The notes under the pieces: model-generated | Databases searched by the model: none | What the model saw: only the letters and a program-made list of their open reading frames with translations | Told to the model about the DNA's origin: nothing | Made by a program: the position numbers and the translations under genes | Shown here: positions 1 through 64,000 of the stretch, piece after piece | Numbering within the stretch: position 1 is the stretch's first letter | How the letters are laid out: each line of letters opens with the position of its first letter | Assembly (NCBI GenBank): GCA_965209035.1 | Contig: OZ242372.1 | Coordinates: 1,920,001-1,984,000 of the forward strand | Length of the DNA: 64,000 bases | Direction: 5' to 3' | Source of the DNA: Gammaproteobacteria bacterium | Lineage (GTDB): Bacteria; Pseudomonadota; Gammaproteobacteria; CBDBNL01; JAAOII01

Positions 1-2
1 CG

Positions 3-287
3 GTGCGCTATTTGGCGGCAAGTTTGGGTGAGCGGGAAATTCGGGTTAATGCCATCTCTGCCGGTCCGATCAGAACACTTGCCGCTTCGGGCATCGCCGA
101 TTTTCGCAAGATGTTGAAATATAATGCCGGGCGTTCGCCGCTGGGGCGCAATGTAACTGCACGCGAGGTTGGCGATGCCGCCTCTTTTTTGGCATCGGAC
201 ATGGCGAGCGGGATTACCGGCGAAGTGTTATATGTGGATGCGGGCTTTCAAGTTACCGCGATGGGTCTCAGGGAGGAGACGGATTAG
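3..287 (+). CDS. fabI: Enoyl-ACP reductase FabI, C-terminal part (truncated by window start)
   Basis: [18 protein letters not shown] and [13 protein letters not shown] are FabI signature segments. Confidence 0.95.
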
Positions 288-458
288 AGTGATTTTTGTT
301 CCTGCCGATATTCATTTTTTTAGGGGCATTTAAGAAGATCATTTTGAAATTCAGCCTCTCGGTAAACAGAGAGAGTGTGCGCCTTGATAACACCTTATAA
401 TAAAATCAATCATTTTAGCGGATATAACTTTAAAGCAATAAACAAACAAATATAAGAT

Positions 459-2657
459 ATGCAATTTGCCGATACTATTACCATTCAGATTAAGAATCTT
501 CTTTCGTTGGAAAAAGAAAGAATTTCCGCCAAACAAACCTTGTTATTGGTACTGATCGCCTATGCCTTCGGTGCCGGTTGCCGGTTGTTTTACTTATTTA
601 AGGCGTTGGATAATCCGACGATGCTCTTGGATGGTTTTCCAATGATCAGCACCGAAGACGGCTACCTGTTTGCCAATTATGTCAAAGCGGTTGTCAATGA
701 CTTTTCGCTTGCGGACAGTCGCTTTTTTAAGGATATATCCGGTCGCGGACTTCTTGTTTTGCTCGCTTGGCTGGGGTATGTAATCACCCCTTTTACGATA
801 GAGCAGGTGGCGGTCTTTTTGCCGGTCATCTTCCCGCCTCTGGTCGTATTGCCGTTGATTTACTTGGGCCGCTTGCTGGGTAGCACCATTTGGGGATTTT
901 TTGCCGCTGTGATTACGGTTGTTGGCACCAGTTTTCTGCGACGCACCTCTTTTTCTTATTTTGATACGGATTTCTTTGTGCTTACTGTGCCGTGTTTGCT
1001 CATTCTGTTAGGCGTTTATGCGATCCTAAATCCGGGGTTACGCGCTGTCTTATTGTTATCCCTGTTTGTGGCATTGACCGATTGGTTGGATAAAGTGCAG
1101 GTTACCGGGACCCTGCATTTGGTCATTATGTTGATTTACTTTATGAGAAACTTTAAGCGGCCGACTCTTCCGCTTGAGTTGATCTTGATGGCATCGGCAC
1201 TTGCGCCGGATTTTCGCCAGTATTATGAAAGATTTTTATTGGTTGGGGTTCTGGGCTGTGTGATGTTTTTTCTCAGACGCTATTATTTTTTGATAGATCG
1301 CAGATGGTGGTTGGGAATATCCCTCGTTTATTTGGGCTATGTTCTTTGGAATAACCAGCTTTTCGGCACTATTCGTTTCTATACGAGTTACTATGGCGAT
1401 GCGGGACGAGGCGTCGGTGGTGGCGGCGGAAATTGGAATTATTACCAAGTTTCCGGAACCATTGCGGAGGCACGCACGGTCAATATGGAACAACTCGCCA
1501 GGGAGACCATCGGTTATACCTGGATGTTTCTTTTCGGTTTTGTCGGTGCTTTTTTTGCGCTGGCGCGTTATCCTGTGCTGGCTGTGGGCGGAGTGCTGTT
1601 GGGCGTCGGCGGTTTTGCCTTGCAGGGCGGCATTCGTTTTGTGGTTTACTTGATTCCGATTGTGGCAATCGGTGCGAGTTTCTTCATACTTTTAATACAG
1701 CGTTATGTGCATCGCTATGTACCGCGACAATATTTTAGCCATTACTTCAGTTGGCTGCTCGCTGTTGTTATGCTTGCCGTATTTTTATATCCGGGGGTAA
1801 GGCTCGCTTACAAGAATCAACCAAGGTTTGTCGCTCATCCGACCCAAGTTCAGGCGTTGCAGAGATTGGAGAAAAAGGGCTCACCGAAAGACTATGTTGT
1901 ATCTTGGTGGGATTACGGATATGTGATGTCCTATTATTCCGGCATGCAAAATATCATCAACGGCGCCAAGCATAACGAGGACAATTATATTGTTTCCAAG
2001 GCTTTTTCTTCCACCTCGCAAGCACTGGCTGCCAATTTAATCAGAGAATCTGTGGAAGCATACGAGGCCGGCGGGCGAGGAAAGAAAGCCACCAGTATAC
2101 TCTTTGGCGGCCGGCGTCCGGACTTTTCTCCGAGCACATTCGTTAGGAGCATGGCATCACCCGATTATGTTTTGCAGCATAATGCAACCCGAGACATCTA
2201 TTTGTATGTGCCTTATCAAATGTTACGCATCTATGGTGTGGTGCGTTATTTTAGCGATCTCAGTCTGGAAAGTGGCAGGCAGCAGCGTGCTCCCTTGATT
2301 GTCGGGAATTTTTACAGAGTGGACAGAGAAAAAAATAGGATCATTTTGCCGAATTCTATGACCGCCGACCTGACCACAGGGGAGCTGCGACAACGCGGGC
2401 AGGTTGTGGGCAAAATCAATACCATATACAATCATCAAGTTAAAGGACAGAACTCGGAAATGGTCGCTTTCCCCGTAAGCGGGATAGGGAACTTCTTTTT
2501 GATACTGTCACCCTATTACAGAATTGCTCTGGTTATGGGACCGGAAGCATTTAATGCCAACTTCATTCAGATGTTCTTTTTTAACAAGTACGATAAGAAT
2601 TATTTTGAACTTGTGGAACGCACACCTGTGACGACGATATACAGATTAAAGATCTGA
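459..2657 (+). CDS. pglB: STT3/PglB-type oligosaccharyltransferase (N-linked protein glycosylation)
   Basis: Multi-TM N-terminal region; STEDGY, DTD, TIAE and WWDYG motifs plus NGAKHNEDNY, matching the Campylobacter PglB catalytic motifs. Confidence 0.88.
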   Translation: MQFADTITIQIKNLLSLEKERISAKQTLLLVLIAYAFGAGCRLFYLFKALDNPTMLLDGFPMISTEDGYLFANYVKAVVNDFSLADSRFFKDISGRGLLVLLAWLGYVITPFTIEQVAVFLPVIFPPLVVLPLIYLGRLLGSTIWGFFAAVITVVGTSFLRRTSFSYFDTDFFVLTVPCLLILLGVYAILNPGLRAVLLLSLFVALTDWLDKVQVTGTLHLVIMLIYFMRNFKRPTLPLELILMASALAPDFRQYYERFLLVGVLGCVMFFLRRYYFLIDRRWWLGISLVYLGYVLWNNQLFGTIRFYTSYYGDAGRGVGGGGGNWNYYQVSGTIAEARTVNMEQLARETIGYTWMFLFGFVGAFFALARYPVLAVGGVLLGVGGFALQGGIRFVVYLIPIVAIGASFFILLIQRYVHRYVPRQYFSHYFSWLLAVVMLAVFLYPGVRLAYKNQPRFVAHPTQVQALQRLEKKGSPKDYVVSWWDYGYVMSYYSGMQNIINGAKHNEDNYIVSKAFSSTSQALAANLIRESVEAYEAGGRGKKATSILFGGRRPDFSPSTFVRSMASPDYVLQHNATRDIYLYVPYQMLRIYGVVRYFSDLSLESGRQQRAPLIVGNFYRVDREKNRIILPNSMTADLTTGELRQRGQVVGKINTIYNHQVKGQNSEMVAFPVSGIGNFFLILSPYYRIALVMGPEAFNANFIQMFFFNKYDKNYFELVERTPVTTIYRLKI

Positions 2658-2742
2658 TTAAATCCCGAACCCGACTGCCCGCGGCACCGGTTCAAACCAT
2701 TTCCAAGTACTCTTAGTTTTGCGGCAACGGATGAAAAATCCG

Positions 2743-3996
2743 TTATTCGTTATTTTTTTTAATGTCCTTTCCGCGTGTTTCTATGCGATGTTTGAGTTGC
2801 CGGATTTTTCTCAAAATAACTTTCGGCGAGATCCGACTGTAATCGCCCGGCATGAATGCGTAATTTTGCGGCTCTCTTTCTTTTTTCGTTCTAAACGCAA
2901 AGCCGGCATATTCTCGCCAGGGAAAAGATTGAATGTAGCGGGCATAGTGTAATCTGCGACCGGCTGCCATCATATAAAAAGTATATGTATAGTGCGGTGC
3001 AAAATGACAAGGAAATAATTCCAACAGAGCGCTATTGGGCGGAGTGAGCAGAATATGGCCGAGACCGGCACCGTGCATGCCGATCAATATATCCGTTTCG
3101 TTGATGCGTCTTAATTGCTCTTCCAGCGGAAGGTCTTCCATACGAGCGGGTTCAATGTTTATTCCCAAAGGTTGCAAGTTTTCACGCAGATAATTTAAAA
3201 GAGTTTATTCATTAAAAATACGCCGAATAGTGATGTTATTGGTTTTGTGAAAGTATGCGGGTCCCCTGGAAACCAACAAAACCCGAGTTACTTTTTTGAC
3301 GGGCGGAGCGGGTACTATGTCATAACTTGTCAAAATGTCTTGTCGCAATTCCTTCGCCAGGTTTGTATCCGCCCAGAGTGTCCAAATCAGCGGATTTTTG
3401 ATGCGGACGAATTTGTTGAGACGATAGCATCCGGACATTTCCCGCCCCGGCGAGAATTTTCCGAAGTGCTTGATAAGTTGCTCCCGCCCGATTTCTGCCG
3501 ATGGATAAGGCATGATCATCCGCGGAGAAAAAGATAACAAACGACAGTCTTGTTCATTAATTCCCAAAATTTTAAGATTGTATTTAATCGCAAGAAAAAG
3601 TGAGAGATTGACAGTCAGATTGTAGGGTGTGTGAAAATTTCCCTGAATCCAGTATCTGTGCGGATCCGGGTCCTGTTTGGCCGCTCCTTTTTGTGTTAGT
3701 GGCACAAAAACGGGAGCGCGATTCGGTGTGAATGAGATGGCAACGGACTCGGGCGGTGAAGGGGTAAAAGATGTTTTACGGCTCTTAATCTTGGAGAGAA
3801 GCGAGTATCCGCAGCGGCGATAAAGTATAATATCAAAGAAGGTAATCAGTGCCATTAGAATTCCTTTGAGATTGACTACCAAACGATTCAAAATAACTCG
3901 GAAAGGGACCTTGGAGCGGGATGCCGATTTATTTTGCATTTGGTATTGGACTGAGTCGTTTTTATTTTGGATATATAAAAGAATTATAAGAAGCAA
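2743..3996 (-). pseudogene. Glycosyltransferase family 61 (DUF563-like), interrupted by an in-frame TAA at 3205-3207
   Basis: ORFs 3205..3996 and 2743..3177 are in the same frame; read-through gives RRIFNE*TLLNYLRENLQ...EEQLRRINETDILIGMHGAGLGH, the continuous GT61 core. Confidence 0.75.
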
Positions 3997-4119
3997 GCAA
4001 ATCTCATATACTCGGCGAGTGAGGGGGAGAAAAACATTTATTATTGATGGTTATAAGAATACTATGAACATTTCGGACATTTTAGGCATTTCGGGCATTT
4101 TGAATAATGCACAAAACAG

Positions 4120-6036
4120 ATGGCACTTAATCGGATAACTTACGACATCATTGTGGTCGGCGGCGGCCATGCGGGGGTGGAAGCCGCATCTGCGGCCGGT
4201 CGTATGTCGGCGAGGGTTTTATTAGTGACGCAGAACCTTGACACCATTGGTCAAATGTCTTGTAATCCGGCGATTGGCGGACTCGGTAAAAGTCATCTGG
4301 TGCGTGAAATAGATGCGATGGGCGGGCTGATGGCACAGGCGGCGGACGATGCCGGCATTCACTTTCGGATTCTCAATTCTACCAAAGGACCCGCGGTGCG
4401 AGCCACCAGAGCTCAGTCCGACAGAGATCTGTATAAACTGGCAATTAAACAAAAACTTGCCGCATACGATAATGTGCAACTCTTTCAACAAACAGTGGAA
4501 GACCTGATTGTCCGCAGAGGACGAGTGCACGGTGTGGTGACCGGCGGGGGACAGGAGATATATGCCCCGGCGGTGATTTTGACGACCGGGACCTTTTTGG
4601 GCGGAATGATTTACCAGGGCGAACAACGCCAAGCGGCCGGGCGTGCCGGCGACGCACCGGCAAATGCCCTGGCCAGCCGTCTGCGCCGCCTGCCGTTTCG
4701 TGTCGGTCGTCTCAAAACGGGAACACCGCCGCGGCTTGACAAGCGAACCATTGACTTTTCGGTGATGGAAGAACAGCCGGGCGATTCGCCGCGTCCCACT
4801 ATGTCTTTTGATGCGACTCCCGCAAGACATCCGCAACAAGTATGCTGTCACATTACCGCCACAAACAAGCGTTCTCACAGAATCGTTACCGCGAACAAGC
4901 ACCGCTCGCCAATTTTTGGCGACAAGGTTCAAGGCAAGGGCCCCAGATATTGTCCGTCCATAGAGGATAAGGTTGCCCGGTTTGCGGGGCGCGATAATCA
5001 TCGTATTTTTGTGGAACCGGAAGGGCTTCATTCCGCGGAAGTCTACCCCAACGGCATTTCCACCAGTTTGCCTTATGAGGTCCAACAAAGGTTTATTCGT
5101 TCTATTGCGGGGTTTGAGAAGGCGCACATCACCCGACCCGGTTATGCCATTGAATATGATTACTTTGACCCGCGCGATCTGTCAATGTCTTTACAGACTG
5201 AAGCAGTTAAAGGGTTATTTTTTGCCGGGCAAATTAATGGAACCACAGGCTATGAGGAGGCGGCAGCCCAGGGCCTGGTGGCGGGGATTAATGCGGTTTT
5301 GTGTTCACAGGGTAAAGAACCTTGGTTGCCCGCCAGAGACACAAGTTATATGGGTGTAATGCTTGACGATTTAACGACTCGGGGAGCACCGGAACCCTAC
5401 CGGCTGTTCACCAGTCGCGCCGAATACCGATTGTCGCTGCGAGAGGACAATGCGGATGCCAGGTTGCGTCCCGCCGCCCACAACCTCGGTTTGCTGGACG
5501 CCCAAACTTGGGAGAGATTTGGCAAGAAGGAGGCAAGAGTCAACGGCGAATTATCTTTTCTCAGACAGAAAATTCTAAAGCCGACCGAAGCCAAGGCGGT
5601 CGGATTGCATGCTATGCTTGCGGCACCGCCGGATACGGCCGTTCGTCTGGCGGATCTTTTGCGGCGACCCGAGGTGCGATACGCACATATCGCAGCATTG
5701 TTGCCAAACGGTGGCTCCGGTGTGCAAATTGCCGCCCGGGTGGAAGCCGAGATCAAGTATGACGGTTACATCAACAGACAGGCAACCGAGATAAGGCGTG
5801 TTCGGGCGAGAGACGAAATGCCCATACCCGCGAATTTTGATTTTGCATCCGTTAAGGGGCTATCCGGTGAATCTTTGGAAAAGCTGTGTTCGGTGTCGCC
5901 GCCTACTTTGGGAGCGGCCGGGCGTATCCCCGGATTAACACCCGCGGCTGTCGGCATTTTGTCGATTTACCTGCACAAGGCGAAGGTTCGGCAATCTTCG
6001 GGTATTGTGCTGCGAGAAACACAGGCCGGTCATTGA
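4120..6036 (+). CDS. mnmG: tRNA uridine 5-carboxymethylaminomethyl modification enzyme MnmG/GidA
   Basis: GGGHAG, MSCNPAIGG, RLKTGTPPR, GPRYCPSIEDK, GQINGTTGYEEAAAQG. Confidence 0.98.
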   Translation: MALNRITYDIIVVGGGHAGVEAASAAGRMSARVLLVTQNLDTIGQMSCNPAIGGLGKSHLVREIDAMGGLMAQAADDAGIHFRILNSTKGPAVRATRAQSDRDLYKLAIKQKLAAYDNVQLFQQTVEDLIVRRGRVHGVVTGGGQEIYAPAVILTTGTFLGGMIYQGEQRQAAGRAGDAPANALASRLRRLPFRVGRLKTGTPPRLDKRTIDFSVMEEQPGDSPRPTMSFDATPARHPQQVCCHITATNKRSHRIVTANKHRSPIFGDKVQGKGPRYCPSIEDKVARFAGRDNHRIFVEPEGLHSAEVYPNGISTSLPYEVQQRFIRSIAGFEKAHITRPGYAIEYDYFDPRDLSMSLQTEAVKGLFFAGQINGTTGYEEAAAQGLVAGINAVLCSQGKEPWLPARDTSYMGVMLDDLTTRGAPEPYRLFTSRAEYRLSLREDNADARLRPAAHNLGLLDAQTWERFGKKEARVNGELSFLRQKILKPTEAKAVGLHAMLAAPPDTAVRLADLLRRPEVRYAHIAALLPNGGSGVQIAARVEAEIKYDGYINRQATEIRRVRARDEMPIPANFDFASVKGLSGESLEKLCSVSPPTLGAAGRIPGLTPAAVGILSIYLHKAKVRQSSGIVLRETQAGH

Positions 6037-6068
6037 TTTTATGATTTCGTTATCAAGGAATAAGACAG

Positions 6069-8669
6069 ATGAATGAAGGAATAACCGAACCGGGTTTGGA
6101 ATTTGTCAGCATAGAAGACGAGTTAAAGCAGTCGTACTTGGATTATGCGATGAGCGTCATAGTGGGGCGTGCGCTGCCGGATGTGCGCGACGGACTCAAG
6201 CCGGTGCATCGCCGGGTGCTGTTTGCGATGCATAAACTGAACAACGATTGGGACAAATCTTATAAAAAGTCCGCCCGCATAGTCGGCGATGTCATCGGTA
6301 AATATCATCCGCACGGTGACAAAGCGGCCTATGACACGATTGTGCGAATGGCACAAGAGTTTGCAATGCGTTACAGACTGGTGGATGGTCAAGGTAACTT
6401 TGGTTCGGTGGACGGTGACATGCCCGCCGCAATGCGATATACGGAAGTGCGGCTGACAAAAATTTCGCATACTTTTTTAAGTGATCTGGACAAGGATACC
6501 GTAGACTTTGTTGCCAATTATGACGGCAGCGAGAAGATGCCGTCCGTTTTGCCGGCGCGTGTGCCGAACTTACTAATCAACGGAACTGCCGGGATTGCCG
6601 TGGGCATGGCGACCAGTATCCCGACACACAATCTTAGTGAGGTAATAGACGGCTGTCTGGCAATTTTGGAGAATCCCGATATTCAAACCGAGGACTTGAT
6701 GCGTCATATACCGGCGCCGGATTTTCCGACAGGCGGTTTTATTTATCGCAGTCGTGAGATTGTCCGCGGATATGCCACAGGTCGCGGGCAGGTGCGTATG
6801 CGTGCCAGGCACGAACTGGAAGAGAATCGTGAAGGGCGCGAAGGGCGGACGCGTATTGTGGTGACAGAAATTCCTTACAGAGTGAACAAAGCGGATCTTT
6901 TAACCAAGATTGCCGAATTGGTGCGAGACAAAAAAATTGAAGGAATTGTCGATCTGCGCGACGAAAGCAACAAGGACGGGATGCGTATTGTAATTGATTT
7001 GAGCCGGACGGCAATTTCTCGTCTGATCATTAACTTGTTATACAAGCATACGGCATTGGAAAGCAGTTTCCCGATTAACATGGTGTGCCTGGTAAACGGC
7101 AAGCCGCGCACCCTGACGCTGAAAGGTATTTTGCAAGAATTTATTTCCCATAGGCGCGAGGTGGTCATTCGGCGCACATTGTATCTTTTGCGCCAGGCCA
7201 AACATCGCGGGCATATTCTGGAAGGTCTCGCCCTGGCACTTGCCAATGTGGATAAGGTCATTGCTCTGATTAAGCAGTCACGAAACGCCGCCGAGGCCAA
7301 ACAGGCCCTATTGGACCGAGTTTGGGACATGCGCGATCTCGCGGATATTTTGGAAAAAGCAAAAGCGGGTGACTGTCGCCCGGATACTTTGGGACCGGAG
7401 TATGGAATTCAAAAAGAAGGGACAAAAACTCTTTACAAGATGTCGCCGCAGCAGGCGCAAGCCATACTGGATTTGCGATTGCAGAGATTAACTTCTATGG
7501 AAAGACGCAAACTCTATGACGAATACGGCGAAACCATTAAGCGTATCGGACAATTTTCCGGTATCCTTAAGAACCCGGACAAACTGCGGGCTTTAATCAG
7601 AGAAGAGTTGGAGGAAATGAAAGAGCAATTCGGCGACAAGCGCCGTTCGGAAATTATTGTTGAAAGAGGTGATCCGGATGCCTTGGATTTAATCAAGTCC
7701 GAGCAACTGGCTATTTTGCTCTCGCGCAACGGGTATATTAAAGCCCAACCCTTGTCCGAGTTTAAACAACAAAAGCGCGGCGGACAAGGCATCACCGCAA
7801 CCGGCATCAAAGAAGAAGATGCGATTGAGAAGTTAGTCAACGCGGACAGCCATGATTGGCTTTTATGTTTTAGCAATACCGGGCGCGTTTATCGTATTCC
7901 GGTGCACGAGATTCCCCAACTGGGCCGGCTGGCGCGCGGGAAGCCGATTGCCAATCTCCTGCCGTTGGGTGCGGATGAAAAAATTATTACGCTTTTCCCG
8001 CAAGGGCGAGATGTTGCGGCGAATGAAGATCGCTTTATTTTGTTGGCAACCGAAAGTGGGCGAGTCAAATGCTTGCGGGCAACCCATTTTGTTTCTGTGC
8101 GATCGAACGGGTTGAACGCCATCAAATTGCTTGACAACGACCGGGTAGTCGGTGCGCTCTCCGTCCGGGGTAAGAGCAATATTTTGCTTGTTTCTTCGGG
8201 CGGGCTTGGTGTGAGATGCAATATGGAATCTTTTCGCCCGCAAGGGCGGGGTGCCGGCGGCGTGCGCGGCATGCGCTTAGGGAAAGGACACAGATTAATC
8301 AGCATGCTGCCCGCGGACGATGCAAAATACCTGATTACGGTTTCTGTGACAGGCTATGCCAAACGAACACGCATTGAGGACTTCTCAATCCGCGGCCGCG
8401 GTGGCAAAGGGATGATTGCTATGCGGATGAACGAACGCAACACAGAATTGGCGGGTGCTTGTGTTGCGAATGATGATGATGAATTGATGCTGATTGTCAA
8501 TAACGGCAAGTTGATCCGATTGGCAGCGAAAGGAATTTCTATCCAAGGCAGAACTGCAAGTGGTGTTCGCACGGTGCGGGTTACGGGAGAAGGATTCGTG
8601 AAGAGTTTGACCTGTCTGTCGGGTGTCGAATCGGATCGGGACGAGTCGCATGAGCCCGACAAAAAATAA
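6069..8669 (+). CDS. gyrA: DNA gyrase subunit A
   Basis: [29 protein letters not shown] (catalytic Tyr), GyrA-box QKRGGQG, beta-pinwheel repeats. Confidence 0.97.
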
Positions 8670-8954
8670 TTTAATTTTATAAATATCTTAAAATTTTAAG
8701 AATTATTTTCAGGATATGTTTCGTAAAATTATAGAATTGATTGTGGCACTATTAGCGATTGCGGATAACAGTGCCGATCAAATGCGAGAGAGGCTGATTG
8801 TGAGAACGAGGATATGTTTGTTATTATGCATATTCATATTAATGTTCTCGCATGAAGGGATGCTTAAAGCGGTATGGAAGATAGTTGATTACGGGGTGTC
8901 CGACAAGTTCGGACAGTACTCCTCGTCCGGGCTACAACAGTAACACAGTAACTC

Positions 8955-11903
8955 GTGTCAGTTAATCCCCCGGTGCATAAACGCACCAAGACAAAAAACG
9001 ATATTTCCGCCGAATCGCGCGGGACATCATACGCATTACCGGAGAACAGAACACCGTCAACCGGTAATGACAAGGAGCCAACCGCCACTCTTTTTGAAGC
9101 GGGGAAGCTCTATGTGGTGAAAAGAAACGAAGCGGTTGTTCCGTATGACGAGGAAAAAATTGTCATAGCCATTTCAAAAGCCTATCTTGCGGTTGAGGGC
9201 GGACATGCTTCTATTTCTTCCCGGGTGCACGAGAGTGCGGAGGTACTTGCCGGGCAAATTACCGCATCTCTAAAGCGTCATCACAGCGGTCGCGCCATTC
9301 ATATAGAAGAAATACAAGATAAGGTAGAACTTGCCTTAATGCGCAGCGGCGAACACAAAGTGGCTCGCAGCTATGTCTTGTATCGCGAAGAACAGACCCG
9401 CAAACGCGATATCCTGCAGCAGAACGCAAAACCCGCCGAAGAGTCAACAACCATTGTTTATCCGGATGGAAAAAAACAGGTTCTTTCGCATGCGGTGTTG
9501 CGGAAAGATATGGAAAAAATCTGTGCCGGTTTGGAAGATGTGGATCCGCAGGCATTGTGTAACGAAGCGGTGCGCGGTCTATACCGGGAAATGAATCTGA
9601 GAGATATGGAGGAGATGCTTGTCGCTACGGCACGAACTTTTATTGAATCCGACCCGAACTATACTTATGTGACAGCAAGGCTCCTTCTGCATAAGGTTGC
9701 CGGCGAGACATTGAACTTCTTGGGCTTGGATGTCAAGGACAAAGGGAACCTGAAGAAAGTGTATGCCGTCGCCCTGGAAGAATCGGTGCATGCGGGAACA
9801 GAAATGGGCTTGTTGGACGAAGAACTCAAGCAGTTTGATTTTACCGTTCTGGGCAAAGCGATTGATGCAAAGCGAGATCATACTTTTACCTATCTGGGAT
9901 TGCAAACCTTATACGATCGTTATTTTTTGCATAAGGAAAATATTCGTTTTGAATTACCCCAGGTCTTTTTTATGCGTGTGGCGATGGGTTTGGCAATACG
10001 GGAGCAGGAGCGCGAAAAATGGGCGATAGAATTCTACAATGCTTTATCTCAGTTTGACTATATGAGTTCTACGCCGACGCTTTTCAATTCCGGGACGGTG
10101 CGCCCGCAGCTATCCTCTTGTTATCTGACAAGCATAGATGACAGTTTGGCGGGCATTTATAAAGGAATCGGTGATAATGCGATGCTCTCCAAATGGGCGG
10201 GTGGGCTCGGCAACGATTGGACGAAAGTGCGTTCCATCGGTTCTCACATCAAAGGTACAAACGGAAAATCTCAGGGAGTGGTGCCGTTTCTTAAGGTCGC
10301 CAATGATACGGCCGTAGCCGTTAATCAGGGAGGCAAACGCAAAGGGGCACTTTGTTCCTATCTGGAAACCTGGCATTTGGATTTGGAAGAGTTTTTGGAA
10401 TTACGCAAGAATACGGGTGATGACAGGCGGCGCACGCACGACATGCATACCGCCAACTGGATACCGGATCTGTTTATGAAACGATTGCTGGGAGACGCGG
10501 ACTGGACGCTGTTCTCTCCTTCCGACACAGCCGATCTGCACGAATGTTACGGCAAGAAGTTTGAGGAAAAGTATGTCAAGTATGAAAAGATGGCGGCGGA
10601 CGGCCGACTTCAAAATTTTAAAAAGATAAAAGCCAAGGATCTCTGGCGCAAGATGCTATCCATGCTTTATGAAACAGGTCATCCGTGGATTACTTTTAAG
10701 GATGCATGTAATATACGTTCGCCGCAACAACACTGCGGCGTCGTCCATTCTTCCAACCTGTGCACGGAGATTACTTTGAACACCAGTCGCCGTGAAATTG
10801 CCGTATGCAATCTGGGTTCTGTCAACTTACCGCGTCATTACAAAAACGGGAAATTGGATTTGGAGAAGTTACGCAAGACAGTCAAAACAGCCATTCGCAT
10901 GCTGGATAATGTCATTGACATTAATTATTATCCCGTCCCGGAAGCGCGGCATTCCAATATGAAACATCGCCCCATTGGCTTGGGACTTATGGGTTCTCAG
11001 GATGTCTTACATATGCTGCGCATTCCTTATGCTTCGCCGGAGGCGGTAGAACTTGCCGACAGAACGATGGAGCATATCAGTTACTATGCCCTGGAAGCAT
11101 CTTCGGATCTTGCCGCCGAAAGAGGCGCATACGCCAGTTATGATGGTTCTCTTTGGTCGCAAGGCATCTTGCCCATAGATTCATTGCGACTTCTTAAAGA
11201 GGAGCGCGGTGAAGAATATCTGGAAACGGATGTCCATACAACATTGGATTGGCAGGCTTTGCGCGAGAAGATTGGCGTGCAGAAAATGCGTAATTCCAAT
11301 GTCCTCGCAATAGCCCCCACAGCCACCATTGCCAATATCACGGGCGTTAGCCAGTCAATAGAGCCGGCATTTAAAAATCTTTATGTGAAGTCCAATCTCT
11401 CCGGTGAGTTCACTTGGGTGAATCAGTACTTGGTGCGGGAGCTGAAAATCTTGGGAATGTGGGACGATGTGATGGTGAATGACCTTAAGTATTATGACGG
11501 CAGTGTTCAAAAGATTAACCGCATTCCCAATGACTTAAAAAAACTGTATATGACCGCATTTGAAATGGATTTTTCTTGGCTGGTGCGTTGTGCTTCTCGC
11601 CGGCAAAAGTGGATTGATCAGGCACAGTCGCTGAACTTCTACATAGATCAGCCAAGCGGCAAGGTGTTGGATGAGTTATATCGGTCCGCCTGGAAACTGG
11701 GACTCAAAACGACTTATTATTTGCGCTCAAGAAGCGCGTCCCGGACGGAAAAATCCACTCTTGATAAGAGACCGGAAAACGACGAAACCGAGGATCTGGA
11801 AGTTCGTGACGATGCAAACCATCGTCCCATAACGCAGGGTCCCGCTTCGCCGGGGGGGGATGTCTGTAACCTGGATGATCCGGACTGCGAAAGTTGTCAG
11901 TGA
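8955..11903 (+). CDS. nrdA: Ribonucleoside-diphosphate reductase alpha subunit, with tandem ATP-cone region
   Basis: VVKRN ATP cone, TPTLFNSG, SSCYL, SNLCTEI, APTA, KTTYYLR, C-terminal CESCQ; start codon uncertain. Confidence 0.96.
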   Translation: MSVNPPVHKRTKTKNDISAESRGTSYALPENRTPSTGNDKEPTATLFEAGKLYVVKRNEAVVPYDEEKIVIAISKAYLAVEGGHASISSRVHESAEVLAGQITASLKRHHSGRAIHIEEIQDKVELALMRSGEHKVARSYVLYREEQTRKRDILQQNAKPAEESTTIVYPDGKKQVLSHAVLRKDMEKICAGLEDVDPQALCNEAVRGLYREMNLRDMEEMLVATARTFIESDPNYTYVTARLLLHKVAGETLNFLGLDVKDKGNLKKVYAVALEESVHAGTEMGLLDEELKQFDFTVLGKAIDAKRDHTFTYLGLQTLYDRYFLHKENIRFELPQVFFMRVAMGLAIREQEREKWAIEFYNALSQFDYMSSTPTLFNSGTVRPQLSSCYLTSIDDSLAGIYKGIGDNAMLSKWAGGLGNDWTKVRSIGSHIKGTNGKSQGVVPFLKVANDTAVAVNQGGKRKGALCSYLETWHLDLEEFLELRKNTGDDRRRTHDMHTANWIPDLFMKRLLGDADWTLFSPSDTADLHECYGKKFEEKYVKYEKMAADGRLQNFKKIKAKDLWRKMLSMLYETGHPWITFKDACNIRSPQQHCGVVHSSNLCTEITLNTSRREIAVCNLGSVNLPRHYKNGKLDLEKLRKTVKTAIRMLDNVIDINYYPVPEARHSNMKHRPIGLGLMGSQDVLHMLRIPYASPEAVELADRTMEHISYYALEASSDLAAERGAYASYDGSLWSQGILPIDSLRLLKEERGEEYLETDVHTTLDWQALREKIGVQKMRNSNVLAIAPTATIANITGVSQSIEPAFKNLYVKSNLSGEFTWVNQYLVRELKILGMWDDVMVNDLKYYDGSVQKINRIPNDLKKLYMTAFEMDFSWLVRCASRRQKWIDQAQSLNFYIDQPSGKVLDELYRSAWKLGLKTTYYLRSRSASRTEKSTLDKRPENDETEDLEVRDDANHRPITQGPASPGGDVCNLDDPDCESCQ

Positions 11904-11955
11904 TTTTTTTATCATATCAATCAATATACTTATTACTTATTAAAAGAGAAACATT

Positions 11956-13107
11956 ATGCGTTTATGGGAAGACGAATCACCGGTGTCAAACAACGGTTCA
12001 AAATCTAAAGTGGAAAACCGCAAGGTTGCCACATTAAATAGCGAGAAGCCGGGTCCTGTGCCGGGTTTTACAAACATAAAAAAAGGAGGCGCCCGTGTTC
12101 GGGTGGATGACAAGGCGATCATTAATAGTCGCGCCGATGTCAATCAACTGGTACCTATTAAATATAAATGGGCATGGGACAAGTATTTGTCGGGCTGTGC
12201 CAATCATTGGATGCCCACGGAGGTTAGCATGGCGAAGGATGTATATACTTGGAAGGCGCCGAACGAATTGAGTGACGACGAGCGACTGATGCTAAAGCGC
12301 AATCTCGGTTTTTTTGCTTCCAGTGAATCTTTGGTTGCCAATAATATTGTTTTTGCCGTTTACCGTCATTTGACAAACCCCGAATGCCGCCAATATCTGT
12401 TACGGCAGGCATTTGAAGAAGCAATTCATACGCATACTTTTCAATACATCGTGGAAAGCCTCGGCTTGGACGAGGGAGAAGTTTTTAACTTGTACCGGGA
12501 GGTGCCGAGTGTGCACAACAAGGCCGCATGGGCGTTGGATCATACCAAAGAATTGGAAGATCCGGATTTCCGTACAGGCACAGTTGAAAAGGATCGCCTG
12601 TTCGTCAAAAATCTTGTGGCACTTTATGTCTGCATGGAATCTCTTTGGTTTTATACGGGTTTTGCCCAGGTATTGTCTATGGGAAGAAGAAACAAAATGA
12701 CCGGAATTGCCGAACAGTATCAATACATCATGCGAGACGAATCGCTGCACTTTAATTTTGGCTTTGATGTGATCAATCAAATACGGGCGGAAAATCCCGG
12801 TCTTTGGGACGGTCCGTTTGAGAAGCGAGTCATTCAAATGATTCACGAAGCACTTGAATTGGAAATTGCGTATGCGCATGACACAATGCCGCGCGGTCTT
12901 TTTGGAATTAACGCCAATATGGTGGAAGACTACATGAAGTTCATCGCCAACCGCCGCCTTTCCCAACTGGGTCTGCCAAGCGAGTTTCCCGGTGTGACCA
13001 ATCCCTTCCCCTGGATGTCCGAGATGATCGATCTTGACAAGGAAAAGAATTTTTTTGAAACACGTGTTACGGACTATCAAACAGGCGGGCAGTTAAATTG
13101 GGATTAA
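11956..13107 (+). CDS. nrdB: Ribonucleotide reductase beta subunit, class Ic (R2c)-like
   Basis: Ferritin-like R2 with [15 protein letters not shown] and [10 protein letters not shown]; Glu at the first metal ligand and Phe at the radical-Tyr position. Confidence 0.95.
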
Positions 13108-13214
13108 TTGCCGTCCGTAAGGCAACCCACAAAATTCCCGTTCATTCGGTGGTAACCCCGCATTAGCATTACCGGCATTAATTATTGTATTAATTAAAGG
13201 AAGACGGGCATAGT

Positions 13215-14795
13215 ATGTTACGGGAGACTTCGGTCCGACAATTGGATGAGGTCACCCTGTGGGATCTGGTTATTATAGGAGGCGGTGCGGCCGGCTTGGG
13301 CAGTACTTTGGCGGCGGCGCAAAAAGGATACAAAACACTCCTTTTGGAAAAAGGAGGATTTGCCGGCGGAACTTCCGGTCGCAGCAGCAAAATGATTCAC
13401 GGCGGTGTCCGCTATCTCAAACAAGGGGATCTTGCTATGGTGCGTCTTTCTTTGCGCGAACGCGAGCATCTTTTGCGAACTGTGCCCGGATTGGTGAAAC
13501 GACAGGAGTTTGTGATCCCTGTTTACACTTATGCGGACGCCGTAGTTTACCGTGCCGGTATGCTTCTTTATGATCTTTTGGCGGGGAAGAGAGACAGTTA
13601 TTTTTTGAGTCCCCGCCGAGTAACCGAGGAACTGGACGGCATCAAGAGCCGCGCTCTTAAAGGCGGAGTCGTTTATGGCGACGGTGTCTTTGATGATACG
13701 CGTTTTGCCATTACACTGGGCTACGCGGCGGACAAAGCCGGTGCCACACTCATCAACCATGCTCCCGTGGTTGGGTTTGGCAAGAATGCGAAAGGTAAAA
13801 TCGCCTCGGTCCAATTTTTGGACAAGGAAACCGGGCGCGAGCATGAAGTGAAATGTCGTTGTGTCATTAATGCCTGCGGAACCTTTGCGGATAAAATTCG
13901 CATGACGGATAATCCGACCGCACCCGAACTACAAACCATTAGCCAAGGCAGTCATATTATCTTACCGCTTTCCTTTTTGGGAACGCGGCGCGTTACCCGG
14001 GGGATGATGGTTCCGAAAACCACGGACAACAGAGTTCTGTTTTGTTTGCCTTGGCATAACAAACTTCTGGTAGGCACCACGGATATTACGATATCCAACC
14101 CGAGTGATGCCCCTGTTCCCACGCATACCGAAGCGAATTTTATCTTACAAAATTGCGGCGCGTATCTTACCAAGCAACCGGATGAATCGGATATTCTCAG
14201 TGCCTTTGCGGGGCAACGCGCTCTGTGCGGCAAAGGTGCGGCAACAAAAGACATTAGCAGAGAATATCACCTGGATGTGTCCGCTTCCGGCTTGATCAGT
14301 ATTTTGGGAGGCAAGTGGACAACCTATCGTGTTACTGCCGCGGCTGCTGTCAACCGGGCGGCTTCTTTTTTGGGTAACAATAAGCAAGCCCGCGAGAAGG
14401 GCGGGGACCGGCATAACAACAGCCGCAATGGCCACCATGGCCCGGCTGCGGCATTTCTTGAATTGGAATGCCTGTCAAAAAAGGTGCATGCCGAGAACAA
14501 GGAATATGCCGAGCCCATTCATCCCAAACTTCCCTACAGCCGCGGCAATATAGTCTGTGCCTTACGCCATGAGATGGCAAGAAACCTCACGGATCTTTTG
14601 ACAAGACATACGCGCTCGGTGATGCTGGATCGTCTGAGCGCCTTGGAATGCGCTCCCTCCTTGGCGCATTTAATGGCAAAAGAAATGAAACGCGACGCGC
14701 GCTGGGAACAGCGGCAATTAAAAGAATTTTACAAAGCGGCGGAAGAATACCAATTTCCGCCCCAATCACCGCCGGGGCAACCGCCGGCAAAGTAA
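13215..14795 (+). CDS. glpD: FAD-dependent glycerol-3-phosphate dehydrogenase
   Basis: IGGGAAG, GTSGRSSKMIHGGVRYL, GGKWTTYR. Confidence 0.92.
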   Translation: MLRETSVRQLDEVTLWDLVIIGGGAAGLGSTLAAAQKGYKTLLLEKGGFAGGTSGRSSKMIHGGVRYLKQGDLAMVRLSLREREHLLRTVPGLVKRQEFVIPVYTYADAVVYRAGMLLYDLLAGKRDSYFLSPRRVTEELDGIKSRALKGGVVYGDGVFDDTRFAITLGYAADKAGATLINHAPVVGFGKNAKGKIASVQFLDKETGREHEVKCRCVINACGTFADKIRMTDNPTAPELQTISQGSHIILPLSFLGTRRVTRGMMVPKTTDNRVLFCLPWHNKLLVGTTDITISNPSDAPVPTHTEANFILQNCGAYLTKQPDESDILSAFAGQRALCGKGAATKDISREYHLDVSASGLISILGGKWTTYRVTAAAAVNRAASFLGNNKQAREKGGDRHNNSRNGHHGPAAAFLELECLSKKVHAENKEYAEPIHPKLPYSRGNIVCALRHEMARNLTDLLTRHTRSVMLDRLSALECAPSLAHLMAKEMKRDARWEQRQLKEFYKAAEEYQFPPQSPPGQPPAK

Positions 14796-14819
14796 CTTCA
14801 AAGTAACTTCAAAGTAACC
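14791..14819. repeat. Short tandem repeat, (AAGTAACTTCA) about 2.6 copies, between convergent glpD and aroE
   Basis: agtaacttcaaagtaacttcaaagtaacc read directly. Confidence 0.7.
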
Positions 14820-14827
14820 GGGGGGAG

Positions 14828-15685
14828 CTATTTGGTGCGATGGCTTTCTCGCAGTTTTTTCAACACCGAGTGCGTATCCGGCGTCCGGTCGGCGAGGTCT
14901 TTGTTCCAAATCATAAAACTGAGTGCCGCCTGCTCCGCGAGCATTCCCAACCCGTCGGCAATCCGGAAAACGCCTTTCTTGCGCGCAAGATGCAGAAAAG
15001 GCGTGTCTTGTTTTTGATCGTAAGAGAGATCGTAAACACACATATGCGGCGAGATAAGGCTTGACAAAGCATTTAAATTACCGGGGTTATGAGACACCGA
15101 GGTCGCATTGATCAAAATAGCATAATCCTCTTTAATTTTTGCAAATTGTTCCGGCACCGAACAAGAGATACGCGGTGAATTAAAATGCGCCACCAGCTCT
15201 TCGGCATTGCTATGAGTGCGGTTGACGACAAGAATGCCGTCCGCCCCGGCGTTTAGAATATCCGGAATGATGCCGTAAGCCGCCCCGCCGGCCCCCAGAA
15301 TCGCCAGTCGTTTATTTTTTATATCCCATTGCAGATGTTGTTCCAGATCCCGCACCAACCCGGCGCCGTCCGTATTGGCACCGCCTATACGCGCTGCACT
15401 GTCGCCTTCAAGAAACAGCGTGTTCACCGCCAGTGCCTGTTTGACAATGTCGGACTCCGTCCCCCGCCCCCGGCGAACCAATTGCCAGGCCCTTCGCTTA
15501 AAAGGCAAGGTGATATTCAATCCGCTCCCCCCCTTGTCAAAAAAGTCCCAAACATCCCGTTCAAAATCTGTCGGCTCCCGCAGGGTGTAAGAAATTTCAA
15601 GCCCTGTTTGTTCCGCAAACATAAGATGAATGCGGGGCGAAAGGCTATGCCGAACCGGGCTGCCAAAGACGGCGAAGGTTCTCAT
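14828..15685 (-). CDS. aroE: Shikimate dehydrogenase
   Basis: HSLSPRIH, NITLPFK, AVNT, NTDGAG, GAGGAA, DGLGMLAEQAA. Confidence 0.96.
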   Translation of the reverse strand: MRTFAVFGSPVRHSLSPRIHLMFAEQTGLEISYTLREPTDFERDVWDFFDKGGSGLNITLPFKRRAWQLVRRGRGTESDIVKQALAVNTLFLEGDSAARIGGANTDGAGLVRDLEQHLQWDIKNKRLAILGAGGAAYGIIPDILNAGADGILVVNRTHSNAEELVAHFNSPRISCSVPEQFAKIKEDYAILINATSVSHNPGNLNALSSLISPHMCVYDLSYDQKQDTPFLHLARKKGVFRIADGLGMLAEQAALSFMIWNKDLADRTPDTHSVLKKLRESHRTK

Positions 15686-15901
15686 ACTAACGGACGGGCA
15701 AGAAAACGAAACAAAACAAAACGAAGCGGGCGCATATTCCTATTATGCTTGAAGTCCGTGCAAAAACAGAGGACCGCCCGGGTTTTACCGCCTGTTTCTC
15801 TTTCCGAATGACCTTCTTCTTGTTATAATAATGTCCGTATGATTAAAAAAATAATTGGTAAAACATTAATGCGGGGGCAATATTAAAACGATGCCAAAGA
15901 A

Positions 15902-16510
15902 ATGTTAGATGCTCCCCTGCGCAGGGTGATTACCCCCGGCTTGGAAAAAGTCGGTAACTACCTGGCACGCGGTTTCTTGTCGGCAAACCTGATGACTGTC
16001 GGCGGTTTCGCTTGCGGTATTCTTGGCTGTGTCGCCATTGCAATGCAGTTTTATTTTTTGGGGCTTGGTCTGATTCTCGCCAATCGTATGGCGGACATAC
16101 TGGACGGACTCATCGCGAGAAGACGCGACGGCACCACGGATTATGGCGGTTATTTGGATATTGTTCTGGATTTTTTCATCTACTCGGCTGTTCCTTGTGC
16201 TTTTGTTTTTGCCAATCCGGCAAACGGCGCAGCCGGCGCACTCCTTATGTTAAGTTTCATGGGGACAGGTTCCAGTTTCCTCGCGTACGCCATCATTTGT
16301 GCCAAGCGCGGCATTTCTACCGAGAAGCGCGGTAAAAAGAGTTTTTATTATCTGGGCGGACTGGTGGAGAGTGTGGAAACCACCATATTTTTTGCCGCTT
16401 TTTGTATTTGGCCGGCTTATTTTGTGCCGCTGGCTTATGTTCTTGCCATCATCTGTCTTTTGACCTTTGCCCTCAGGGTCTATGAGGCATCAAGGCAGTT
16501 TAATTCTTAA
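15902..16510 (+). CDS. CDP-alcohol phosphatidyltransferase family protein (YnjF-like)
   Basis: DILDGLIARR...GGYLDIVLD motif; KSFYYLGGLVE typical of YnjF. Confidence 0.88.
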   Translation: MLDAPLRRVITPGLEKVGNYLARGFLSANLMTVGGFACGILGCVAIAMQFYFLGLGLILANRMADILDGLIARRRDGTTDYGGYLDIVLDFFIYSAVPCAFVFANPANGAAGALLMLSFMGTGSSFLAYAIICAKRGISTEKRGKKSFYYLGGLVESVETTIFFAAFCIWPAYFVPLAYVLAIICLLTFALRVYEASRQFNS

Positions 16511-16558
16511 AAAAAGAACATACTTGAATAATTTATTAGTTAACAAAAAAACATTATC

Positions 16559-18049
16559 ATGACAAAAAAAATATATCATCATATTAATGGTGCCGAGCAT
16601 CGGGGGACATCCGCCGAATTCGGTAAGGTGTATCGGCCCGCCACCGGAGAAGTCGGCGGCGAGGTTGCTATTGCCAATAAAGCGGATGTGGAAAGTGCCA
16701 TAGCTGCCGCAACAGCGGCTTTTCCGGCCTGGCGCGCCACCACACCGATTAAAAGATCGCGCATCTTGTTTAAGTTCAAACATCTGCTGGATAAGCATTC
16801 CGGCACCCTTGCCCGATTAGTTTCGGAAGAACACGGCAAGGTTCTAAACGACGCCAAGGGCTCGGTCACTCGCGGGATCGAAGTCGTGGAGTTTGCTTGC
16901 GGAATACCGCAGTTGTTGAAAGGCGAATATTCGGAAGATGCCGGCACCGGCATAGATGTAACATCTGTGCGGCAGCCCATCGGCGTATGCGGCGGCATCA
17001 CGCCGTTTAATTTTCCGGCAATGGTCCCGCTTTGGATGTTTCCCATGGCAGTCGCCTGCGGGAATACCTTTGTCCTCAAGCCGTCGGAAAAGGATCCTTC
17101 TTGCTCCAACTTTCTTGCCGAACTGGTGATGGACGCCGGCTTACCCCCCGGCGTTCTGAATGTGGTGCACGGAACCAAAGAAGCGGTGGATACCATCCTG
17201 AATGATGCGCGCGTCAAGGCGGTTTCGTTTGTCGGTTCCACGCCGATTGCTCGTTACATTTATGAGACGGCCGCCCGCAACGGCAAGCGTGTTCAAGCAC
17301 TTGCCGGGGCAAAAAATCATATGTTGGTCATGCCCGATGCGGATATGGACATCGCCACGGCGGCCGCTTTGGGTGCCGGCTACGGCTCCGCGGGCGAAAG
17401 ATGTATGGCAATTTCCGTTGTTGTTGCGGTGGGAGATAAAACCGCCGATGACTTCATAGCAAAAATCAAGCCCAAGGTGGAAACATTAAAGATTGGCAAC
17501 AAAGAAGATGACGATATGGGGCCGCTGGTTACCGCCGACCATCTTGCCAAGGTCAAAAGTTATGTGGATCTCGGTGTTGAAGAAGGAGCGGAATTGGTCG
17601 CGGACGGGAGAGGTTTTTCGCTTCCCGGCCATGAAAAAGGGTTCTTTCTTGGCGGTTGCCTGTTTGACAAGGTTAAGCCGGATATGCGCATTTACAAAGA
17701 AGAAATTTTTGGTCCTGTGTTGTCCGTAGTGCGGGTCCCGGACTACGAGACAGCCGTCAAACTGGTTGATGAGCATGAGTTTGGCAACGGCACCGCGATC
17801 TTCACCCGAGATGGCGGACTGGCGCGCGATTTTGCCTATCGTGTTCAGATCGGTATGGTGGGCATCAATGTCCCCATTCCTGTGCCGATTGCCTTCCATA
17901 GTTTCGGCGGTTGGAAAAGTTCTCTGTTCGGCGATATGCACGCCTACGGCCCCGAGGCGGTGCGGTTTTATACCAAACTCAAAGCGATTACATCCCGTTG
18001 GCCCAAAGAATCCATTAATCCGGAATTCGTCATGCCGACAATGCGGTAA
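16559..18049 (+). CDS. mmsA: CoA-acylating methylmalonate-semialdehyde dehydrogenase
   Basis: ITPFNFPAMVPLWMFP, KPSEKDP, GAKNH, GERCMA, INVPIPVP. Confidence 0.95.
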   Translation: MTKKIYHHINGAEHRGTSAEFGKVYRPATGEVGGEVAIANKADVESAIAAATAAFPAWRATTPIKRSRILFKFKHLLDKHSGTLARLVSEEHGKVLNDAKGSVTRGIEVVEFACGIPQLLKGEYSEDAGTGIDVTSVRQPIGVCGGITPFNFPAMVPLWMFPMAVACGNTFVLKPSEKDPSCSNFLAELVMDAGLPPGVLNVVHGTKEAVDTILNDARVKAVSFVGSTPIARYIYETAARNGKRVQALAGAKNHMLVMPDADMDIATAAALGAGYGSAGERCMAISVVVAVGDKTADDFIAKIKPKVETLKIGNKEDDDMGPLVTADHLAKVKSYVDLGVEEGAELVADGRGFSLPGHEKGFFLGGCLFDKVKPDMRIYKEEIFGPVLSVVRVPDYETAVKLVDEHEFGNGTAIFTRDGGLARDFAYRVQIGMVGINVPIPVPIAFHSFGGWKSSLFGDMHAYGPEAVRFYTKLKAITSRWPKESINPEFVMPTMR

Positions 18050-18061
18050 CAACTCCCAACA

Positions 18062-18100
18062 CCCTTACAGGGGTTCTGGCCCGCGGAACCTCTGTAAGAG
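18062..18100. terminator. Long imperfect hairpin just after mmsA, facing convergent prpC (possible terminator)
   Basis: cccttacaggggttc / gaacctctgtaagag inverted arms with a 9-nt loop; no clear U-tract. Confidence 0.45.
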
Positions 18101-18315
18101 TGGCGGCCGGCGGCGGTGAGAGATGGAAGCGTCTTGGTGCTGTTTGACTGCTTTTTGTTGTTTGGCTGTTTAACTGCCTCGCCGAAAAACCCGTCTTAAG
18201 ATATCTCCGAAGAGAAACTAACCCCGAATTTTCGGCGGCGGTTCTTTACTTGTTCCGATTTTTATTCCAATTTTTAGGGGGAGGATAAAAAGTAGCTTAA
18301 AAATCTCTTAAGAAT

Positions 18316-19449
18316 TTAAGAACGCTCCGCCAAAGTAACATAAGCCCGTTGCGGCGGCCCCACATAGTCCGCATTGGGTCGAATTAATCTGTTATCCTTG
18401 CGTTGTTCCATAACATGCGCCGCCCAGCCGGACATGCGGGAACACACGAACAACGGAGTAAACAACGAAGTGTCTATACCCAGATAATGATAGGCGGAGG
18501 CACTGTAAAAGTCCAAATTGGGGAACAGCTTCTTTTCGTCCCACATCACTTGCTCAATAGATTCCGATATTTTGTAAAGAAGATCGTCTTTGTTATTTTG
18601 GGCAAGTTTCTGTGACCAGGATTTAATCACCTCGTTGCGCGGGTCGGAAATACTATACACCGCATGGCCAAATCCCATGATCTTTTCCTTGCGTTGCAAC
18701 TTGCCGCGCACCCCGTCGGCTGCCTCGTCCGGTGTCTTGTAAGCACTGATCAAAGCAAATGCTTCCTCGTTGGCACCGCCGTGTAGTGGGCCGCGCAGGG
18801 CGCCTATCCCGCCGGTGATGCACGAATAGATATCCGCCAGTGTTGCCGCAATCACCCGAGCGGTAAATGTGGAAGCATTGAATTCGTGCTCGGCATAAAG
18901 GATCAGAGAAACATCCATCGCCCTGATACGTAGTTCCGAAGGAGACTCATCGCCAAGCATAGTCAGTATGTGGCCGGCCAGACTGCTCGCCGAGCTTTCG
19001 GTATCCGTTCTCCGGCCTTCCCGGACATAACGAAACCAGTATGTCATCATACCCGGAAAGGTGGCGAGTAGCCTTTTGGCAATGCGCATTTGATCCGCCC
19101 GGGTTTCTTCTTTTTCCAGGGTCCCCAAAACGGAACAGCCGGTTCGCATAACATCCATCGGATGGGCATCCGCCGGAATGGCTTCCAGAACTGTCCGGAG
19201 TTCCCGCGGCAACTTCCGCAATTTTTGTAGTTCCGAGGCATAGGCACGGAGTTGAGTTTCCGTAGGCAACTCGCCGTGCAGCAGAAGATAAGACACTTCT
19301 TCATAACCGGATTTTTCGGCAAGTTCCAAAATGTCGTAACCATAGTAGGTTAACCCTTTTCCTTCAATGCCGCAGGTGCATATCGCGGTTTGGCCTGCGG
19401 TAATGCCGCGCAGCCCGCGGCCGTCCTGTGATTTTTTAACTTCGTTCAT
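18316..19449 (-). CDS. prpC: 2-methylcitrate synthase
   Basis: YAEHEFNASTF, GPLHGGANE, MGFGHAVY, FPNLDF; adjacent to prpB. Confidence 0.95.
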   Translation of the reverse strand: MNEVKKSQDGRGLRGITAGQTAICTCGIEGKGLTYYGYDILELAEKSGYEEVSYLLLHGELPTETQLRAYASELQKLRKLPRELRTVLEAIPADAHPMDVMRTGCSVLGTLEKEETRADQMRIAKRLLATFPGMMTYWFRYVREGRRTDTESSASSLAGHILTMLGDESPSELRIRAMDVSLILYAEHEFNASTFTARVIAATLADIYSCITGGIGALRGPLHGGANEEAFALISAYKTPDEAADGVRGKLQRKEKIMGFGHAVYSISDPRNEVIKSWSQKLAQNNKDDLLYKISESIEQVMWDEKKLFPNLDFYSASAYHYLGIDTSLFTPLFVCSRMSGWAAHVMEQRKDNRLIRPNADYVGPPQRAYVTLAERS

Positions 19450-19485
19450 AATTGTAATATTTGGTAGTATGTATTAATAATCTGT

Positions 19486-20382
19486 TTATTTATTCCGTTC
19501 GGTGTCTTCTTGCTTGCCGGCAAAAAGAGAGTCCAGTTTTTTTTCATAAGAATAATAATCCAACACTTCGTAAAGTTCCTCCCGGGTTTGCATACTGTCC
19601 AGAACATCTTTTTGTGTTCCTTGTTCGGCAAGAGTCGCATACGCCATTTCGGCGGCACGGCTCATAGCCCGAAATGCCGACAAAGGATACAACGCCAAGG
19701 AAACGCCCGCCGCCCGCAACTCGTCCAAAGTCCACAAGGGGGTCTTGCCAAACTCGGTAATATTGGCGAGGATCGGCAGACCGGTCGCCCGGGCAAACTC
19801 CCGATACTGACCGAGGTCTTCCGCCGCCTCGGCAAAAATCATATCCGCGCCGGCGTCGCGATAAGCAACCGCTCTTGCCAAAGCGGCTTCCAATCCTTCG
19901 TTCGCCAAGGCATCTGTGCGCGCCATGATCACAAACTCGCTGTTTTGTCTGGCGTCCGCGGCCGCCTTGATCCGATCCGCCATTTCTTCGGTATGCACCA
20001 GCATCTTGGAAGGCCTGTGTCCGCATCGTTTTTGCCCGACTTGATCTTCCAGGTGCATACCGGCAACGCCGGCCCGTTCCAGTTCTTTGACAGTGCGGGC
20101 AATGTTGAATGCGCCTCCCCAGCCCGTATCCGCATCCGCCAATAGCGGCAGATTGACCCGTCCGGTAATGCGTGCCGCATCTTCCGCGACATCCGCAAGC
20201 GCGGTAATCCCCAGATCCGGCAGACCAAAAGACGCATTTGCCACACCCGCACCCGAAAGATAAATTGCCTTGAAGCCGGCTCTTTGGGCAAGAAGGGCAC
20301 TGTATGCATTGATGGCCCCGACCACCCGCAAGGGTGTTTCGGTTTTTAATGCGGTCCGCAGACTTGTTTCTTTGGTTAGCAT
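19486..20382 (-). CDS. prpB: 2-methylisocitrate lyase
   Basis: [35 protein letters not shown]. Confidence 0.96.
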
Positions 20383-20845
20383 ATTATTATTTTACCTTAT
20401 TTTATAAACCCCTTAAACTTGGCGCGGTGACCTGCCGGCTTCAAGTTAGTGATTCGTTAATAGTTGCACCTCAAAGAGTATCTTTAAAAAGAATTAAATT
20501 GCAAATCCGGCATCATTAACGGATCTTTTCCAAACTCCGATCATGCAAAACGGTTCAAGCCCGGACTGCCTCAAAACAAGAACCGCCCCCGGATATTAAC
20601 CAAGTTCGGGGAGTGTTTGTCTTAAGCAAACAATAAAAAAGGGAATTATATACTTGACAACTATTGAAAGGACACTTTTTGATTTCCCGGCCCTCAATAC
20701 TTCCGCCAAAGAATTGGCTGATTCCTAATCCGGCAAAGGATTGGGAAATCTTTTGATTTTGTAAAAGAGATGCCCGGTTAACCGGGTTTGTTAATTAAGA
20801 AGATAAAATTCGCTTTGTGACACGCAGCCCCGCGCTGCTTGATAT

Positions 20846-23602
20846 CTAAGACGATTTGCTGTTTGTGGCTGCGGCGGGCGGCGGGTTGAGAAGTTTTGGG
20901 AGGTCCTTGCGCAGGATCTTACCGACCGGCGATTTGGGAAGGACATCCGCAAACACGATGCGGTCGGGGATCTTGTAAGCGGTCAGCGAACCCCGGCAGT
21001 GTTTCAGCAGAGCCTCTGCGGTGCATTCCTCACCCTTCTTTGGAACAATAAAAGCGACAATCTCTTCGTCATCCTGCTCGTTCTTGATCCCGATACAACC
21101 GCTTTCGGCAACGGCGGGGTGTTTGTCCAGCACTTTTTCTATTTCGCTCGGATACACATTAAAGCCCGAAACAAGGATCACATCCTTCGCCCTGTCCACC
21201 AGATAGATGTAGCCCTTGTCGTCCATATAGCCGATGTCGCCGGTATTCAGCCATCCGTCCGTGCTCAGATCCTTTGCGGTCGCTTCGGGGTTCTCCCAAT
21301 AGCCCGCCATCACCTGCGGACCGCGCACAAACAACAGCCCCACGTTACCGGTTGATACGGGAGTAAGAGTTTTCTCGTCCAGGATAACGGCGAGAGTGGA
21401 CGGCACAGGTAAACCAATGCTGCCGTTGAATTCTTTTTGGTCGTAAGGATTGATCGTAATCACAGGCGATGCCTCGGTCAGACCATAGCCTTCTTTTAGC
21501 AGAACCCCGGTTGCCTTTTTCCAGTCGGCGGCAACCTTCGGATGCACCGCCATGCCGCCGCCGAGGGCGAGTATGAGTTTGCTAAAATCCAAAGTGGCAA
21601 ATTGCGGATGCGCCAGCATCGCTTTGAACAGCGTATTAACGCCGTCTATGCCGTGAAAGGTGTATTTTTTCATCGTCTTGATCAGCCCGTTGATGTCGCG
21701 CGGATTTGCCACCAAGACATTGTGCGCGCCTATGTGAAAAAAGAAGATACCGTTTACGGTGAGCGCGAAAATATGATACAACGGCAGGGCGGTCAGAGTC
21801 ACTCTTTGCTCCTCGGTGGAATCGCAGAAGTTGCGGGATACATGCGCGTAGCACTGGGCGACATTGGCGACCATGTTCCGATGGGTGAGGACAACCGCCT
21901 TGGGTTCGCCCGTGGTGCCGCCGGTAAACTGCAGAAATGCCATATCCTCCGCTGCGATATGCGGGTGATAAAAAGAGCATTTGGCGCCTTGCCGCAGGGC
22001 AGTGCGAAATCCGATGCCGGGCGGACGGCCGAACACAGGTTGCTTGCCTTTCAAGCTCAACACAAGATGGATGAGAACTCTTTTGAGCGGCGAAAGCATA
22101 TCCCCCAGACCGGTAACGATGAGATGTTGCGGGACGAGTTCCTTGGGGCAGGCATTAACTATCTTGAGTGCGCCGCTCCAAACGATCAACACTTTGGGGC
22201 GGGAGATACGCAGAATGGTGGTTAATTCTTCCGCCGTATATAGCGGGTTAATATTGACTACCGCGCCGCCGGCCGCCAAAGCGGCATAAACACTTAAAAG
22301 ATACTGACTGCAGTTCGGCATCATAATGCCAACGCGATCGCCTTTCTTGAGCTGCGAATGTGTCTGCAGCCATGCGGCCAGATGATTGTAGTGTCGGTGA
22401 ACCTGCGTATAGGTTGTCTTGCAACCAAACTCTTCGCATGCCACCCGTTCCGTATTTTCGGCACAGGCGATTTCAACAAGTTCCGCCAGGTTACGCCGAA
22501 CTTCCGTATTGGCAAACGGCGGCGTATCCGGCGGATAGTTGTGCCGCCAGTAGGGTTCCACCCGAAGATCCATAATTCGGGTGCCAGTCGCGATTTGCGG
22601 CTGCTCCTTGCCGGCGATCAGCCGTCTTGCAAAATCGTTGAATACCCTGTCCATAGCGCGCAAATAATTTTCTGTCAGTTCTATCAGGTTCCCAACATTT
22701 TCTTCGGTCGCCAGATCAATGGTATCGGTTTTCTCGTCCGGCAATATGGGGTCAAGCCGCAGATAGCCTTCGGGACTATCGTGAAAGATGGCTTTCATTT
22801 GCTCGTGTCCCTGAATCACGCCGATATCACTCATCAGTTCCACCAAGGGTGCGGCCCATTCCAGTTTCCCCCATTTCTTAATTTCTTTTGGCTCATATTG
22901 TTCCCGATAGAACCCGCCGCCGAGAGACAGAACATTCAAGTGCTTGGCGGATGCGTCCGGAAACAGTCGTCTGATTTCGGCATATGCCAGAAGTGCCGGG
23001 TTACGGGAATAGATGCCGCCGTCCACAAACAAGTATTCTTTCTTGGCAATGCTGGAAATTTCCGCGGGCGGAAAATAAGTCGGCGCACTGGAGATAGCCC
23101 GACACAGATCGCGCATGTAAAAGTTTTCTGCCGGGTTATGCCGGGCGCGATACTGCCGAAACAAAAAACATTCGTTGCCAAGCATATCATAGGCGGTGCT
23201 CAAATAGGGCTTGATGAGTTGGCTTAGTTTGACATCACCGCAATGTTTTTGAAAAACCTTTTCTATGGGTTCGCCCGAGTATTTGGGGCTTGTGATACGA
23301 TGTCCCCTGAGTGCCCTTTGCACTTTATTCAGAGCGAAGGCAATCCCGCCGCTTTCTATGTAAATCTCTTCGGTTTGTTTCGCCGAATGGCACGGCGAGA
23401 TCCCGTCTTTTTGCGGCATCAGGGCAAGGCTGCCGATTAGGCCGCCGCCGGACGCCCCTACAATAAAATCAAAATAGTCGGCAATACGCGCTTCGGGGTT
23501 GCCGGATAGTTCTTGAAGTCTTTCTTCCAAACGCACCAATACCCGCGCCGCAATAACACCGCGGATCCCGCCGCCGTCTATGGCAAGGATATTGCGTATC
23601 AC
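20846..23602 (-). CDS. Fusion of an N-terminal patatin-like phospholipase and a C-terminal long-chain fatty-acid-CoA ligase (FadD-like)
   Basis: First ~330 aa: DGGGIRG, GASGG (GxSxG), SSAPTYF, DGG. Remainder: FTGGTTGEPK, EGYGLTEASP, WLNTGDIG, SGFNVYP, LPKSPVGKILR. Single uninterrupted 918-aa ORF. Confidence 0.9.
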   Translation of the reverse strand: MIRNILAIDGGGIRGVIAARVLVRLEERLQELSGNPEARIADYFDFIVGASGGGLIGSLALMPQKDGISPCHSAKQTEEIYIESGGIAFALNKVQRALRGHRITSPKYSGEPIEKVFQKHCGDVKLSQLIKPYLSTAYDMLGNECFLFRQYRARHNPAENFYMRDLCRAISSAPTYFPPAEISSIAKKEYLFVDGGIYSRNPALLAYAEIRRLFPDASAKHLNVLSLGGGFYREQYEPKEIKKWGKLEWAAPLVELMSDIGVIQGHEQMKAIFHDSPEGYLRLDPILPDEKTDTIDLATEENVGNLIELTENYLRAMDRVFNDFARRLIAGKEQPQIATGTRIMDLRVEPYWRHNYPPDTPPFANTEVRRNLAELVEIACAENTERVACEEFGCKTTYTQVHRHYNHLAAWLQTHSQLKKGDRVGIMMPNCSQYLLSVYAALAAGGAVVNINPLYTAEELTTILRISRPKVLIVWSGALKIVNACPKELVPQHLIVTGLGDMLSPLKRVLIHLVLSLKGKQPVFGRPPGIGFRTALRQGAKCSFYHPHIAAEDMAFLQFTGGTTGEPKAVVLTHRNMVANVAQCYAHVSRNFCDSTEEQRVTLTALPLYHIFALTVNGIFFFHIGAHNVLVANPRDINGLIKTMKKYTFHGIDGVNTLFKAMLAHPQFATLDFSKLILALGGGMAVHPKVAADWKKATGVLLKEGYGLTEASPVITINPYDQKEFNGSIGLPVPSTLAVILDEKTLTPVSTGNVGLLFVRGPQVMAGYWENPEATAKDLSTDGWLNTGDIGYMDDKGYIYLVDRAKDVILVSGFNVYPSEIEKVLDKHPAVAESGCIGIKNEQDDEEIVAFIVPKKGEECTAEALLKHCRGSLTAYKIPDRIVFADVLPKSPVGKILRKDLPKLLNPPPAAATNSKSS

Positions 23603-24774
23603 ACTCTCTCAAAAATACCGGCGGCGCCCATCCCCGTGCCGATACACATTGTGACCATCCCGTAACGCAGTTTTTGCCGCTTCATCCCATGCAACAGGGT
23701 GGCGGTGCGGATTGCTCCGGTCGCCCCCAAAGGATGCCCCAACGCGATGGCACCGCCAAGCGGGTTGACAAGCGTGCGTTCCAGTTTCAATTCGTTGATC
23801 ACCGCAAGCGTCTGTGCGGCAAAAGCCTCGTTCAATTCTATCCATTGCAGATCTGCGATTTTCAGGTTGCTTTGTTGCAGTGCGCGCGGAATTGCCTCTA
23901 CGGGACCTATCCCCATGATAGCGGGCGGCACACCCGCCACCGCATAGCCGACAAACCGTGCCAGCGGCTCCGCCCCCGTTCGTTTGACAGTTTCCGCATC
24001 CGCCAGCACAGCCAGGCCCGCCCCGTCGCTCACCTGCGAACTGCTACCCGCGGTCACAGTGCCGTCTTTGGCAAATGCCGGTTTCAATCGAGCAAGGGCC
24101 TCGGCCGAGGTGTCGCGCCTGGGACCTTCGTCCCGCGTAACAGTCCGTGGCTTGTTCACTATTTTGTTGCCTTCAAGCAACCGACGGGTGGTCTTAATGG
24201 GCAGGATCTCCGCATCAAAATGGCCCGCTGCCGCCGCCGCACAGGCACGCCGATGACTTTCCAACGCATAGGCATCTTGTTCCTCCCGCCCGACGCCATA
24301 CTGCCGTGCCACATTTTCCGCGGTGATGCCCATCCCATAGGCGATGGCAACATCTTCGTCCTCAAAGAGTTTCGGGTTGAATGCCGGCTTGTTGCCGATC
24401 ATCGGCACCATGCTCATACTCTCCAGTCCGCCGGCAAGAATCAGTTTTGACTTGCCCGTGGCGATGCGATCGGCCGCGACCGCGATGGCTTGCAAGCCGG
24501 ACGAGCAGAGTCGGTTCACCGTCATCGCCGGCACGCTCTGCGGCAACCCCCCCAACAAGGAGCAGATGCGCGCCACATTAAAAGCCTGTTCGCTTTCCGG
24601 CAGGGCGCAGCCCAAAACAACATCGTCAACGGTCTCCGGCTCCAGTTTGGGATGCCGCCGCATCACTTCTTTAATCAAGCGCGCGCACAGGTCATCGCTT
24701 CTGGTATGGGCAAAGACCCCGCGCGCCTTGCCCACGGGCGTGCGCAGTGCGTCAAGGATAAATACTTCGTTCAT
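23599..24774 (-). CDS. fadA: Acetyl-CoA C-acyltransferase (3-ketoacyl-CoA thiolase)
   Basis: NRLCSSG, NEAFA, GHPLGATG, CIGTGMG; overlaps the start of the downstream fusion gene. Confidence 0.94.
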   Translation of the reverse strand: MNEVFILDALRTPVGKARGVFAHTRSDDLCARLIKEVMRRHPKLEPETVDDVVLGCALPESEQAFNVARICSLLGGLPQSVPAMTVNRLCSSGLQAIAVAADRIATGKSKLILAGGLESMSMVPMIGNKPAFNPKLFEDEDVAIAYGMGITAENVARQYGVGREEQDAYALESHRRACAAAAAGHFDAEILPIKTTRRLLEGNKIVNKPRTVTRDEGPRRDTSAEALARLKPAFAKDGTVTAGSSSQVSDGAGLAVLADAETVKRTGAEPLARFVGYAVAGVPPAIMGIGPVEAIPRALQQSNLKIADLQWIELNEAFAAQTLAVINELKLERTLVNPLGGAIALGHPLGATGAIRTATLLHGMKRQKLRYGMVTMCIGTGMGAAGIFERV

Positions 24775-24819
24775 TTTCTCAGTTCTCTAAATTCTTAATT
24801 CCTTAGTTTCCTAATTTCC

Positions 24820-27258
24820 TTAGTTTCTAAGCGGCTTACCGGTCTTCAAAATATGTTCTATGCGTTTTTGCGACAGGCTCGTCTTAAGCAGACGCAAGAA
24901 CCCCTCGCGTTCCAGTTGCAGAAGGTATGCGTCGCTCGCCGTTTGGTCGGCATCGGTTTCCCCGCCGCAAAGAACATTGGCGATTTCGGCGGCACAGAAA
25001 TAATCGTGTTCGGATATAAAGTTGCCGGCGCGCAAATTGGTAAGCTGTGCGAGAAAATTACCTTTGCCCGGCCTGCCGGCAATCTTAATATCATTGCGCC
25101 GGTACGGCGGCCGATAGCTGCCGCGCATCAATTCCAGGGCGGAGCTGCGCGCCACATAAAGCAATTCCTGCGGGTTGGCGATTACTTTATCCGCCGCGCG
25201 CAGATACCCCATTCGCCGAGCATCGTCCGCACCGGATGCAACCTTGGCGAGAGCGATCTGCTCATAAAACTTTGCCAGAAACGGAAAAAGCGGGGTCTCG
25301 CCCGCGCACTCTTCGGCACGGCGCGCCATTTCCTTGCTGCCGCCGCCGGCCGGCAGGACGCCGACACCGATTTCAACCAAGCCAATAAAACTGTTCGTCG
25401 TTGCCACCACCCGATCGCAGTGCAACAACAGTTCGCAGCCGCCGCCAAGTGCCAAGCCGTCAACCGCCGCCACCACCGGAATGTCGCCGTGTTTGAACGA
25501 CATGCAAATGTTCTGCAATCTTTGGATCACCTCCCGTATGGGCGGCAACTTTCCGAGTTTCGGCAGTTTCGGATTGAGGGCCTCAAATGCCCGCATTTTA
25601 ATGTCCGTTAGCATCCCGCTTTGTTCGTAAGCGCCGAGTTTGGCACTCGCCAAAATCTGATACAAATTGGCGCCCGCACAAAAGGGGGCTTCTTCTTGCC
25701 AAAGAATGAGCGCGCCATATTCCGCGGTCGCCTTTGCCCAAACGGTTTCAAGATCTTTAAGAAGTTCGTAAGAAATCGTATGCATCTTGGTTTTGAAGTT
25801 AACCGCCAGAATTTCATCGCCCAGGTCGGTCGCCCGCAACCATTCCGTTTCCTCAACAACCTTTAACTGCGGGATCTTTTCGGCGGACATCACCAAAGGT
25901 GCCAGGTCGGTCGGCTGGTTTTTGGTTGGCAGGTATTCCTTGGCGGCCGGAGACCAGGCACCCTTGTTATTGTAGAAGCCGTCCGGCGGAGTGGGCGGCA
26001 ATTTCGCATCGCTCATCGCCCGCCCTTCTCTAATGTCTTCTTCAATCAGAGCGGTCAGGGACTTGCCGCCGGCAGACTGCCACAAGGAAAAGATACCGTC
26101 CTTCCAGCCGAAGCCGTGCCGCATGGCAAGATCCGCAGCGCGCGCCGTCTCCGCCAGTTCGGGCAGATGCGTCAGGGCATAATGAAACTGATCGCGATGA
26201 ACGGCCCACAAAAACTGACAGTGGGGGTCTTTAGATTCCCGCAGCTTCGGCAAGGCGGCGGCGATGCCATCGCCGAGCAGTCGCCTGCACTCTTTGGAAA
26301 TTTTCTTGTCCGCGGTACGATAGTCGTTTGTCTCGGTATCAAATACCAGAATATCCTTGCCGACCTTTTTGTAAATGCCTTTGCCGGTTTTTTGCCCGAG
26401 ACTGCCGGCGGCTACCATCTTGGTCATCCACTCCGGCGGGGCGAAGTGTTGCCGCCACGGATCCTGTTTCAATACTTCCGTCAGATTGTTCATCACCGCG
26501 ATGATGATATCCAACCCGACCAGATCCGCCGTGCGAAAGCAAGCACTCTTGGCACGGTTAATGCGTGTCCCGCAAAGAGCGTCCGCCGTGTCAAAACCGA
26601 TGCCCAAACGCCGGGCATGGAAAAGGGCGGCCGCCATACCAAACACACCGAGGCGATTGGCAATAAACCCGGGCGAGTCCTTCGCCCGCACCGTCTGCTT
26701 GCCCGCAACGGAAGTGAGAAATCGTTCCAACTGCGCCGCCGTTTCCTTGTCCGCCTTTTCGTGCATGATCAATTCCGTCAGTGGCATATAGCGCGGCGGA
26801 TTAAAGAAATGCATACCAAAAAATCGTTGCCGCAGACTTGCCGGCATCCACTCACTCATCCGCGTGATACTCAAAGCCGAGGTGTTGGAAGCCAGAATGG
26901 CGTTGGAATTCAAATGCGGGATGACCTTGCCGTAAACCGACTTTTTAATGTCAAGGTTTTCGCTGACCGCTTCTATGACCAGATGGCGATCTTTCAGAAG
27001 CGGCAGATTATCCTTGTAAGAGGCGGGGCGAATACGCCCCCCCCAATTCGGCAGTGCCAAGGCCGGCGGTTTGAGTGACTTGAGATTCTTAATCGCCTTT
27101 TGGGCCGTCGCGTTTGGATCTTCTGCCTCTGTCAGACCGAACAGGACAACATCCAGCCCGCAGTTGGTCAGGTGAGCGGCAATCTGCGCGCCCATAGTGC
27201 CGGTGCCAAGCACAGCAATGTGCTTAAATTCCCGATACAAGTGCGTTTCTCTCGTCAT
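24820..27258 (-). CDS. 3-hydroxyacyl-CoA dehydrogenase / enoyl-CoA hydratase (FadN-type domain order)
   Basis: GTGTMG, SNTS, HFFNPPRYM, PGFIANR, C-terminal crotonase GGGCE...VEIGVG, ends TGKPLRN. Confidence 0.92.
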   Translation of the reverse strand: MTRETHLYREFKHIAVLGTGTMGAQIAAHLTNCGLDVVLFGLTEAEDPNATAQKAIKNLKSLKPPALALPNWGGRIRPASYKDNLPLLKDRHLVIEAVSENLDIKKSVYGKVIPHLNSNAILASNTSALSITRMSEWMPASLRQRFFGMHFFNPPRYMPLTELIMHEKADKETAAQLERFLTSVAGKQTVRAKDSPGFIANRLGVFGMAAALFHARRLGIGFDTADALCGTRINRAKSACFRTADLVGLDIIIAVMNNLTEVLKQDPWRQHFAPPEWMTKMVAAGSLGQKTGKGIYKKVGKDILVFDTETNDYRTADKKISKECRRLLGDGIAAALPKLRESKDPHCQFLWAVHRDQFHYALTHLPELAETARAADLAMRHGFGWKDGIFSLWQSAGGKSLTALIEEDIREGRAMSDAKLPPTPPDGFYNNKGAWSPAAKEYLPTKNQPTDLAPLVMSAEKIPQLKVVEETEWLRATDLGDEILAVNFKTKMHTISYELLKDLETVWAKATAEYGALILWQEEAPFCAGANLYQILASAKLGAYEQSGMLTDIKMRAFEALNPKLPKLGKLPPIREVIQRLQNICMSFKHGDIPVVAAVDGLALGGGCELLLHCDRVVATTNSFIGLVEIGVGVLPAGGGSKEMARRAEECAGETPLFPFLAKFYEQIALAKVASGADDARRMGYLRAADKVIANPQELLYVARSSALELMRGSYRPPYRRNDIKIAGRPGKGNFLAQLTNLRAGNFISEHDYFCAAEIANVLCGGETDADQTASDAYLLQLEREGFLRLLKTSLSQKRIEHILKTGKPLRN

Positions 27259-27327
27259 TTATTTATCCTTCACTTTCAACTTCAACTTCGGCAATTCGGC
27301 CGGCAATATTTGCAAGGTTTGCTATAT

Positions 27328-27753
27328 TTAAAGAATCTTGAATTCCCCGTCCAGCACCCGCACACTGCCGGAAAACTTGCGTTGCAGATACACCCGCACC
27401 AAAGTGCGCAGCAAATAAACGCGAAGGGCGGGAACGAGCAACAAGAGACCGATACTGTCGGTAATGAATCCGGGCGTAATGAAAAGACAGCCGGCAACCA
27501 GTAACAGCAAACTGTGCCACAGGGCAAATGCGGGCAGCCGACCCGAGTGCAGTTCGCGATTTATCTTGATCCACAGGGTGACTCCCTGCCGTTTGATGAG
27601 CGACGCCCCGATGAAAGCGGTTAGGACAACCAGCAGGACGGTGGTCAAAGCACCAATCGCACCGCCGACCTCAATCAACAGATAGAGTTCCAAAATCGGA
27701 AAACCGATGAACAGCAAGAAGAGCCAAATCCGCATCACTCTTTTATTATACAA
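27328..27753 (-). CDS. fxsA: FxsA family membrane protein (true start probably 27735)
   Basis: PILELYLLIEVG...PGFITDSIG motif. Confidence 0.88.
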   Translation of the reverse strand: MYNKRVMRIWLFLLFIGFPILELYLLIEVGGAIGALTTVLLVVLTAFIGASLIKRQGVTLWIKINRELHSGRLPAFALWHSLLLLVAGCLFITPGFITDSIGLLLLVPALRVYLLRTLVRVYLQRKFSGSVRVLDGEFKIL

Positions 27754-27801
27754 ACTTTCGCATCAATGATGCACCAAAAACCTGCCATAATTTTTGACGG
27801 T

Positions 27802-27912
27802 GATCCAAGTAACACATCGCAAGCATGGGCTGTTGCAACTTGGAACATCATTACGAACGCCCTGTGCCGATGCCGATTCAAGTAACACATTGCAAGCACG
27901 GGCTGTTGCAAC
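27802..27912. repeat. Two ~38-bp imperfect direct repeats separated by a 35-bp unique segment
   Basis: gatccaagtaacacatcgcaagcatgggctgttgcaac at 27802 and gattcaagtaacacattgcaagcacgggctgttgcaac at 27875. Confidence 0.8.
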
Positions 27913-28047
27913 CCTGCCGCGCGCTCATCTGCTTTTACCTGCCCGGGCGAGATGCCATACTCTCCCGAAATGCTTTGGTGCTTTCCGGCACACTTAACAA
28001 AGTTGCCTGTATTTAATGATGCCCCGCCGGAATTGTTTGGCTTAACC

Positions 28048-28431
28048 GGTGCGTTCAAGTGCGGCGACCAAATTGGCACAGGAATAACCTTCCTTTCGCG
28101 GATGCATGCTTGCCTAAAGGGTGCTTTCAAGTGTGGCGATCAAATTGGCACAGGAATAACCTTCCTTTCGCGGATGCATGCTTGCCTAAAGGGTGCTTTC
28201 AAGTGGGGCGATCAAATTGGCACAGGAATAACCTTCCTTTCGCGGATGCATGCTTGCCTAAAGGGTGCGTTCAAGTGGGGCGATCAAATTGGCACAGGAA
28301 TAACCTTCCTTTCGCGGATGCATGCTTGCCTAAAGGGTGCGTTCAAGTGGGGCGATCAAATTGGCACAGGAATAACCTTCCTTTCGCGGATGCATGCTTG
28401 CCTAAAGGGTGCTTCAAGTGGGGCGATCAAA
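28048..28431. repeat. Tandem array of five near-identical 72-bp units plus a partial sixth
   Basis: Units start at 28048, 28120, 28192, 28264, 28336 and (partial) 28408; unit GGTGCGTTCAAGTGGGGCGATCAAATTGGCACAGGAATAACCTTCCTTTCGCGGATGCATGCTTGCCTAAAG. Confidence 0.97.
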
Positions 28432-28598
28432 ATCACAACGATAAGCCAACGCTTCCGTGATGTGATGCTTTTCTGTGACTTCCTTGCCTTCCAAATCCGC
28501 CAGAGTGCGCGCCACCCGCAGCAAGCGATGATAACCGCGCATAGAAATCCCCAACTTGGTGCGCGCCATGTTTAGAATTTCCTTGCCCGCCTGGTCGG
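28413..28598 (-). repeat. 186-bp duplicate of the comM 3' end (copy of 28721-28906)
   Basis: Encodes the same C-terminus, AGKEILNMARTKLG...YRCDFDRPT*; 5 substitutions seen, 4 of them synonymous. Confidence 0.95.
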
Positions 28599-28721
28599 TC
28601 TTGCCTGCTGGGTGCTTTTCTTTTAAGGCGTGGCGATTAAGTGCGGCGTTCAAGTCACCAAAGAACTCTGCGACAAAGTATTAAAGCAGCGTTTTTAAGG
28701 TGCGACGATTAAGTGGGGCAT

Positions 28722-30230
28722 TCAAGTGGGGCGATCAAAATCGCAACGATAAGCCAACGCTTCCGTGATGTGATGCTTTTCTGTGACTTCCTTGCCTTCC
28801 AAATCCGCCAGAGTGCGCGCCACCCGCAGCAGGCGATGATAACCGCGCATAGAAATCCCCAACTTGGTGCGTGCCATGTTCAGAATTTCCTTGCCCGCCT
28901 TGTCGGGCGCGCAGAACTCTTGCGTTGTGTCCGCATCCAAAAGTGCGTTCACCTTGCCGCAGCGTTTTGTCTGACGCGCGCGCGCCAGTTTCACCGCCGC
29001 CTGCGCCCGCTCGTGTTCCCGCCCGTCGCCGACAGTCTCGCTTTCCGCCACAGGCAGGTTTGCCACATGCACAATCAAGTCCAGCCTGTCCAACAGGGGA
29101 CCCGAAATTCTGGAACGATAATTTTCTATCTGCTGCGGCGAACATCGGCACTCCTTGTAAGGGTTGCCGAGCATCCCGCAGGGGCAGGGGTTCATCGCCG
29201 CCACCAACTGAAACCGGGCGGGAAATTGTGCGTTGCGGGCTGCCCGCGAAATGGTGATATTCCCGCTTTCCATTGGCTGACGCAAAACCTCCAACACCCG
29301 GCGCGGAAATTCCGGCAACTCATCCAAAAACAAAACACCCAGATGCGCCAAAGAAATCTCGCCCGGCATCGGCTTGCTGCCGCCGCCGACCAAAGAAATC
29401 GCCGAAGCCGTATGGTGCGGTGCGCGAAAAGGACGCAACCCCAAAGGAGGAATCTCTTCCTTGGCAACCAGCGAAAAAATCCCCGCCACCTCCAAGGAAT
29501 CCGCATGATTGAGCGGCGGCAACAGAGCCGGCAACCGACTGGCAAGCATCGTCTTACCGCTGCCCGGCGGACCAAACATCAAAATATTATGCCCGCCGGC
29601 GGCCGCCACCAACAGAGCCCGCTTGGCTTTCTGTTGCCCGCGCACACTGTCCAGTCGCGGTTCGCTACTCTTATTGGGCGGCTTCGGCGGCGGCAGATCC
29701 CCAACGGACGACAAGGGACGCACCCCGTTCAGATGTGCAGTCACCTGCGTCAGATGCTCGGCAACACAAACGGGCGTCGTTTTCAAAAGTACCGCAGCCG
29801 CCGCATTCCGCCTGCCGATAATCAAAGTGCGCTTTGCCCGCGCACAAGCCAACCCGGCGGGGATAACACCCCGCACCGGCAGGAGTTCGCCGTTGAGAGC
29901 CAGTTCCCCCAGAAACTCATAGTTCGCCAGGTCATCGGTTTTGATTTGGCGGGCAGCCGCCAGTATGCCCAGAGCAATCGCCAGATCCAGCCGCCCGCCG
30001 CTCTTCGGCAGGTCCGCCGGCGACAGATTGACCGTGATGTGCCGTGCCGGAAACACAAACCCACAATTAATGATCGCACTGCGCACCCTGGCGCGACTTT
30101 CGTTCACCGCTTTTTCCGGCAAACCCACAATATTGAAACGCGGCAACCCGGGCGAGAGATGTGCCTCCACCCGCACCAGCGGGGACGCCATGCCGTATTC
30201 GGCACGGGTCAGAACCGTTCCTAAGGACAC
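28722..30230 (-). CDS. comM: ComM / YifB Mg-chelatase-like AAA+ ATPase
   Basis: VGLPEKAVNESRARVRSA, GPPGSGKT, FRAPHH, LFLDELPEF, AAMNPCPCG, SGPLLDRLD. Confidence 0.96.
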   Translation of the reverse strand: MSLGTVLTRAEYGMASPLVRVEAHLSPGLPRFNIVGLPEKAVNESRARVRSAIINCGFVFPARHITVNLSPADLPKSGGRLDLAIALGILAAARQIKTDDLANYEFLGELALNGELLPVRGVIPAGLACARAKRTLIIGRRNAAAAVLLKTTPVCVAEHLTQVTAHLNGVRPLSSVGDLPPPKPPNKSSEPRLDSVRGQQKAKRALLVAAAGGHNILMFGPPGSGKTMLASRLPALLPPLNHADSLEVAGIFSLVAKEEIPPLGLRPFRAPHHTASAISLVGGGSKPMPGEISLAHLGVLFLDELPEFPRRVLEVLRQPMESGNITISRAARNAQFPARFQLVAAMNPCPCGMLGNPYKECRCSPQQIENYRSRISGPLLDRLDLIVHVANLPVAESETVGDGREHERAQAAVKLARARQTKRCGKVNALLDADTTQEFCAPDKAGKEILNMARTKLGISMRGYHRLLRVARTLADLEGKEVTEKHHITEALAYRCDFDRPT

Positions 30231-30369
30231 AGGACCCCCACAAACGGAAACACGGGAAAAACATAGCCTTGCATATCCGCTCCTAAACTTATATTTAGAA
30301 ATTATAAGGGGGAGGGGCGGATGGTGTGGGCTTTATTTTTGGAGATTCTTTATTAAATAAAAAAGTTAC

Positions 30370-30399
30370 TTGATTAAATTTTGTAAGGAGGTTTATAAT
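30370..30399 (+). promoter_or_regulatory. Putative sigma70 promoter of the cas operon
   Basis: TTGATT (30370-30375), 18-nt spacer, TATAAT (30394-30399), ending 9 nt before the cas12a ATG. Confidence 0.5.
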
Positions 30400-30408
30400 T
30401 AATGAACT

Positions 30409-33400
30409 ATGAAAAAGATGTTTGAAGATTTTTCTCACTTATATAGCGTCTCTAAAACCTTAAGATTTGGATTAAGACCCCACGGCGAGACAGCGGATAA
30501 AATAGCAGATTTTAAGAATCAAGCAATTAAATCCGTTATTGCAAAGGATAAGATCCTTGCCGATAATTACAAAAAGGCGAAAAAGATTATTGACCAACTT
30601 CATAAAGAATTCATAGACAAGGTGTTGTCAAGATCGGATGTATTGTTGGCTTCGGATATTCAAAGATATTACAAGGTGTATATGGAATTGAAAAAACTTT
30701 ATGGCAGGGGTCAGGAGGATAAACAAGCCAAAAGAAACAATTTATGGAAAACAAGAATCGCTTTGGAAAAAGAACTTAGGGAAATTATTGCCCGTAAGTT
30801 TACAAGCGAGGATGACTATATAAAAACCATCAAGGAACAAAAAAAATTACCGGAACATGTTGTTAATTGGTTGAAGGAAAAAGCCCGAAAAGGGGAAATA
30901 AGCGATACCGAATATGAAGAAAACAAGGAATGTATAGAAAAGTTTAAAAACTTTACAACTTATTTTAGCGGGTTTGCAAAAAATCGGGACAATCTATATT
31001 CTAATAAAAATCAAGTTACGGCAATTTCAAACCGTATCATCAGTGAAAACCTGCCGCGTTTTTTGGATAATTGGCATGGCTATCAAAAATTGGATGCGGG
31101 GTTATTACAAAATCTAAAACAACATTCCATAGTTCTGCACAAACATTCTCTTTTACCCAAGGGCATGTCTTTGGAAGATTTTTTATGCCCTTCTTCTTTT
31201 GTGTGCTATTTGAATCAAAGGGGAATTGAAAAATACAACGCAGTGATCGGCGGTAAAACTTTGGAAGAGGGAAAAGAAAAAATTCAAGGAGTTAACGAAA
31301 TCATCAATCTTTATCGTCAGCAAAATGATATTAAAGCCAGAAGTTTACCGCGTATGAAAAAACTATACAATCAAATCCTTGCTGACAGGGAAAGTTTTTC
31401 ATTTTTGCCGGATCAATTTGAGAGTGATGCGGAATTATTTGAAACTCTTGGGGAGTACTATGCGGTGATTAATAATGCGGAGAAAGGGAAGAATAGTTTA
31501 CTGAAAAGAATAGAAGAAATTTTTACCTGTTTGAACTCGGACGAGATAGATGCGGAGCAATTTCATATTAGAGGATCAGAAGTTGCTGCAGTTAGCCGGA
31601 CAATTTTTGAGAGATGGGATCTTATAAATCTTGCCCTTGTAAATTATGTAAAGGATAAAGTATATCCGGATAGTCCCGGGAAAAAAGTCTCCGTATCTTT
31701 GGAAAAGAAAAGAGAAAAGTGGCTGAAGAAAGATACTTTTACTTTGACGGAACTGGAAGATGCCCTGGCATATCATCAGAATACGGAAACAGAAAAACTC
31801 CATACCCCCAATCAGATTTTGGAATATTTTCAAAAATGTGTTGTTCGTAGAAAATCAACTGTCCAAGGAGAGGAGGACAAAGAAGAGTTAATTTTTGCTA
31901 AAATACGAGCATCCTTTAAAGAAATAGAATCGTTTTCAGAAATATCCCCGGAACGCAACATGCCGGATCAAAAAGACAAGAAGGGGGGAGAAGGCTTTCG
32001 GCAAATACAAAAAATTAAAGAGTTTATGGACAGTGTTTTGACATTATTGCACTTTATGAAACCTTTATACCTTAGGGAAGGAAAGGATGGCAGCAATAAA
32101 ATCGGGGTGGAGAACTTGAATGATTTTTATATTGATTTTGAGAGTTGTTATGAGGAGTTAATGCCTGTTATTCGCTTATATAACAAGGTTCGCAGTCATC
32201 TGACTAAGAAGAGTAAAGAACAAGAAAAGTTTAAAATTAATTTTGATTGTTCAACCTTACTTGATGGTTGGGATGTCAATAAAGAAAGTGCCAATCAGGG
32301 GGTGATTTTAATCCGAAATTGCCCGGACGGAGAAAAGAAATTTTTCTTAGGCATCATTCATAAAACTCACAAGGATATTTTGAATTACGAATTGGATATG
32401 GATGACAAATTGGCAATACGGGCTGGTGGTAATAAAAAAGTTGATAAAAAGAAGAAACTAAAAGGAGAGATTGTATTGAAAAAAAGTGACCAGGGGGAGT
32501 GTTATCAAAAAATGGTATATAAGTTTCTTGCGGACCCTATAAAGATGCTTCCCAAAGTATTTTTTTCTAAAAAAAGGATGGATTATTTTGAACCCAGTCA
32601 AGAAATACAAGATATTAAGGAAGGGAAGAAATATCATGAAGATAAGGTAAACCGTGATAAATACATAGATTTTTTTAAGCAGTCTATTGAAAAACATTTG
32701 GATTGGAAAGAATTTAATTTTGCTTTTCGCCCCACAAAAGAATATGAAAGTATGGATGACTTTTACTCGAATGTCGCACGCCAAGGTTATAGCATCCGAT
32801 TTGATAACATTAAAGCCGAGTATATTGATAGGCTAGTCCAAGAGGGCAAGTTATTTTTATTTGAAATATATAACAAGGATTTTTCGCAACACAGTAAAGG
32901 CAGACCTAACTTGCATACGAGTTATTGGCGGCTTTTGTTTGATGAGAAAAATTTACAAAAAACTGTTCTTAAGTTAAATGGGCAGGCCGAGATGTTTTTT
33001 CGCTTCTTCTCTATCCCGGCCGAGAAGGCGATTCGCCATAACAAGAATCAACCCATTAAGAATAAAAACCCGCATAATTCCAAGAAGGTGAGTAAATTTT
33101 CCTACGATCTGGTTAAGGATAAGCGTTTTACCAAAGATGCCTTCCTTTTTCATGTACCGATTACTTTAAATTATGGGCTTCCAAAAGCGGCACCGCTTAA
33201 TCAAAAAGTGAATCTTCTCATAAAGAAAAATCAAGATGTTCGTATCATGGGAATTGACAGAGGCGAGCGTAACTTGCTTTATTATTCCATCATTGATGGG
33301 AAGGGCAAGATCATTGCTCAAGAGAGTTTAAATAAGATTACGAATTCATACCAAAACGGGAAGGATGCGAATAGAACTAATGTTGTTAATGATTATCATG

Positions 33401-34449
33401 AGCGTCTTGCGGAGAAAGAAAAAAGAAGAGATGAATCTCGCAAAGACTGGGGAACTATCGAAAACATCAAAGATTTGAAGGCGGGTTATTTGTCGCAGGT
33501 GGTTCATAAGATTTGCGAACTCATTATGGAACATCAGGCCATAGTGGTAATGGAAGATCTGAACCAAGGATTTAAACGAGGTCGCTTTAAGGTAGAAAAG
33601 CAAGTATATCAGAAGTTTGAAAAAACCTTAATTGATAAGTTGAACTACTTGGTATTTAAGAACGCGCACCCGGGTGAAGCGGGCCATTATCTGCGAGCCT
33701 ATCAATTAACCGATCGGTTTACAAGTTTTCAAAGATTAGGGAAACAAAGCGGTGTTTTATTTTACATCCCGGCCGCGAATACCTCCAAAATAGACCCCGC
33801 TACCGGATTTATTCCTCGCGGGTTTCAAACCATGACAAAAGAAGTTGCCAGAAAATTTCTGAGTAACTTTCAAATTCGTTATAACAGCGAGCATGATTAT
33901 TTTGAGTTCACATTTTCATATGCTGATATAGGTATTCCAAGTTTGGGAGATGATAAATGGACTGTATGCACGCACGGTAAAGTCCGGCATATTTATAGCG
34001 GGAAAGAAAAGAAGCATATCAGCATAGATATTACCCGGGACCTTAAGGATGCTTTGGAAAAAAACGATATTAAGGGTTATGCCGATTCACAAAATATTGT
34101 CAATGACCTTGTGCAAGCGGATAAATCGGAACTATACAATACGGTGTTGTATTTGTTGCGAGTTACGACAAGGCTGCGTTATGGCAACGGGTGTTCTGGG
34201 GACAAAAACGAAGATTATATCTTATCTCCTGTGGCGAATAATAAAGATCAATTTTTTGATTCGCGATCAGGGGATGCAACTATGCCCCTGGATGCGGATG
34301 CCAATGGGGCCTATCATATCGCCCTGAAAGGCTTGTGGATATTAAATGCAATTCATGAGACCAGTGAAGATAATCTGGGGAAACCTAAATTAAATCTCAA
34401 TACCGAAAAGTGGCAGGCATTTGCCCGGCAGAGACTGTTTTCAAAATAA
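30409..34449 (+). CDS. cas12a: Type V-A CRISPR effector Cas12a (Cpf1), with RuvC catalytic residues intact
   Basis: YSVSKTLRFGL, FTTYFSGF, LDGWDVNKE, KMLPKVFF, PNLHTSYW, GIDRGERNL, MEDLN, DADANGAYHIALKG. Confidence 0.98.
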   Translation: MKKMFEDFSHLYSVSKTLRFGLRPHGETADKIADFKNQAIKSVIAKDKILADNYKKAKKIIDQLHKEFIDKVLSRSDVLLASDIQRYYKVYMELKKLYGRGQEDKQAKRNNLWKTRIALEKELREIIARKFTSEDDYIKTIKEQKKLPEHVVNWLKEKARKGEISDTEYEENKECIEKFKNFTTYFSGFAKNRDNLYSNKNQVTAISNRIISENLPRFLDNWHGYQKLDAGLLQNLKQHSIVLHKHSLLPKGMSLEDFLCPSSFVCYLNQRGIEKYNAVIGGKTLEEGKEKIQGVNEIINLYRQQNDIKARSLPRMKKLYNQILADRESFSFLPDQFESDAELFETLGEYYAVINNAEKGKNSLLKRIEEIFTCLNSDEIDAEQFHIRGSEVAAVSRTIFERWDLINLALVNYVKDKVYPDSPGKKVSVSLEKKREKWLKKDTFTLTELEDALAYHQNTETEKLHTPNQILEYFQKCVVRRKSTVQGEEDKEELIFAKIRASFKEIESFSEISPERNMPDQKDKKGGEGFRQIQKIKEFMDSVLTLLHFMKPLYLREGKDGSNKIGVENLNDFYIDFESCYEELMPVIRLYNKVRSHLTKKSKEQEKFKINFDCSTLLDGWDVNKESANQGVILIRNCPDGEKKFFLGIIHKTHKDILNYELDMDDKLAIRAGGNKKVDKKKKLKGEIVLKKSDQGECYQKMVYKFLADPIKMLPKVFFSKKRMDYFEPSQEIQDIKEGKKYHEDKVNRDKYIDFFKQSIEKHLDWKEFNFAFRPTKEYESMDDFYSNVARQGYSIRFDNIKAEYIDRLVQEGKLFLFEIYNKDFSQHSKGRPNLHTSYWRLLFDEKNLQKTVLKLNGQAEMFFRFFSIPAEKAIRHNKNQPIKNKNPHNSKKVSKFSYDLVKDKRFTKDAFLFHVPITLNYGLPKAAPLNQKVNLLIKKNQDVRIMGIDRGERNLLYYSIIDGKGKIIAQESLNKITNSYQNGKDANRTNVVNDYHERLAEKEKRRDESRKDWGTIENIKDLKAGYLSQVVHKICELIMEHQAIVVMEDLNQGFKRGRFKVEKQVYQKFEKTLIDKLNYLVFKNAHPGEAGHYLRAYQLTDRFTSFQRLGKQSGVLFYIPAANTSKIDPATGFIPRGFQTMTKEVARKFLSNFQIRYNSEHDYFEFTFSYADIGIPSLGDDKWTVCTHGKVRHIYSGKEKKHISIDITRDLKDALEKNDIKGYADSQNIVNDLVQADKSELYNTVLYLLRVTTRLRYGNGCSGDKNEDYILSPVANNKDQFFDSRSGDATMPLDADANGAYHIALKGLWILNAIHETSEDNLGKPKLNLNTEKWQAFARQRLFSK

Positions 34450-34479
34450 GCATTACAACATAATTCACCGTAACTCCTG

Positions 34480-35037
34480 TTGGAAAGTTATATCCCCATA
34501 TCCTTTCTTAACGACTTCATTTTCTGTCCGCGTTCCATATATTTTCATCAACTATACGGAAATACCCAGACTCGTCTGTATCAAACCTCGGATCAGATAG
34601 ACGGCAAAACGGCGCACATTACGATTGACCAAAAACGATATTCTACTCGCCAAGATGTGATTCAAAGTTTGGAAATCTATTCTCAAAATTATCATCTGTG
34701 CGGAAAGATTGATATTTACTTCCAAAAACAAAAATTGCTGGTAGAGAGAAAAAAGAAAATAAAGGTCATATATGACGGTTATGTTTTACAACTTTACGCA
34801 CAATATTACGCTATGGTAGAGATGGGGTATGAAGTCGAACGGCTGCAACTATATAGCACGGACACAAATAAAAGTTATCCGATTCCTCTTCCGGCACAAG
34901 ACCCCGATATGTGCTTGAAGTTTGAAGAAACAATAAAAGGGTTAAACCAATTTAATTTGGAAAAATATTTTGTTCCCAACCCTGAAAAATGTGCTCGTTG
35001 TATTTACCGCAACCTTTGTGACAGAGCCGCATGCTAA
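34480..35037 (+). CDS. cas4: CRISPR-associated Cas4 (V-A type)
   Basis: LNDFIFCPRSIY, GKID, ERKKKIK, QLYAQY, C-terminal CARCIYRNLC Fe-S cysteines. Confidence 0.95.
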   Translation: MESYIPISFLNDFIFCPRSIYFHQLYGNTQTRLYQTSDQIDGKTAHITIDQKRYSTRQDVIQSLEIYSQNYHLCGKIDIYFQKQKLLVERKKKIKVIYDGYVLQLYAQYYAMVEMGYEVERLQLYSTDTNKSYPIPLPAQDPDMCLKFEETIKGLNQFNLEKYFVPNPEKCARCIYRNLCDRAAC

Positions 35038-36002
35038 GTGCCCCGGATTTTAAGGAAAAGCAGATCATCTTGGCTCTGCTAAGTCATGGTGAAAAATTGA
35101 GTTTTAGAAACGATAATATCATCATTAAAGATGCGAATGGCATCGTAAAGCATCAATCCACCTGTTACAGATTATTTGCCTTATTTATTGTCGGGCACGT
35201 TACTATTACCAGTGGACTCTTAATGCGAGCGGAAAAATTTAAGTACACGATTGTGTTGATGAGCCACAGTTTGCGTCCCTATGCCGGTTGGCCTGCGAAG
35301 ACCGAAGGGAATGTTCTTTTACGAAAGAAGCAGTATAACTATGACGGGAGTGAGTTGGCTCGCCATCTTGTGACAAATAAATTGTTAAATCAATTACAGA
35401 CATTAAAGAAAATTCGTTCAAAAGAACTACAACTTCGAGATGCCATAAAGCATATTGAGGATTATAAAAAGCGATTGGAAAAGCCGGACCTGGAAATGCA
35501 AAGTATTTTGGGTATAGAGGGAATAGCGGGACGTGTTTATTTTCAAGCACTTTTTAAAGAAGCCGGTTGGAAAACGCGGCGGCCGAGGACAAAAATTGAC
35601 ATGGTCAATACACTGCTGGATATAGGATACACCCTTTTATTTAATTTTGTGGAAGCATTGCTCAACCTATACGGATTTGATATTTATCAAGGGGTATACC
35701 ACCAACAATTTTATCAACGCAAATCTTTGGTATGCGATTTGATCGAGCCGTTCCGCCCAATTATAGATGCTCGCATACGTAAAGCGTTTCAGCTATCTCA
35801 AATAAAAGAAGAGGATTTTGATATACGGCAAGGACAATACAAGTTATATGGAGAAAAGGCCCGGCCATATTTAATTTGGCTGATAGAAATATTGGTGCTT
35901 CACAAACAAGATATTTTTATGTATATCCAATCTTATTACCGTGCATTTATCCGGGACAAAGAGATTAAGGATTATCCGATGTTTGATATTTCTCAAAAGT
36001 AA
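35031..36002 (+). CDS. cas1: CRISPR-associated Cas1 (V-A type)
   Basis: LGIEG, NTLLDIGYTLLF, GVYH, SLVCDLIEPFRP. Confidence 0.96.
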   Translation: MLSAPDFKEKQIILALLSHGEKLSFRNDNIIIKDANGIVKHQSTCYRLFALFIVGHVTITSGLLMRAEKFKYTIVLMSHSLRPYAGWPAKTEGNVLLRKKQYNYDGSELARHLVTNKLLNQLQTLKKIRSKELQLRDAIKHIEDYKKRLEKPDLEMQSILGIEGIAGRVYFQALFKEAGWKTRRPRTKIDMVNTLLDIGYTLLFNFVEALLNLYGFDIYQGVYHQQFYQRKSLVCDLIEPFRPIIDARIRKAFQLSQIKEEDFDIRQGQYKLYGEKARPYLIWLIEILVLHKQDIFMYIQSYYRAFIRDKEIKDYPMFDISQK

Positions 36003-36003
36003 T

Positions 36004-36279
36004 ATGTTGATAGTGGCCTACGATATTCAAGCGGATAAACTGCGAACACGCTTTTCAAAATATCTTAGTAAGTTTGGTTTTCGTCTACAATACTCCGTAT
36101 TTCAAATTAGAAATAGTAAGCGAATATTAGAAAACTTAATGGCGGATATCAATGGTCGTTTTGCCAAAGAATTCACACAAGGAGACAGTGTAATTATTTT
36201 TGATTTGAGTAAACAGTGTAAAATACACAGGTTTGGCTATGCGGTCAATGAGGAATCAGATTTGATCGTGGTAAAATAA
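36004..36279 (+). CDS. cas2: CRISPR-associated Cas2
   Basis: MLIVAYDI...RLQYSVF; ATG at 36004 right after the cas1 stop. Confidence 0.95.
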   Translation: MLIVAYDIQADKLRTRFSKYLSKFGFRLQYSVFQIRNSKRILENLMADINGRFAKEFTQGDSVIIFDLSKQCKIHRFGYAVNEESDLIVVK

Positions 36280-36422
36280 GTTAATAGTAAAAAGCGTTTT
36301 GCAAACCCTCGTCTTAATGTTACAAATGGTGTTAAAGAAGCCCTTTATTTGCTTAAAAGGTAGTTTACGGGTGTGTTTGAAGGTAAAAATACCTATAATT
36401 GCTTTTATATTCGTGCCTACCT
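36280..36422 (+). promoter_or_regulatory. AT-rich CRISPR leader
   Basis: Non-coding segment between cas2 and the first repeat, with TATAAT near 36394; degenerate repeats lie at the far end of the array. Confidence 0.7.
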
Positions 36423-39400
36423 GTCAAGGGGGGCAATAAAATTTCTACTGTTGTAGATCCGCGTCCTTCGCTTGCTGTTCCGCTGTCAAGGGGGGCAATA
36501 AAATTTCTACTGTTGTAGATAAGGAAACAAAAATGAAAAACGATAAAGTCAAGGGGGGCAATAAAATTTCTACTGTTGTAGATCGGAGTTTGAAGTTCCC
36601 GCGGCCGTAAGTCAAGGGGGGCAATAAAATTTCTACTGTTGTAGATATGCAGATTTCTTAAAGATCCGATTGTGTCAAGGGGGGCAATAAAATTTCTACT
36701 GTTGTAGATCCAAAGGATCGCGTGATATGCGTCACGTCAAGGGGGGCAATAAAATTTCTACTGTTGTAGATATACTAATATTTTATGTTCTCTAAATGTC
36801 AAGGGGGGCAATAAAATTTCTACTGTTGTAGATTCATTACCCGGTCGGTTCTATCTTGCGTCAAGGGGGGCAATAAAATTTCTACTGTTGTAGATAAAAG
36901 TCATATCATACCCAAACGAAAGTCAAGGGGGGCAATAAAATTTCTACTGTTGTAGATACCTCTGGTTGGTTCGTATGTTGCTTGGTCAAGGGGGGCAATA
37001 AAATTTCTACTGTTGTAGATTCCGCATTATGCTTCAAAAACGGGATTGTCAAGGGGGGCAATAAAATTTCTACTGTTGTAGATGTTCCGGACTGTTAGTG
37101 TATTGAAGATTGTCAAGGGGGGCAATAAAATTTCTACTGTTGTAGATCGTGCGGGTTTGGCTCCCTCGCCTACGAGTCAAGGGGGGCAATAAAATTTCTA
37201 CTGTTGTAGATAGATCGTGCTTTCGCCTTGCCTTGCGGGTCAAGGGGGGCAATAAAATTTCTACTGTTGTAGATGAGCTCCCTTCCGTCCTCTCTTGTCT
37301 GTCAAGGGGGGCAATAAAATTTCTACTGTTGTAGATCAGGAACATTATCACTATCGTAATAACGTCAAGGGGGGCAATAAAATTTCTACTGTTGTAGATG
37401 ATTATCTGGGTAAAGGTCATTGTGAGTCAAGGGGGGCAATAAAATTTCTACTGTTGTAGATAGTTTCATTGTTGTCGTCTTTGCTCTGTCAAGGGGGGCA
37501 ATAAAATTTCTACTGTTGTAGATGTTATGATAATATAGATTATCAATTTGTCAAGGGGGGCAATAAAATTTCTACTGTTGTAGATTCGGTCACACTGGTG
37601 GCGAATGGGTTTTGTCAAGGGGGGCAATAAAATTTCTACTGTTGTAGATAGAGGACCCCTTTGGTTCTGAGCCCTTGTGTCAAGGGGGGCAATAAAATTT
37701 CTACTGTTGTAGATAAAGGGAAAAAAATGAACATTGGAAGGTCAAGGGGGGCAATAAAATTTCTACTGTTGTAGATCAAGCGGGGATTATTTCTATTGAC
37801 ACGTCAAGGGGGGCAATAAAATTTCTACTGTTGTAGATGTATCCTCTTTCGCCGCGCTGGTTGTGTCAAGGGGGGCAATAAAATTTCTACTGTTGTAGAT
37901 GGTTCTCTCTCGCCCAGTCGCCGAACGTCAAGGGGGGCAATAAAATTTCTACTGTTGTAGATTACACTGACTTTCCACTACCAAGCAGGTCAAGGGGGGC
38001 AATAAAATTTCTACTGTTGTAGATAAGTGGAAGTAGGCGATATAGTTAATGGTCAAGGGGGGCAATAAAATTTCTACTGTTGTAGATTGCAGCCACAAGC
38101 GTTGGCGGTGGTTCGTCAAGGGGGGCAATAAAATTTCTACTGTTGTAGATCGGTTTGTTTAGAATTGTTAAAACTGAGTCAAGGGGGGCAATAAAATTTC
38201 TACTGTTGTAGATGCGGTGTCCGGTGGTGTTGCGGTTGGGTCAAGGGGGGCAATAAAATTTCTACTGTTGTAGATGCGGTGTCCGGTGGTGTTGCGGTTG
38301 GGTCAAGGGGGGCAATAAAATTTCTACTGTTGTAGATTATCAAAGTTTTTATGGTAAAGGTTCAGTCAAGGGGGGCAATAAAATTTCTACTGTTGTAGAT
38401 TTGCGTCTGCTGGTGGTGGATTTTGCGTCAAGGGGGGCAATAAAATTTCTACTGTTGTAGATGTTGTGCTCTTTAGTGTTGGCGGTAAGTCAAGGGGGGC
38501 AATAAAATTTCTACTGTTGTAGATTTGCCGGCTTATATGGCATTAGTGAGTGTCAAGGGGGGCAATAAAATTTCTACTGTTGTAGATGGTGATCCAGTTC
38601 GTGGTGTACATCGGTCAAGGGGGGCAATAAAATTTCTACTGTTGTAGATTAAAATTGTGTTTTTCTTTGTTTATGTCAAGGGGGGCAATAAAATTTCTAC
38701 TGTTGTAGATATAGAGACCCATCCCACGAGCAATACGTCAAGGGGGGCAATAAAATTTCTACTGTTGTAGATTGCTGGGTTAGCCGATGTGGTGATGAAA
38801 GTCAAGGGGGGCAATAAAATTTCTACTGTTGTAGATCCGCCTTAATGACAGGATTCCGGTGGTGTCAAGGGGGGCAATAAAATTTCTACTGTTGTAGATC
38901 CATCGGTGATCGAGAAGATCATCAATGTCAAGGGGGGCAATAAAATTTCTACTGTTGTAGATGAGTTTTCCCCTTATATCATAAGGGAAGTCAAGGGGGG
39001 CAATAAAATTTCTACTGTTGTAGATTGGTGCATTATGGCAACCGCGTCATTGTCAAGGGGGGCAATAAAATTTCTACTGTTGTAGATTTTTGTTGATGTG
39101 CATTATTTCTTGCGTCAAGGGGGGCAATAAAATTTCTACTGTTGTAGATAGCCAAAAGACGGCGCGATTGTTGCAGGAGTGGGTCAAGGGGGGCAATAAA
39201 ATTTCTACTGTTGTAGATCGTTAGTTCTTACGGGTGGTATCAATGTCAAGGGGGGCAATAAAATTTCTACTGTTGTAGATGTTCATTTTTCTTTGTTTGA
39301 TTGAGGGTCAAGGGGGGCAATAAAATTTCTACTGTTGTAGATTTTTGTTGATGTGCATTATTTCTTGCGTCAAGGGGGGCAATAAAATTTCTACTGTTGT

Positions 39401-40040
39401 AGATATTTAATAATCTCCTCCCGATGCGCGTTAAAAGTCAAGGGGGGCAATAAAATTTCTACTGTTGTAGATTAGCCTATAAACTATCTACGCAAGAATG
39501 TCAAGGGGGGCAATAAAATTTCTACTGTTGTAGATGTCTAAATTAGTTCCGGCGATATTAAGGTCAAGGGGGGCAATAAAATTTCTACTGTTGTAGATCT
39601 GACGGTAATCAGTTTGCCGTCGGCGGTCAAGGGGGGCAATAAAATTTCTACTGTTGTAGATCATCACCAAGCCAGACCAAGTCAAGGGTCAAGGGGGGCA
39701 ATAAAATTTCTACTGTTGTAGATCGGCGAAATAGTAAATTAGTCTTAGGTGTCAAGGGGGGCAATAAAATTTCTACTGTTGTAGATTCGGGAGCATTATG
39801 ATCTCGGTGATCAAGTCAAGGGGGGCAATAAAATTTCTACTGTTGTAGATTTATCTATCAAAGATAGGGACGCCGGGTCAAGGGGGGCAATAAAATTTCT
39901 ACTGTTGTAGATCATCTGGGGACCGAAGGCCGCGATCGAGTCAAGGGGGGCAATAAAATTTCTACTGTTGTAGATACTGATAAATGCCATTAAAACGGCA
40001 TTAGTCAAGGGGGGCAATAAAATTTCTACTGTTGTAGATA

Positions 40041-41108
40041 TTATACATCCCCCGCCCCTGTAATAGTCAAGGGTGTATGATCCCACCCATTTCTGGACTT
40101 TTGTTGTTTTTGCAAAAACTGGATTGGCGAGAGTTGTTTGAGAGCATAATGGGGACGTTCCAGATTATACCAAGCCAACCACTCGATGAGTTTGGCGTTG
40201 AATGCCGGCATATCCTTAACCAAGAGATGCCGCATATGACAACCGAACTCTTCCCAGAGAGTGCGATTAAACCGTTCGCAGTGTGCATTCATTTGCGGTT
40301 TCCTTGGATAGGTATACCAGTGGGTGCTGCCGTTTGCGGTCACGACCCGGTGAAAGTCTTTGGCGAACTCACTGCCATTATCGGTGAGGACTTTTTCGAT
40401 CCGAGTGCCGAGTATGTTTTGCATGGCGGTAAAGAGCCGGGCGGAACTGGCCGAAGCAGCGGAGGTGTCGACACTGACCAGTGAGAAGCGGGAAAATAGG
40501 TCAATGCCGACATGCCAATAAAAGCGCCGGCCATCGACGATGCGGACGAGCGTATCAAAGGCAACACATTCACCTCTCCGGCCCGCAACAAAGCGGGTGT
40601 CCTTGCGCTCGCGCGGAGCACCTTGCCGCGGGCGTTTCGGCACGGACCACGATGGTTTGCACCGCATCTTATCCGGGTCATCGGCAATGATGCGAGAGAG
40701 CGTTGATTGGCTGGGCAGCGGCAGCCCGCGCTGCTGACACCATTCGGGTAACAAGCAGACCAGTTTACCGGCACCGATGTTCGGACGCTCTTGTCGCCAA
40801 GATCGGATCTTGGTAATCAGTGCCGGTGGCCAGGTGTTGGACCGCTTGGGCTGATACCCATAGTTGTTCGCCAGTTCATCGACCCCGCCTTCACGGAAAC
40901 GCCGCTGCCACTCGTAGAATGTAGCACGACTGATCCTGGTATGATCCAACGCGGCCGCGACACCATGTTTGCGCGCGAACGCTAAGGTGTCCAGTTTTAT
41001 TTTGGTGGTTTTAGACATGTTTAAATATTGATTTGCTAAAACCACCATTTTATTGAAACCGCGCACGCGATAACCAATGTAGCGTAAACGTGTTCCTCTC
41101 ATTTCCAA
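40041..41108 (-). CDS. DDE (rve integrase-core) transposase, IS481-like
   Basis: N-terminal HTH (ISRATFYEWQRRF), AFD, LTDNGSEF, PQMNAHCERFNRTL, YNLERPH. Confidence 0.92.
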   Translation of the reverse strand: MEMRGTRLRYIGYRVRGFNKMVVLANQYLNMSKTTKIKLDTLAFARKHGVAAALDHTRISRATFYEWQRRFREGGVDELANNYGYQPKRSNTWPPALITKIRSWRQERPNIGAGKLVCLLPEWCQQRGLPLPSQSTLSRIIADDPDKMRCKPSWSVPKRPRQGAPRERKDTRFVAGRRGECVAFDTLVRIVDGRRFYWHVGIDLFSRFSLVSVDTSAASASSARLFTAMQNILGTRIEKVLTDNGSEFAKDFHRVVTANGSTHWYTYPRKPQMNAHCERFNRTLWEEFGCHMRHLLVKDMPAFNAKLIEWLAWYNLERPHYALKQLSPIQFLQKQQKSRNGWDHTPLTITGAGDV

Positions 41109-41372
41109 TGTGCAGTCCGGCTGCCCTCACAAACCATACCGTCTCGCCAGCGGATACACCTAGACAGTTTTATCAACAACAAGCCTCCGCTGTCTGCGGC
41201 GGTGAGAGCAAAACAGCTATCCGTCCTTCTTGCCCGTTTCATTCATCTAGCTCCACATACCGGAGACCCGTTGCCGGATCTATTTTCGACCCGTCCGACA
41301 GAACCTCCGGCTGCTTGATCTGAGGACGCACAATGCCAAACTCAGAGTCCAGAACCTTTATGAGATCATGCA
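40074..41372 (-). mobile_element. IS481-like insertion sequence (~1.3 kb) inserted inside a CRISPR repeat
   Basis: Imperfect terminal IRs TGTATGATCCCACCCATTTCTGGACT and TGCATGATCTCATAAAGGTTCTGGACT; 5-bp target duplication AAGGG (40069-40073 and 41373-41377). Confidence 0.9.
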
Positions 41373-43354
41373 AAGGGGGGCAATAAAATTTCTACTGTTG
41401 TAGATATTATTCTGATCGCAGTGTTGCCGCCGTGTCAAGGGGGGCAATAAAATTTCTACTGTTGTAGATATACGCGTGTTTCAATATGCCATTCGCGTCA
41501 AGGGGGGCAATAAAATTTCTACTGTTGTAGATTTGCGAACAAAGTTTGGTAGATGTGAGTCAAGGGGGGCAATAAAATTTCTACTGTTGTAGATTTGGGG
41601 TGTCCGTCCCCGAAAAGTGATGTCAAGGGGGGCAATAAAATTTCTACTGTTGTAGATTTATCTAAACTTTCTTTCTTTGTCATTGTCAAGGGGGGCAATA
41701 AAATTTCTACTGTTGTAGATATTTTCGTTCATTCCTTCGTTTATAAGTCAAGGGGGGCAATAAAATTTCTACTGTTGTAGATTCTAATCCGCCGAACAAG
41801 TTCACTGCGTCAAGGGGGGCAATAAAATTTCTACTGTTGTAGATCTATACACCGAACTCCGCCACAATTAAGTCAAGGGGGGCAATAAAATTTCTACTGT
41901 TGTAGATGCGTTGCTTATTATCCATTTTCTTTTTGTCAAGGGGGGCAATAAAATTTCTACTGTTGTAGATGCGTTGCTTATTATCCATTTTCTTTTTGTC
42001 AAGGGGGGCAATAAAATTTCTACTGTTGTAGATGCGTTGCTTATTATCCATTTTCTTTTTGTCAAGGGGGGCAATAAAATTTCTACTGTTGTAGATGCGT
42101 TGCTTATTATCCATTTTCTTTTTGTCAAGGGGGGCAATAAAATTTCTACTGTTGTAGATTTGAATTCTTTTATGAAGGATAGATTTGTCAAGGGGGGCAA
42201 TAAAATTTCTACTGTTGTAGATTAATTGTTTAAATTCAACAACTACTTGGTCAAGGGGGGCAATAAAATTTCTACTGTTGTAGATTTAATGAAGTCCGCG
42301 AAGTGTGTGAGTCAAGGGGGGCAATAAAATTTCTACTGTTGTAGATTAAGTTTAGTTCCATTCACATTATCCAGTCAAGGGGGGCAATAAAATTTCTACT
42401 GTTGTAGATAGTTGATTATCGGCTGCGAATTTCTCGTCAAGGGGGGCAATAAAATTTCTACTGTTGTAGATGTTCATATTTTCGTTTCGTTCATATGTCA
42501 AGGGGGGCAATAAAATTTCTACTGTTGTAGATGTTCATATTTTCGTTTCGTTCATATGTCAAGGGGGGCAATAAAATTTCTACTGTTGTAGATGTTCATA
42601 TTTTCGTTTCGTTCATATGTCAAGGGGGGCAATAAAATTTCTACTGTTGTAGATAATTGTTAGTTTTAATGTCATTTTTCTGTCAAGGGGGGCAATAAAA
42701 TTTCTACTGTTGTAGATACAAGTCCATTTTTGGACGGTTATTTAGTCAAGGGGGGCAATAAAATTTCTACTGTTGTAGATATGTATTGCGTTCATTCTTG
42801 GGGTATGTCAAGGGGGGCAATAAAATTTCTACTGTTGTAGATGGTGTTCTGCGGGTTTTCGCTCTGCGTGTCAAGGGGGGCAATAAAATTTCTACTGTTG
42901 TAGATCGCTCCGTGAAGTCCAGACACAGCGGCGTCAAGGGGGCAATAAAATTTCTACTGTTGTAGATGTATAATACCCGGAAAGTATGCTAATGTCAAGG
43001 GGGGCAATAAAATTTCTACTGTTGTAGATAATAAACTTTATAATACGGTAATTCCGTCAAGGGGGGCAATAAAATTTCTACTATCGTAGATTCGCTCATC
43101 GTTTTTGTTCCTGCTTCGTCAAAGGGGGATGTAAAATTTCTACTATCGTAGATATATAATAAATGTATTAACACCGCTTTGTCAAAGGGGGATGTAAAAT
43201 TTCTACTGTTGTAGATTCGTGTTTGGCGATCACCGCACACTGGTCAAGGGGGGCAATAAAATTTCTACTGTTGTAGATATAATTGTTGTGTGAGTGCCGA
43301 AACAGTTATTAAAGGAGGTTATAAAATTTCTACTATGGTAGATATCGATCTGCT

Positions 43355-43436
43355 CCCGTCCGACAAAACTTCCGGCTCTTTGATTTGAGAACACACAATA
43401 CCAAACCAGAGTCCACAACCTTTCTGATATTATTTA
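43355..43436. mobile_element. Decayed copy of the IS end (homologous to 41290-41372)
   Basis: cccgtccgacaaaacttccggctctttgatttgagaacacacaataccaaaccagagtccacaacctttctgatatta aligns colinearly with the IS terminus. Confidence 0.8.
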
Positions 43437-43765
43437 CCTGACTGAAAAAAGAGGCGGGTAAGGTGCGAGGATCGTGAAGAGTAACGTGCTGGATTATAAT
43501 CTGGCACTCAAAAAAGGGGGAAGTCAAATGCAGGGTTAAGCAATTTTCAACCCCCGCATTTATTATAACCTGAACGGAAAAGTGTGGGGGTTAAAAAGAA
43601 TAACGCAAATGATATTGGAATAAATAACTTTGAATTGATATGATCCCACTCGCGGAAAGCATAAAAATCGGACACTTCCGGAATGTGTGACCCGCCTGCA
43701 ATTCGCTGTCCTATCCCGCCCGACTGGGTATCTGTGATTAAGTTTGGTGTATCATTTTATCTGTT

Positions 43766-43832
43766 GTCCAAGCGGGCAAATTAAATTTCTACTGTTGTAG
43801 ATATGATTATAAATTCAAAGGGGGCTGTAAAA
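43766..43832 (+). CRISPR. Orphan degenerate repeat with an intact Cas12a handle, then 12 nt and a partial second repeat
   Basis: gtccaagcgggcaaattAAATTTCTACTGTTGTAGAT + atgattataaat + tcaaagggggctgtaaaa. Confidence 0.75.
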
Positions 43833-43938
43833 CCCCTATCATAACAGGCACTCTCAACCTCCTCTCTCCTTCTTACCCTCTCCCTTCCTCGCCGTAGGTA
43901 CATTACCGGAATACTTACAAAGATCAACCTCAACCTCC

Positions 43939-44778
43939 TTACTCCCCTCCCCCAATAAACTCGCTCGCCACCCGGATGGCATCCAGGTTGGGGGCGACAT
44001 CATGCACCCTCAGCATCCATGCCCCTTGGCGGACGGCGAGGGCGGATGCGGCGATTGTGGCGGCCAGTCGTTCGTCGGTTGCTCTGCCGGTGATTTTACC
44101 CAAAAAGGATTTGCGGGACAGACCCACAAGCAGGGGGACACCCAATTCTTTGAACTGCGGCAGCTGTGTCATCAGGGCTTGGTTGTGTGCGTAGGTTTTG
44201 CCGAAGCCGAAGCCGGGGTCTGCCAGGATCTGTTGAATGCCGGCTTCTCGGCAGGCGGTGATGCGTTGGCGCAGAAAGTCGGCAATTTCCCGCACAGGGT
44301 TTTGGTAGTGCGGGTTTTCCTGCATGGTCGGGGGTTCGCCCCGCATGTGCATCAGGCATACGGCCATCTTGTGTCTTGCCGCTGTTTCTATTGCGCCGGT
44401 GCGTCTCAGGGCGCGGATATCATTAATCATCACCGCACCGGCACGGGCGGCCAGGTCCATCAGTCGGGGGTTGCTTGTGTCCACGGACAGGGGGATGTCC
44501 AGTTCGGTGCGGATAGTTTCCACCGCGCCGATGACCCTGTCAATTTCTTCCTGCGGGCTTGGCGGTGTGGATCCCGGTCTGGTGGATTCGCCGCCCAGGT
44601 CCAGCACACCGGCGCCTTCTTTGTGCATTTGCGCCGCAAGTTTTAGGATGTCCTTGCCGGCCGGCCCCGGGCGACTGCCGGCGTAAAACGAATCCGGCGT
44701 CAGATTGATGACGCCCATGATCTGCGGATGTTTTAGGGAGAGTTTGTATTTCCCTAATGAGAATTCTTCCTCTTGCAT
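43939..44778 (-). CDS. folP: Dihydropteroate synthase
   Basis: MGVINLTPDSF, GGESTRPG, DPGFGFGK, GLSRKS, RVHDV. Confidence 0.97.
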   Translation of the reverse strand: MQEEEFSLGKYKLSLKHPQIMGVINLTPDSFYAGSRPGPAGKDILKLAAQMHKEGAGVLDLGGESTRPGSTPPSPQEEIDRVIGAVETIRTELDIPLSVDTSNPRLMDLAARAGAVMINDIRALRRTGAIETAARHKMAVCLMHMRGEPPTMQENPHYQNPVREIADFLRQRITACREAGIQQILADPGFGFGKTYAHNQALMTQLPQFKELGVPLLVGLSRKSFLGKITGRATDERLAATIAASALAVRQGAWMLRVHDVAPNLDAIRVASEFIGGGE

Positions 44779-44900
44779 GTTTTGCGATAAGAAAGAATCT
44801 ATGTCGGCTGTCCGCCTATGCGGCCGTGCGGCGGCTGTCCGTTGCGGCGGGTGCCTTGATGCGTTTTGTGATGCATAACAATTATTTTGAATAGGCGGGA

Positions 44901-44960
44901 GATGAAATGAGGAATAAGGAATGAGGAGTGATAAATGAGGAGTGATAAATGAGAAATAAT
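44901..44960. repeat. Short purine-rich tandem repeats (7/14-bp period, AAATGAGGAGTGAT)
   Basis: gatgaaatgaggaataaggaatgaggagtgataaatgaggagtgataaatgagaaataat. Confidence 0.65.
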
Positions 44961-45067
44961 GTCGGCAGAAGTCTTGCGAGTGGAGGCGATATGTTAACGG
45001 TTTGGGGGCAATGCGCGAATGCGGTTTTTAGGACAGAATATATGTTTGCGGCCTGCCTGTCAAAACT

Positions 45068-46336
45068 TTAACCGGCGGCGCGCAGGAAGACTTGCTTGAT
45101 GTCGGCGGCGGGAAGCGGTTCGGCGACGTAGGCCTCGCCAATATGGCGGAGGAGGATCAGCCGAATGCGGGCGTCGCAGTTCTTTTTGTCGCGCAGCATG
45201 AATTTAATGAGCGTGTCGACATTTGCCCCTTCGGGCAGATCGGTTGGCAGTCCCGCCTGGGTTAGTAATGCGCGAATACGCCGTTCTTCTGCGCTTGTCA
45301 GGTGTCCAATACTGCGGGAGACACTCGCCGCCAAACAGATGCCGATGCTCACTGCTTGCCCGTGGCGGATGCCGGTGTATTCGGCGGCCGCTTCCAGTGC
45401 GTGTCCGAAGGTGTGACCCAGATTGAGGAGCATCCGCTTGGGTTGGCTTTGCATGCGTTCGCGTTCGTCCGCGGAGACGATAGTCGCTTTGACAGAGCAG
45501 GACCTGTGCAGAATTTCGGCAAGCATGTTCTCATCCGGCAAGGCGGGGACTTTAATAGCCGCGGCCGCGTCCCCGTCCGCGGTCGTCTCAGACGGAGAGA
45601 CACCGGTTGCACTCGACCGTGATCTCTCCGGCAAGGAGGAATCTTCGACGGAAGATGTCCCATTCGAGGCCGCGCCCCCGTCCGCCGCGGTACCCACACT
45701 TGCACCCGGCAGATGCGTTTCCAGAAAGGCGAATAGTTCTTTGTCGGCGATCAGGGCGTGCTTGATGATTTCCGCGTAGCCGCCGGCGATTTCCGGGCGG
45801 GGCAGAGTGCCGAGCAGGGAAGTGGCAATTAAAACGCATTCGGGATGGTGAAAGCAGCCAACCAGATTTTTACCTTCCGGCAGGTTAATCCCCGTCTTGC
45901 CACCGAGGGCGGCGTCCGTTTGGGCGAGCAGACTGGTGGGGACGGACACATAGCGGATACCGCGCATGTAGCAGACGGCAACAAAGCCGACCAGGTCGGT
46001 GATGACACCGCCGCCGTATGCGATTAGCCGCGAGGAGCGGTTGAGTCCCTTTTGGGAGAGTTGTCGCCACAGGGAATGCGCCGTGTCAATCCGCTTGGCG
46101 GACTCGCCGTCCGGCACCGTCAAAACATCCGCTTCGGCGGCGAATGTCGTTTGCAGAAGCCGTATTTCTTGCCGGTGTATTTGGGCGAGGGTTGCGTTGG
46201 TGACGATGAGTGTCTTAACTCCGGTGTCGGCGGGTTCCCGCAAGTGATCCGGCAGCGAGTCAAGGGCGTCTTTTAATGTGGGGGCGATGTGGATCGGGCA
46301 AGTGCCGAGAAGGTGTTTAATGTTGATCTTATGCAT
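45068..46336 (-). CDS. aroB: 3-dehydroquinate synthase with a ~50-aa low-complexity insertion
   Basis: GGGVITD, PTSLLAQTDAALGGKTG, AEIIKH, LNLGHTFGHALE, HGQAV, DKK. Confidence 0.94.
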   Translation of the reverse strand: MHKINIKHLLGTCPIHIAPTLKDALDSLPDHLREPADTGVKTLIVTNATLAQIHRQEIRLLQTTFAAEADVLTVPDGESAKRIDTAHSLWRQLSQKGLNRSSRLIAYGGGVITDLVGFVAVCYMRGIRYVSVPTSLLAQTDAALGGKTGINLPEGKNLVGCFHHPECVLIATSLLGTLPRPEIAGGYAEIIKHALIADKELFAFLETHLPGASVGTAADGGAASNGTSSVEDSSLPERSRSSATGVSPSETTADGDAAAAIKVPALPDENMLAEILHRSCSVKATIVSADERERMQSQPKRMLLNLGHTFGHALEAAAEYTGIRHGQAVSIGICLAASVSRSIGHLTSAEERRIRALLTQAGLPTDLPEGANVDTLIKFMLRDKKNCDARIRLILLRHIGEAYVAEPLPAADIKQVFLRAAG

Positions 46337-46365
46337 AACGGCGAGTTCTCTTATATTTTACCGAA

Positions 46366-47313
46366 ATGCGCTCTTGCGATAGGTTAACTAATAGGCATAA
46401 AATAACAGAAATGTGGATGAACTGCTTTCGCGAACAGGTATGTTATAGTCGGCGACTGATCGGCATGGGGCTTCTTGGCTTGGTGTTGCAGGGGTTTTTG
46501 ATCGGCTCGGCTTGGGGGCGGGAAACCGCGGAGCGCAATCCGGATCCCTATGAGGCGAGCAATCGGCGGGTGGAAGTGTTTAATGATTTTTTGGACAGGA
46601 CACTTTTGCTGCCCGGTGCCAAGGCCTACAACTTTGTGACGCCGGGTTTTGCCCAAACGGGGACGCGTAATTTTTTGAATAACCTGGGCGAGCCCTATAC
46701 GATGTTTAACAATGTCCTTCAGTTGAAACTGGTGGATGCTTATAAGAATGTGGCGCGTTTTGGCATTAATTCTGTACTGGGTCTTTTCGGCTTGGTGGAT
46801 GTTGCCGCCTACATTGGGCTGGAACGCCGGTCGGAGGATTTTGGGCAAACGCTGGGAACATGGGGTGTGGGACCGGGGCGCTACTTGGTGATTCCGTTTT
46901 TGGGACCCAGCACCGAACGCGACATTGTTCCCCGCATCGGCGAGTTCTTTTATTCGCCGAACACCCGGTATCTCACTTTTACCTTGGAGCAGAGTATCGC
47001 GCTGACCACTGTGAATATTTTGGACACTCGTAACAGGCTGCGCTCTTTGGAGGCGATCATTGTCGGCGACAGGTACACCTTTATTCGGGATGCCTATTTG
47101 CAAAATCGCCGCTATCAGGTGTTTGATGGTCAGTTACCAACGGATGACATCTGGTTGTATCGGGAGGAGAGCGATGACGAACTAGATGCGCTGGACGAGT
47201 TGGATGAATTGGATGCATTGGACGAATTGGATGCGTTGGACGAATTGGATATCCCGGATCAACCGGAGGACACCCCGGAACCGGCAGACGAGGGGGAGGA
47301 ATTGACTCCTTAA
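46366..47313 (+). CDS. mlaA: MlaA/VacJ family protein with an acidic repetitive tail (true start probably further downstream)
   Basis: DPYEASNR, EDFGQTLGTWGVGPGRYLVIPFLGPSTERD, RDAYLQNR; (ELD/ALD)n tail. Confidence 0.9.
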   Translation: MRSCDRLTNRHKITEMWMNCFREQVCYSRRLIGMGLLGLVLQGFLIGSAWGRETAERNPDPYEASNRRVEVFNDFLDRTLLLPGAKAYNFVTPGFAQTGTRNFLNNLGEPYTMFNNVLQLKLVDAYKNVARFGINSVLGLFGLVDVAAYIGLERRSEDFGQTLGTWGVGPGRYLVIPFLGPSTERDIVPRIGEFFYSPNTRYLTFTLEQSIALTTVNILDTRNRLRSLEAIIVGDRYTFIRDAYLQNRRYQVFDGQLPTDDIWLYREESDDELDALDELDELDALDELDALDELDIPDQPEDTPEPADEGEELTP

Positions 47314-47631
47314 CTTCGTGATTACAAATGCCGCCGCGGGCAAGGATCCGATGCGGCAATTCGACACGGCAAGCATCAACATTTTTCCTGTTTGACGAAC
47401 TCTTTGCGGGCGACGGCAATTCGCATGGCAATTCGATGCGGCAAGGGGACCCGCCCGCCGGGTATTACCGGCAGATCCCGGGCAAGGGCAAATGCAAGCA
47501 CAAGTGTTTGGTTGCGAGCTCACCGGTTTTGAGAAGGCGGGGGCAGTGGCGGCTTCCTATAATGTCTTTAATGATATCCAAACATTTAATGGTAATCGCT
47601 AATATTTAACCTATGAAAGGAGGATCAACAA

Positions 47632-48975
47632 ATGAATAAAAAGTATTTTGGAACGGACGGTATCAGGGGCAAGGTGGGAAATGATCGCATTAATCCGCAA
47701 TTTTTCTTAAAGTTAGGCTGGGCGATTGGCCGTGTGTTCAAAAAAGAGGACCGGCATGCCAGAGTGGTCATCGGCAAGGATACGCGCATTTCCGGCTATA
47801 TGTTTGAGTCGGTGCTGCAGGCGGGGCTGGCGGCGGCGGGCACGGACATCATTTTGTTGGGGCCTATGCCAACCCCGGCAATCGCCTACTTAACCAGAAC
47901 TTTCAATGCGGATGTGGGCGTGGTGATTAGCGCTTCGCATAATTCGTATCTGGATAACGGGATTAAGTTTTTCTCCGAAGCTGGCACCAAACTGGACGAT
48001 GAGTTGGAGGTGCGCATAGAAGAGCAGTTGGATCAAGAAATGGATCTGGTGGAGGCGTCGGATCTGGGAAAGGCGGCGCGCGTGATGGATGTGCGCGGAC
48101 GATATATTGAATTCTGCAAAAGCACCGTGGCACGCGATACGGACATCAGTGATTTTAATTTGGTGTTGGATTGTGCCAACGGCGCCACCTATAGCATCGC
48201 CCCCAAAGTCTTTTCCGAATTAGGCACTAAAATCAAAGTGATTAACGCCACACCGGACGGGATTAATATCAACTATCGGGGGGGTAGCACAGACCCGGCT
48301 ATTTTGTGCGAGGAAACTGTCAAACAGAAGGCGGATATGGGGATTGCGTTTGACGGCGACGGCGACAGGGTGATTCTTTGCGATAGGCACGGGAAGATTG
48401 TGGACGGAGATGTGATTCTTTATATTCTGGCAAAATATATGAAAGCGAGGGGGCTGTTGCGGGGAGATGTTGTGGGGACTGTGATGTCCAATTCCGGTAT
48501 GGAGAGGTCCTTGCAAAAACTCGGTGTGAAACTGCGGCGGGTTGCGGTTGGCGACCGCCATATTATTGCCGAACTTCTTGAAAAAAATGCGGGTAACCTC
48601 GGCGGTGAGTCATCCGGGCATATCGTGTTCACCGGGTACACGACCACAGGCGACGGCATCATTGCGGCCCTGCAGGTTTTGGCTGCGCTCAAGTATTGCA
48701 AAGTTTCTTTGTCGGCGATGATTGCGGAGGCAAACTTGATTCCGGCCGTCCATGCAAATATTCGGGTGAAGAATCCGCATCTTGTGGCGGAGTCTGCCGG
48801 TATTAAGAAAGTTCGAACCGAGATGGAAAGTCGTATGAACGGAGAATGCAGAATCATTGTGCGGGCTTCCGGCACCGAGCCGTTGCTGCGCATGACGGTG
48901 GAAACCGAAGACGCGACCTTGCGGCGGGATGCGATGGCTGCTTTGAAGGCGGCGGCGGAGCGGGCAAATGGCTGA
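47632..48975 (+). CDS. glmM: Phosphoglucosamine mutase
   Basis: YFGTDGIRG, GKDTRISGY, SASHN, DGDGDR, GGESSGH, RASGTEP. Confidence 0.96.
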   Translation: MNKKYFGTDGIRGKVGNDRINPQFFLKLGWAIGRVFKKEDRHARVVIGKDTRISGYMFESVLQAGLAAAGTDIILLGPMPTPAIAYLTRTFNADVGVVISASHNSYLDNGIKFFSEAGTKLDDELEVRIEEQLDQEMDLVEASDLGKAARVMDVRGRYIEFCKSTVARDTDISDFNLVLDCANGATYSIAPKVFSELGTKIKVINATPDGININYRGGSTDPAILCEETVKQKADMGIAFDGDGDRVILCDRHGKIVDGDVILYILAKYMKARGLLRGDVVGTVMSNSGMERSLQKLGVKLRRVAVGDRHIIAELLEKNAGNLGGESSGHIVFTGYTTTGDGIIAALQVLAALKYCKVSLSAMIAEANLIPAVHANIRVKNPHLVAESAGIKKVRTEMESRMNGECRIIVRASGTEPLLRMTVETEDATLRRDAMAALKAAAERANG

Positions 48976-50317
48976 TCCCAATACAAAAGAAGTGCGCCGG
49001 GATATTCTTAAGATCCTTAATAGTGGCTCTTTTGATGAGATACGGCACATTTTGAACGAGGAGATTCATCCGGTGGATGTGGCGCGGTTGCTTGAGGCAT
49101 CCCCGCCGGACGAACGCAGTATTCTTTGGAGTTTGATTGATCCCAAAAGCAGCGGTCAGGTCCTGCAAGATATGGACGACGATGTGCGCGAGGATATTTT
49201 GCATTCGCTGGCACCCGAAGAGATTGCCGAGACGATTGAAGAACTCAGCGATGACGACATCACCGATATTCTGCAGCAATTACCGGAGCGCATCATTCGC
49301 GAGGTGATGCGGCAAATGGAAACGGGAGACAGACGGCGCATTAAGAAACTTCTCGATTATCCCGAAGGGACGGCGGGGGCATTGATGACAACCGAAGTTC
49401 TTACGGTGCGACCCAATATCACGCTGGAAGTGGCGATGCGTTATGTGCGCCGTTCCGAACAACCGATTAAGACCGGTTCGGGGAAACTGGCGGTGACCGA
49501 CATGAATAGTAAGTTGTTGGGAATGCTGCCGTTGAGTGTGTTGGTGCAGAATTTGCCGTCCAAACGGGTTACCGAGGTAATGGATAAGGAGCCGGTGACT
49601 CTGCACCCAACGGACAGTGACGAAAAGGTGATTAGTGTTTTTGAGCGTTATAACATGGTCTCGGTTCCCGTGACAGACCGCCGAAAGAAGTTTTTGGGAT
49701 TAATTACGGTGGACGATGTGTTGGATACGGTATTGCGGCGCAGCGGTAAGATTGTTTTGGGCGGTGCCGGTGCGGCGGAAGAGGATACTTTTGCGCCGAT
49801 TAAAAAGGTGGGCGGCAGGCGTGCGCTTTGGTTGGGGCTGAACTTGGTGACCGTGTTTGCGGCTTCTTTTTTTATAGGGATCTTTGAAGGGACTCTGGAC
49901 GAGGTGGTTGCTCTGGCAATCTTGATGCCCGTGGTGGCGAATATGGGCGGTGTTGCCGGCTTACAGTCCATGACGATTATGGTGCGCGCTCAGGCTTTGG
50001 GGCGTGTCAATGCTTCCAACTTTTCTTGGTTATTTATGCGAGAGAGCGGTCTGGGGATGCTCAACGGCATTCTGTGGGCGTTTGTTGCCGGCCTCATCGC
50101 CCTGTGGTGGTTTGAGAATGTTCTCGTGGTGGTCGCGTTAGTGCTGGGGTTAATCATTAATATGTCAATGGGTTGTATTCTGGGTGTGACCATTCCTCTG
50201 GTATTGGCAAAAAGCAAGGTAGATCCCGCGGATGCCGGCGGCGTGTTTTTGACAACTCTGACGGATATCGTGGGGTTTACGGTCTTTTTGGGATTGGCGG
50301 CGCTTTTATATGTCTGA
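48968..50317 (+). CDS. mgtE: Magnesium transporter MgtE
   Basis: N-domain, CBS pair, MGGVAGLQS, TTLTDIVG. Confidence 0.95.
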   Translation: MADPNTKEVRRDILKILNSGSFDEIRHILNEEIHPVDVARLLEASPPDERSILWSLIDPKSSGQVLQDMDDDVREDILHSLAPEEIAETIEELSDDDITDILQQLPERIIREVMRQMETGDRRRIKKLLDYPEGTAGALMTTEVLTVRPNITLEVAMRYVRRSEQPIKTGSGKLAVTDMNSKLLGMLPLSVLVQNLPSKRVTEVMDKEPVTLHPTDSDEKVISVFERYNMVSVPVTDRRKKFLGLITVDDVLDTVLRRSGKIVLGGAGAAEEDTFAPIKKVGGRRALWLGLNLVTVFAASFFIGIFEGTLDEVVALAILMPVVANMGGVAGLQSMTIMVRAQALGRVNASNFSWLFMRESGLGMLNGILWAFVAGLIALWWFENVLVVVALVLGLIINMSMGCILGVTIPLVLAKSKVDPADAGGVFLTTLTDIVGFTVFLGLAALLYV

Positions 50318-51620
50318 TTCTCCCGTTAGCCCGGCTGCCTTGAGCCGGTTTGCCCGCGCCCAAAAAGTGATCCCCGGCGGGGTGAACTCGCCGGTGCGCG
50401 CATTCAAGTCGGTCGGCGGGACGCCGCCGTTCATTGCCCGGGCGGAAGGTCCTTTTTTGTTTGACGAGGATGGCAAGACCTACACGGATTTTGTTTGCTC
50501 CTGGGGAGCGATGCTTCTGGGGCATGCGGACACAGAGGTGAGTCGGGTGATCGCCGCGGCGGCCGGCAGGGGGCTTTCCTATGGTGCGCCGACTGTGACA
50601 GAAATTGAGATGGCGGAAAAGATCTGCGCGATGGTGCCTTCGGCGGAGATGGTGCGGATGGTGAATTCCGGCACCGAGGCGACCATGAGTGCCTTGCGTT
50701 TGGCGCGTGCTTGGAAGGGCAGAGACGAGATTGTTAAGTTTACCGGCTGCTACCACGGACACAGTGACTCCTTGTTGGCGGGTGCCGGTTCCGGTTTGTT
50801 GACTCTGTCCATTGCTTCTTCGCCGGGTGTGCCGGCGGCGATGATCAAAAACACACATAATCTGCCGTTTAACAATTGCCAAACACTGCGCGAGTATTTT
50901 GCCCGACTGGGTGACAAGACGGCGGCGGTTATTTTGGAGCCCATGGCGGGCAATATGAACTTTGTACCCGCGGATGCGGAATTTTTGCATTGTGCGCGCG
51001 AACTGTGCGACAAACACGGCAGTCTTCTTATCTTTGACGAGGTGATGACCGGCTTTCGCGTGGCACGCGGCGGCGCCCAATCGCATTACAAGGTGCTGCC
51101 GGATTTAACCTGTTGGGGCAAGGTGATAGGCGGTGGCTTGCCGATTGGGGCTTTCGGCGGGCGCGCGGAGATCATGCGGAACCTGGCACCGGAGGGGAAG
51201 GTGTATCAAGCGGGGACTCTTGCCGGTAATCCGGCGGTGATGGCGGTCGGGCTGCATATTCTGGGACGATTGGATGACGATGCCTTTTATGCCGACTTGC
51301 ATAAACGCACCGCCGGGTTTGCGCAGCGATTAACCGGGGCAGCCGAAAAGGCTGGGGTCCGGGTGGCTGCGCGCGCCCATGGCGGGATGCTGGGATTTTA
51401 TTGCGGGAATACGGAGTTCCCCCGCAATTTTGAAGAAGTATCGGCGTTGGATGTCCGTTTGTTTGCCAAGATATTCCATCTCTTGTTGGAGCGAGGGATT
51501 CATATGCCGCCTTCGGCTTACGAGGCATTTTTTGTTTCCGCCGCCCATACAGACGAGGTGTTGGAAGAGGCGGCGGAAACATTTGCCGCCGTGTTTGAAT
51601 TGTTGTCTCCAAAAAATTAA
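50310..51620 (+). CDS. hemL: Glutamate-1-semialdehyde 2,1-aminomutase
   Basis: PGGVNSPVRAF, NSGTEATMSA, FDEVMTGFR, GKVIGGG, YQAGTL. Confidence 0.97.
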   Translation: MSDSPVSPAALSRFARAQKVIPGGVNSPVRAFKSVGGTPPFIARAEGPFLFDEDGKTYTDFVCSWGAMLLGHADTEVSRVIAAAAGRGLSYGAPTVTEIEMAEKICAMVPSAEMVRMVNSGTEATMSALRLARAWKGRDEIVKFTGCYHGHSDSLLAGAGSGLLTLSIASSPGVPAAMIKNTHNLPFNNCQTLREYFARLGDKTAAVILEPMAGNMNFVPADAEFLHCARELCDKHGSLLIFDEVMTGFRVARGGAQSHYKVLPDLTCWGKVIGGGLPIGAFGGRAEIMRNLAPEGKVYQAGTLAGNPAVMAVGLHILGRLDDDAFYADLHKRTAGFAQRLTGAAEKAGVRVAARAHGGMLGFYCGNTEFPRNFEEVSALDVRLFAKIFHLLLERGIHMPPSAYEAFFVSAAHTDEVLEEAAETFAAVFELLSPKN

Positions 51621-51672
51621 GACTTCAAAACAAACCGGGAACATCAATGATTAATTGTTACTATCACAGAGG

Positions 51673-52878
51673 ATGTTTGAGTTAGACATTACCGCCATTA
51701 AGGAGCATTTTAATAAGATCAATAATGACTCCTCTCATTTTGTTAATTCCAACGATATATGTACTCCTATGGATTGCGTCATAGATATGGTCGATACTGT
51801 CCCCAAATCTTTTTGGGCGAAAAAAGACATTAGAGTATTGGATAGTTGTTGCGGGAACGGCAATTTTCATGCTTACATTGAAACTAAAACTCCTTTGGAA
51901 AACTTGTACTTTAACGAGATCAATGAAAAAAGAATTGCCAATTTACATCGGTATTTCGACCGCAAGATCAATTTTACGCGTAAAGATTTTCTGTCCTTTA
52001 ATGAGACGGAACATTATGATATGGTTGTATCCAACCCGCCTTATGCCTTATTCAGTAATGAAAAGCGCGCCTCCAAGAATCATAACCTGGCAAGAAGTTT
52101 TATACATAAGGCGTTGGATATCACAAAAAAGGGAGGGTATATCTTATTTATAGTTCCCAATAATTGGATGAGTTACTCCGATAGAAATACGCTTCCCGAA
52201 AGGATGAGCCGGTATCAATTTATACATCTTAATATTCACGGGGCAAAGAAATATTTTCCCAAGGTGGGTTCTTCGTTCACTTGGTTTTTATTGCAGAAAA
52301 CTCCCAACAGGCGCGAGTTCACCATTGAAAATAATTATGTTGTTAAAAATACTAAAAAAGTTTTTTTGAGCAAAGGGATCCATTTTATTCCGTTGTATTA
52401 CGACAATCTTGTCAAGAGTATCATTGAAAAAGTGGTATATACCGATCACCCCAAGTACCGGGTGGAAACTTCAAGTGATCTGCATAGGACGACGAGGGGA
52501 GATTTATTATCCAAGGACCCCACTCAAAATCATTTATATAAATTGATACATACGCCGACACAAACTATTTGGAGTCAACGCCCGCATAAGTATCAGGCCG
52601 GGGTCAAGGTTTTTATTTCGTTAACCAATCAATATCAATTATTTATTGATGACTGTGGCATGACACAGAGTATCGCGTTTATTCGGTGTCGCAATCAAAA
52701 AGAGGCGGAGTTGATCAGGCGCGAATTGAATAGCCCCGTTTATCGGTTTGTCAATAATATTACTCGGTATGGTAATTTTAATAATATTCGGGTTTTACAG
52801 AACTTGTCGTTACTTTCCACTGTTGCATTGTCAGCCGAAGAAACGGACTTTATCACTCATTTCAATGAATGCTACTAA
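51673..52878 (+). CDS. Amino (N6-adenine) DNA methyltransferase, type II R-M, probable Hpy188I-like partner
   Basis: LDSCCGNGNF motif I before SNPPY motif IV (gamma order); AT-rich; overlaps the endonuclease start. Confidence 0.88.
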   Translation: MFELDITAIKEHFNKINNDSSHFVNSNDICTPMDCVIDMVDTVPKSFWAKKDIRVLDSCCGNGNFHAYIETKTPLENLYFNEINEKRIANLHRYFDRKINFTRKDFLSFNETEHYDMVVSNPPYALFSNEKRASKNHNLARSFIHKALDITKKGGYILFIVPNNWMSYSDRNTLPERMSRYQFIHLNIHGAKKYFPKVGSSFTWFLLQKTPNRREFTIENNYVVKNTKKVFLSKGIHFIPLYYDNLVKSIIEKVVYTDHPKYRVETSSDLHRTTRGDLLSKDPTQNHLYKLIHTPTQTIWSQRPHKYQAGVKVFISLTNQYQLFIDDCGMTQSIAFIRCRNQKEAELIRRELNSPVYRFVNNITRYGNFNNIRVLQNLSLLSTVALSAEETDFITHFNECY

Positions 52879-53386
52879 GAAGAACCGCAATATCGTCTTG
52901 CTGAAGAGTGTGGATGAATTAAGCGGTGAGATCAATTATCAAAATTTTATGCGTAAAGATGACTTTACCCACATAGCCGACATAGTACCCAATGCGGAGT
53001 TCGAAAAATTGGACATAAAGTTTGTGGATGAAAAATATGAGAATATAGAAGGATTAATTTATGTATTCGTCATAGAGGATAAAATATTTAAGATTGGACA
53101 AACTATAGGGACTTTGGGAAGTAGGGTATCTTCTTATAACTGCGGTAAGACTGAGTATAGAATAGCCGGGACAAATTCTACAACAAATTACTTTGTCCTG
53201 CAATCATTAATCAAGATAGGCAAGACAGTAAAGGTATACGGACACTTTGCGAGTAAACAAGAATATAAAATTTGGGATGAAGAGGGTGAGGATTGTTTTC
53301 CCTCTGTCAAGGTCATTGAAAAAAAGTTGATACGGGATTTTAGTGCAAAGTATCATAAAAAGCCGATCGGGAATACGCAAAAATAG
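52865..53386 (+). CDS. GIY-YIG restriction endonuclease, R.Hpy188I-like (copy 1)
   Basis: LKSVDEL, EGLIYVFVIEDKIFKIG, SYNCGKTEYR, STTNYFVLQSL and KKPIGNTQ closely match R.Hpy188I as I recall it. Confidence 0.85.
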   Translation: MNATKKNRNIVLLKSVDELSGEINYQNFMRKDDFTHIADIVPNAEFEKLDIKFVDEKYENIEGLIYVFVIEDKIFKIGQTIGTLGSRVSSYNCGKTEYRIAGTNSTTNYFVLQSLIKIGKTVKVYGHFASKQEYKIWDEEGEDCFPSVKVIEKKLIRDFSAKYHKKPIGNTQK

Positions 53387-53663
53387 GATCGAGAAAAACT
53401 AAGAGGGTTTGTGTTTTATCTTATGACTTCGCATTTCATATTTCACGGGGTCCGTCCAATCTGTCGGAGTGCCAAAAAAACGGCAGCCGTATCGGGTAAC
53501 GCCCGGAAATGAAAGACAAGATGCTTCAAAATGCCACAAAATGTAACAAAATGCCACGATGTGATGTCAATTACTCTGTCAGCCACCGGATTTTTATTTA
53601 ACGAAGCAAAGGGTTGGATAGTATAGTGGTTGCGGGAAGAGGAACTTGTATGTTTAAATTTCA

Positions 53664-54188
53664 ATGAATGCTGCCAAGAAGAACCGCAACGATGCCTTCC
53701 TGAGGAGTGTGGATGAATTAAGCGGTGAGATTAATTACAAAAAATTTATGTATAGAGATCGATTTGATCACATAGCCGACATACTACCCAATGCGGAGCA
53801 CGAAAAATTGGATATAAAGTTTGTGGATGAAAAATATAAAAAATTAAAAGGATGGGTTTATGTATTCGTCATTGAGGGTAAGATATTTAAGATTGGACAA
53901 ACCATTAGGACTTTGAAAGACAGAATATCTTCTTATAACAGTGGCAAGGCCGAATATAGAGAACAGCAGGGGACAAACTCTACAACAAACTACTTTGTTC
54001 TGCAATCATTAATCAAAATAGGCAAGCCAGTAAAGGCGTACGGATATTTTGCTCATAAAGAAAAATACGAACTTTGGGGTGAGACGGGTAAGGATTCTTT
54101 TCCCTCAGCCAAAGTCATTGAAAAAAGGGTGATACGGGATTTTGTTAAAAAGCATCATAAAAAACCGATTGGGAATAGCCAAAGATAG
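53664..54188 (+). CDS. GIY-YIG restriction endonuclease, R.Hpy188I-like (copy 2, diverged paralog)
   Basis: Colinear with copy 1: GWVYVFVIEGKIFKIG, SYNSGKAEYR, STTNYFVLQSL, KKPIGNSQ. Confidence 0.85.
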   Translation: MNAAKKNRNDAFLRSVDELSGEINYKKFMYRDRFDHIADILPNAEHEKLDIKFVDEKYKKLKGWVYVFVIEGKIFKIGQTIRTLKDRISSYNSGKAEYREQQGTNSTTNYFVLQSLIKIGKPVKAYGYFAHKEKYELWGETGKDSFPSAKVIEKRVIRDFVKKHHKKPIGNSQR

Positions 54189-54365
54189 GATTGAGAAACC
54201 CCGGGGCTTGCGTTTTTGGTTTCGCATTTCGTATTTCAAGCTCCTCGTCCAATCCGTTGAAATGCCAAAAATGACAGCCGTATCGGGTAACGCCCGGCAA
54301 TTAGATACCGAGCACTTCCGGGATACCCGGTTGGTTTGGAGTTTTAAGCCGGGAGAGTTAGAGTT

Positions 54366-55217
54366 CTACTTAATCCCGTTTAGGATATTATCCAGCAGGC
54401 GCACCGGCAGGATGCGCCGCAGATACCAGAACAGGACGGACGGAAAGGTAATTCTGTAACGGCTCTTGGGGTTGCGGCTGTGCAAGGCCCTCAGAACGGC
54501 ACGGTTCACCGCTTCGGGTCCCAGCGTGAAGGGTGCGCTTTTGTTCTTGTTACGCAGATATCCGGCTTCTTCTTTGAGGTACTCCTGTTCGTGCAGACTT
54601 TCCGCCGGCTTGATCCATTTTTTGTATGCCAGATAGGCGTTTTTGCGAAAGTCCGAAGTGATGGGACCCGGCTCTATGAGGATCACGCGGATAGAACTGT
54701 CGCGCAATTCCAGACGCATGCCGTCGGCAAAACTTTCCAAAGCGTATTTGGTCGCGCAATAGGAGACTCTGTTTTTGAGAGTCACATAACCAAGAACCGA
54801 AGAGTTGTATAGAATCCGCCCCGGGATCTCGTGCCGGCGCATATGGCGGACGACCAGATTCGTGAGTTCTTGGGTGCCGAACACATTGGATTCAAAAATA
54901 GCGCGCAGGGCATCCCTGCCGGTGTCTTCCAATCGTCCGCCCATTCCCCAGCCGGCGTTGTTGAACAGAGCGTCCAGACGGCTGCCACTTTTTTGGGTTT
55001 GGGCAAGAGCCCATTCAAAACCGCGGCGAATACTCGCCGAATCGTCCAGGTCCAATTGCTCCGCATTCCAACCTTCGTTACGCAGTCTTGCCACATCGCT
55101 TGGTTTGCGGGCTGTGGGAAGAACATTCCAATGATGTTCCTTTAAACACCGGGCTGCGGCCAGCCCTATACCGCTTGAACAGCCGGTGATGAGTATTGCC
55201 CGGTTAGGCTTGTTCAA
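54366..55217 (-). CDS. Short-chain dehydrogenase/reductase (YbbO-like)
   Basis: TGCSSGIG, NNAG, YCATK, IEPGPI. Confidence 0.9.
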   Translation of the reverse strand: MNKPNRAILITGCSSGIGLAAARCLKEHHWNVLPTARKPSDVARLRNEGWNAEQLDLDDSASIRRGFEWALAQTQKSGSRLDALFNNAGWGMGGRLEDTGRDALRAIFESNVFGTQELTNLVVRHMRRHEIPGRILYNSSVLGYVTLKNRVSYCATKYALESFADGMRLELRDSSIRVILIEPGPITSDFRKNAYLAYKKWIKPAESLHEQEYLKEEAGYLRNKNKSAPFTLGPEAVNRAVLRALHSRNPKSRYRITFPSVLFWYLRRILPVRLLDNILNGIK

Positions 55218-56208
55218 GATGGTTTTCTTTCATAGACTGCGAATCGCTGCCACCGATGACCACTTTGGATTCCAAGGCGAGTTTGCATCCTTTAAGCGCG
55301 CTGAGTTCCGTTTTGATGATGTAGGTGGGTATCTCGCGCATATAACCGTCAAATCGTCCCTTGCTGTCAAACCGGGCGCGCAGGGCACTTTTAACAAAAT
55401 AGTCCAAATTCTTTTGGACAATGCCGCCGCCGAGATAGATGCCACCGAAGGCGCCCAGCACCAATGCCAGGTCGCCGGCGATATCTCCCAGCGCGGAGGC
55501 GAACATATCCAGGGCTTCCATGCAAGATTCGCTTTGTTTGTTTAGAGCCCGACGGACAATTTCTTGGGCGTCCGTGGGTTGGATGGGATTTTCATTCAGG
55601 ACGCAGATTGCGCGGTAAAGCCGTTCCAGACCGCTGCCGGTCAGGATGCGCTCGGCGGATATGCGCGGCAATTCCCGGCGGATGATGCGGGCGACGGACC
55701 ACTCGCGTTCGGTTCTGGGAGCAAAAGAAATATGTCCGCCTTCGCCGGCAAGAGCCGTCCAATCGCTGCCGTTCCAGACGAGACCGGACATCCCCATGCC
55801 GGTGCCGGGCCCCAGTACGCCGATAGGATGAAAAGAACGACTTGTGCCGGAACCGAACTTAACATAGTCTTCTTCTTTGAGAAGGGGGACGGCCAACGCG
55901 AGAGCGGTGAAATCGTTGATGACGAGTAATCGTTTTAATTTAAGAGTCTGTTGGAGATTTTTTTTGTAAAACTGCCAGTTACTGTTGGTGAGTTGCACCA
56001 GTTGATTGTGTGCCGGGCAGGCAACCGCTATGCAGGCTTCTTCAACGCTTGCTTCGGCCTTTTGCAGATAGTGTTTTATGGCGTCGCCCGGTCTGGCGAA
56101 GTCGCGCACCGGCAAAATATGTTCGTTGAAGATCTTCTTGCCGTCTGTCAGGGCGAAGCGGGCGTTGGTCCCGCCTATGTCGGCAACCAAAGAGAGTGTT
56201 GCGGTCAT
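55204..56208 (-). CDS. glk: Glucokinase
   Basis: DIGGTNARF, INDFTA, GPGTGMG, GEGGH, SAERILTGSG, RFDSKGRF. Confidence 0.95.
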   Translation of the reverse strand: MTATLSLVADIGGTNARFALTDGKKIFNEHILPVRDFARPGDAIKHYLQKAEASVEEACIAVACPAHNQLVQLTNSNWQFYKKNLQQTLKLKRLLVINDFTALALAVPLLKEEDYVKFGSGTSRSFHPIGVLGPGTGMGMSGLVWNGSDWTALAGEGGHISFAPRTEREWSVARIIRRELPRISAERILTGSGLERLYRAICVLNENPIQPTDAQEIVRRALNKQSESCMEALDMFASALGDIAGDLALVLGAFGGIYLGGGIVQKNLDYFVKSALRARFDSKGRFDGYMREIPTYIIKTELSALKGCKLALESKVVIGGSDSQSMKENHLEQA

Positions 56209-57173
56209 TTTCCGAAGTTCAGGACTTCTTCCAGGGTGGGCGCGGAAGTGGCGGAGCCGCGACGCGTGGTGGAGATGGCGGCGGAGCGGTTGGCAAAATT
56301 GAGGAACTCTTCCAAATACAAAGAGACTTCTTGCGGGGCGATGTTTTTTTCCAGCATGGAAAACAGAAACGCGGCAATGAAAGTGTCGCCCGCCGCCGCC
56401 GTATCAATGGTGTTTCCTTTAATTCCCGGGATGTCAAACTTGTCTCCTTGTTCGGTGAAGGCGAGGCAGCCGTTCGATCCCCGTGTCAGGATCAGCAGGC
56501 GGCATTTCATTGCCAGTAGTTCAACTACCACTTCGTCCGGGCTGCGGTTTGGGAATAGTGTTTGCAATTCTATGTCCGACATTTTGATCAGGTCCGCAAG
56601 CGGGAAGAGTTCGCGCACTCTTTGAACCAAAAGTTGGCTGTCTTCCCATAAGACCGGGCGCAAATTGGGATCATAACTGACCGTCACCCCGTGCTTGACC
56701 GCCATTTCCATACCTGTGCGGGTGGATGCGTGGGATGCCGGCGTGACCTGGCAATTGGATCCGCAATGAAAATAGGCGGCATCGGCAAACCACTCATCCC
56801 GCCAATCTTTGGCGTGAAATGCCAAGTCGGCTGCCATCGCGGGATGACGGTAAAAATGAAAATCGCGCTCTCCCGATGCGTCGTGACTGACGAATGCCAG
56901 CGGAGTTGCCACCTCGTCCGATTGCAGACAACAGTCGGTGCGGACACCCGCCCGGCGCAGTTCGTCCAAAAGAAAATCGCCAAAGAAGTCCCGCCCAGTT
57001 TTGCCGACAAAGTAGGCGTCGCCGCCCAGTTTTGCCAGAGCCACCGCCACATTGGCGGGAGCACCGCCAAGAAATTTTTGGTAACATTCCAACTGCTCGC
57101 CGCCCTCGCTGATGTGCCGGGGGTGGAAGTCTATGAGAAGTTCGCCGAAGGAAAGAACCTTGCGAGAGGGCAT
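56205..57173 (-). CDS. PfkB-family carbohydrate kinase (probable fructokinase)
   Basis: GGAPANVA, DPNLRP, DTAAAGDTF. Confidence 0.88.
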   Translation of the reverse strand: MPSRKVLSFGELLIDFHPRHISEGGEQLECYQKFLGGAPANVAVALAKLGGDAYFVGKTGRDFFGDFLLDELRRAGVRTDCCLQSDEVATPLAFVSHDASGERDFHFYRHPAMAADLAFHAKDWRDEWFADAAYFHCGSNCQVTPASHASTRTGMEMAVKHGVTVSYDPNLRPVLWEDSQLLVQRVRELFPLADLIKMSDIELQTLFPNRSPDEVVVELLAMKCRLLILTRGSNGCLAFTEQGDKFDIPGIKGNTIDTAAAGDTFIAAFLFSMLEKNIAPQEVSLYLEEFLNFANRSAAISTTRRGSATSAPTLEEVLNFGK

Positions 57174-57195
57174 GTTGTTTGTTTTTCCGGCTCTT

Positions 57196-58290
57196 TTATG
57201 TCAGGCAGGTTCCGTTCTTATCAAAGAAGTAGCAGTCGGTCGGTTGAATGTACAGGTTGATCTTGCGTTGGCTTTCTTTAAGATTATTTACCTGACAGGT
57301 GACCAGCGTGTCCACATTAATTTGGATATAGCCGTATGATGTGTTGCCGAGTGCCTCAATGGTGACCAATTCTCCTTTAAAAACGAGGGCATTCTTCTCG
57401 CCTCCCTCAACGGAAACGGATTCGGGGCGGACACCGAGGGTGACGGTTTCGCCTTTCTTCAATTTGCCGGGTTGGATGTTGCGTCCCGCGGGGAAGATCA
57501 CCCGGCTTTGACCGGGCACTTCCAAAGAGACGCTCTTGCCGGAGACATCGCCGATGCGACATTTGATGAAGTTCATTGCCGGCGAGCCGATGAATCCCGC
57601 CACGAACAGATTGCGGGGTCTTTCATAGAGTTCCAGCGGGGCGCCGATCTGCTCCACCTTGCCTTGGTTCAAAACGACGATGCGGTCGGCAAGCGTCATT
57701 GCTTCCACTTGGTCGTGTGTGACATAAATCATTGTAGTTTTAAGTTTTTGGTGCAGTTTGCTCATCTCAATACGCATCTGCACTCGCAGGGCGGCATCCA
57801 GGTTGGACAGAGGCTCGTCAAACAAAAAGATGTTCGGTTGGCGGACAATGGTTCTGCCGATAGCAACCCGTTGTCGCTGGCCGCCGGACAATTCTTTGGG
57901 CTTGTATTTCAAGAGATGATCGATCTGCAGGGTTTCGGCGGCGACTGTGACCCGTTGCCGGATATCCTCTTCGCTGACCTTGAGATTGCGCAGCCCGAAA
58001 GCCATATTTTCGTAAACATCCATATGCGGATACAAGGCATAGGATTGAAAGACCATAGCCACATTGCGTTTTACCGGCGGGACATCGTTCATCAGGGTGC
58101 CTTGCATCCGCAATTCGCCGGCGGTGATATCTTCCAGTCCGGCAATTAAGCGCAGGAGTGTGGATTTGCCGCAGCCGGAAGGACCGACAAAAACGATGAA
58201 CTCGCCTTTTTCCACCTCAAAGGATACATCTTTGATGATTTGGCTTGTGCCAAAGTGTTTGGAAACGGATACTAATTTAATGTGTGACAT
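57196..58290 (-). CDS. Sugar ABC transporter ATP-binding subunit (MalK/MsmX family)
   Basis: GPSGCGKST, LSGGQRQR, DEPLSNLD, FIGSPAMN. Confidence 0.95.
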   Translation of the reverse strand: MSHIKLVSVSKHFGTSQIIKDVSFEVEKGEFIVFVGPSGCGKSTLLRLIAGLEDITAGELRMQGTLMNDVPPVKRNVAMVFQSYALYPHMDVYENMAFGLRNLKVSEEDIRQRVTVAAETLQIDHLLKYKPKELSGGQRQRVAIGRTIVRQPNIFLFDEPLSNLDAALRVQMRIEMSKLHQKLKTTMIYVTHDQVEAMTLADRIVVLNQGKVEQIGAPLELYERPRNLFVAGFIGSPAMNFIKCRIGDVSGKSVSLEVPGQSRVIFPAGRNIQPGKLKKGETVTLGVRPESVSVEGGEKNALVFKGELVTIEALGNTSYGYIQINVDTLVTCQVNNLKESQRKINLYIQPTDCYFFDKNGTCLT

Positions 58291-58328
58291 AATTTTTTAT
58301 TCTTTTTTCTTTTATGATTTTGTATGAT

Positions 58329-59966
58329 TTATTGTTTTGATTGCATTAAGCAAACGCCGTAAGGGGGCATCAAGACGGACTTGCCGTCTTTGCTAATTCG
58401 GGCGTCTATGCGGGCGTCTTGCTTGACTTGGCTGCCCTCAAAAGATTGCTTGATCTCTGTTTTGTTTGCGGTTAGGTTGAACAGGCACAATAATTGTTGA
58501 TTTAATTTTTGATTAGTGTGCGTTCGGGTGAAGCCGATGATCCCGCCGGGCAAGCGGTGTATTTCCATATCACCCGTCCAAAAATCCCCCAATTCTTTCC
58601 GCCATTGCAACAAACGACGGGTGAAACTTAGCATGGAATTTTTGTCCGCCGCTTGTTTGTCCGCGGCCATGGCGATCTGTCTCTTGTCCGCAGGCAGCCA
58701 GGGGGTTGCTTGGGAAAATCCGCCGTTGGGTGCGGATGCGCCCCAGGGCATGGGAGTGCGACAGCCGTCCCGCCCTTTGTATTCCGGCCAGAATTCAATA
58801 CCGAAGGGATCGCGGAGATCCTTGCGGGCGATGTCCGCTTCCGGCAAGCCGAGTTCTTCGCCCTGATAGATGCAGGGGGTGCCGCGCATGGTCAGTAACA
58901 AAGTCATCATCATGCGTGTGAACGCCGGCAGATGCTTCTTTTCTTTGGGGCCGCGACTGGCGACACGCATCACATCGTGATTGCTGAACGCCCAACAGGG
59001 CCAGCCGTCTTTAAGATGTTTGTCCAGATAAAGAAAAATGTCATTGAACCGCTCGGCGTCAAAGTGGCTGAGAAAGCCAAAAGTATAAGCGGTGTGCAGC
59101 CGTTTTTGTGTTTGGGTGTATAGGCTGAGAATATCCAATTGTCCGTCGCCGCCAATTTCTCCCACCAGCATCCGTGCTTTGTATTTGTCAGTCAGGGCGC
59201 GCAAACTCTCGATGAAGGGGAGATTGTGTTTGTAATAGATATCGTATCGGTGCTCCTGTTTGAAATAAGGATTCACCTCAATGATATTGAAAGCCTTTGC
59301 CGAGGCGGGGGGGTTGTCGCGCAGTTTGGGGTCTTGCAAGTAGCAGTGTGCCGTATCCAGACGAAATCCGTCCACTCCTTTATCAAGCCAAAACTTGGCA
59401 GCTTTTAAAAGCGCTTTTTGGACTTGCGGGTTGTTGAAATTCAGGTCCGGTTGCTCCTTGAGAAACTGGTGCAAGTAGTATTGGCAGCGGCGCGTATCCC
59501 ACTGCCAGGCACTGCCGCCAAATACCGCCTGCCAGTTGTTCGGCGGGCTGCCGTCTTTTTTGGCGTCGGCCCAGACATACCAGTCGGCTTTCGGGTTTTT
59601 ACGGTCTTGGCGCGACGCAACAAACCATGCGTGGCGATCCGATGTATGGTTGTAGACCTGGTCAATGATGAGTTTCAGCCCGGCTCTGTGTGTTGCCGCA
59701 AGCAGCTTGTCAAAATCGGCCATAGTGCCGAACATCGGGTCTATGGCGCAGTAGTCTTCCACATCATAACCATAATCTTTCATCGGCGATTTGAAAAACG
59801 GCGAGAGCCACAGGGCATCCGCCCCCAAAGATTTCAAATAGTCCATTTTGGCGCGAATCCCGTTAAGGTCGCCGACTTCTTTGTTTTTGGCGGAGAAGAA
59901 ACTGCGCGGATATACTTGATAGATGGTGCCGATACGCCACCAGTCCGGAGTAAAAGAATGTTTCAT
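58329..59966 (-). CDS. GH13 alpha-glucosidase
   Basis: IYQVYPRSF, DYGYD, NHTS, QPDLN, GFRLD, VGEI, SNHD, RDGCRTPMPW. Confidence 0.93.
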   Translation of the reverse strand: MKHSFTPDWWRIGTIYQVYPRSFFSAKNKEVGDLNGIRAKMDYLKSLGADALWLSPFFKSPMKDYGYDVEDYCAIDPMFGTMADFDKLLAATHRAGLKLIIDQVYNHTSDRHAWFVASRQDRKNPKADWYVWADAKKDGSPPNNWQAVFGGSAWQWDTRRCQYYLHQFLKEQPDLNFNNPQVQKALLKAAKFWLDKGVDGFRLDTAHCYLQDPKLRDNPPASAKAFNIIEVNPYFKQEHRYDIYYKHNLPFIESLRALTDKYKARMLVGEIGGDGQLDILSLYTQTQKRLHTAYTFGFLSHFDAERFNDIFLYLDKHLKDGWPCWAFSNHDVMRVASRGPKEKKHLPAFTRMMMTLLLTMRGTPCIYQGEELGLPEADIARKDLRDPFGIEFWPEYKGRDGCRTPMPWGASAPNGGFSQATPWLPADKRQIAMAADKQAADKNSMLSFTRRLLQWRKELGDFWTGDMEIHRLPGGIIGFTRTHTNQKLNQQLLCLFNLTANKTEIKQSFEGSQVKQDARIDARISKDGKSVLMPPYGVCLMQSKQ

Positions 59967-60000
59967 AAGTGGTTCATAAATGTTTCATAAATTCCGTGGT

Positions 60001-61035
60001 TTAACCCTTCACGGCACCCGCGGTCAGGCCGGAGATGATGCGTTGTTGAAAAACAAGAACCATAATGACCAGAGGAACAGTTACTATCACCGATGCGGCC
60101 ATGATATTCCCCCAGGGGATTTCCCGCTCGGTGGTTCCGCTGAGCAGGGCGATTGCGACGGGAACCGTGCGCTGTGTATCGCGCAGAATGAAAGTGAGTG
60201 CGAACAAGAATTCGTTCCAGGCGGCGATGAATGCCAATAGGCCGGTGGTGATCAAAGAAGGCCAGAGTAACGGCATAAACACTTTGAAGATGATGCGCAA
60301 GGGGCCGGCACCGTCCATGATGGCGGCTTCTTCCAATTCCAGCGGAAGTTCGCGCATGAAAGCGGTGAGAACCCAGACGGTGAAAGGCAGGGTGAAGATC
60401 ATATAGGAAAAAATCAGCGAACCCAGATGATTAAACAAACCGAAAATGGAAATCAACTCAAACAGCCCGGACAGCACCGATATTTGCGGGAACATAGAAA
60501 CGGACAGGATGGTGAGCAGCAAAATTCCGCGCCCGCGAAAGCGGATGCGGCTTAACGAAAAACTTGCCGTTACCGCCAACAGCAGAGAAAGGCAGACAAC
60601 CACCGAGGCGACTATGACGGAATTGAGCAGATTGTATGCGAAATAGTTATTGCGAAATACGGATACATAGTTACCGATGGAAAAAGAGTCGGGGAGATAA
60701 TTGACTTCAAAAATGGCGGTGCCGCTTTCCAGCGAAGTCAGTATGGCATAGTAAAACGGAAAAACGGAAAACAGCGCAATGGCGAGCACCATCCAGACAT
60801 ACCAGAGTCGGTTTGTCTGACCGAACAGATAAACAACATAATTAATGCCGACACAGAGAGCGAGAACGCCTGTGTCCGCCACCGCGCCGAATTCCGCGCC
60901 GGAGCCGCGCAGCACAGTTCTTGCCACCACCCAAAGGATGAGAACCTGCACCGCAATTTGCCACAAATTGGAAATATGCGGAATCCGGGCGTTTTGGGTG
61001 ATTATGCTTGTTTGGGTTTTTGTCTGTGTTGTCAT
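60001..61035 (-). CDS. Carbohydrate ABC transporter permease (MalG-like)
   Basis: ELEEAAIMDGA (EAA loop), AWNEF, SGLTAGAVKG. Confidence 0.93.
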   Translation of the reverse strand: MTTQTKTQTSIITQNARIPHISNLWQIAVQVLILWVVARTVLRGSGAEFGAVADTGVLALCVGINYVVYLFGQTNRLWYVWMVLAIALFSVFPFYYAILTSLESGTAIFEVNYLPDSFSIGNYVSVFRNNYFAYNLLNSVIVASVVVCLSLLLAVTASFSLSRIRFRGRGILLLTILSVSMFPQISVLSGLFELISIFGLFNHLGSLIFSYMIFTLPFTVWVLTAFMRELPLELEEAAIMDGAGPLRIIFKVFMPLLWPSLITTGLLAFIAAWNEFLFALTFILRDTQRTVPVAIALLSGTTEREIPWGNIMAASVIVTVPLVIMVLVFQQRIISGLTAGAVKG

Positions 61036-61071
61036 TTTTTATCTGTTATGTTTGAGGATATTTAGTGATGT

Positions 61072-61983
61072 TTATGATTGCCCCAGTTTAACACGCCCAA
61101 TCCATATATACAAAAGTGTCAGGATGGTGATAATCAGAAACAAGGATGTTGAGGCACTGGCGCCGTAAGCAAACTTGGAGAAATCGAACATCTCCAACTT
61201 CCCGTAGACGGACATGCTCATTGTGGCTTCGTTATTCGGTGTGAGAACATAAATCAGATCAAAAATCCTAAGCGAATCCAACGAGCGAAAAATGATGGCG
61301 ACCATGAGCGGCTGTTTAATGAGCGGCAGTGTGATTTTGAAAAAGCGCTTAAAGGGACCTATGCCGTCAACTCGGGCGGCTTCATAGACCTCGCCGGGCA
61401 GCAGTTGCAATGCGGCCAAAGTCAGTAATGCCATGAAGGGTGTGGTCTTCCACACATCCACCATGATGATGGCGAACATTGCGGTATCCGGCGATGCCGT
61501 CCAGGCGATGGGTTCGGATAGCACACCGATTTTTATGAGAAGGTCGTTGATGATGCCGAATTGATCGTTGAGCATCCATGCCCACATTTTTGCCGACACG
61601 ATGGTCGGGATCGCCCATGGGACCAATATGGCGGCACGCAAGATGCCGCGGCCGCGAAACTCCAGGTTGAGGGCAAGGGCGATGAAAATGCCGAGGAGGG
61701 TTTCCAAAGAAACCGAAATGACCGTAAAAAACAGCGTATTGTAGACGGAACGCCACCAGTTTTCCGTTACCAGCAGACCGCGCCAGACGCCGTCCGAATA
61801 ATGAAGATAATTTTTGAAATAAACGAATTCGTAACTTTCCTGGCCGAATTCCGCCAGGTCGGTAAAACTGAAGTAAATGGTGCGTAACAAAGGCCAGGCG
61901 GCGGTGAACGCCAACACGGCCAACATCGGCACCAGGAAGATCCAGGCTGTCCTAACTTTTTGTTTTGTCAGCAGACTTGCCAT
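61072..61983 (-). CDS. Carbohydrate ABC transporter permease (MalF-like)
   Basis: WKTTPFM, YEAARVDG, FDLIYVLT. Confidence 0.93.
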   Translation of the reverse strand: MASLLTKQKVRTAWIFLVPMLAVLAFTAAWPLLRTIYFSFTDLAEFGQESYEFVYFKNYLHYSDGVWRGLLVTENWWRSVYNTLFFTVISVSLETLLGIFIALALNLEFRGRGILRAAILVPWAIPTIVSAKMWAWMLNDQFGIINDLLIKIGVLSEPIAWTASPDTAMFAIIMVDVWKTTPFMALLTLAALQLLPGEVYEAARVDGIGPFKRFFKITLPLIKQPLMVAIIFRSLDSLRIFDLIYVLTPNNEATMSMSVYGKLEMFDFSKFAYGASASTSLFLIITILTLLYIWIGRVKLGQS

Positions 61984-62161
61984 GCGATTCAGAGAATTTT
62001 AAGGAGATTTAACGAACATTAAAAAAGACTTTAAAAGTCAAAGGGCTTTACTTTAAAGGAAGAAAGGAATAAAAGAAGCGAAGAAGCAGAGAATAAAAGA
62101 TGTTCCAATAAAAGAGAGAGCCTTGCGCCCTCTCTTTCGTTTAGTTTGGCAACTTGGCAAC

Positions 62162-63448
62162 TTACCAGCCTTCGCCGCGGATGTTTTGAAGTTTTCTTTC
62201 CAGCGCATCCAAACTTGCACTTGCCGAAGCGCGACCAGTCAGGACATTGTGTGCCGCAGTCCAAAATTCTTTGGACACCTCGTTATACTTGACCTTTGCC
62301 GGTGCGGAGGGCCGCGGAACCGCTTGCGAAAGAACGCCCAGCCAGTCCGCAAAGAAGGGGACAGCCGCCAGGACATCCGCATCTTGATACAGATGCGGCA
62401 GAGTAGGCATCTTGGATCCTTGAACGGCGTTGATTTTTTGCACTTCTTCGCTTACCAGATACAAAGCCAGGGCTGTGGCGGCATCCTGATTTTCGGAGTA
62501 CTTGGAAACGGCAATATTCCAACCGCCCAAAGTGGCTGCGGAGCCGGCACCGCCTGTGGGCAGCGGGACAACGCCTATCTTGCCTTTGACCTGCGAATCT
62601 TCGGCATTTTGACCCAAGCCGTAAGCATAGGGCCAGTTGCGCATGAAGACCGCATTTCCTCGTTGCCATACGCCGCGCGCTTCTTCTTCTTGGTAGGTCG
62701 TCACGCCTGCCGGGGCGATGGTTCCAACCCAACTTGCGGCAAGTTCCAGGGCGCGTGCGGCATTTGGATTGTTAATGGAGATTGTTCCGTCCGGTTCAAT
62801 AATTTGACCGCCGCCGTGGGACTTAACCCATTCCAACGCGTCACAAGTCAGACCTTCGTAGGCGTTGCCTTGAAAAACAAAGCCGTACATGTCCGCATTA
62901 CCCGCGTCACGCTCTTGTTCCATGATGTATTGGGCAACATCCGTCATTTCTTCCCAGGTGGTCGGGGCGGTCTCGTCGTATTTTTCCAACAGATCTTTCC
63001 GATAGTAAAGTGCCGGCGCATCCGTGAAGTAGGGCAAGGCGACCAGTTTGCCGTTCGCTGTTTGTGATTCAACAATGGACGGAAAATGATTGCCGATGAC
63101 ATCCGCGGCAGCATCAGTCAGATCAACCAAATGGTTGTCTATTTGCGGCGCCCAGATAACATCTACCACATAGAGATCTATGTCTTTGGATTTGGCGTTT
63201 AGCCAGATCTTGAATTGACCGAAGATATCGGTTGTGGATGCGGGCATCTGTGTGATTTCCACTTTCTGCCCGGTGCGTTCTTCGTAGGTGTCCAGCACCG
63301 AACGCAGTATTTCTATGTCCTTGCCAACCGAGCCAATGGCAACGGCGAGAGTGTCGTCTTTTTTGGCACACGCGGTCATTCCGAAAACGAATGCAATCGC
63401 TAATACCAAGCCGGCAATGACAGAAACAATACTATGTTTATTTTTCAT
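62162..63448 (-). CDS. Sugar ABC transporter substrate-binding lipoprotein (trehalose/maltose/sucrose type)
   Basis: Signal peptide with MTAC lipobox-like site, DVIW, LYYRKDLL, YEGLTCD, FMRNWPYA, LGGWN. Confidence 0.92.
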   Translation of the reverse strand: MKNKHSIVSVIAGLVLAIAFVFGMTACAKKDDTLAVAIGSVGKDIEILRSVLDTYEERTGQKVEITQMPASTTDIFGQFKIWLNAKSKDIDLYVVDVIWAPQIDNHLVDLTDAAADVIGNHFPSIVESQTANGKLVALPYFTDAPALYYRKDLLEKYDETAPTTWEEMTDVAQYIMEQERDAGNADMYGFVFQGNAYEGLTCDALEWVKSHGGGQIIEPDGTISINNPNAARALELAASWVGTIAPAGVTTYQEEEARGVWQRGNAVFMRNWPYAYGLGQNAEDSQVKGKIGVVPLPTGGAGSAATLGGWNIAVSKYSENQDAATALALYLVSEEVQKINAVQGSKMPTLPHLYQDADVLAAVPFFADWLGVLSQAVPRPSAPAKVKYNEVSKEFWTAAHNVLTGRASASASLDALERKLQNIRGEGW

Positions 63449-63591
63449 ATTTTTACCTTTTAATTGTATTTATAAAAATTGTATCCTTTCATTATATGTG
63501 AATAACAAATGAATATTTTGCATGCATAAACGGATCCGCATGCAAGGCAGACTATGACAGCCGAAACAAACTTACCGCCCGCTTTTTCATA

Positions 63592-64000
63592 TCATCGGTC
63601 GCGGATGATGAGCAATTCGTGTGATTGCTTCACATAATGGCGGGAACCGTTCTCAATTCGGTTCTTGCCGATGCGGGTCTCGCCTTGGCCGAGCGTGTAT
63701 TGCCATTTCACCTCAAGAATCCGACAAGCCGAATACCAATCCCGGATGGGACCGCAGTCGTTATAGGAAAGAATAAATCCTCCCGTATGGGCGAGGAGGA
63801 GGTCACGCAGTTTTTCGTGATCAAAGTTTTTGTGATGCACCGGAAAGTTTCTCTGCGGATAGATACCGCGAAACATTCGGCTGTCTCCCTCCAAGTAGTA
63901 TGGCGGATCACAATACAAAAAGTCGCCTCGGTGTCGCGGAATGACATCCTCGAAAGAGGCACGGGAGACTGTCAAGCCGGGACAGTCAAAGTCGGCAACC
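63592..64000 (-). CDS. Dam/D12-class DNA adenine methylase, C-terminal part (truncated by window end)
   Basis: FLYCDPPYY, FILSYND, ELLI. Confidence 0.85.
   Translation of the reverse strand, partial: VADFDCPGLTVSRASFEDVIPRHRGDFLYCDPPYYLEGDSRMFRGIYPQRNFPVHHKNFDHEKLRDLLLAHTGGFILSYNDCGPIRDWYSACRILEVKWQYTLGQGETRIGKNRIENGSRHYVKQSHELLIIRDR

Follow-up and report, generated by a model that had tools for sequence, protein, structure and literature searches.

Genomic context of the fusion gene

We analysed a 64-kb stretch of DNA (the window) and identified a minus-strand gene, starting with GTG and running for 918 codons without interruption, that joins a patatin to an acyl-CoA ligase. The first-pass annotation had described it as a patatin fused to a complete FadD-like ligase, and this description holds. 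Pfam assigns Patatin to aa 6-206 (E 2e-21), AMP-binding to aa 379-769 (E 2e-83) and AMP-binding_C to aa 820-895, and these are the only three families found on the protein. The features of the locus are listed in Table 1.

Table 1. Features of the patatin-ligase locus, in window coordinates
Feature	Position	Strand	Evidence or remark
Patatin-FadD fusion gene, 918 aa	20846..23602	-	ORF, Pfam domains, homologs
Patatin module, aa 1-333, plant patatin-like lipid acyl hydrolase fold	22604..23602	-	PF01734, 1oxw match, model superposition
Catalytic Ser51 codon (GxSxG)	23450..23452	-	Ser in 13/13 fusions
Catalytic Asp194 codon (DG motif)	23021..23023	-	Asp in 13/13 fusions
Linker, aa 334-351, stop-free	22550..22603	-	18 aa in 9/13 fusions
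FadD-type acyl-CoA ligase module, aa 352-905	20888..22549	-	PF00501 + PF13193; ANL fold
ATP/AMP-binding P-loop, aa 560-568	21899..21925	-	Intact in 12/13 fusions
Adenylation-step Lys895 (A10 motif)	20918..20920	-	Lys in 12/13 fusions; Arg in P0182
fadA thiolase, stop overlaps fusion start	23599..24774	-	PRK09052, 607 bits, above 567 cut-off
FadN-type 3-hydroxyacyl-CoA dehydrogenase / enoyl-CoA hydratase	24820..27258	-	3HCDH_N, 3HCDH and ECH domains
fxsA, 69 bp upstream of fadN	27328..27753	-	Operon membership uncertain
Two hairpins after fusion stop, possible terminator (weak)	20722..20786	-	Hairpin scan
prpB + prpC (methylcitrate cycle), downstream	18316..20382	-	PRK11320, PRK12351 above cut-off
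mmsA	16559..18049	+	Opposite strand to fusion
glpD	13215..14795	+	Opposite strand to fusion

As had been noted, the fusion gene overlaps fadA and follows the FadN-type gene; the overlap is 4 nt (23599-23602), and 45 bp separate the end of the FadN-type gene from fadA. The proposal that the fusion closes a beta-oxidation operon stands in that the FadN-type gene, fadA and the fusion adjoin and FadN, FadA and a ligase are present, but no acyl-CoA dehydrogenase (fadE) was found among the scanned ORFs of the window. A second context is available from a metagenome-assembled genome (MAG) labelled 'Portiera sp.' (L001), in which an unbroken fusion ORF of 913 aa lies 66 bp after a fadA gene that is 62% identical to the one in the window. 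The fusion thus follows fadA in both of the readable contexts; gene context comes from these two fusions only.

It had also been proposed that glpD, prpBC and mmsA form a compact lipid-scavenging module with the fusion. The arrangement does not support this. The genes glpD and mmsA, separated by aroE and a CDP-alcohol transferase, are both on the other strand. On the strand of the fusion, prpB starts 463 bp downstream of it, and neither prpD nor acnD was found in the 64-kb window. In L001 the sequence extends for 198 bp past the fusion gene. The idea of a wider module is reasonable, given that lipases, beta-oxidation and the methylcitrate cycle co-occur in SAR86 genomes (PMC3358033), but weak. 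Promoter and terminator scans of the window gave results at chance level (16 terminator-like sites, compared with 15.6 in shuffles), and the Rfam scan returned no match.

The GC content at third codon positions is 0.56 in the patatin half and 0.64 in the ligase half. A recent acquisition of the patatin half is not supported, as its value is inside the range of the neighbouring genes (0.52-0.68).

The joint between the two halves

The linker carries an in-frame ATG (M344) where a standalone FadD would begin, as would be expected if sequencing or assembly had created the fusion, or if two genes were read through by chance. We consider this explanation negligible. The linker is free of stops, and the same joint is unbroken in 12 other full-length fusions that are 33-65% identical to the window protein, and in L001. 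Linker length is kept at 18 residues in nine of the 13 fusions, and M344 is not conserved. These independent fused homologs and the unbroken L001 ORF refute an assembly artefact, and the patatin-FadD fusion is real. Internal restart of translation at M344 was also considered and rejected, given that the methionine is not conserved and an obvious ribosome-binding site is absent.

The patatin module

The patatin half passes the PF01734 gathering cut-off (77.3 vs 27.7 bits). The catalytic motifs picked out in the first-pass annotation are present as DGGGIRG (9-15), G49-A-S51-G-G53 and D194-GG. These include all of the motifs by which patatins are defined, namely the GGGxR oxyanion hole (GGGIR, 10-14), the GxSxG serine and the DG aspartate (PMC10291501). 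GGGxR is present in 11 of 13 fusions; of the other two, one has Gln and one is N-terminally incomplete. The GASGG form of the serine motif is non-consensus and peculiar to the window copy, with GTSTG found in 12 of the 13 fusions.

Among solved structures, the nearest relative is the hydrolase potato patatin (1oxw; E 1e-34, 31% identity). Residues 1-338 of our structure model superpose on 1oxw with Z 43.5 and an rmsd of 2.0 A over 328 residues. Potato patatin and the plant patatin-like phospholipases A share this fold and carry DGGGxRG, GxSxG, S(A/S)APTY and DGG motifs (motif list from PMC6162203). The fusion differs from potato patatin in that it is bacterial and joined to a ligase, and its lipid acyl hydrolase activity is predicted.

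The patatin fold is also shared with CapV, the phospholipase of CBASS anti-phage systems. PADLOC models for CBASS phospholipases match the patatin half (E 9e-47), as do CapV structures in sequence comparison (E 3e-18), which would fit a CapV-type phospholipase gated by the ligase domain. However, potato patatin is nearer, and the score against the NCBIfam model NF041079 is 134.8, under the cut-off of 200. No cyclase (CD-NTase) was found among the scanned ORFs of the window, and the gene sits in a metabolic operon, flanked by fadA and prpB. A role in phage defense is therefore extremely improbable.

The ligase module

The ligase half has both AMP-binding and AMP-binding_C domains, along with the P-loop, GYGLTE, TGD, DR and A10 (Lys) motifs of ANL acyl-CoA ligases. 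All of these catalytic motifs are kept in the window protein and in 11 other fusions; the exception is P0182, in which the P-loop is altered and the A10 Lys is replaced by Arg. As in proteobacterial FadD (PRK08974, PRK07059), the match extends over the full-length profile and includes all core motifs. The fusion differs from these in having an N-terminal lipase, in its longer branches, and in scoring under the equivalog cut-offs (584 bits for PRK08974 FadD, the best NCBIfam match, compared with 884). By similarity and phylogeny the ligase half is thus classed as FadD-type, and not as a formal member of the FadD equivalog.

Predicted structure and cellular location

An AlphaFold2 model of the whole protein, built from a 146-row alignment, has a pLDDT of 93.7 and a pTM of 0.88; a model from an earlier 8-sequence alignment (pLDDT 49.6) was set aside. 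In the model one module folds as a patatin and the other as an ANL ligase, with the ligase half (aa ~347 to 906) superposing on ANL ligases with Z up to 49. As pTM is 0.88 across two large modules, the model suggests that they hold a defined relative arrangement. When the halves were given as separate chains, complex prediction returned a score of 0.00 (two runs) against a mark of 0.32; the controls did not fold, and by the rule of the method this score counts neither for nor against an interface.

The protein begins at the first patatin strand, and we found no signal peptide, N-terminal extension or hydrophobic segment above the scan threshold. Thus, the enzyme is most likely cytoplasmic, and its substrates would need to be imported or endogenous lipids. 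The suggestion that host lipids are used is accordingly unsupported.

These features also bear on the possibility that the protein is a secreted effector acting on host membranes, like Rickettsia Pat1, or an enzyme that works on host lipids outside the cell. It belongs to the same broad patatin family, and patatins of Wolbachia phage and Rickettsia match it at 25-30% identity. Rickettsial patatins are secreted in infection and have type IV-like rather than Sec features (PMC11077975). However, the gene is part of a housekeeping fad operon, its product lacks a signal or hydrophobic segment, and the ligase requires ATP and CoA. In addition, the nearest standalone relatives with a named organism, among the GTDB matches listed, are from Bacteroidota, cyanobacteria and uncultured Gammaproteobacteria MAGs. 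We regard an effector role as very improbable. Searches of plasmid and phage collections returned only patatins of less than 60% identity; the matches listed (15 of 72 plasmid records and 7 of 7 phage records) are 25-35% identical.

Distribution of the fusion

We identified at least 13 full-length fusions, including the window protein, by running profiles of each half over all 341 collected proteins. A first homolog search (282 hits, 8000 candidates) gave eight proteins with all three domains among the 120 matches listed: the window protein and seven others that are 48-65% identical over 98-99% of its length. Querying with the patatin part brought in P0125, at 33% identity across 909 aligned columns, which is recorded at NCBI as an AMP-binding protein from a Methylacidiphilales MAG. 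Four further fusions (P0180, P0182, P0185 and P0314) came from phmmer against 1.84 billion representatives, by Pfam scanning of 18 matches picked by length or rank from the best 150 of 9510 hits. A profile of the 13 fusions, used in a third homolog search, gave no further fusions.

A GTDB scan yielded at least 599 pattern matches, of which 555 were confirmed and 80 listed. Among the matches listed, one of the 80 is fused (L001, nearly identical to P0007), and no fadD-like gene was found in the available flanks of the other 79 standalone patatins. Searches of the ESM Atlas returned single-domain clusters only. The architecture is rare but undercounted, because the homolog searches were word-limited (the patatin-part search missed two known members, and two others omitted five more distant fusions) and the GTDB figures cover the matches listed. 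All fusions with a named source are from MAGs.

Two other proteins, P0093 and P0097, also have an esterase/lipase domain on the same polypeptide as an acyl-CoA ligase. These uncharacterised proteins differ from the patatin fusions in having another hydrolase fold (alpha/beta-hydrolase) and in their length of about 1350-1390 aa, and the ligase half of P0093 falls outside the patatin-fusion clade.

Evolutionary history

Four-fold sites have reached saturation between the window and L001 genes (0.23 and 0.27), with amino acid identity of 45% in the patatin and 52% in the ligase. Both halves are under long-term purifying selection. The two halves have diverged in a correlated manner (Pearson 0.91 over 78 pairs, which are not independent), and a core of eight fusions is grouped alike in the patatin and ligase trees.

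Ligase halves form one clade with SH-aLRT 99 in a tree of 13 fusions and 23 chosen standalone rows, and with support of 100/99 when a mixture model is applied to 9 fusions and 16 standalone sequences, a set from which three near-copies and the long-branched P0182 were removed. A FastTree of 119 rows did not resolve a single clade, and long branches persist in the ligase tree. The halves branch among standalone proteobacterial FadD-like ligases, on longer branches than these. The single ligase-half clade (100/99) indicates that the fusion probably arose once.

The patatin halves form a clade, with moderate support (86/81, 46 rows), only when three proteins with decayed ligases and six short patatins are included in it. 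A tree that forces the short patatins outside the fusion clade was rejected (p-AU 6e-7, 28 rows). Two of them, L029 and L038 from Gammaproteobacteria MAGs, are true standalone patatins nested in the fusion clade; they lie between eamA and nrdAB, and no ligase remnant was found downstream. Some of the rest, P0191 for example, may be fragments. The proteins with decayed ligases (P0183, P0192 and P0205) have intact patatin motifs and have lost the P-loop, TGD and A10 Lys motifs, although about 350-450 aa of the adenylation domain are left as a remnant. Coupling of the two activities is thus dispensable in these five relatives. The simplest history would be one fusion that spread among lineages, in which the ligase was then lost or decayed on repeated occasions. 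The decayed and standalone forms were found by patatin-half queries, which biases the apparent asymmetry of loss.

Retention of an inactive remnant raises the possibility that the ligase half serves mainly to tether or regulate a potentially harmful phospholipase, by membrane targeting or by sensing of ATP, AMP or acyl-CoA, with lipid scavenging secondary. The three decayed proteins and P0182, with its altered active site, are consistent with this. However, 12 of the 13 fusions, the window protein among them, have complete ligase motifs, and L029 and L038 are close relatives that exist without such a cap. We consider a mainly regulatory role improbable.

Predicted function

We infer that the fusion is probably a cytoplasmic, likely membrane-surface enzyme that catalyzes two steps, lipid deacylation and then acyl-CoA formation feeding beta-oxidation. 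The Ser51-Asp194 dyad of the patatin would cut acyl chains off glycerolipids that are taken up or belong to the cell itself, and that could be phospholipids, lysolipids or neutral lipids. The FadD module would then use ATP and CoA to convert the freed fatty acid to acyl-CoA, for oxidation by the co-transcribed FadN and FadA and by a FadE encoded elsewhere. This reading is favored because the active sites are conserved, both halves are under purifying selection, and fadA is adjacent in both contexts. Motifs and gene context are the basis on which we predict both activities, their substrate, a flow toward beta-oxidation and any hand-over between the sites. Of the earlier proposal, the part in which one enzyme releases and activates fatty acids remains the best reading, but the parts that invoke host lipids and a compact module are not supported.

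The same pair of steps occurs elsewhere on separate proteins. In eukaryotes, ATGL and ACSL, or SDP1 and LACS, carry out patatin lipolysis and then CoA activation for beta-oxidation, as separate proteins on lipid droplets or peroxisomes. The E. coli PldB is an alpha/beta hydrolase, not a patatin. With FadD, it performs the same two consecutive reactions, deacylation and then CoA activation, again as separate proteins (PMC4666226).

The patatin fold can also house other activities (transacylase, acyltransferase or acyl-CoA thioesterase; PMC10291501, PMC6162203); a thioesterase patatin combined with a ligase would form a futile cycle. An alternative to lipid catabolism is remodelling or recycling, in which acyl-CoA from the ligase (or a lipid donor) is used by the patatin to acylate lysolipids or other acceptors, or in which freed chains are activated again and re-esterified. 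This is consistent with the transacylase or acyltransferase activity of PNPLA2, 3, 4 and 9 (PMC10291501) and with the absence of fadE from the operon. There is also a precedent in Aas, a single chain in which an adenylation domain that activates acyl groups is linked to a domain that acylates lipids (PMC4666226), and the fusion could possibly be a functional analogue of Aas with a different acyltransferase fold. However, Aas re-acylates lysolipids with acyl-ACP and is paired with LplT. The fusion has a Ser-Asp patatin as partner, no PlsC-type acyltransferase domain is present on the protein, and no lplT-like neighbor was found. The gene directly follows the degradative fadN-fadA pair in the window (and fadA in L001), and its closest solved relative is a hydrolase, so deacylation is the likely direction. 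Remodelling is thus an unlikely alternative, if the least unlikely of those considered here.

If the two-step reading is correct, a fixed interface between lipase and ligase could channel the fatty acid from the patatin site to the adenylation pocket, within a family that had one origin, spread, and in some cases kept a dead ligase as a regulator of the lipase. We offer this fuller scenario tentatively. Were channelling to occur, lipolysis would be coupled to the supply of ATP and CoA, and the free fatty acid would never escape.

Significance

Each of the component enzymes is well known; the fusion itself is old, rare and apparently undescribed. In agreement with the first-pass annotation, no characterised patatin-FadD fusion is described in the literature found, as covered by titles and the openings of abstracts; supplements, subscription journals and InterPro could differ. 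The terms 'AMP-binding' and 'acyl-CoA' are both absent from the main text of two papers that deal with bacterial patatins (PMC11077975, PMC9226776).

The reach of the finding is limited in that both reactions are textbook chemistry, members of the family are rare, and their named sources are all MAGs. Lipolysis and fatty acid activation are normally carried out by separate proteins, and direct passage between them is hard to test. With a one-chain version, a confident structure model and relatives in which one half has been lost or inactivated, two point mutants would be enough to test for coupling and channelling. The fusion may be a single-enzyme catalyst for conversion of lipids to acyl-CoA, and would give bacterial beta-oxidation a further point of entry, from lipid to acyl-CoA.

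Other features of the window

A Type V-A CRISPR locus comprises cas12a, cas4 and cas1 together with a repeat array. The cas12a product is 1346 aa in length, and the GC content of its gene is 37%, compared with ~50% in its neighbours. A 36-nt repeat recurs 84 times without a mismatch, and the spacers between copies are short (25-28 nt in most cases).

The 186-nt segment that follows the tandem repeats duplicates the 3' end of a comM/yifB-like gene (28413-28598 versus 28721-28906, 97%). Repeats and duplication are possibly a scar left by integration. The PglB-like gene, a below cut-off match, suggests N-glycosylation of proteins, and the MlaA-like gene, also matched below cut-off, is possibly relevant to import of lipids.

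Coordinates of additional features in the window
Feature	Position	Remark
PglB-like oligosaccharyltransferase	459-2657	match below cut-off
nrdAB	8955-13107	~8 kb from the fusion gene
72-nt tandem repeats (x6), then 186-nt duplication	27968-28906	
Type V-A CRISPR locus	30409-43783	
IS481	40041-41108	inserted within the CRISPR array, splitting it
MlaA-like phospholipid-binding lipoprotein	46366-47313	match below cut-off
DNA-methyltransferase-like ORF, orphan	51655-52878	PrmC and PglX matches, both weak

Relatives of the patatin-ligase fusion

Directly downstream of the standalone patatins nearest the fusion clade we identified nrdAB (L029, 9983-14792; L038, 3604-8421; both loci from Gammaproteobacteria genomes). 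The presence of these genes near both standalone patatins and the fusion in the window may be a coincidence. The fusion protein P0125 is labelled Methylacidiphilales (phylum Verrucomicrobiota) and the fused locus L001 Gammaproteobacteria; the split reflects either inter-phylum transfer or a binning error.

Two homologues of ~1350-1390 aa (P0093 and P0097) combine an alpha/beta-hydrolase with an acyl-CoA ligase in one protein, a second lipase-ligase architecture that is apparently independent of the patatin fusions. In three others (P0183, P0192 and P0205), a motif-intact patatin is joined to a decayed adenylation domain without catalytic motifs. A role for this domain as a pseudo-enzyme regulatory module is possible.
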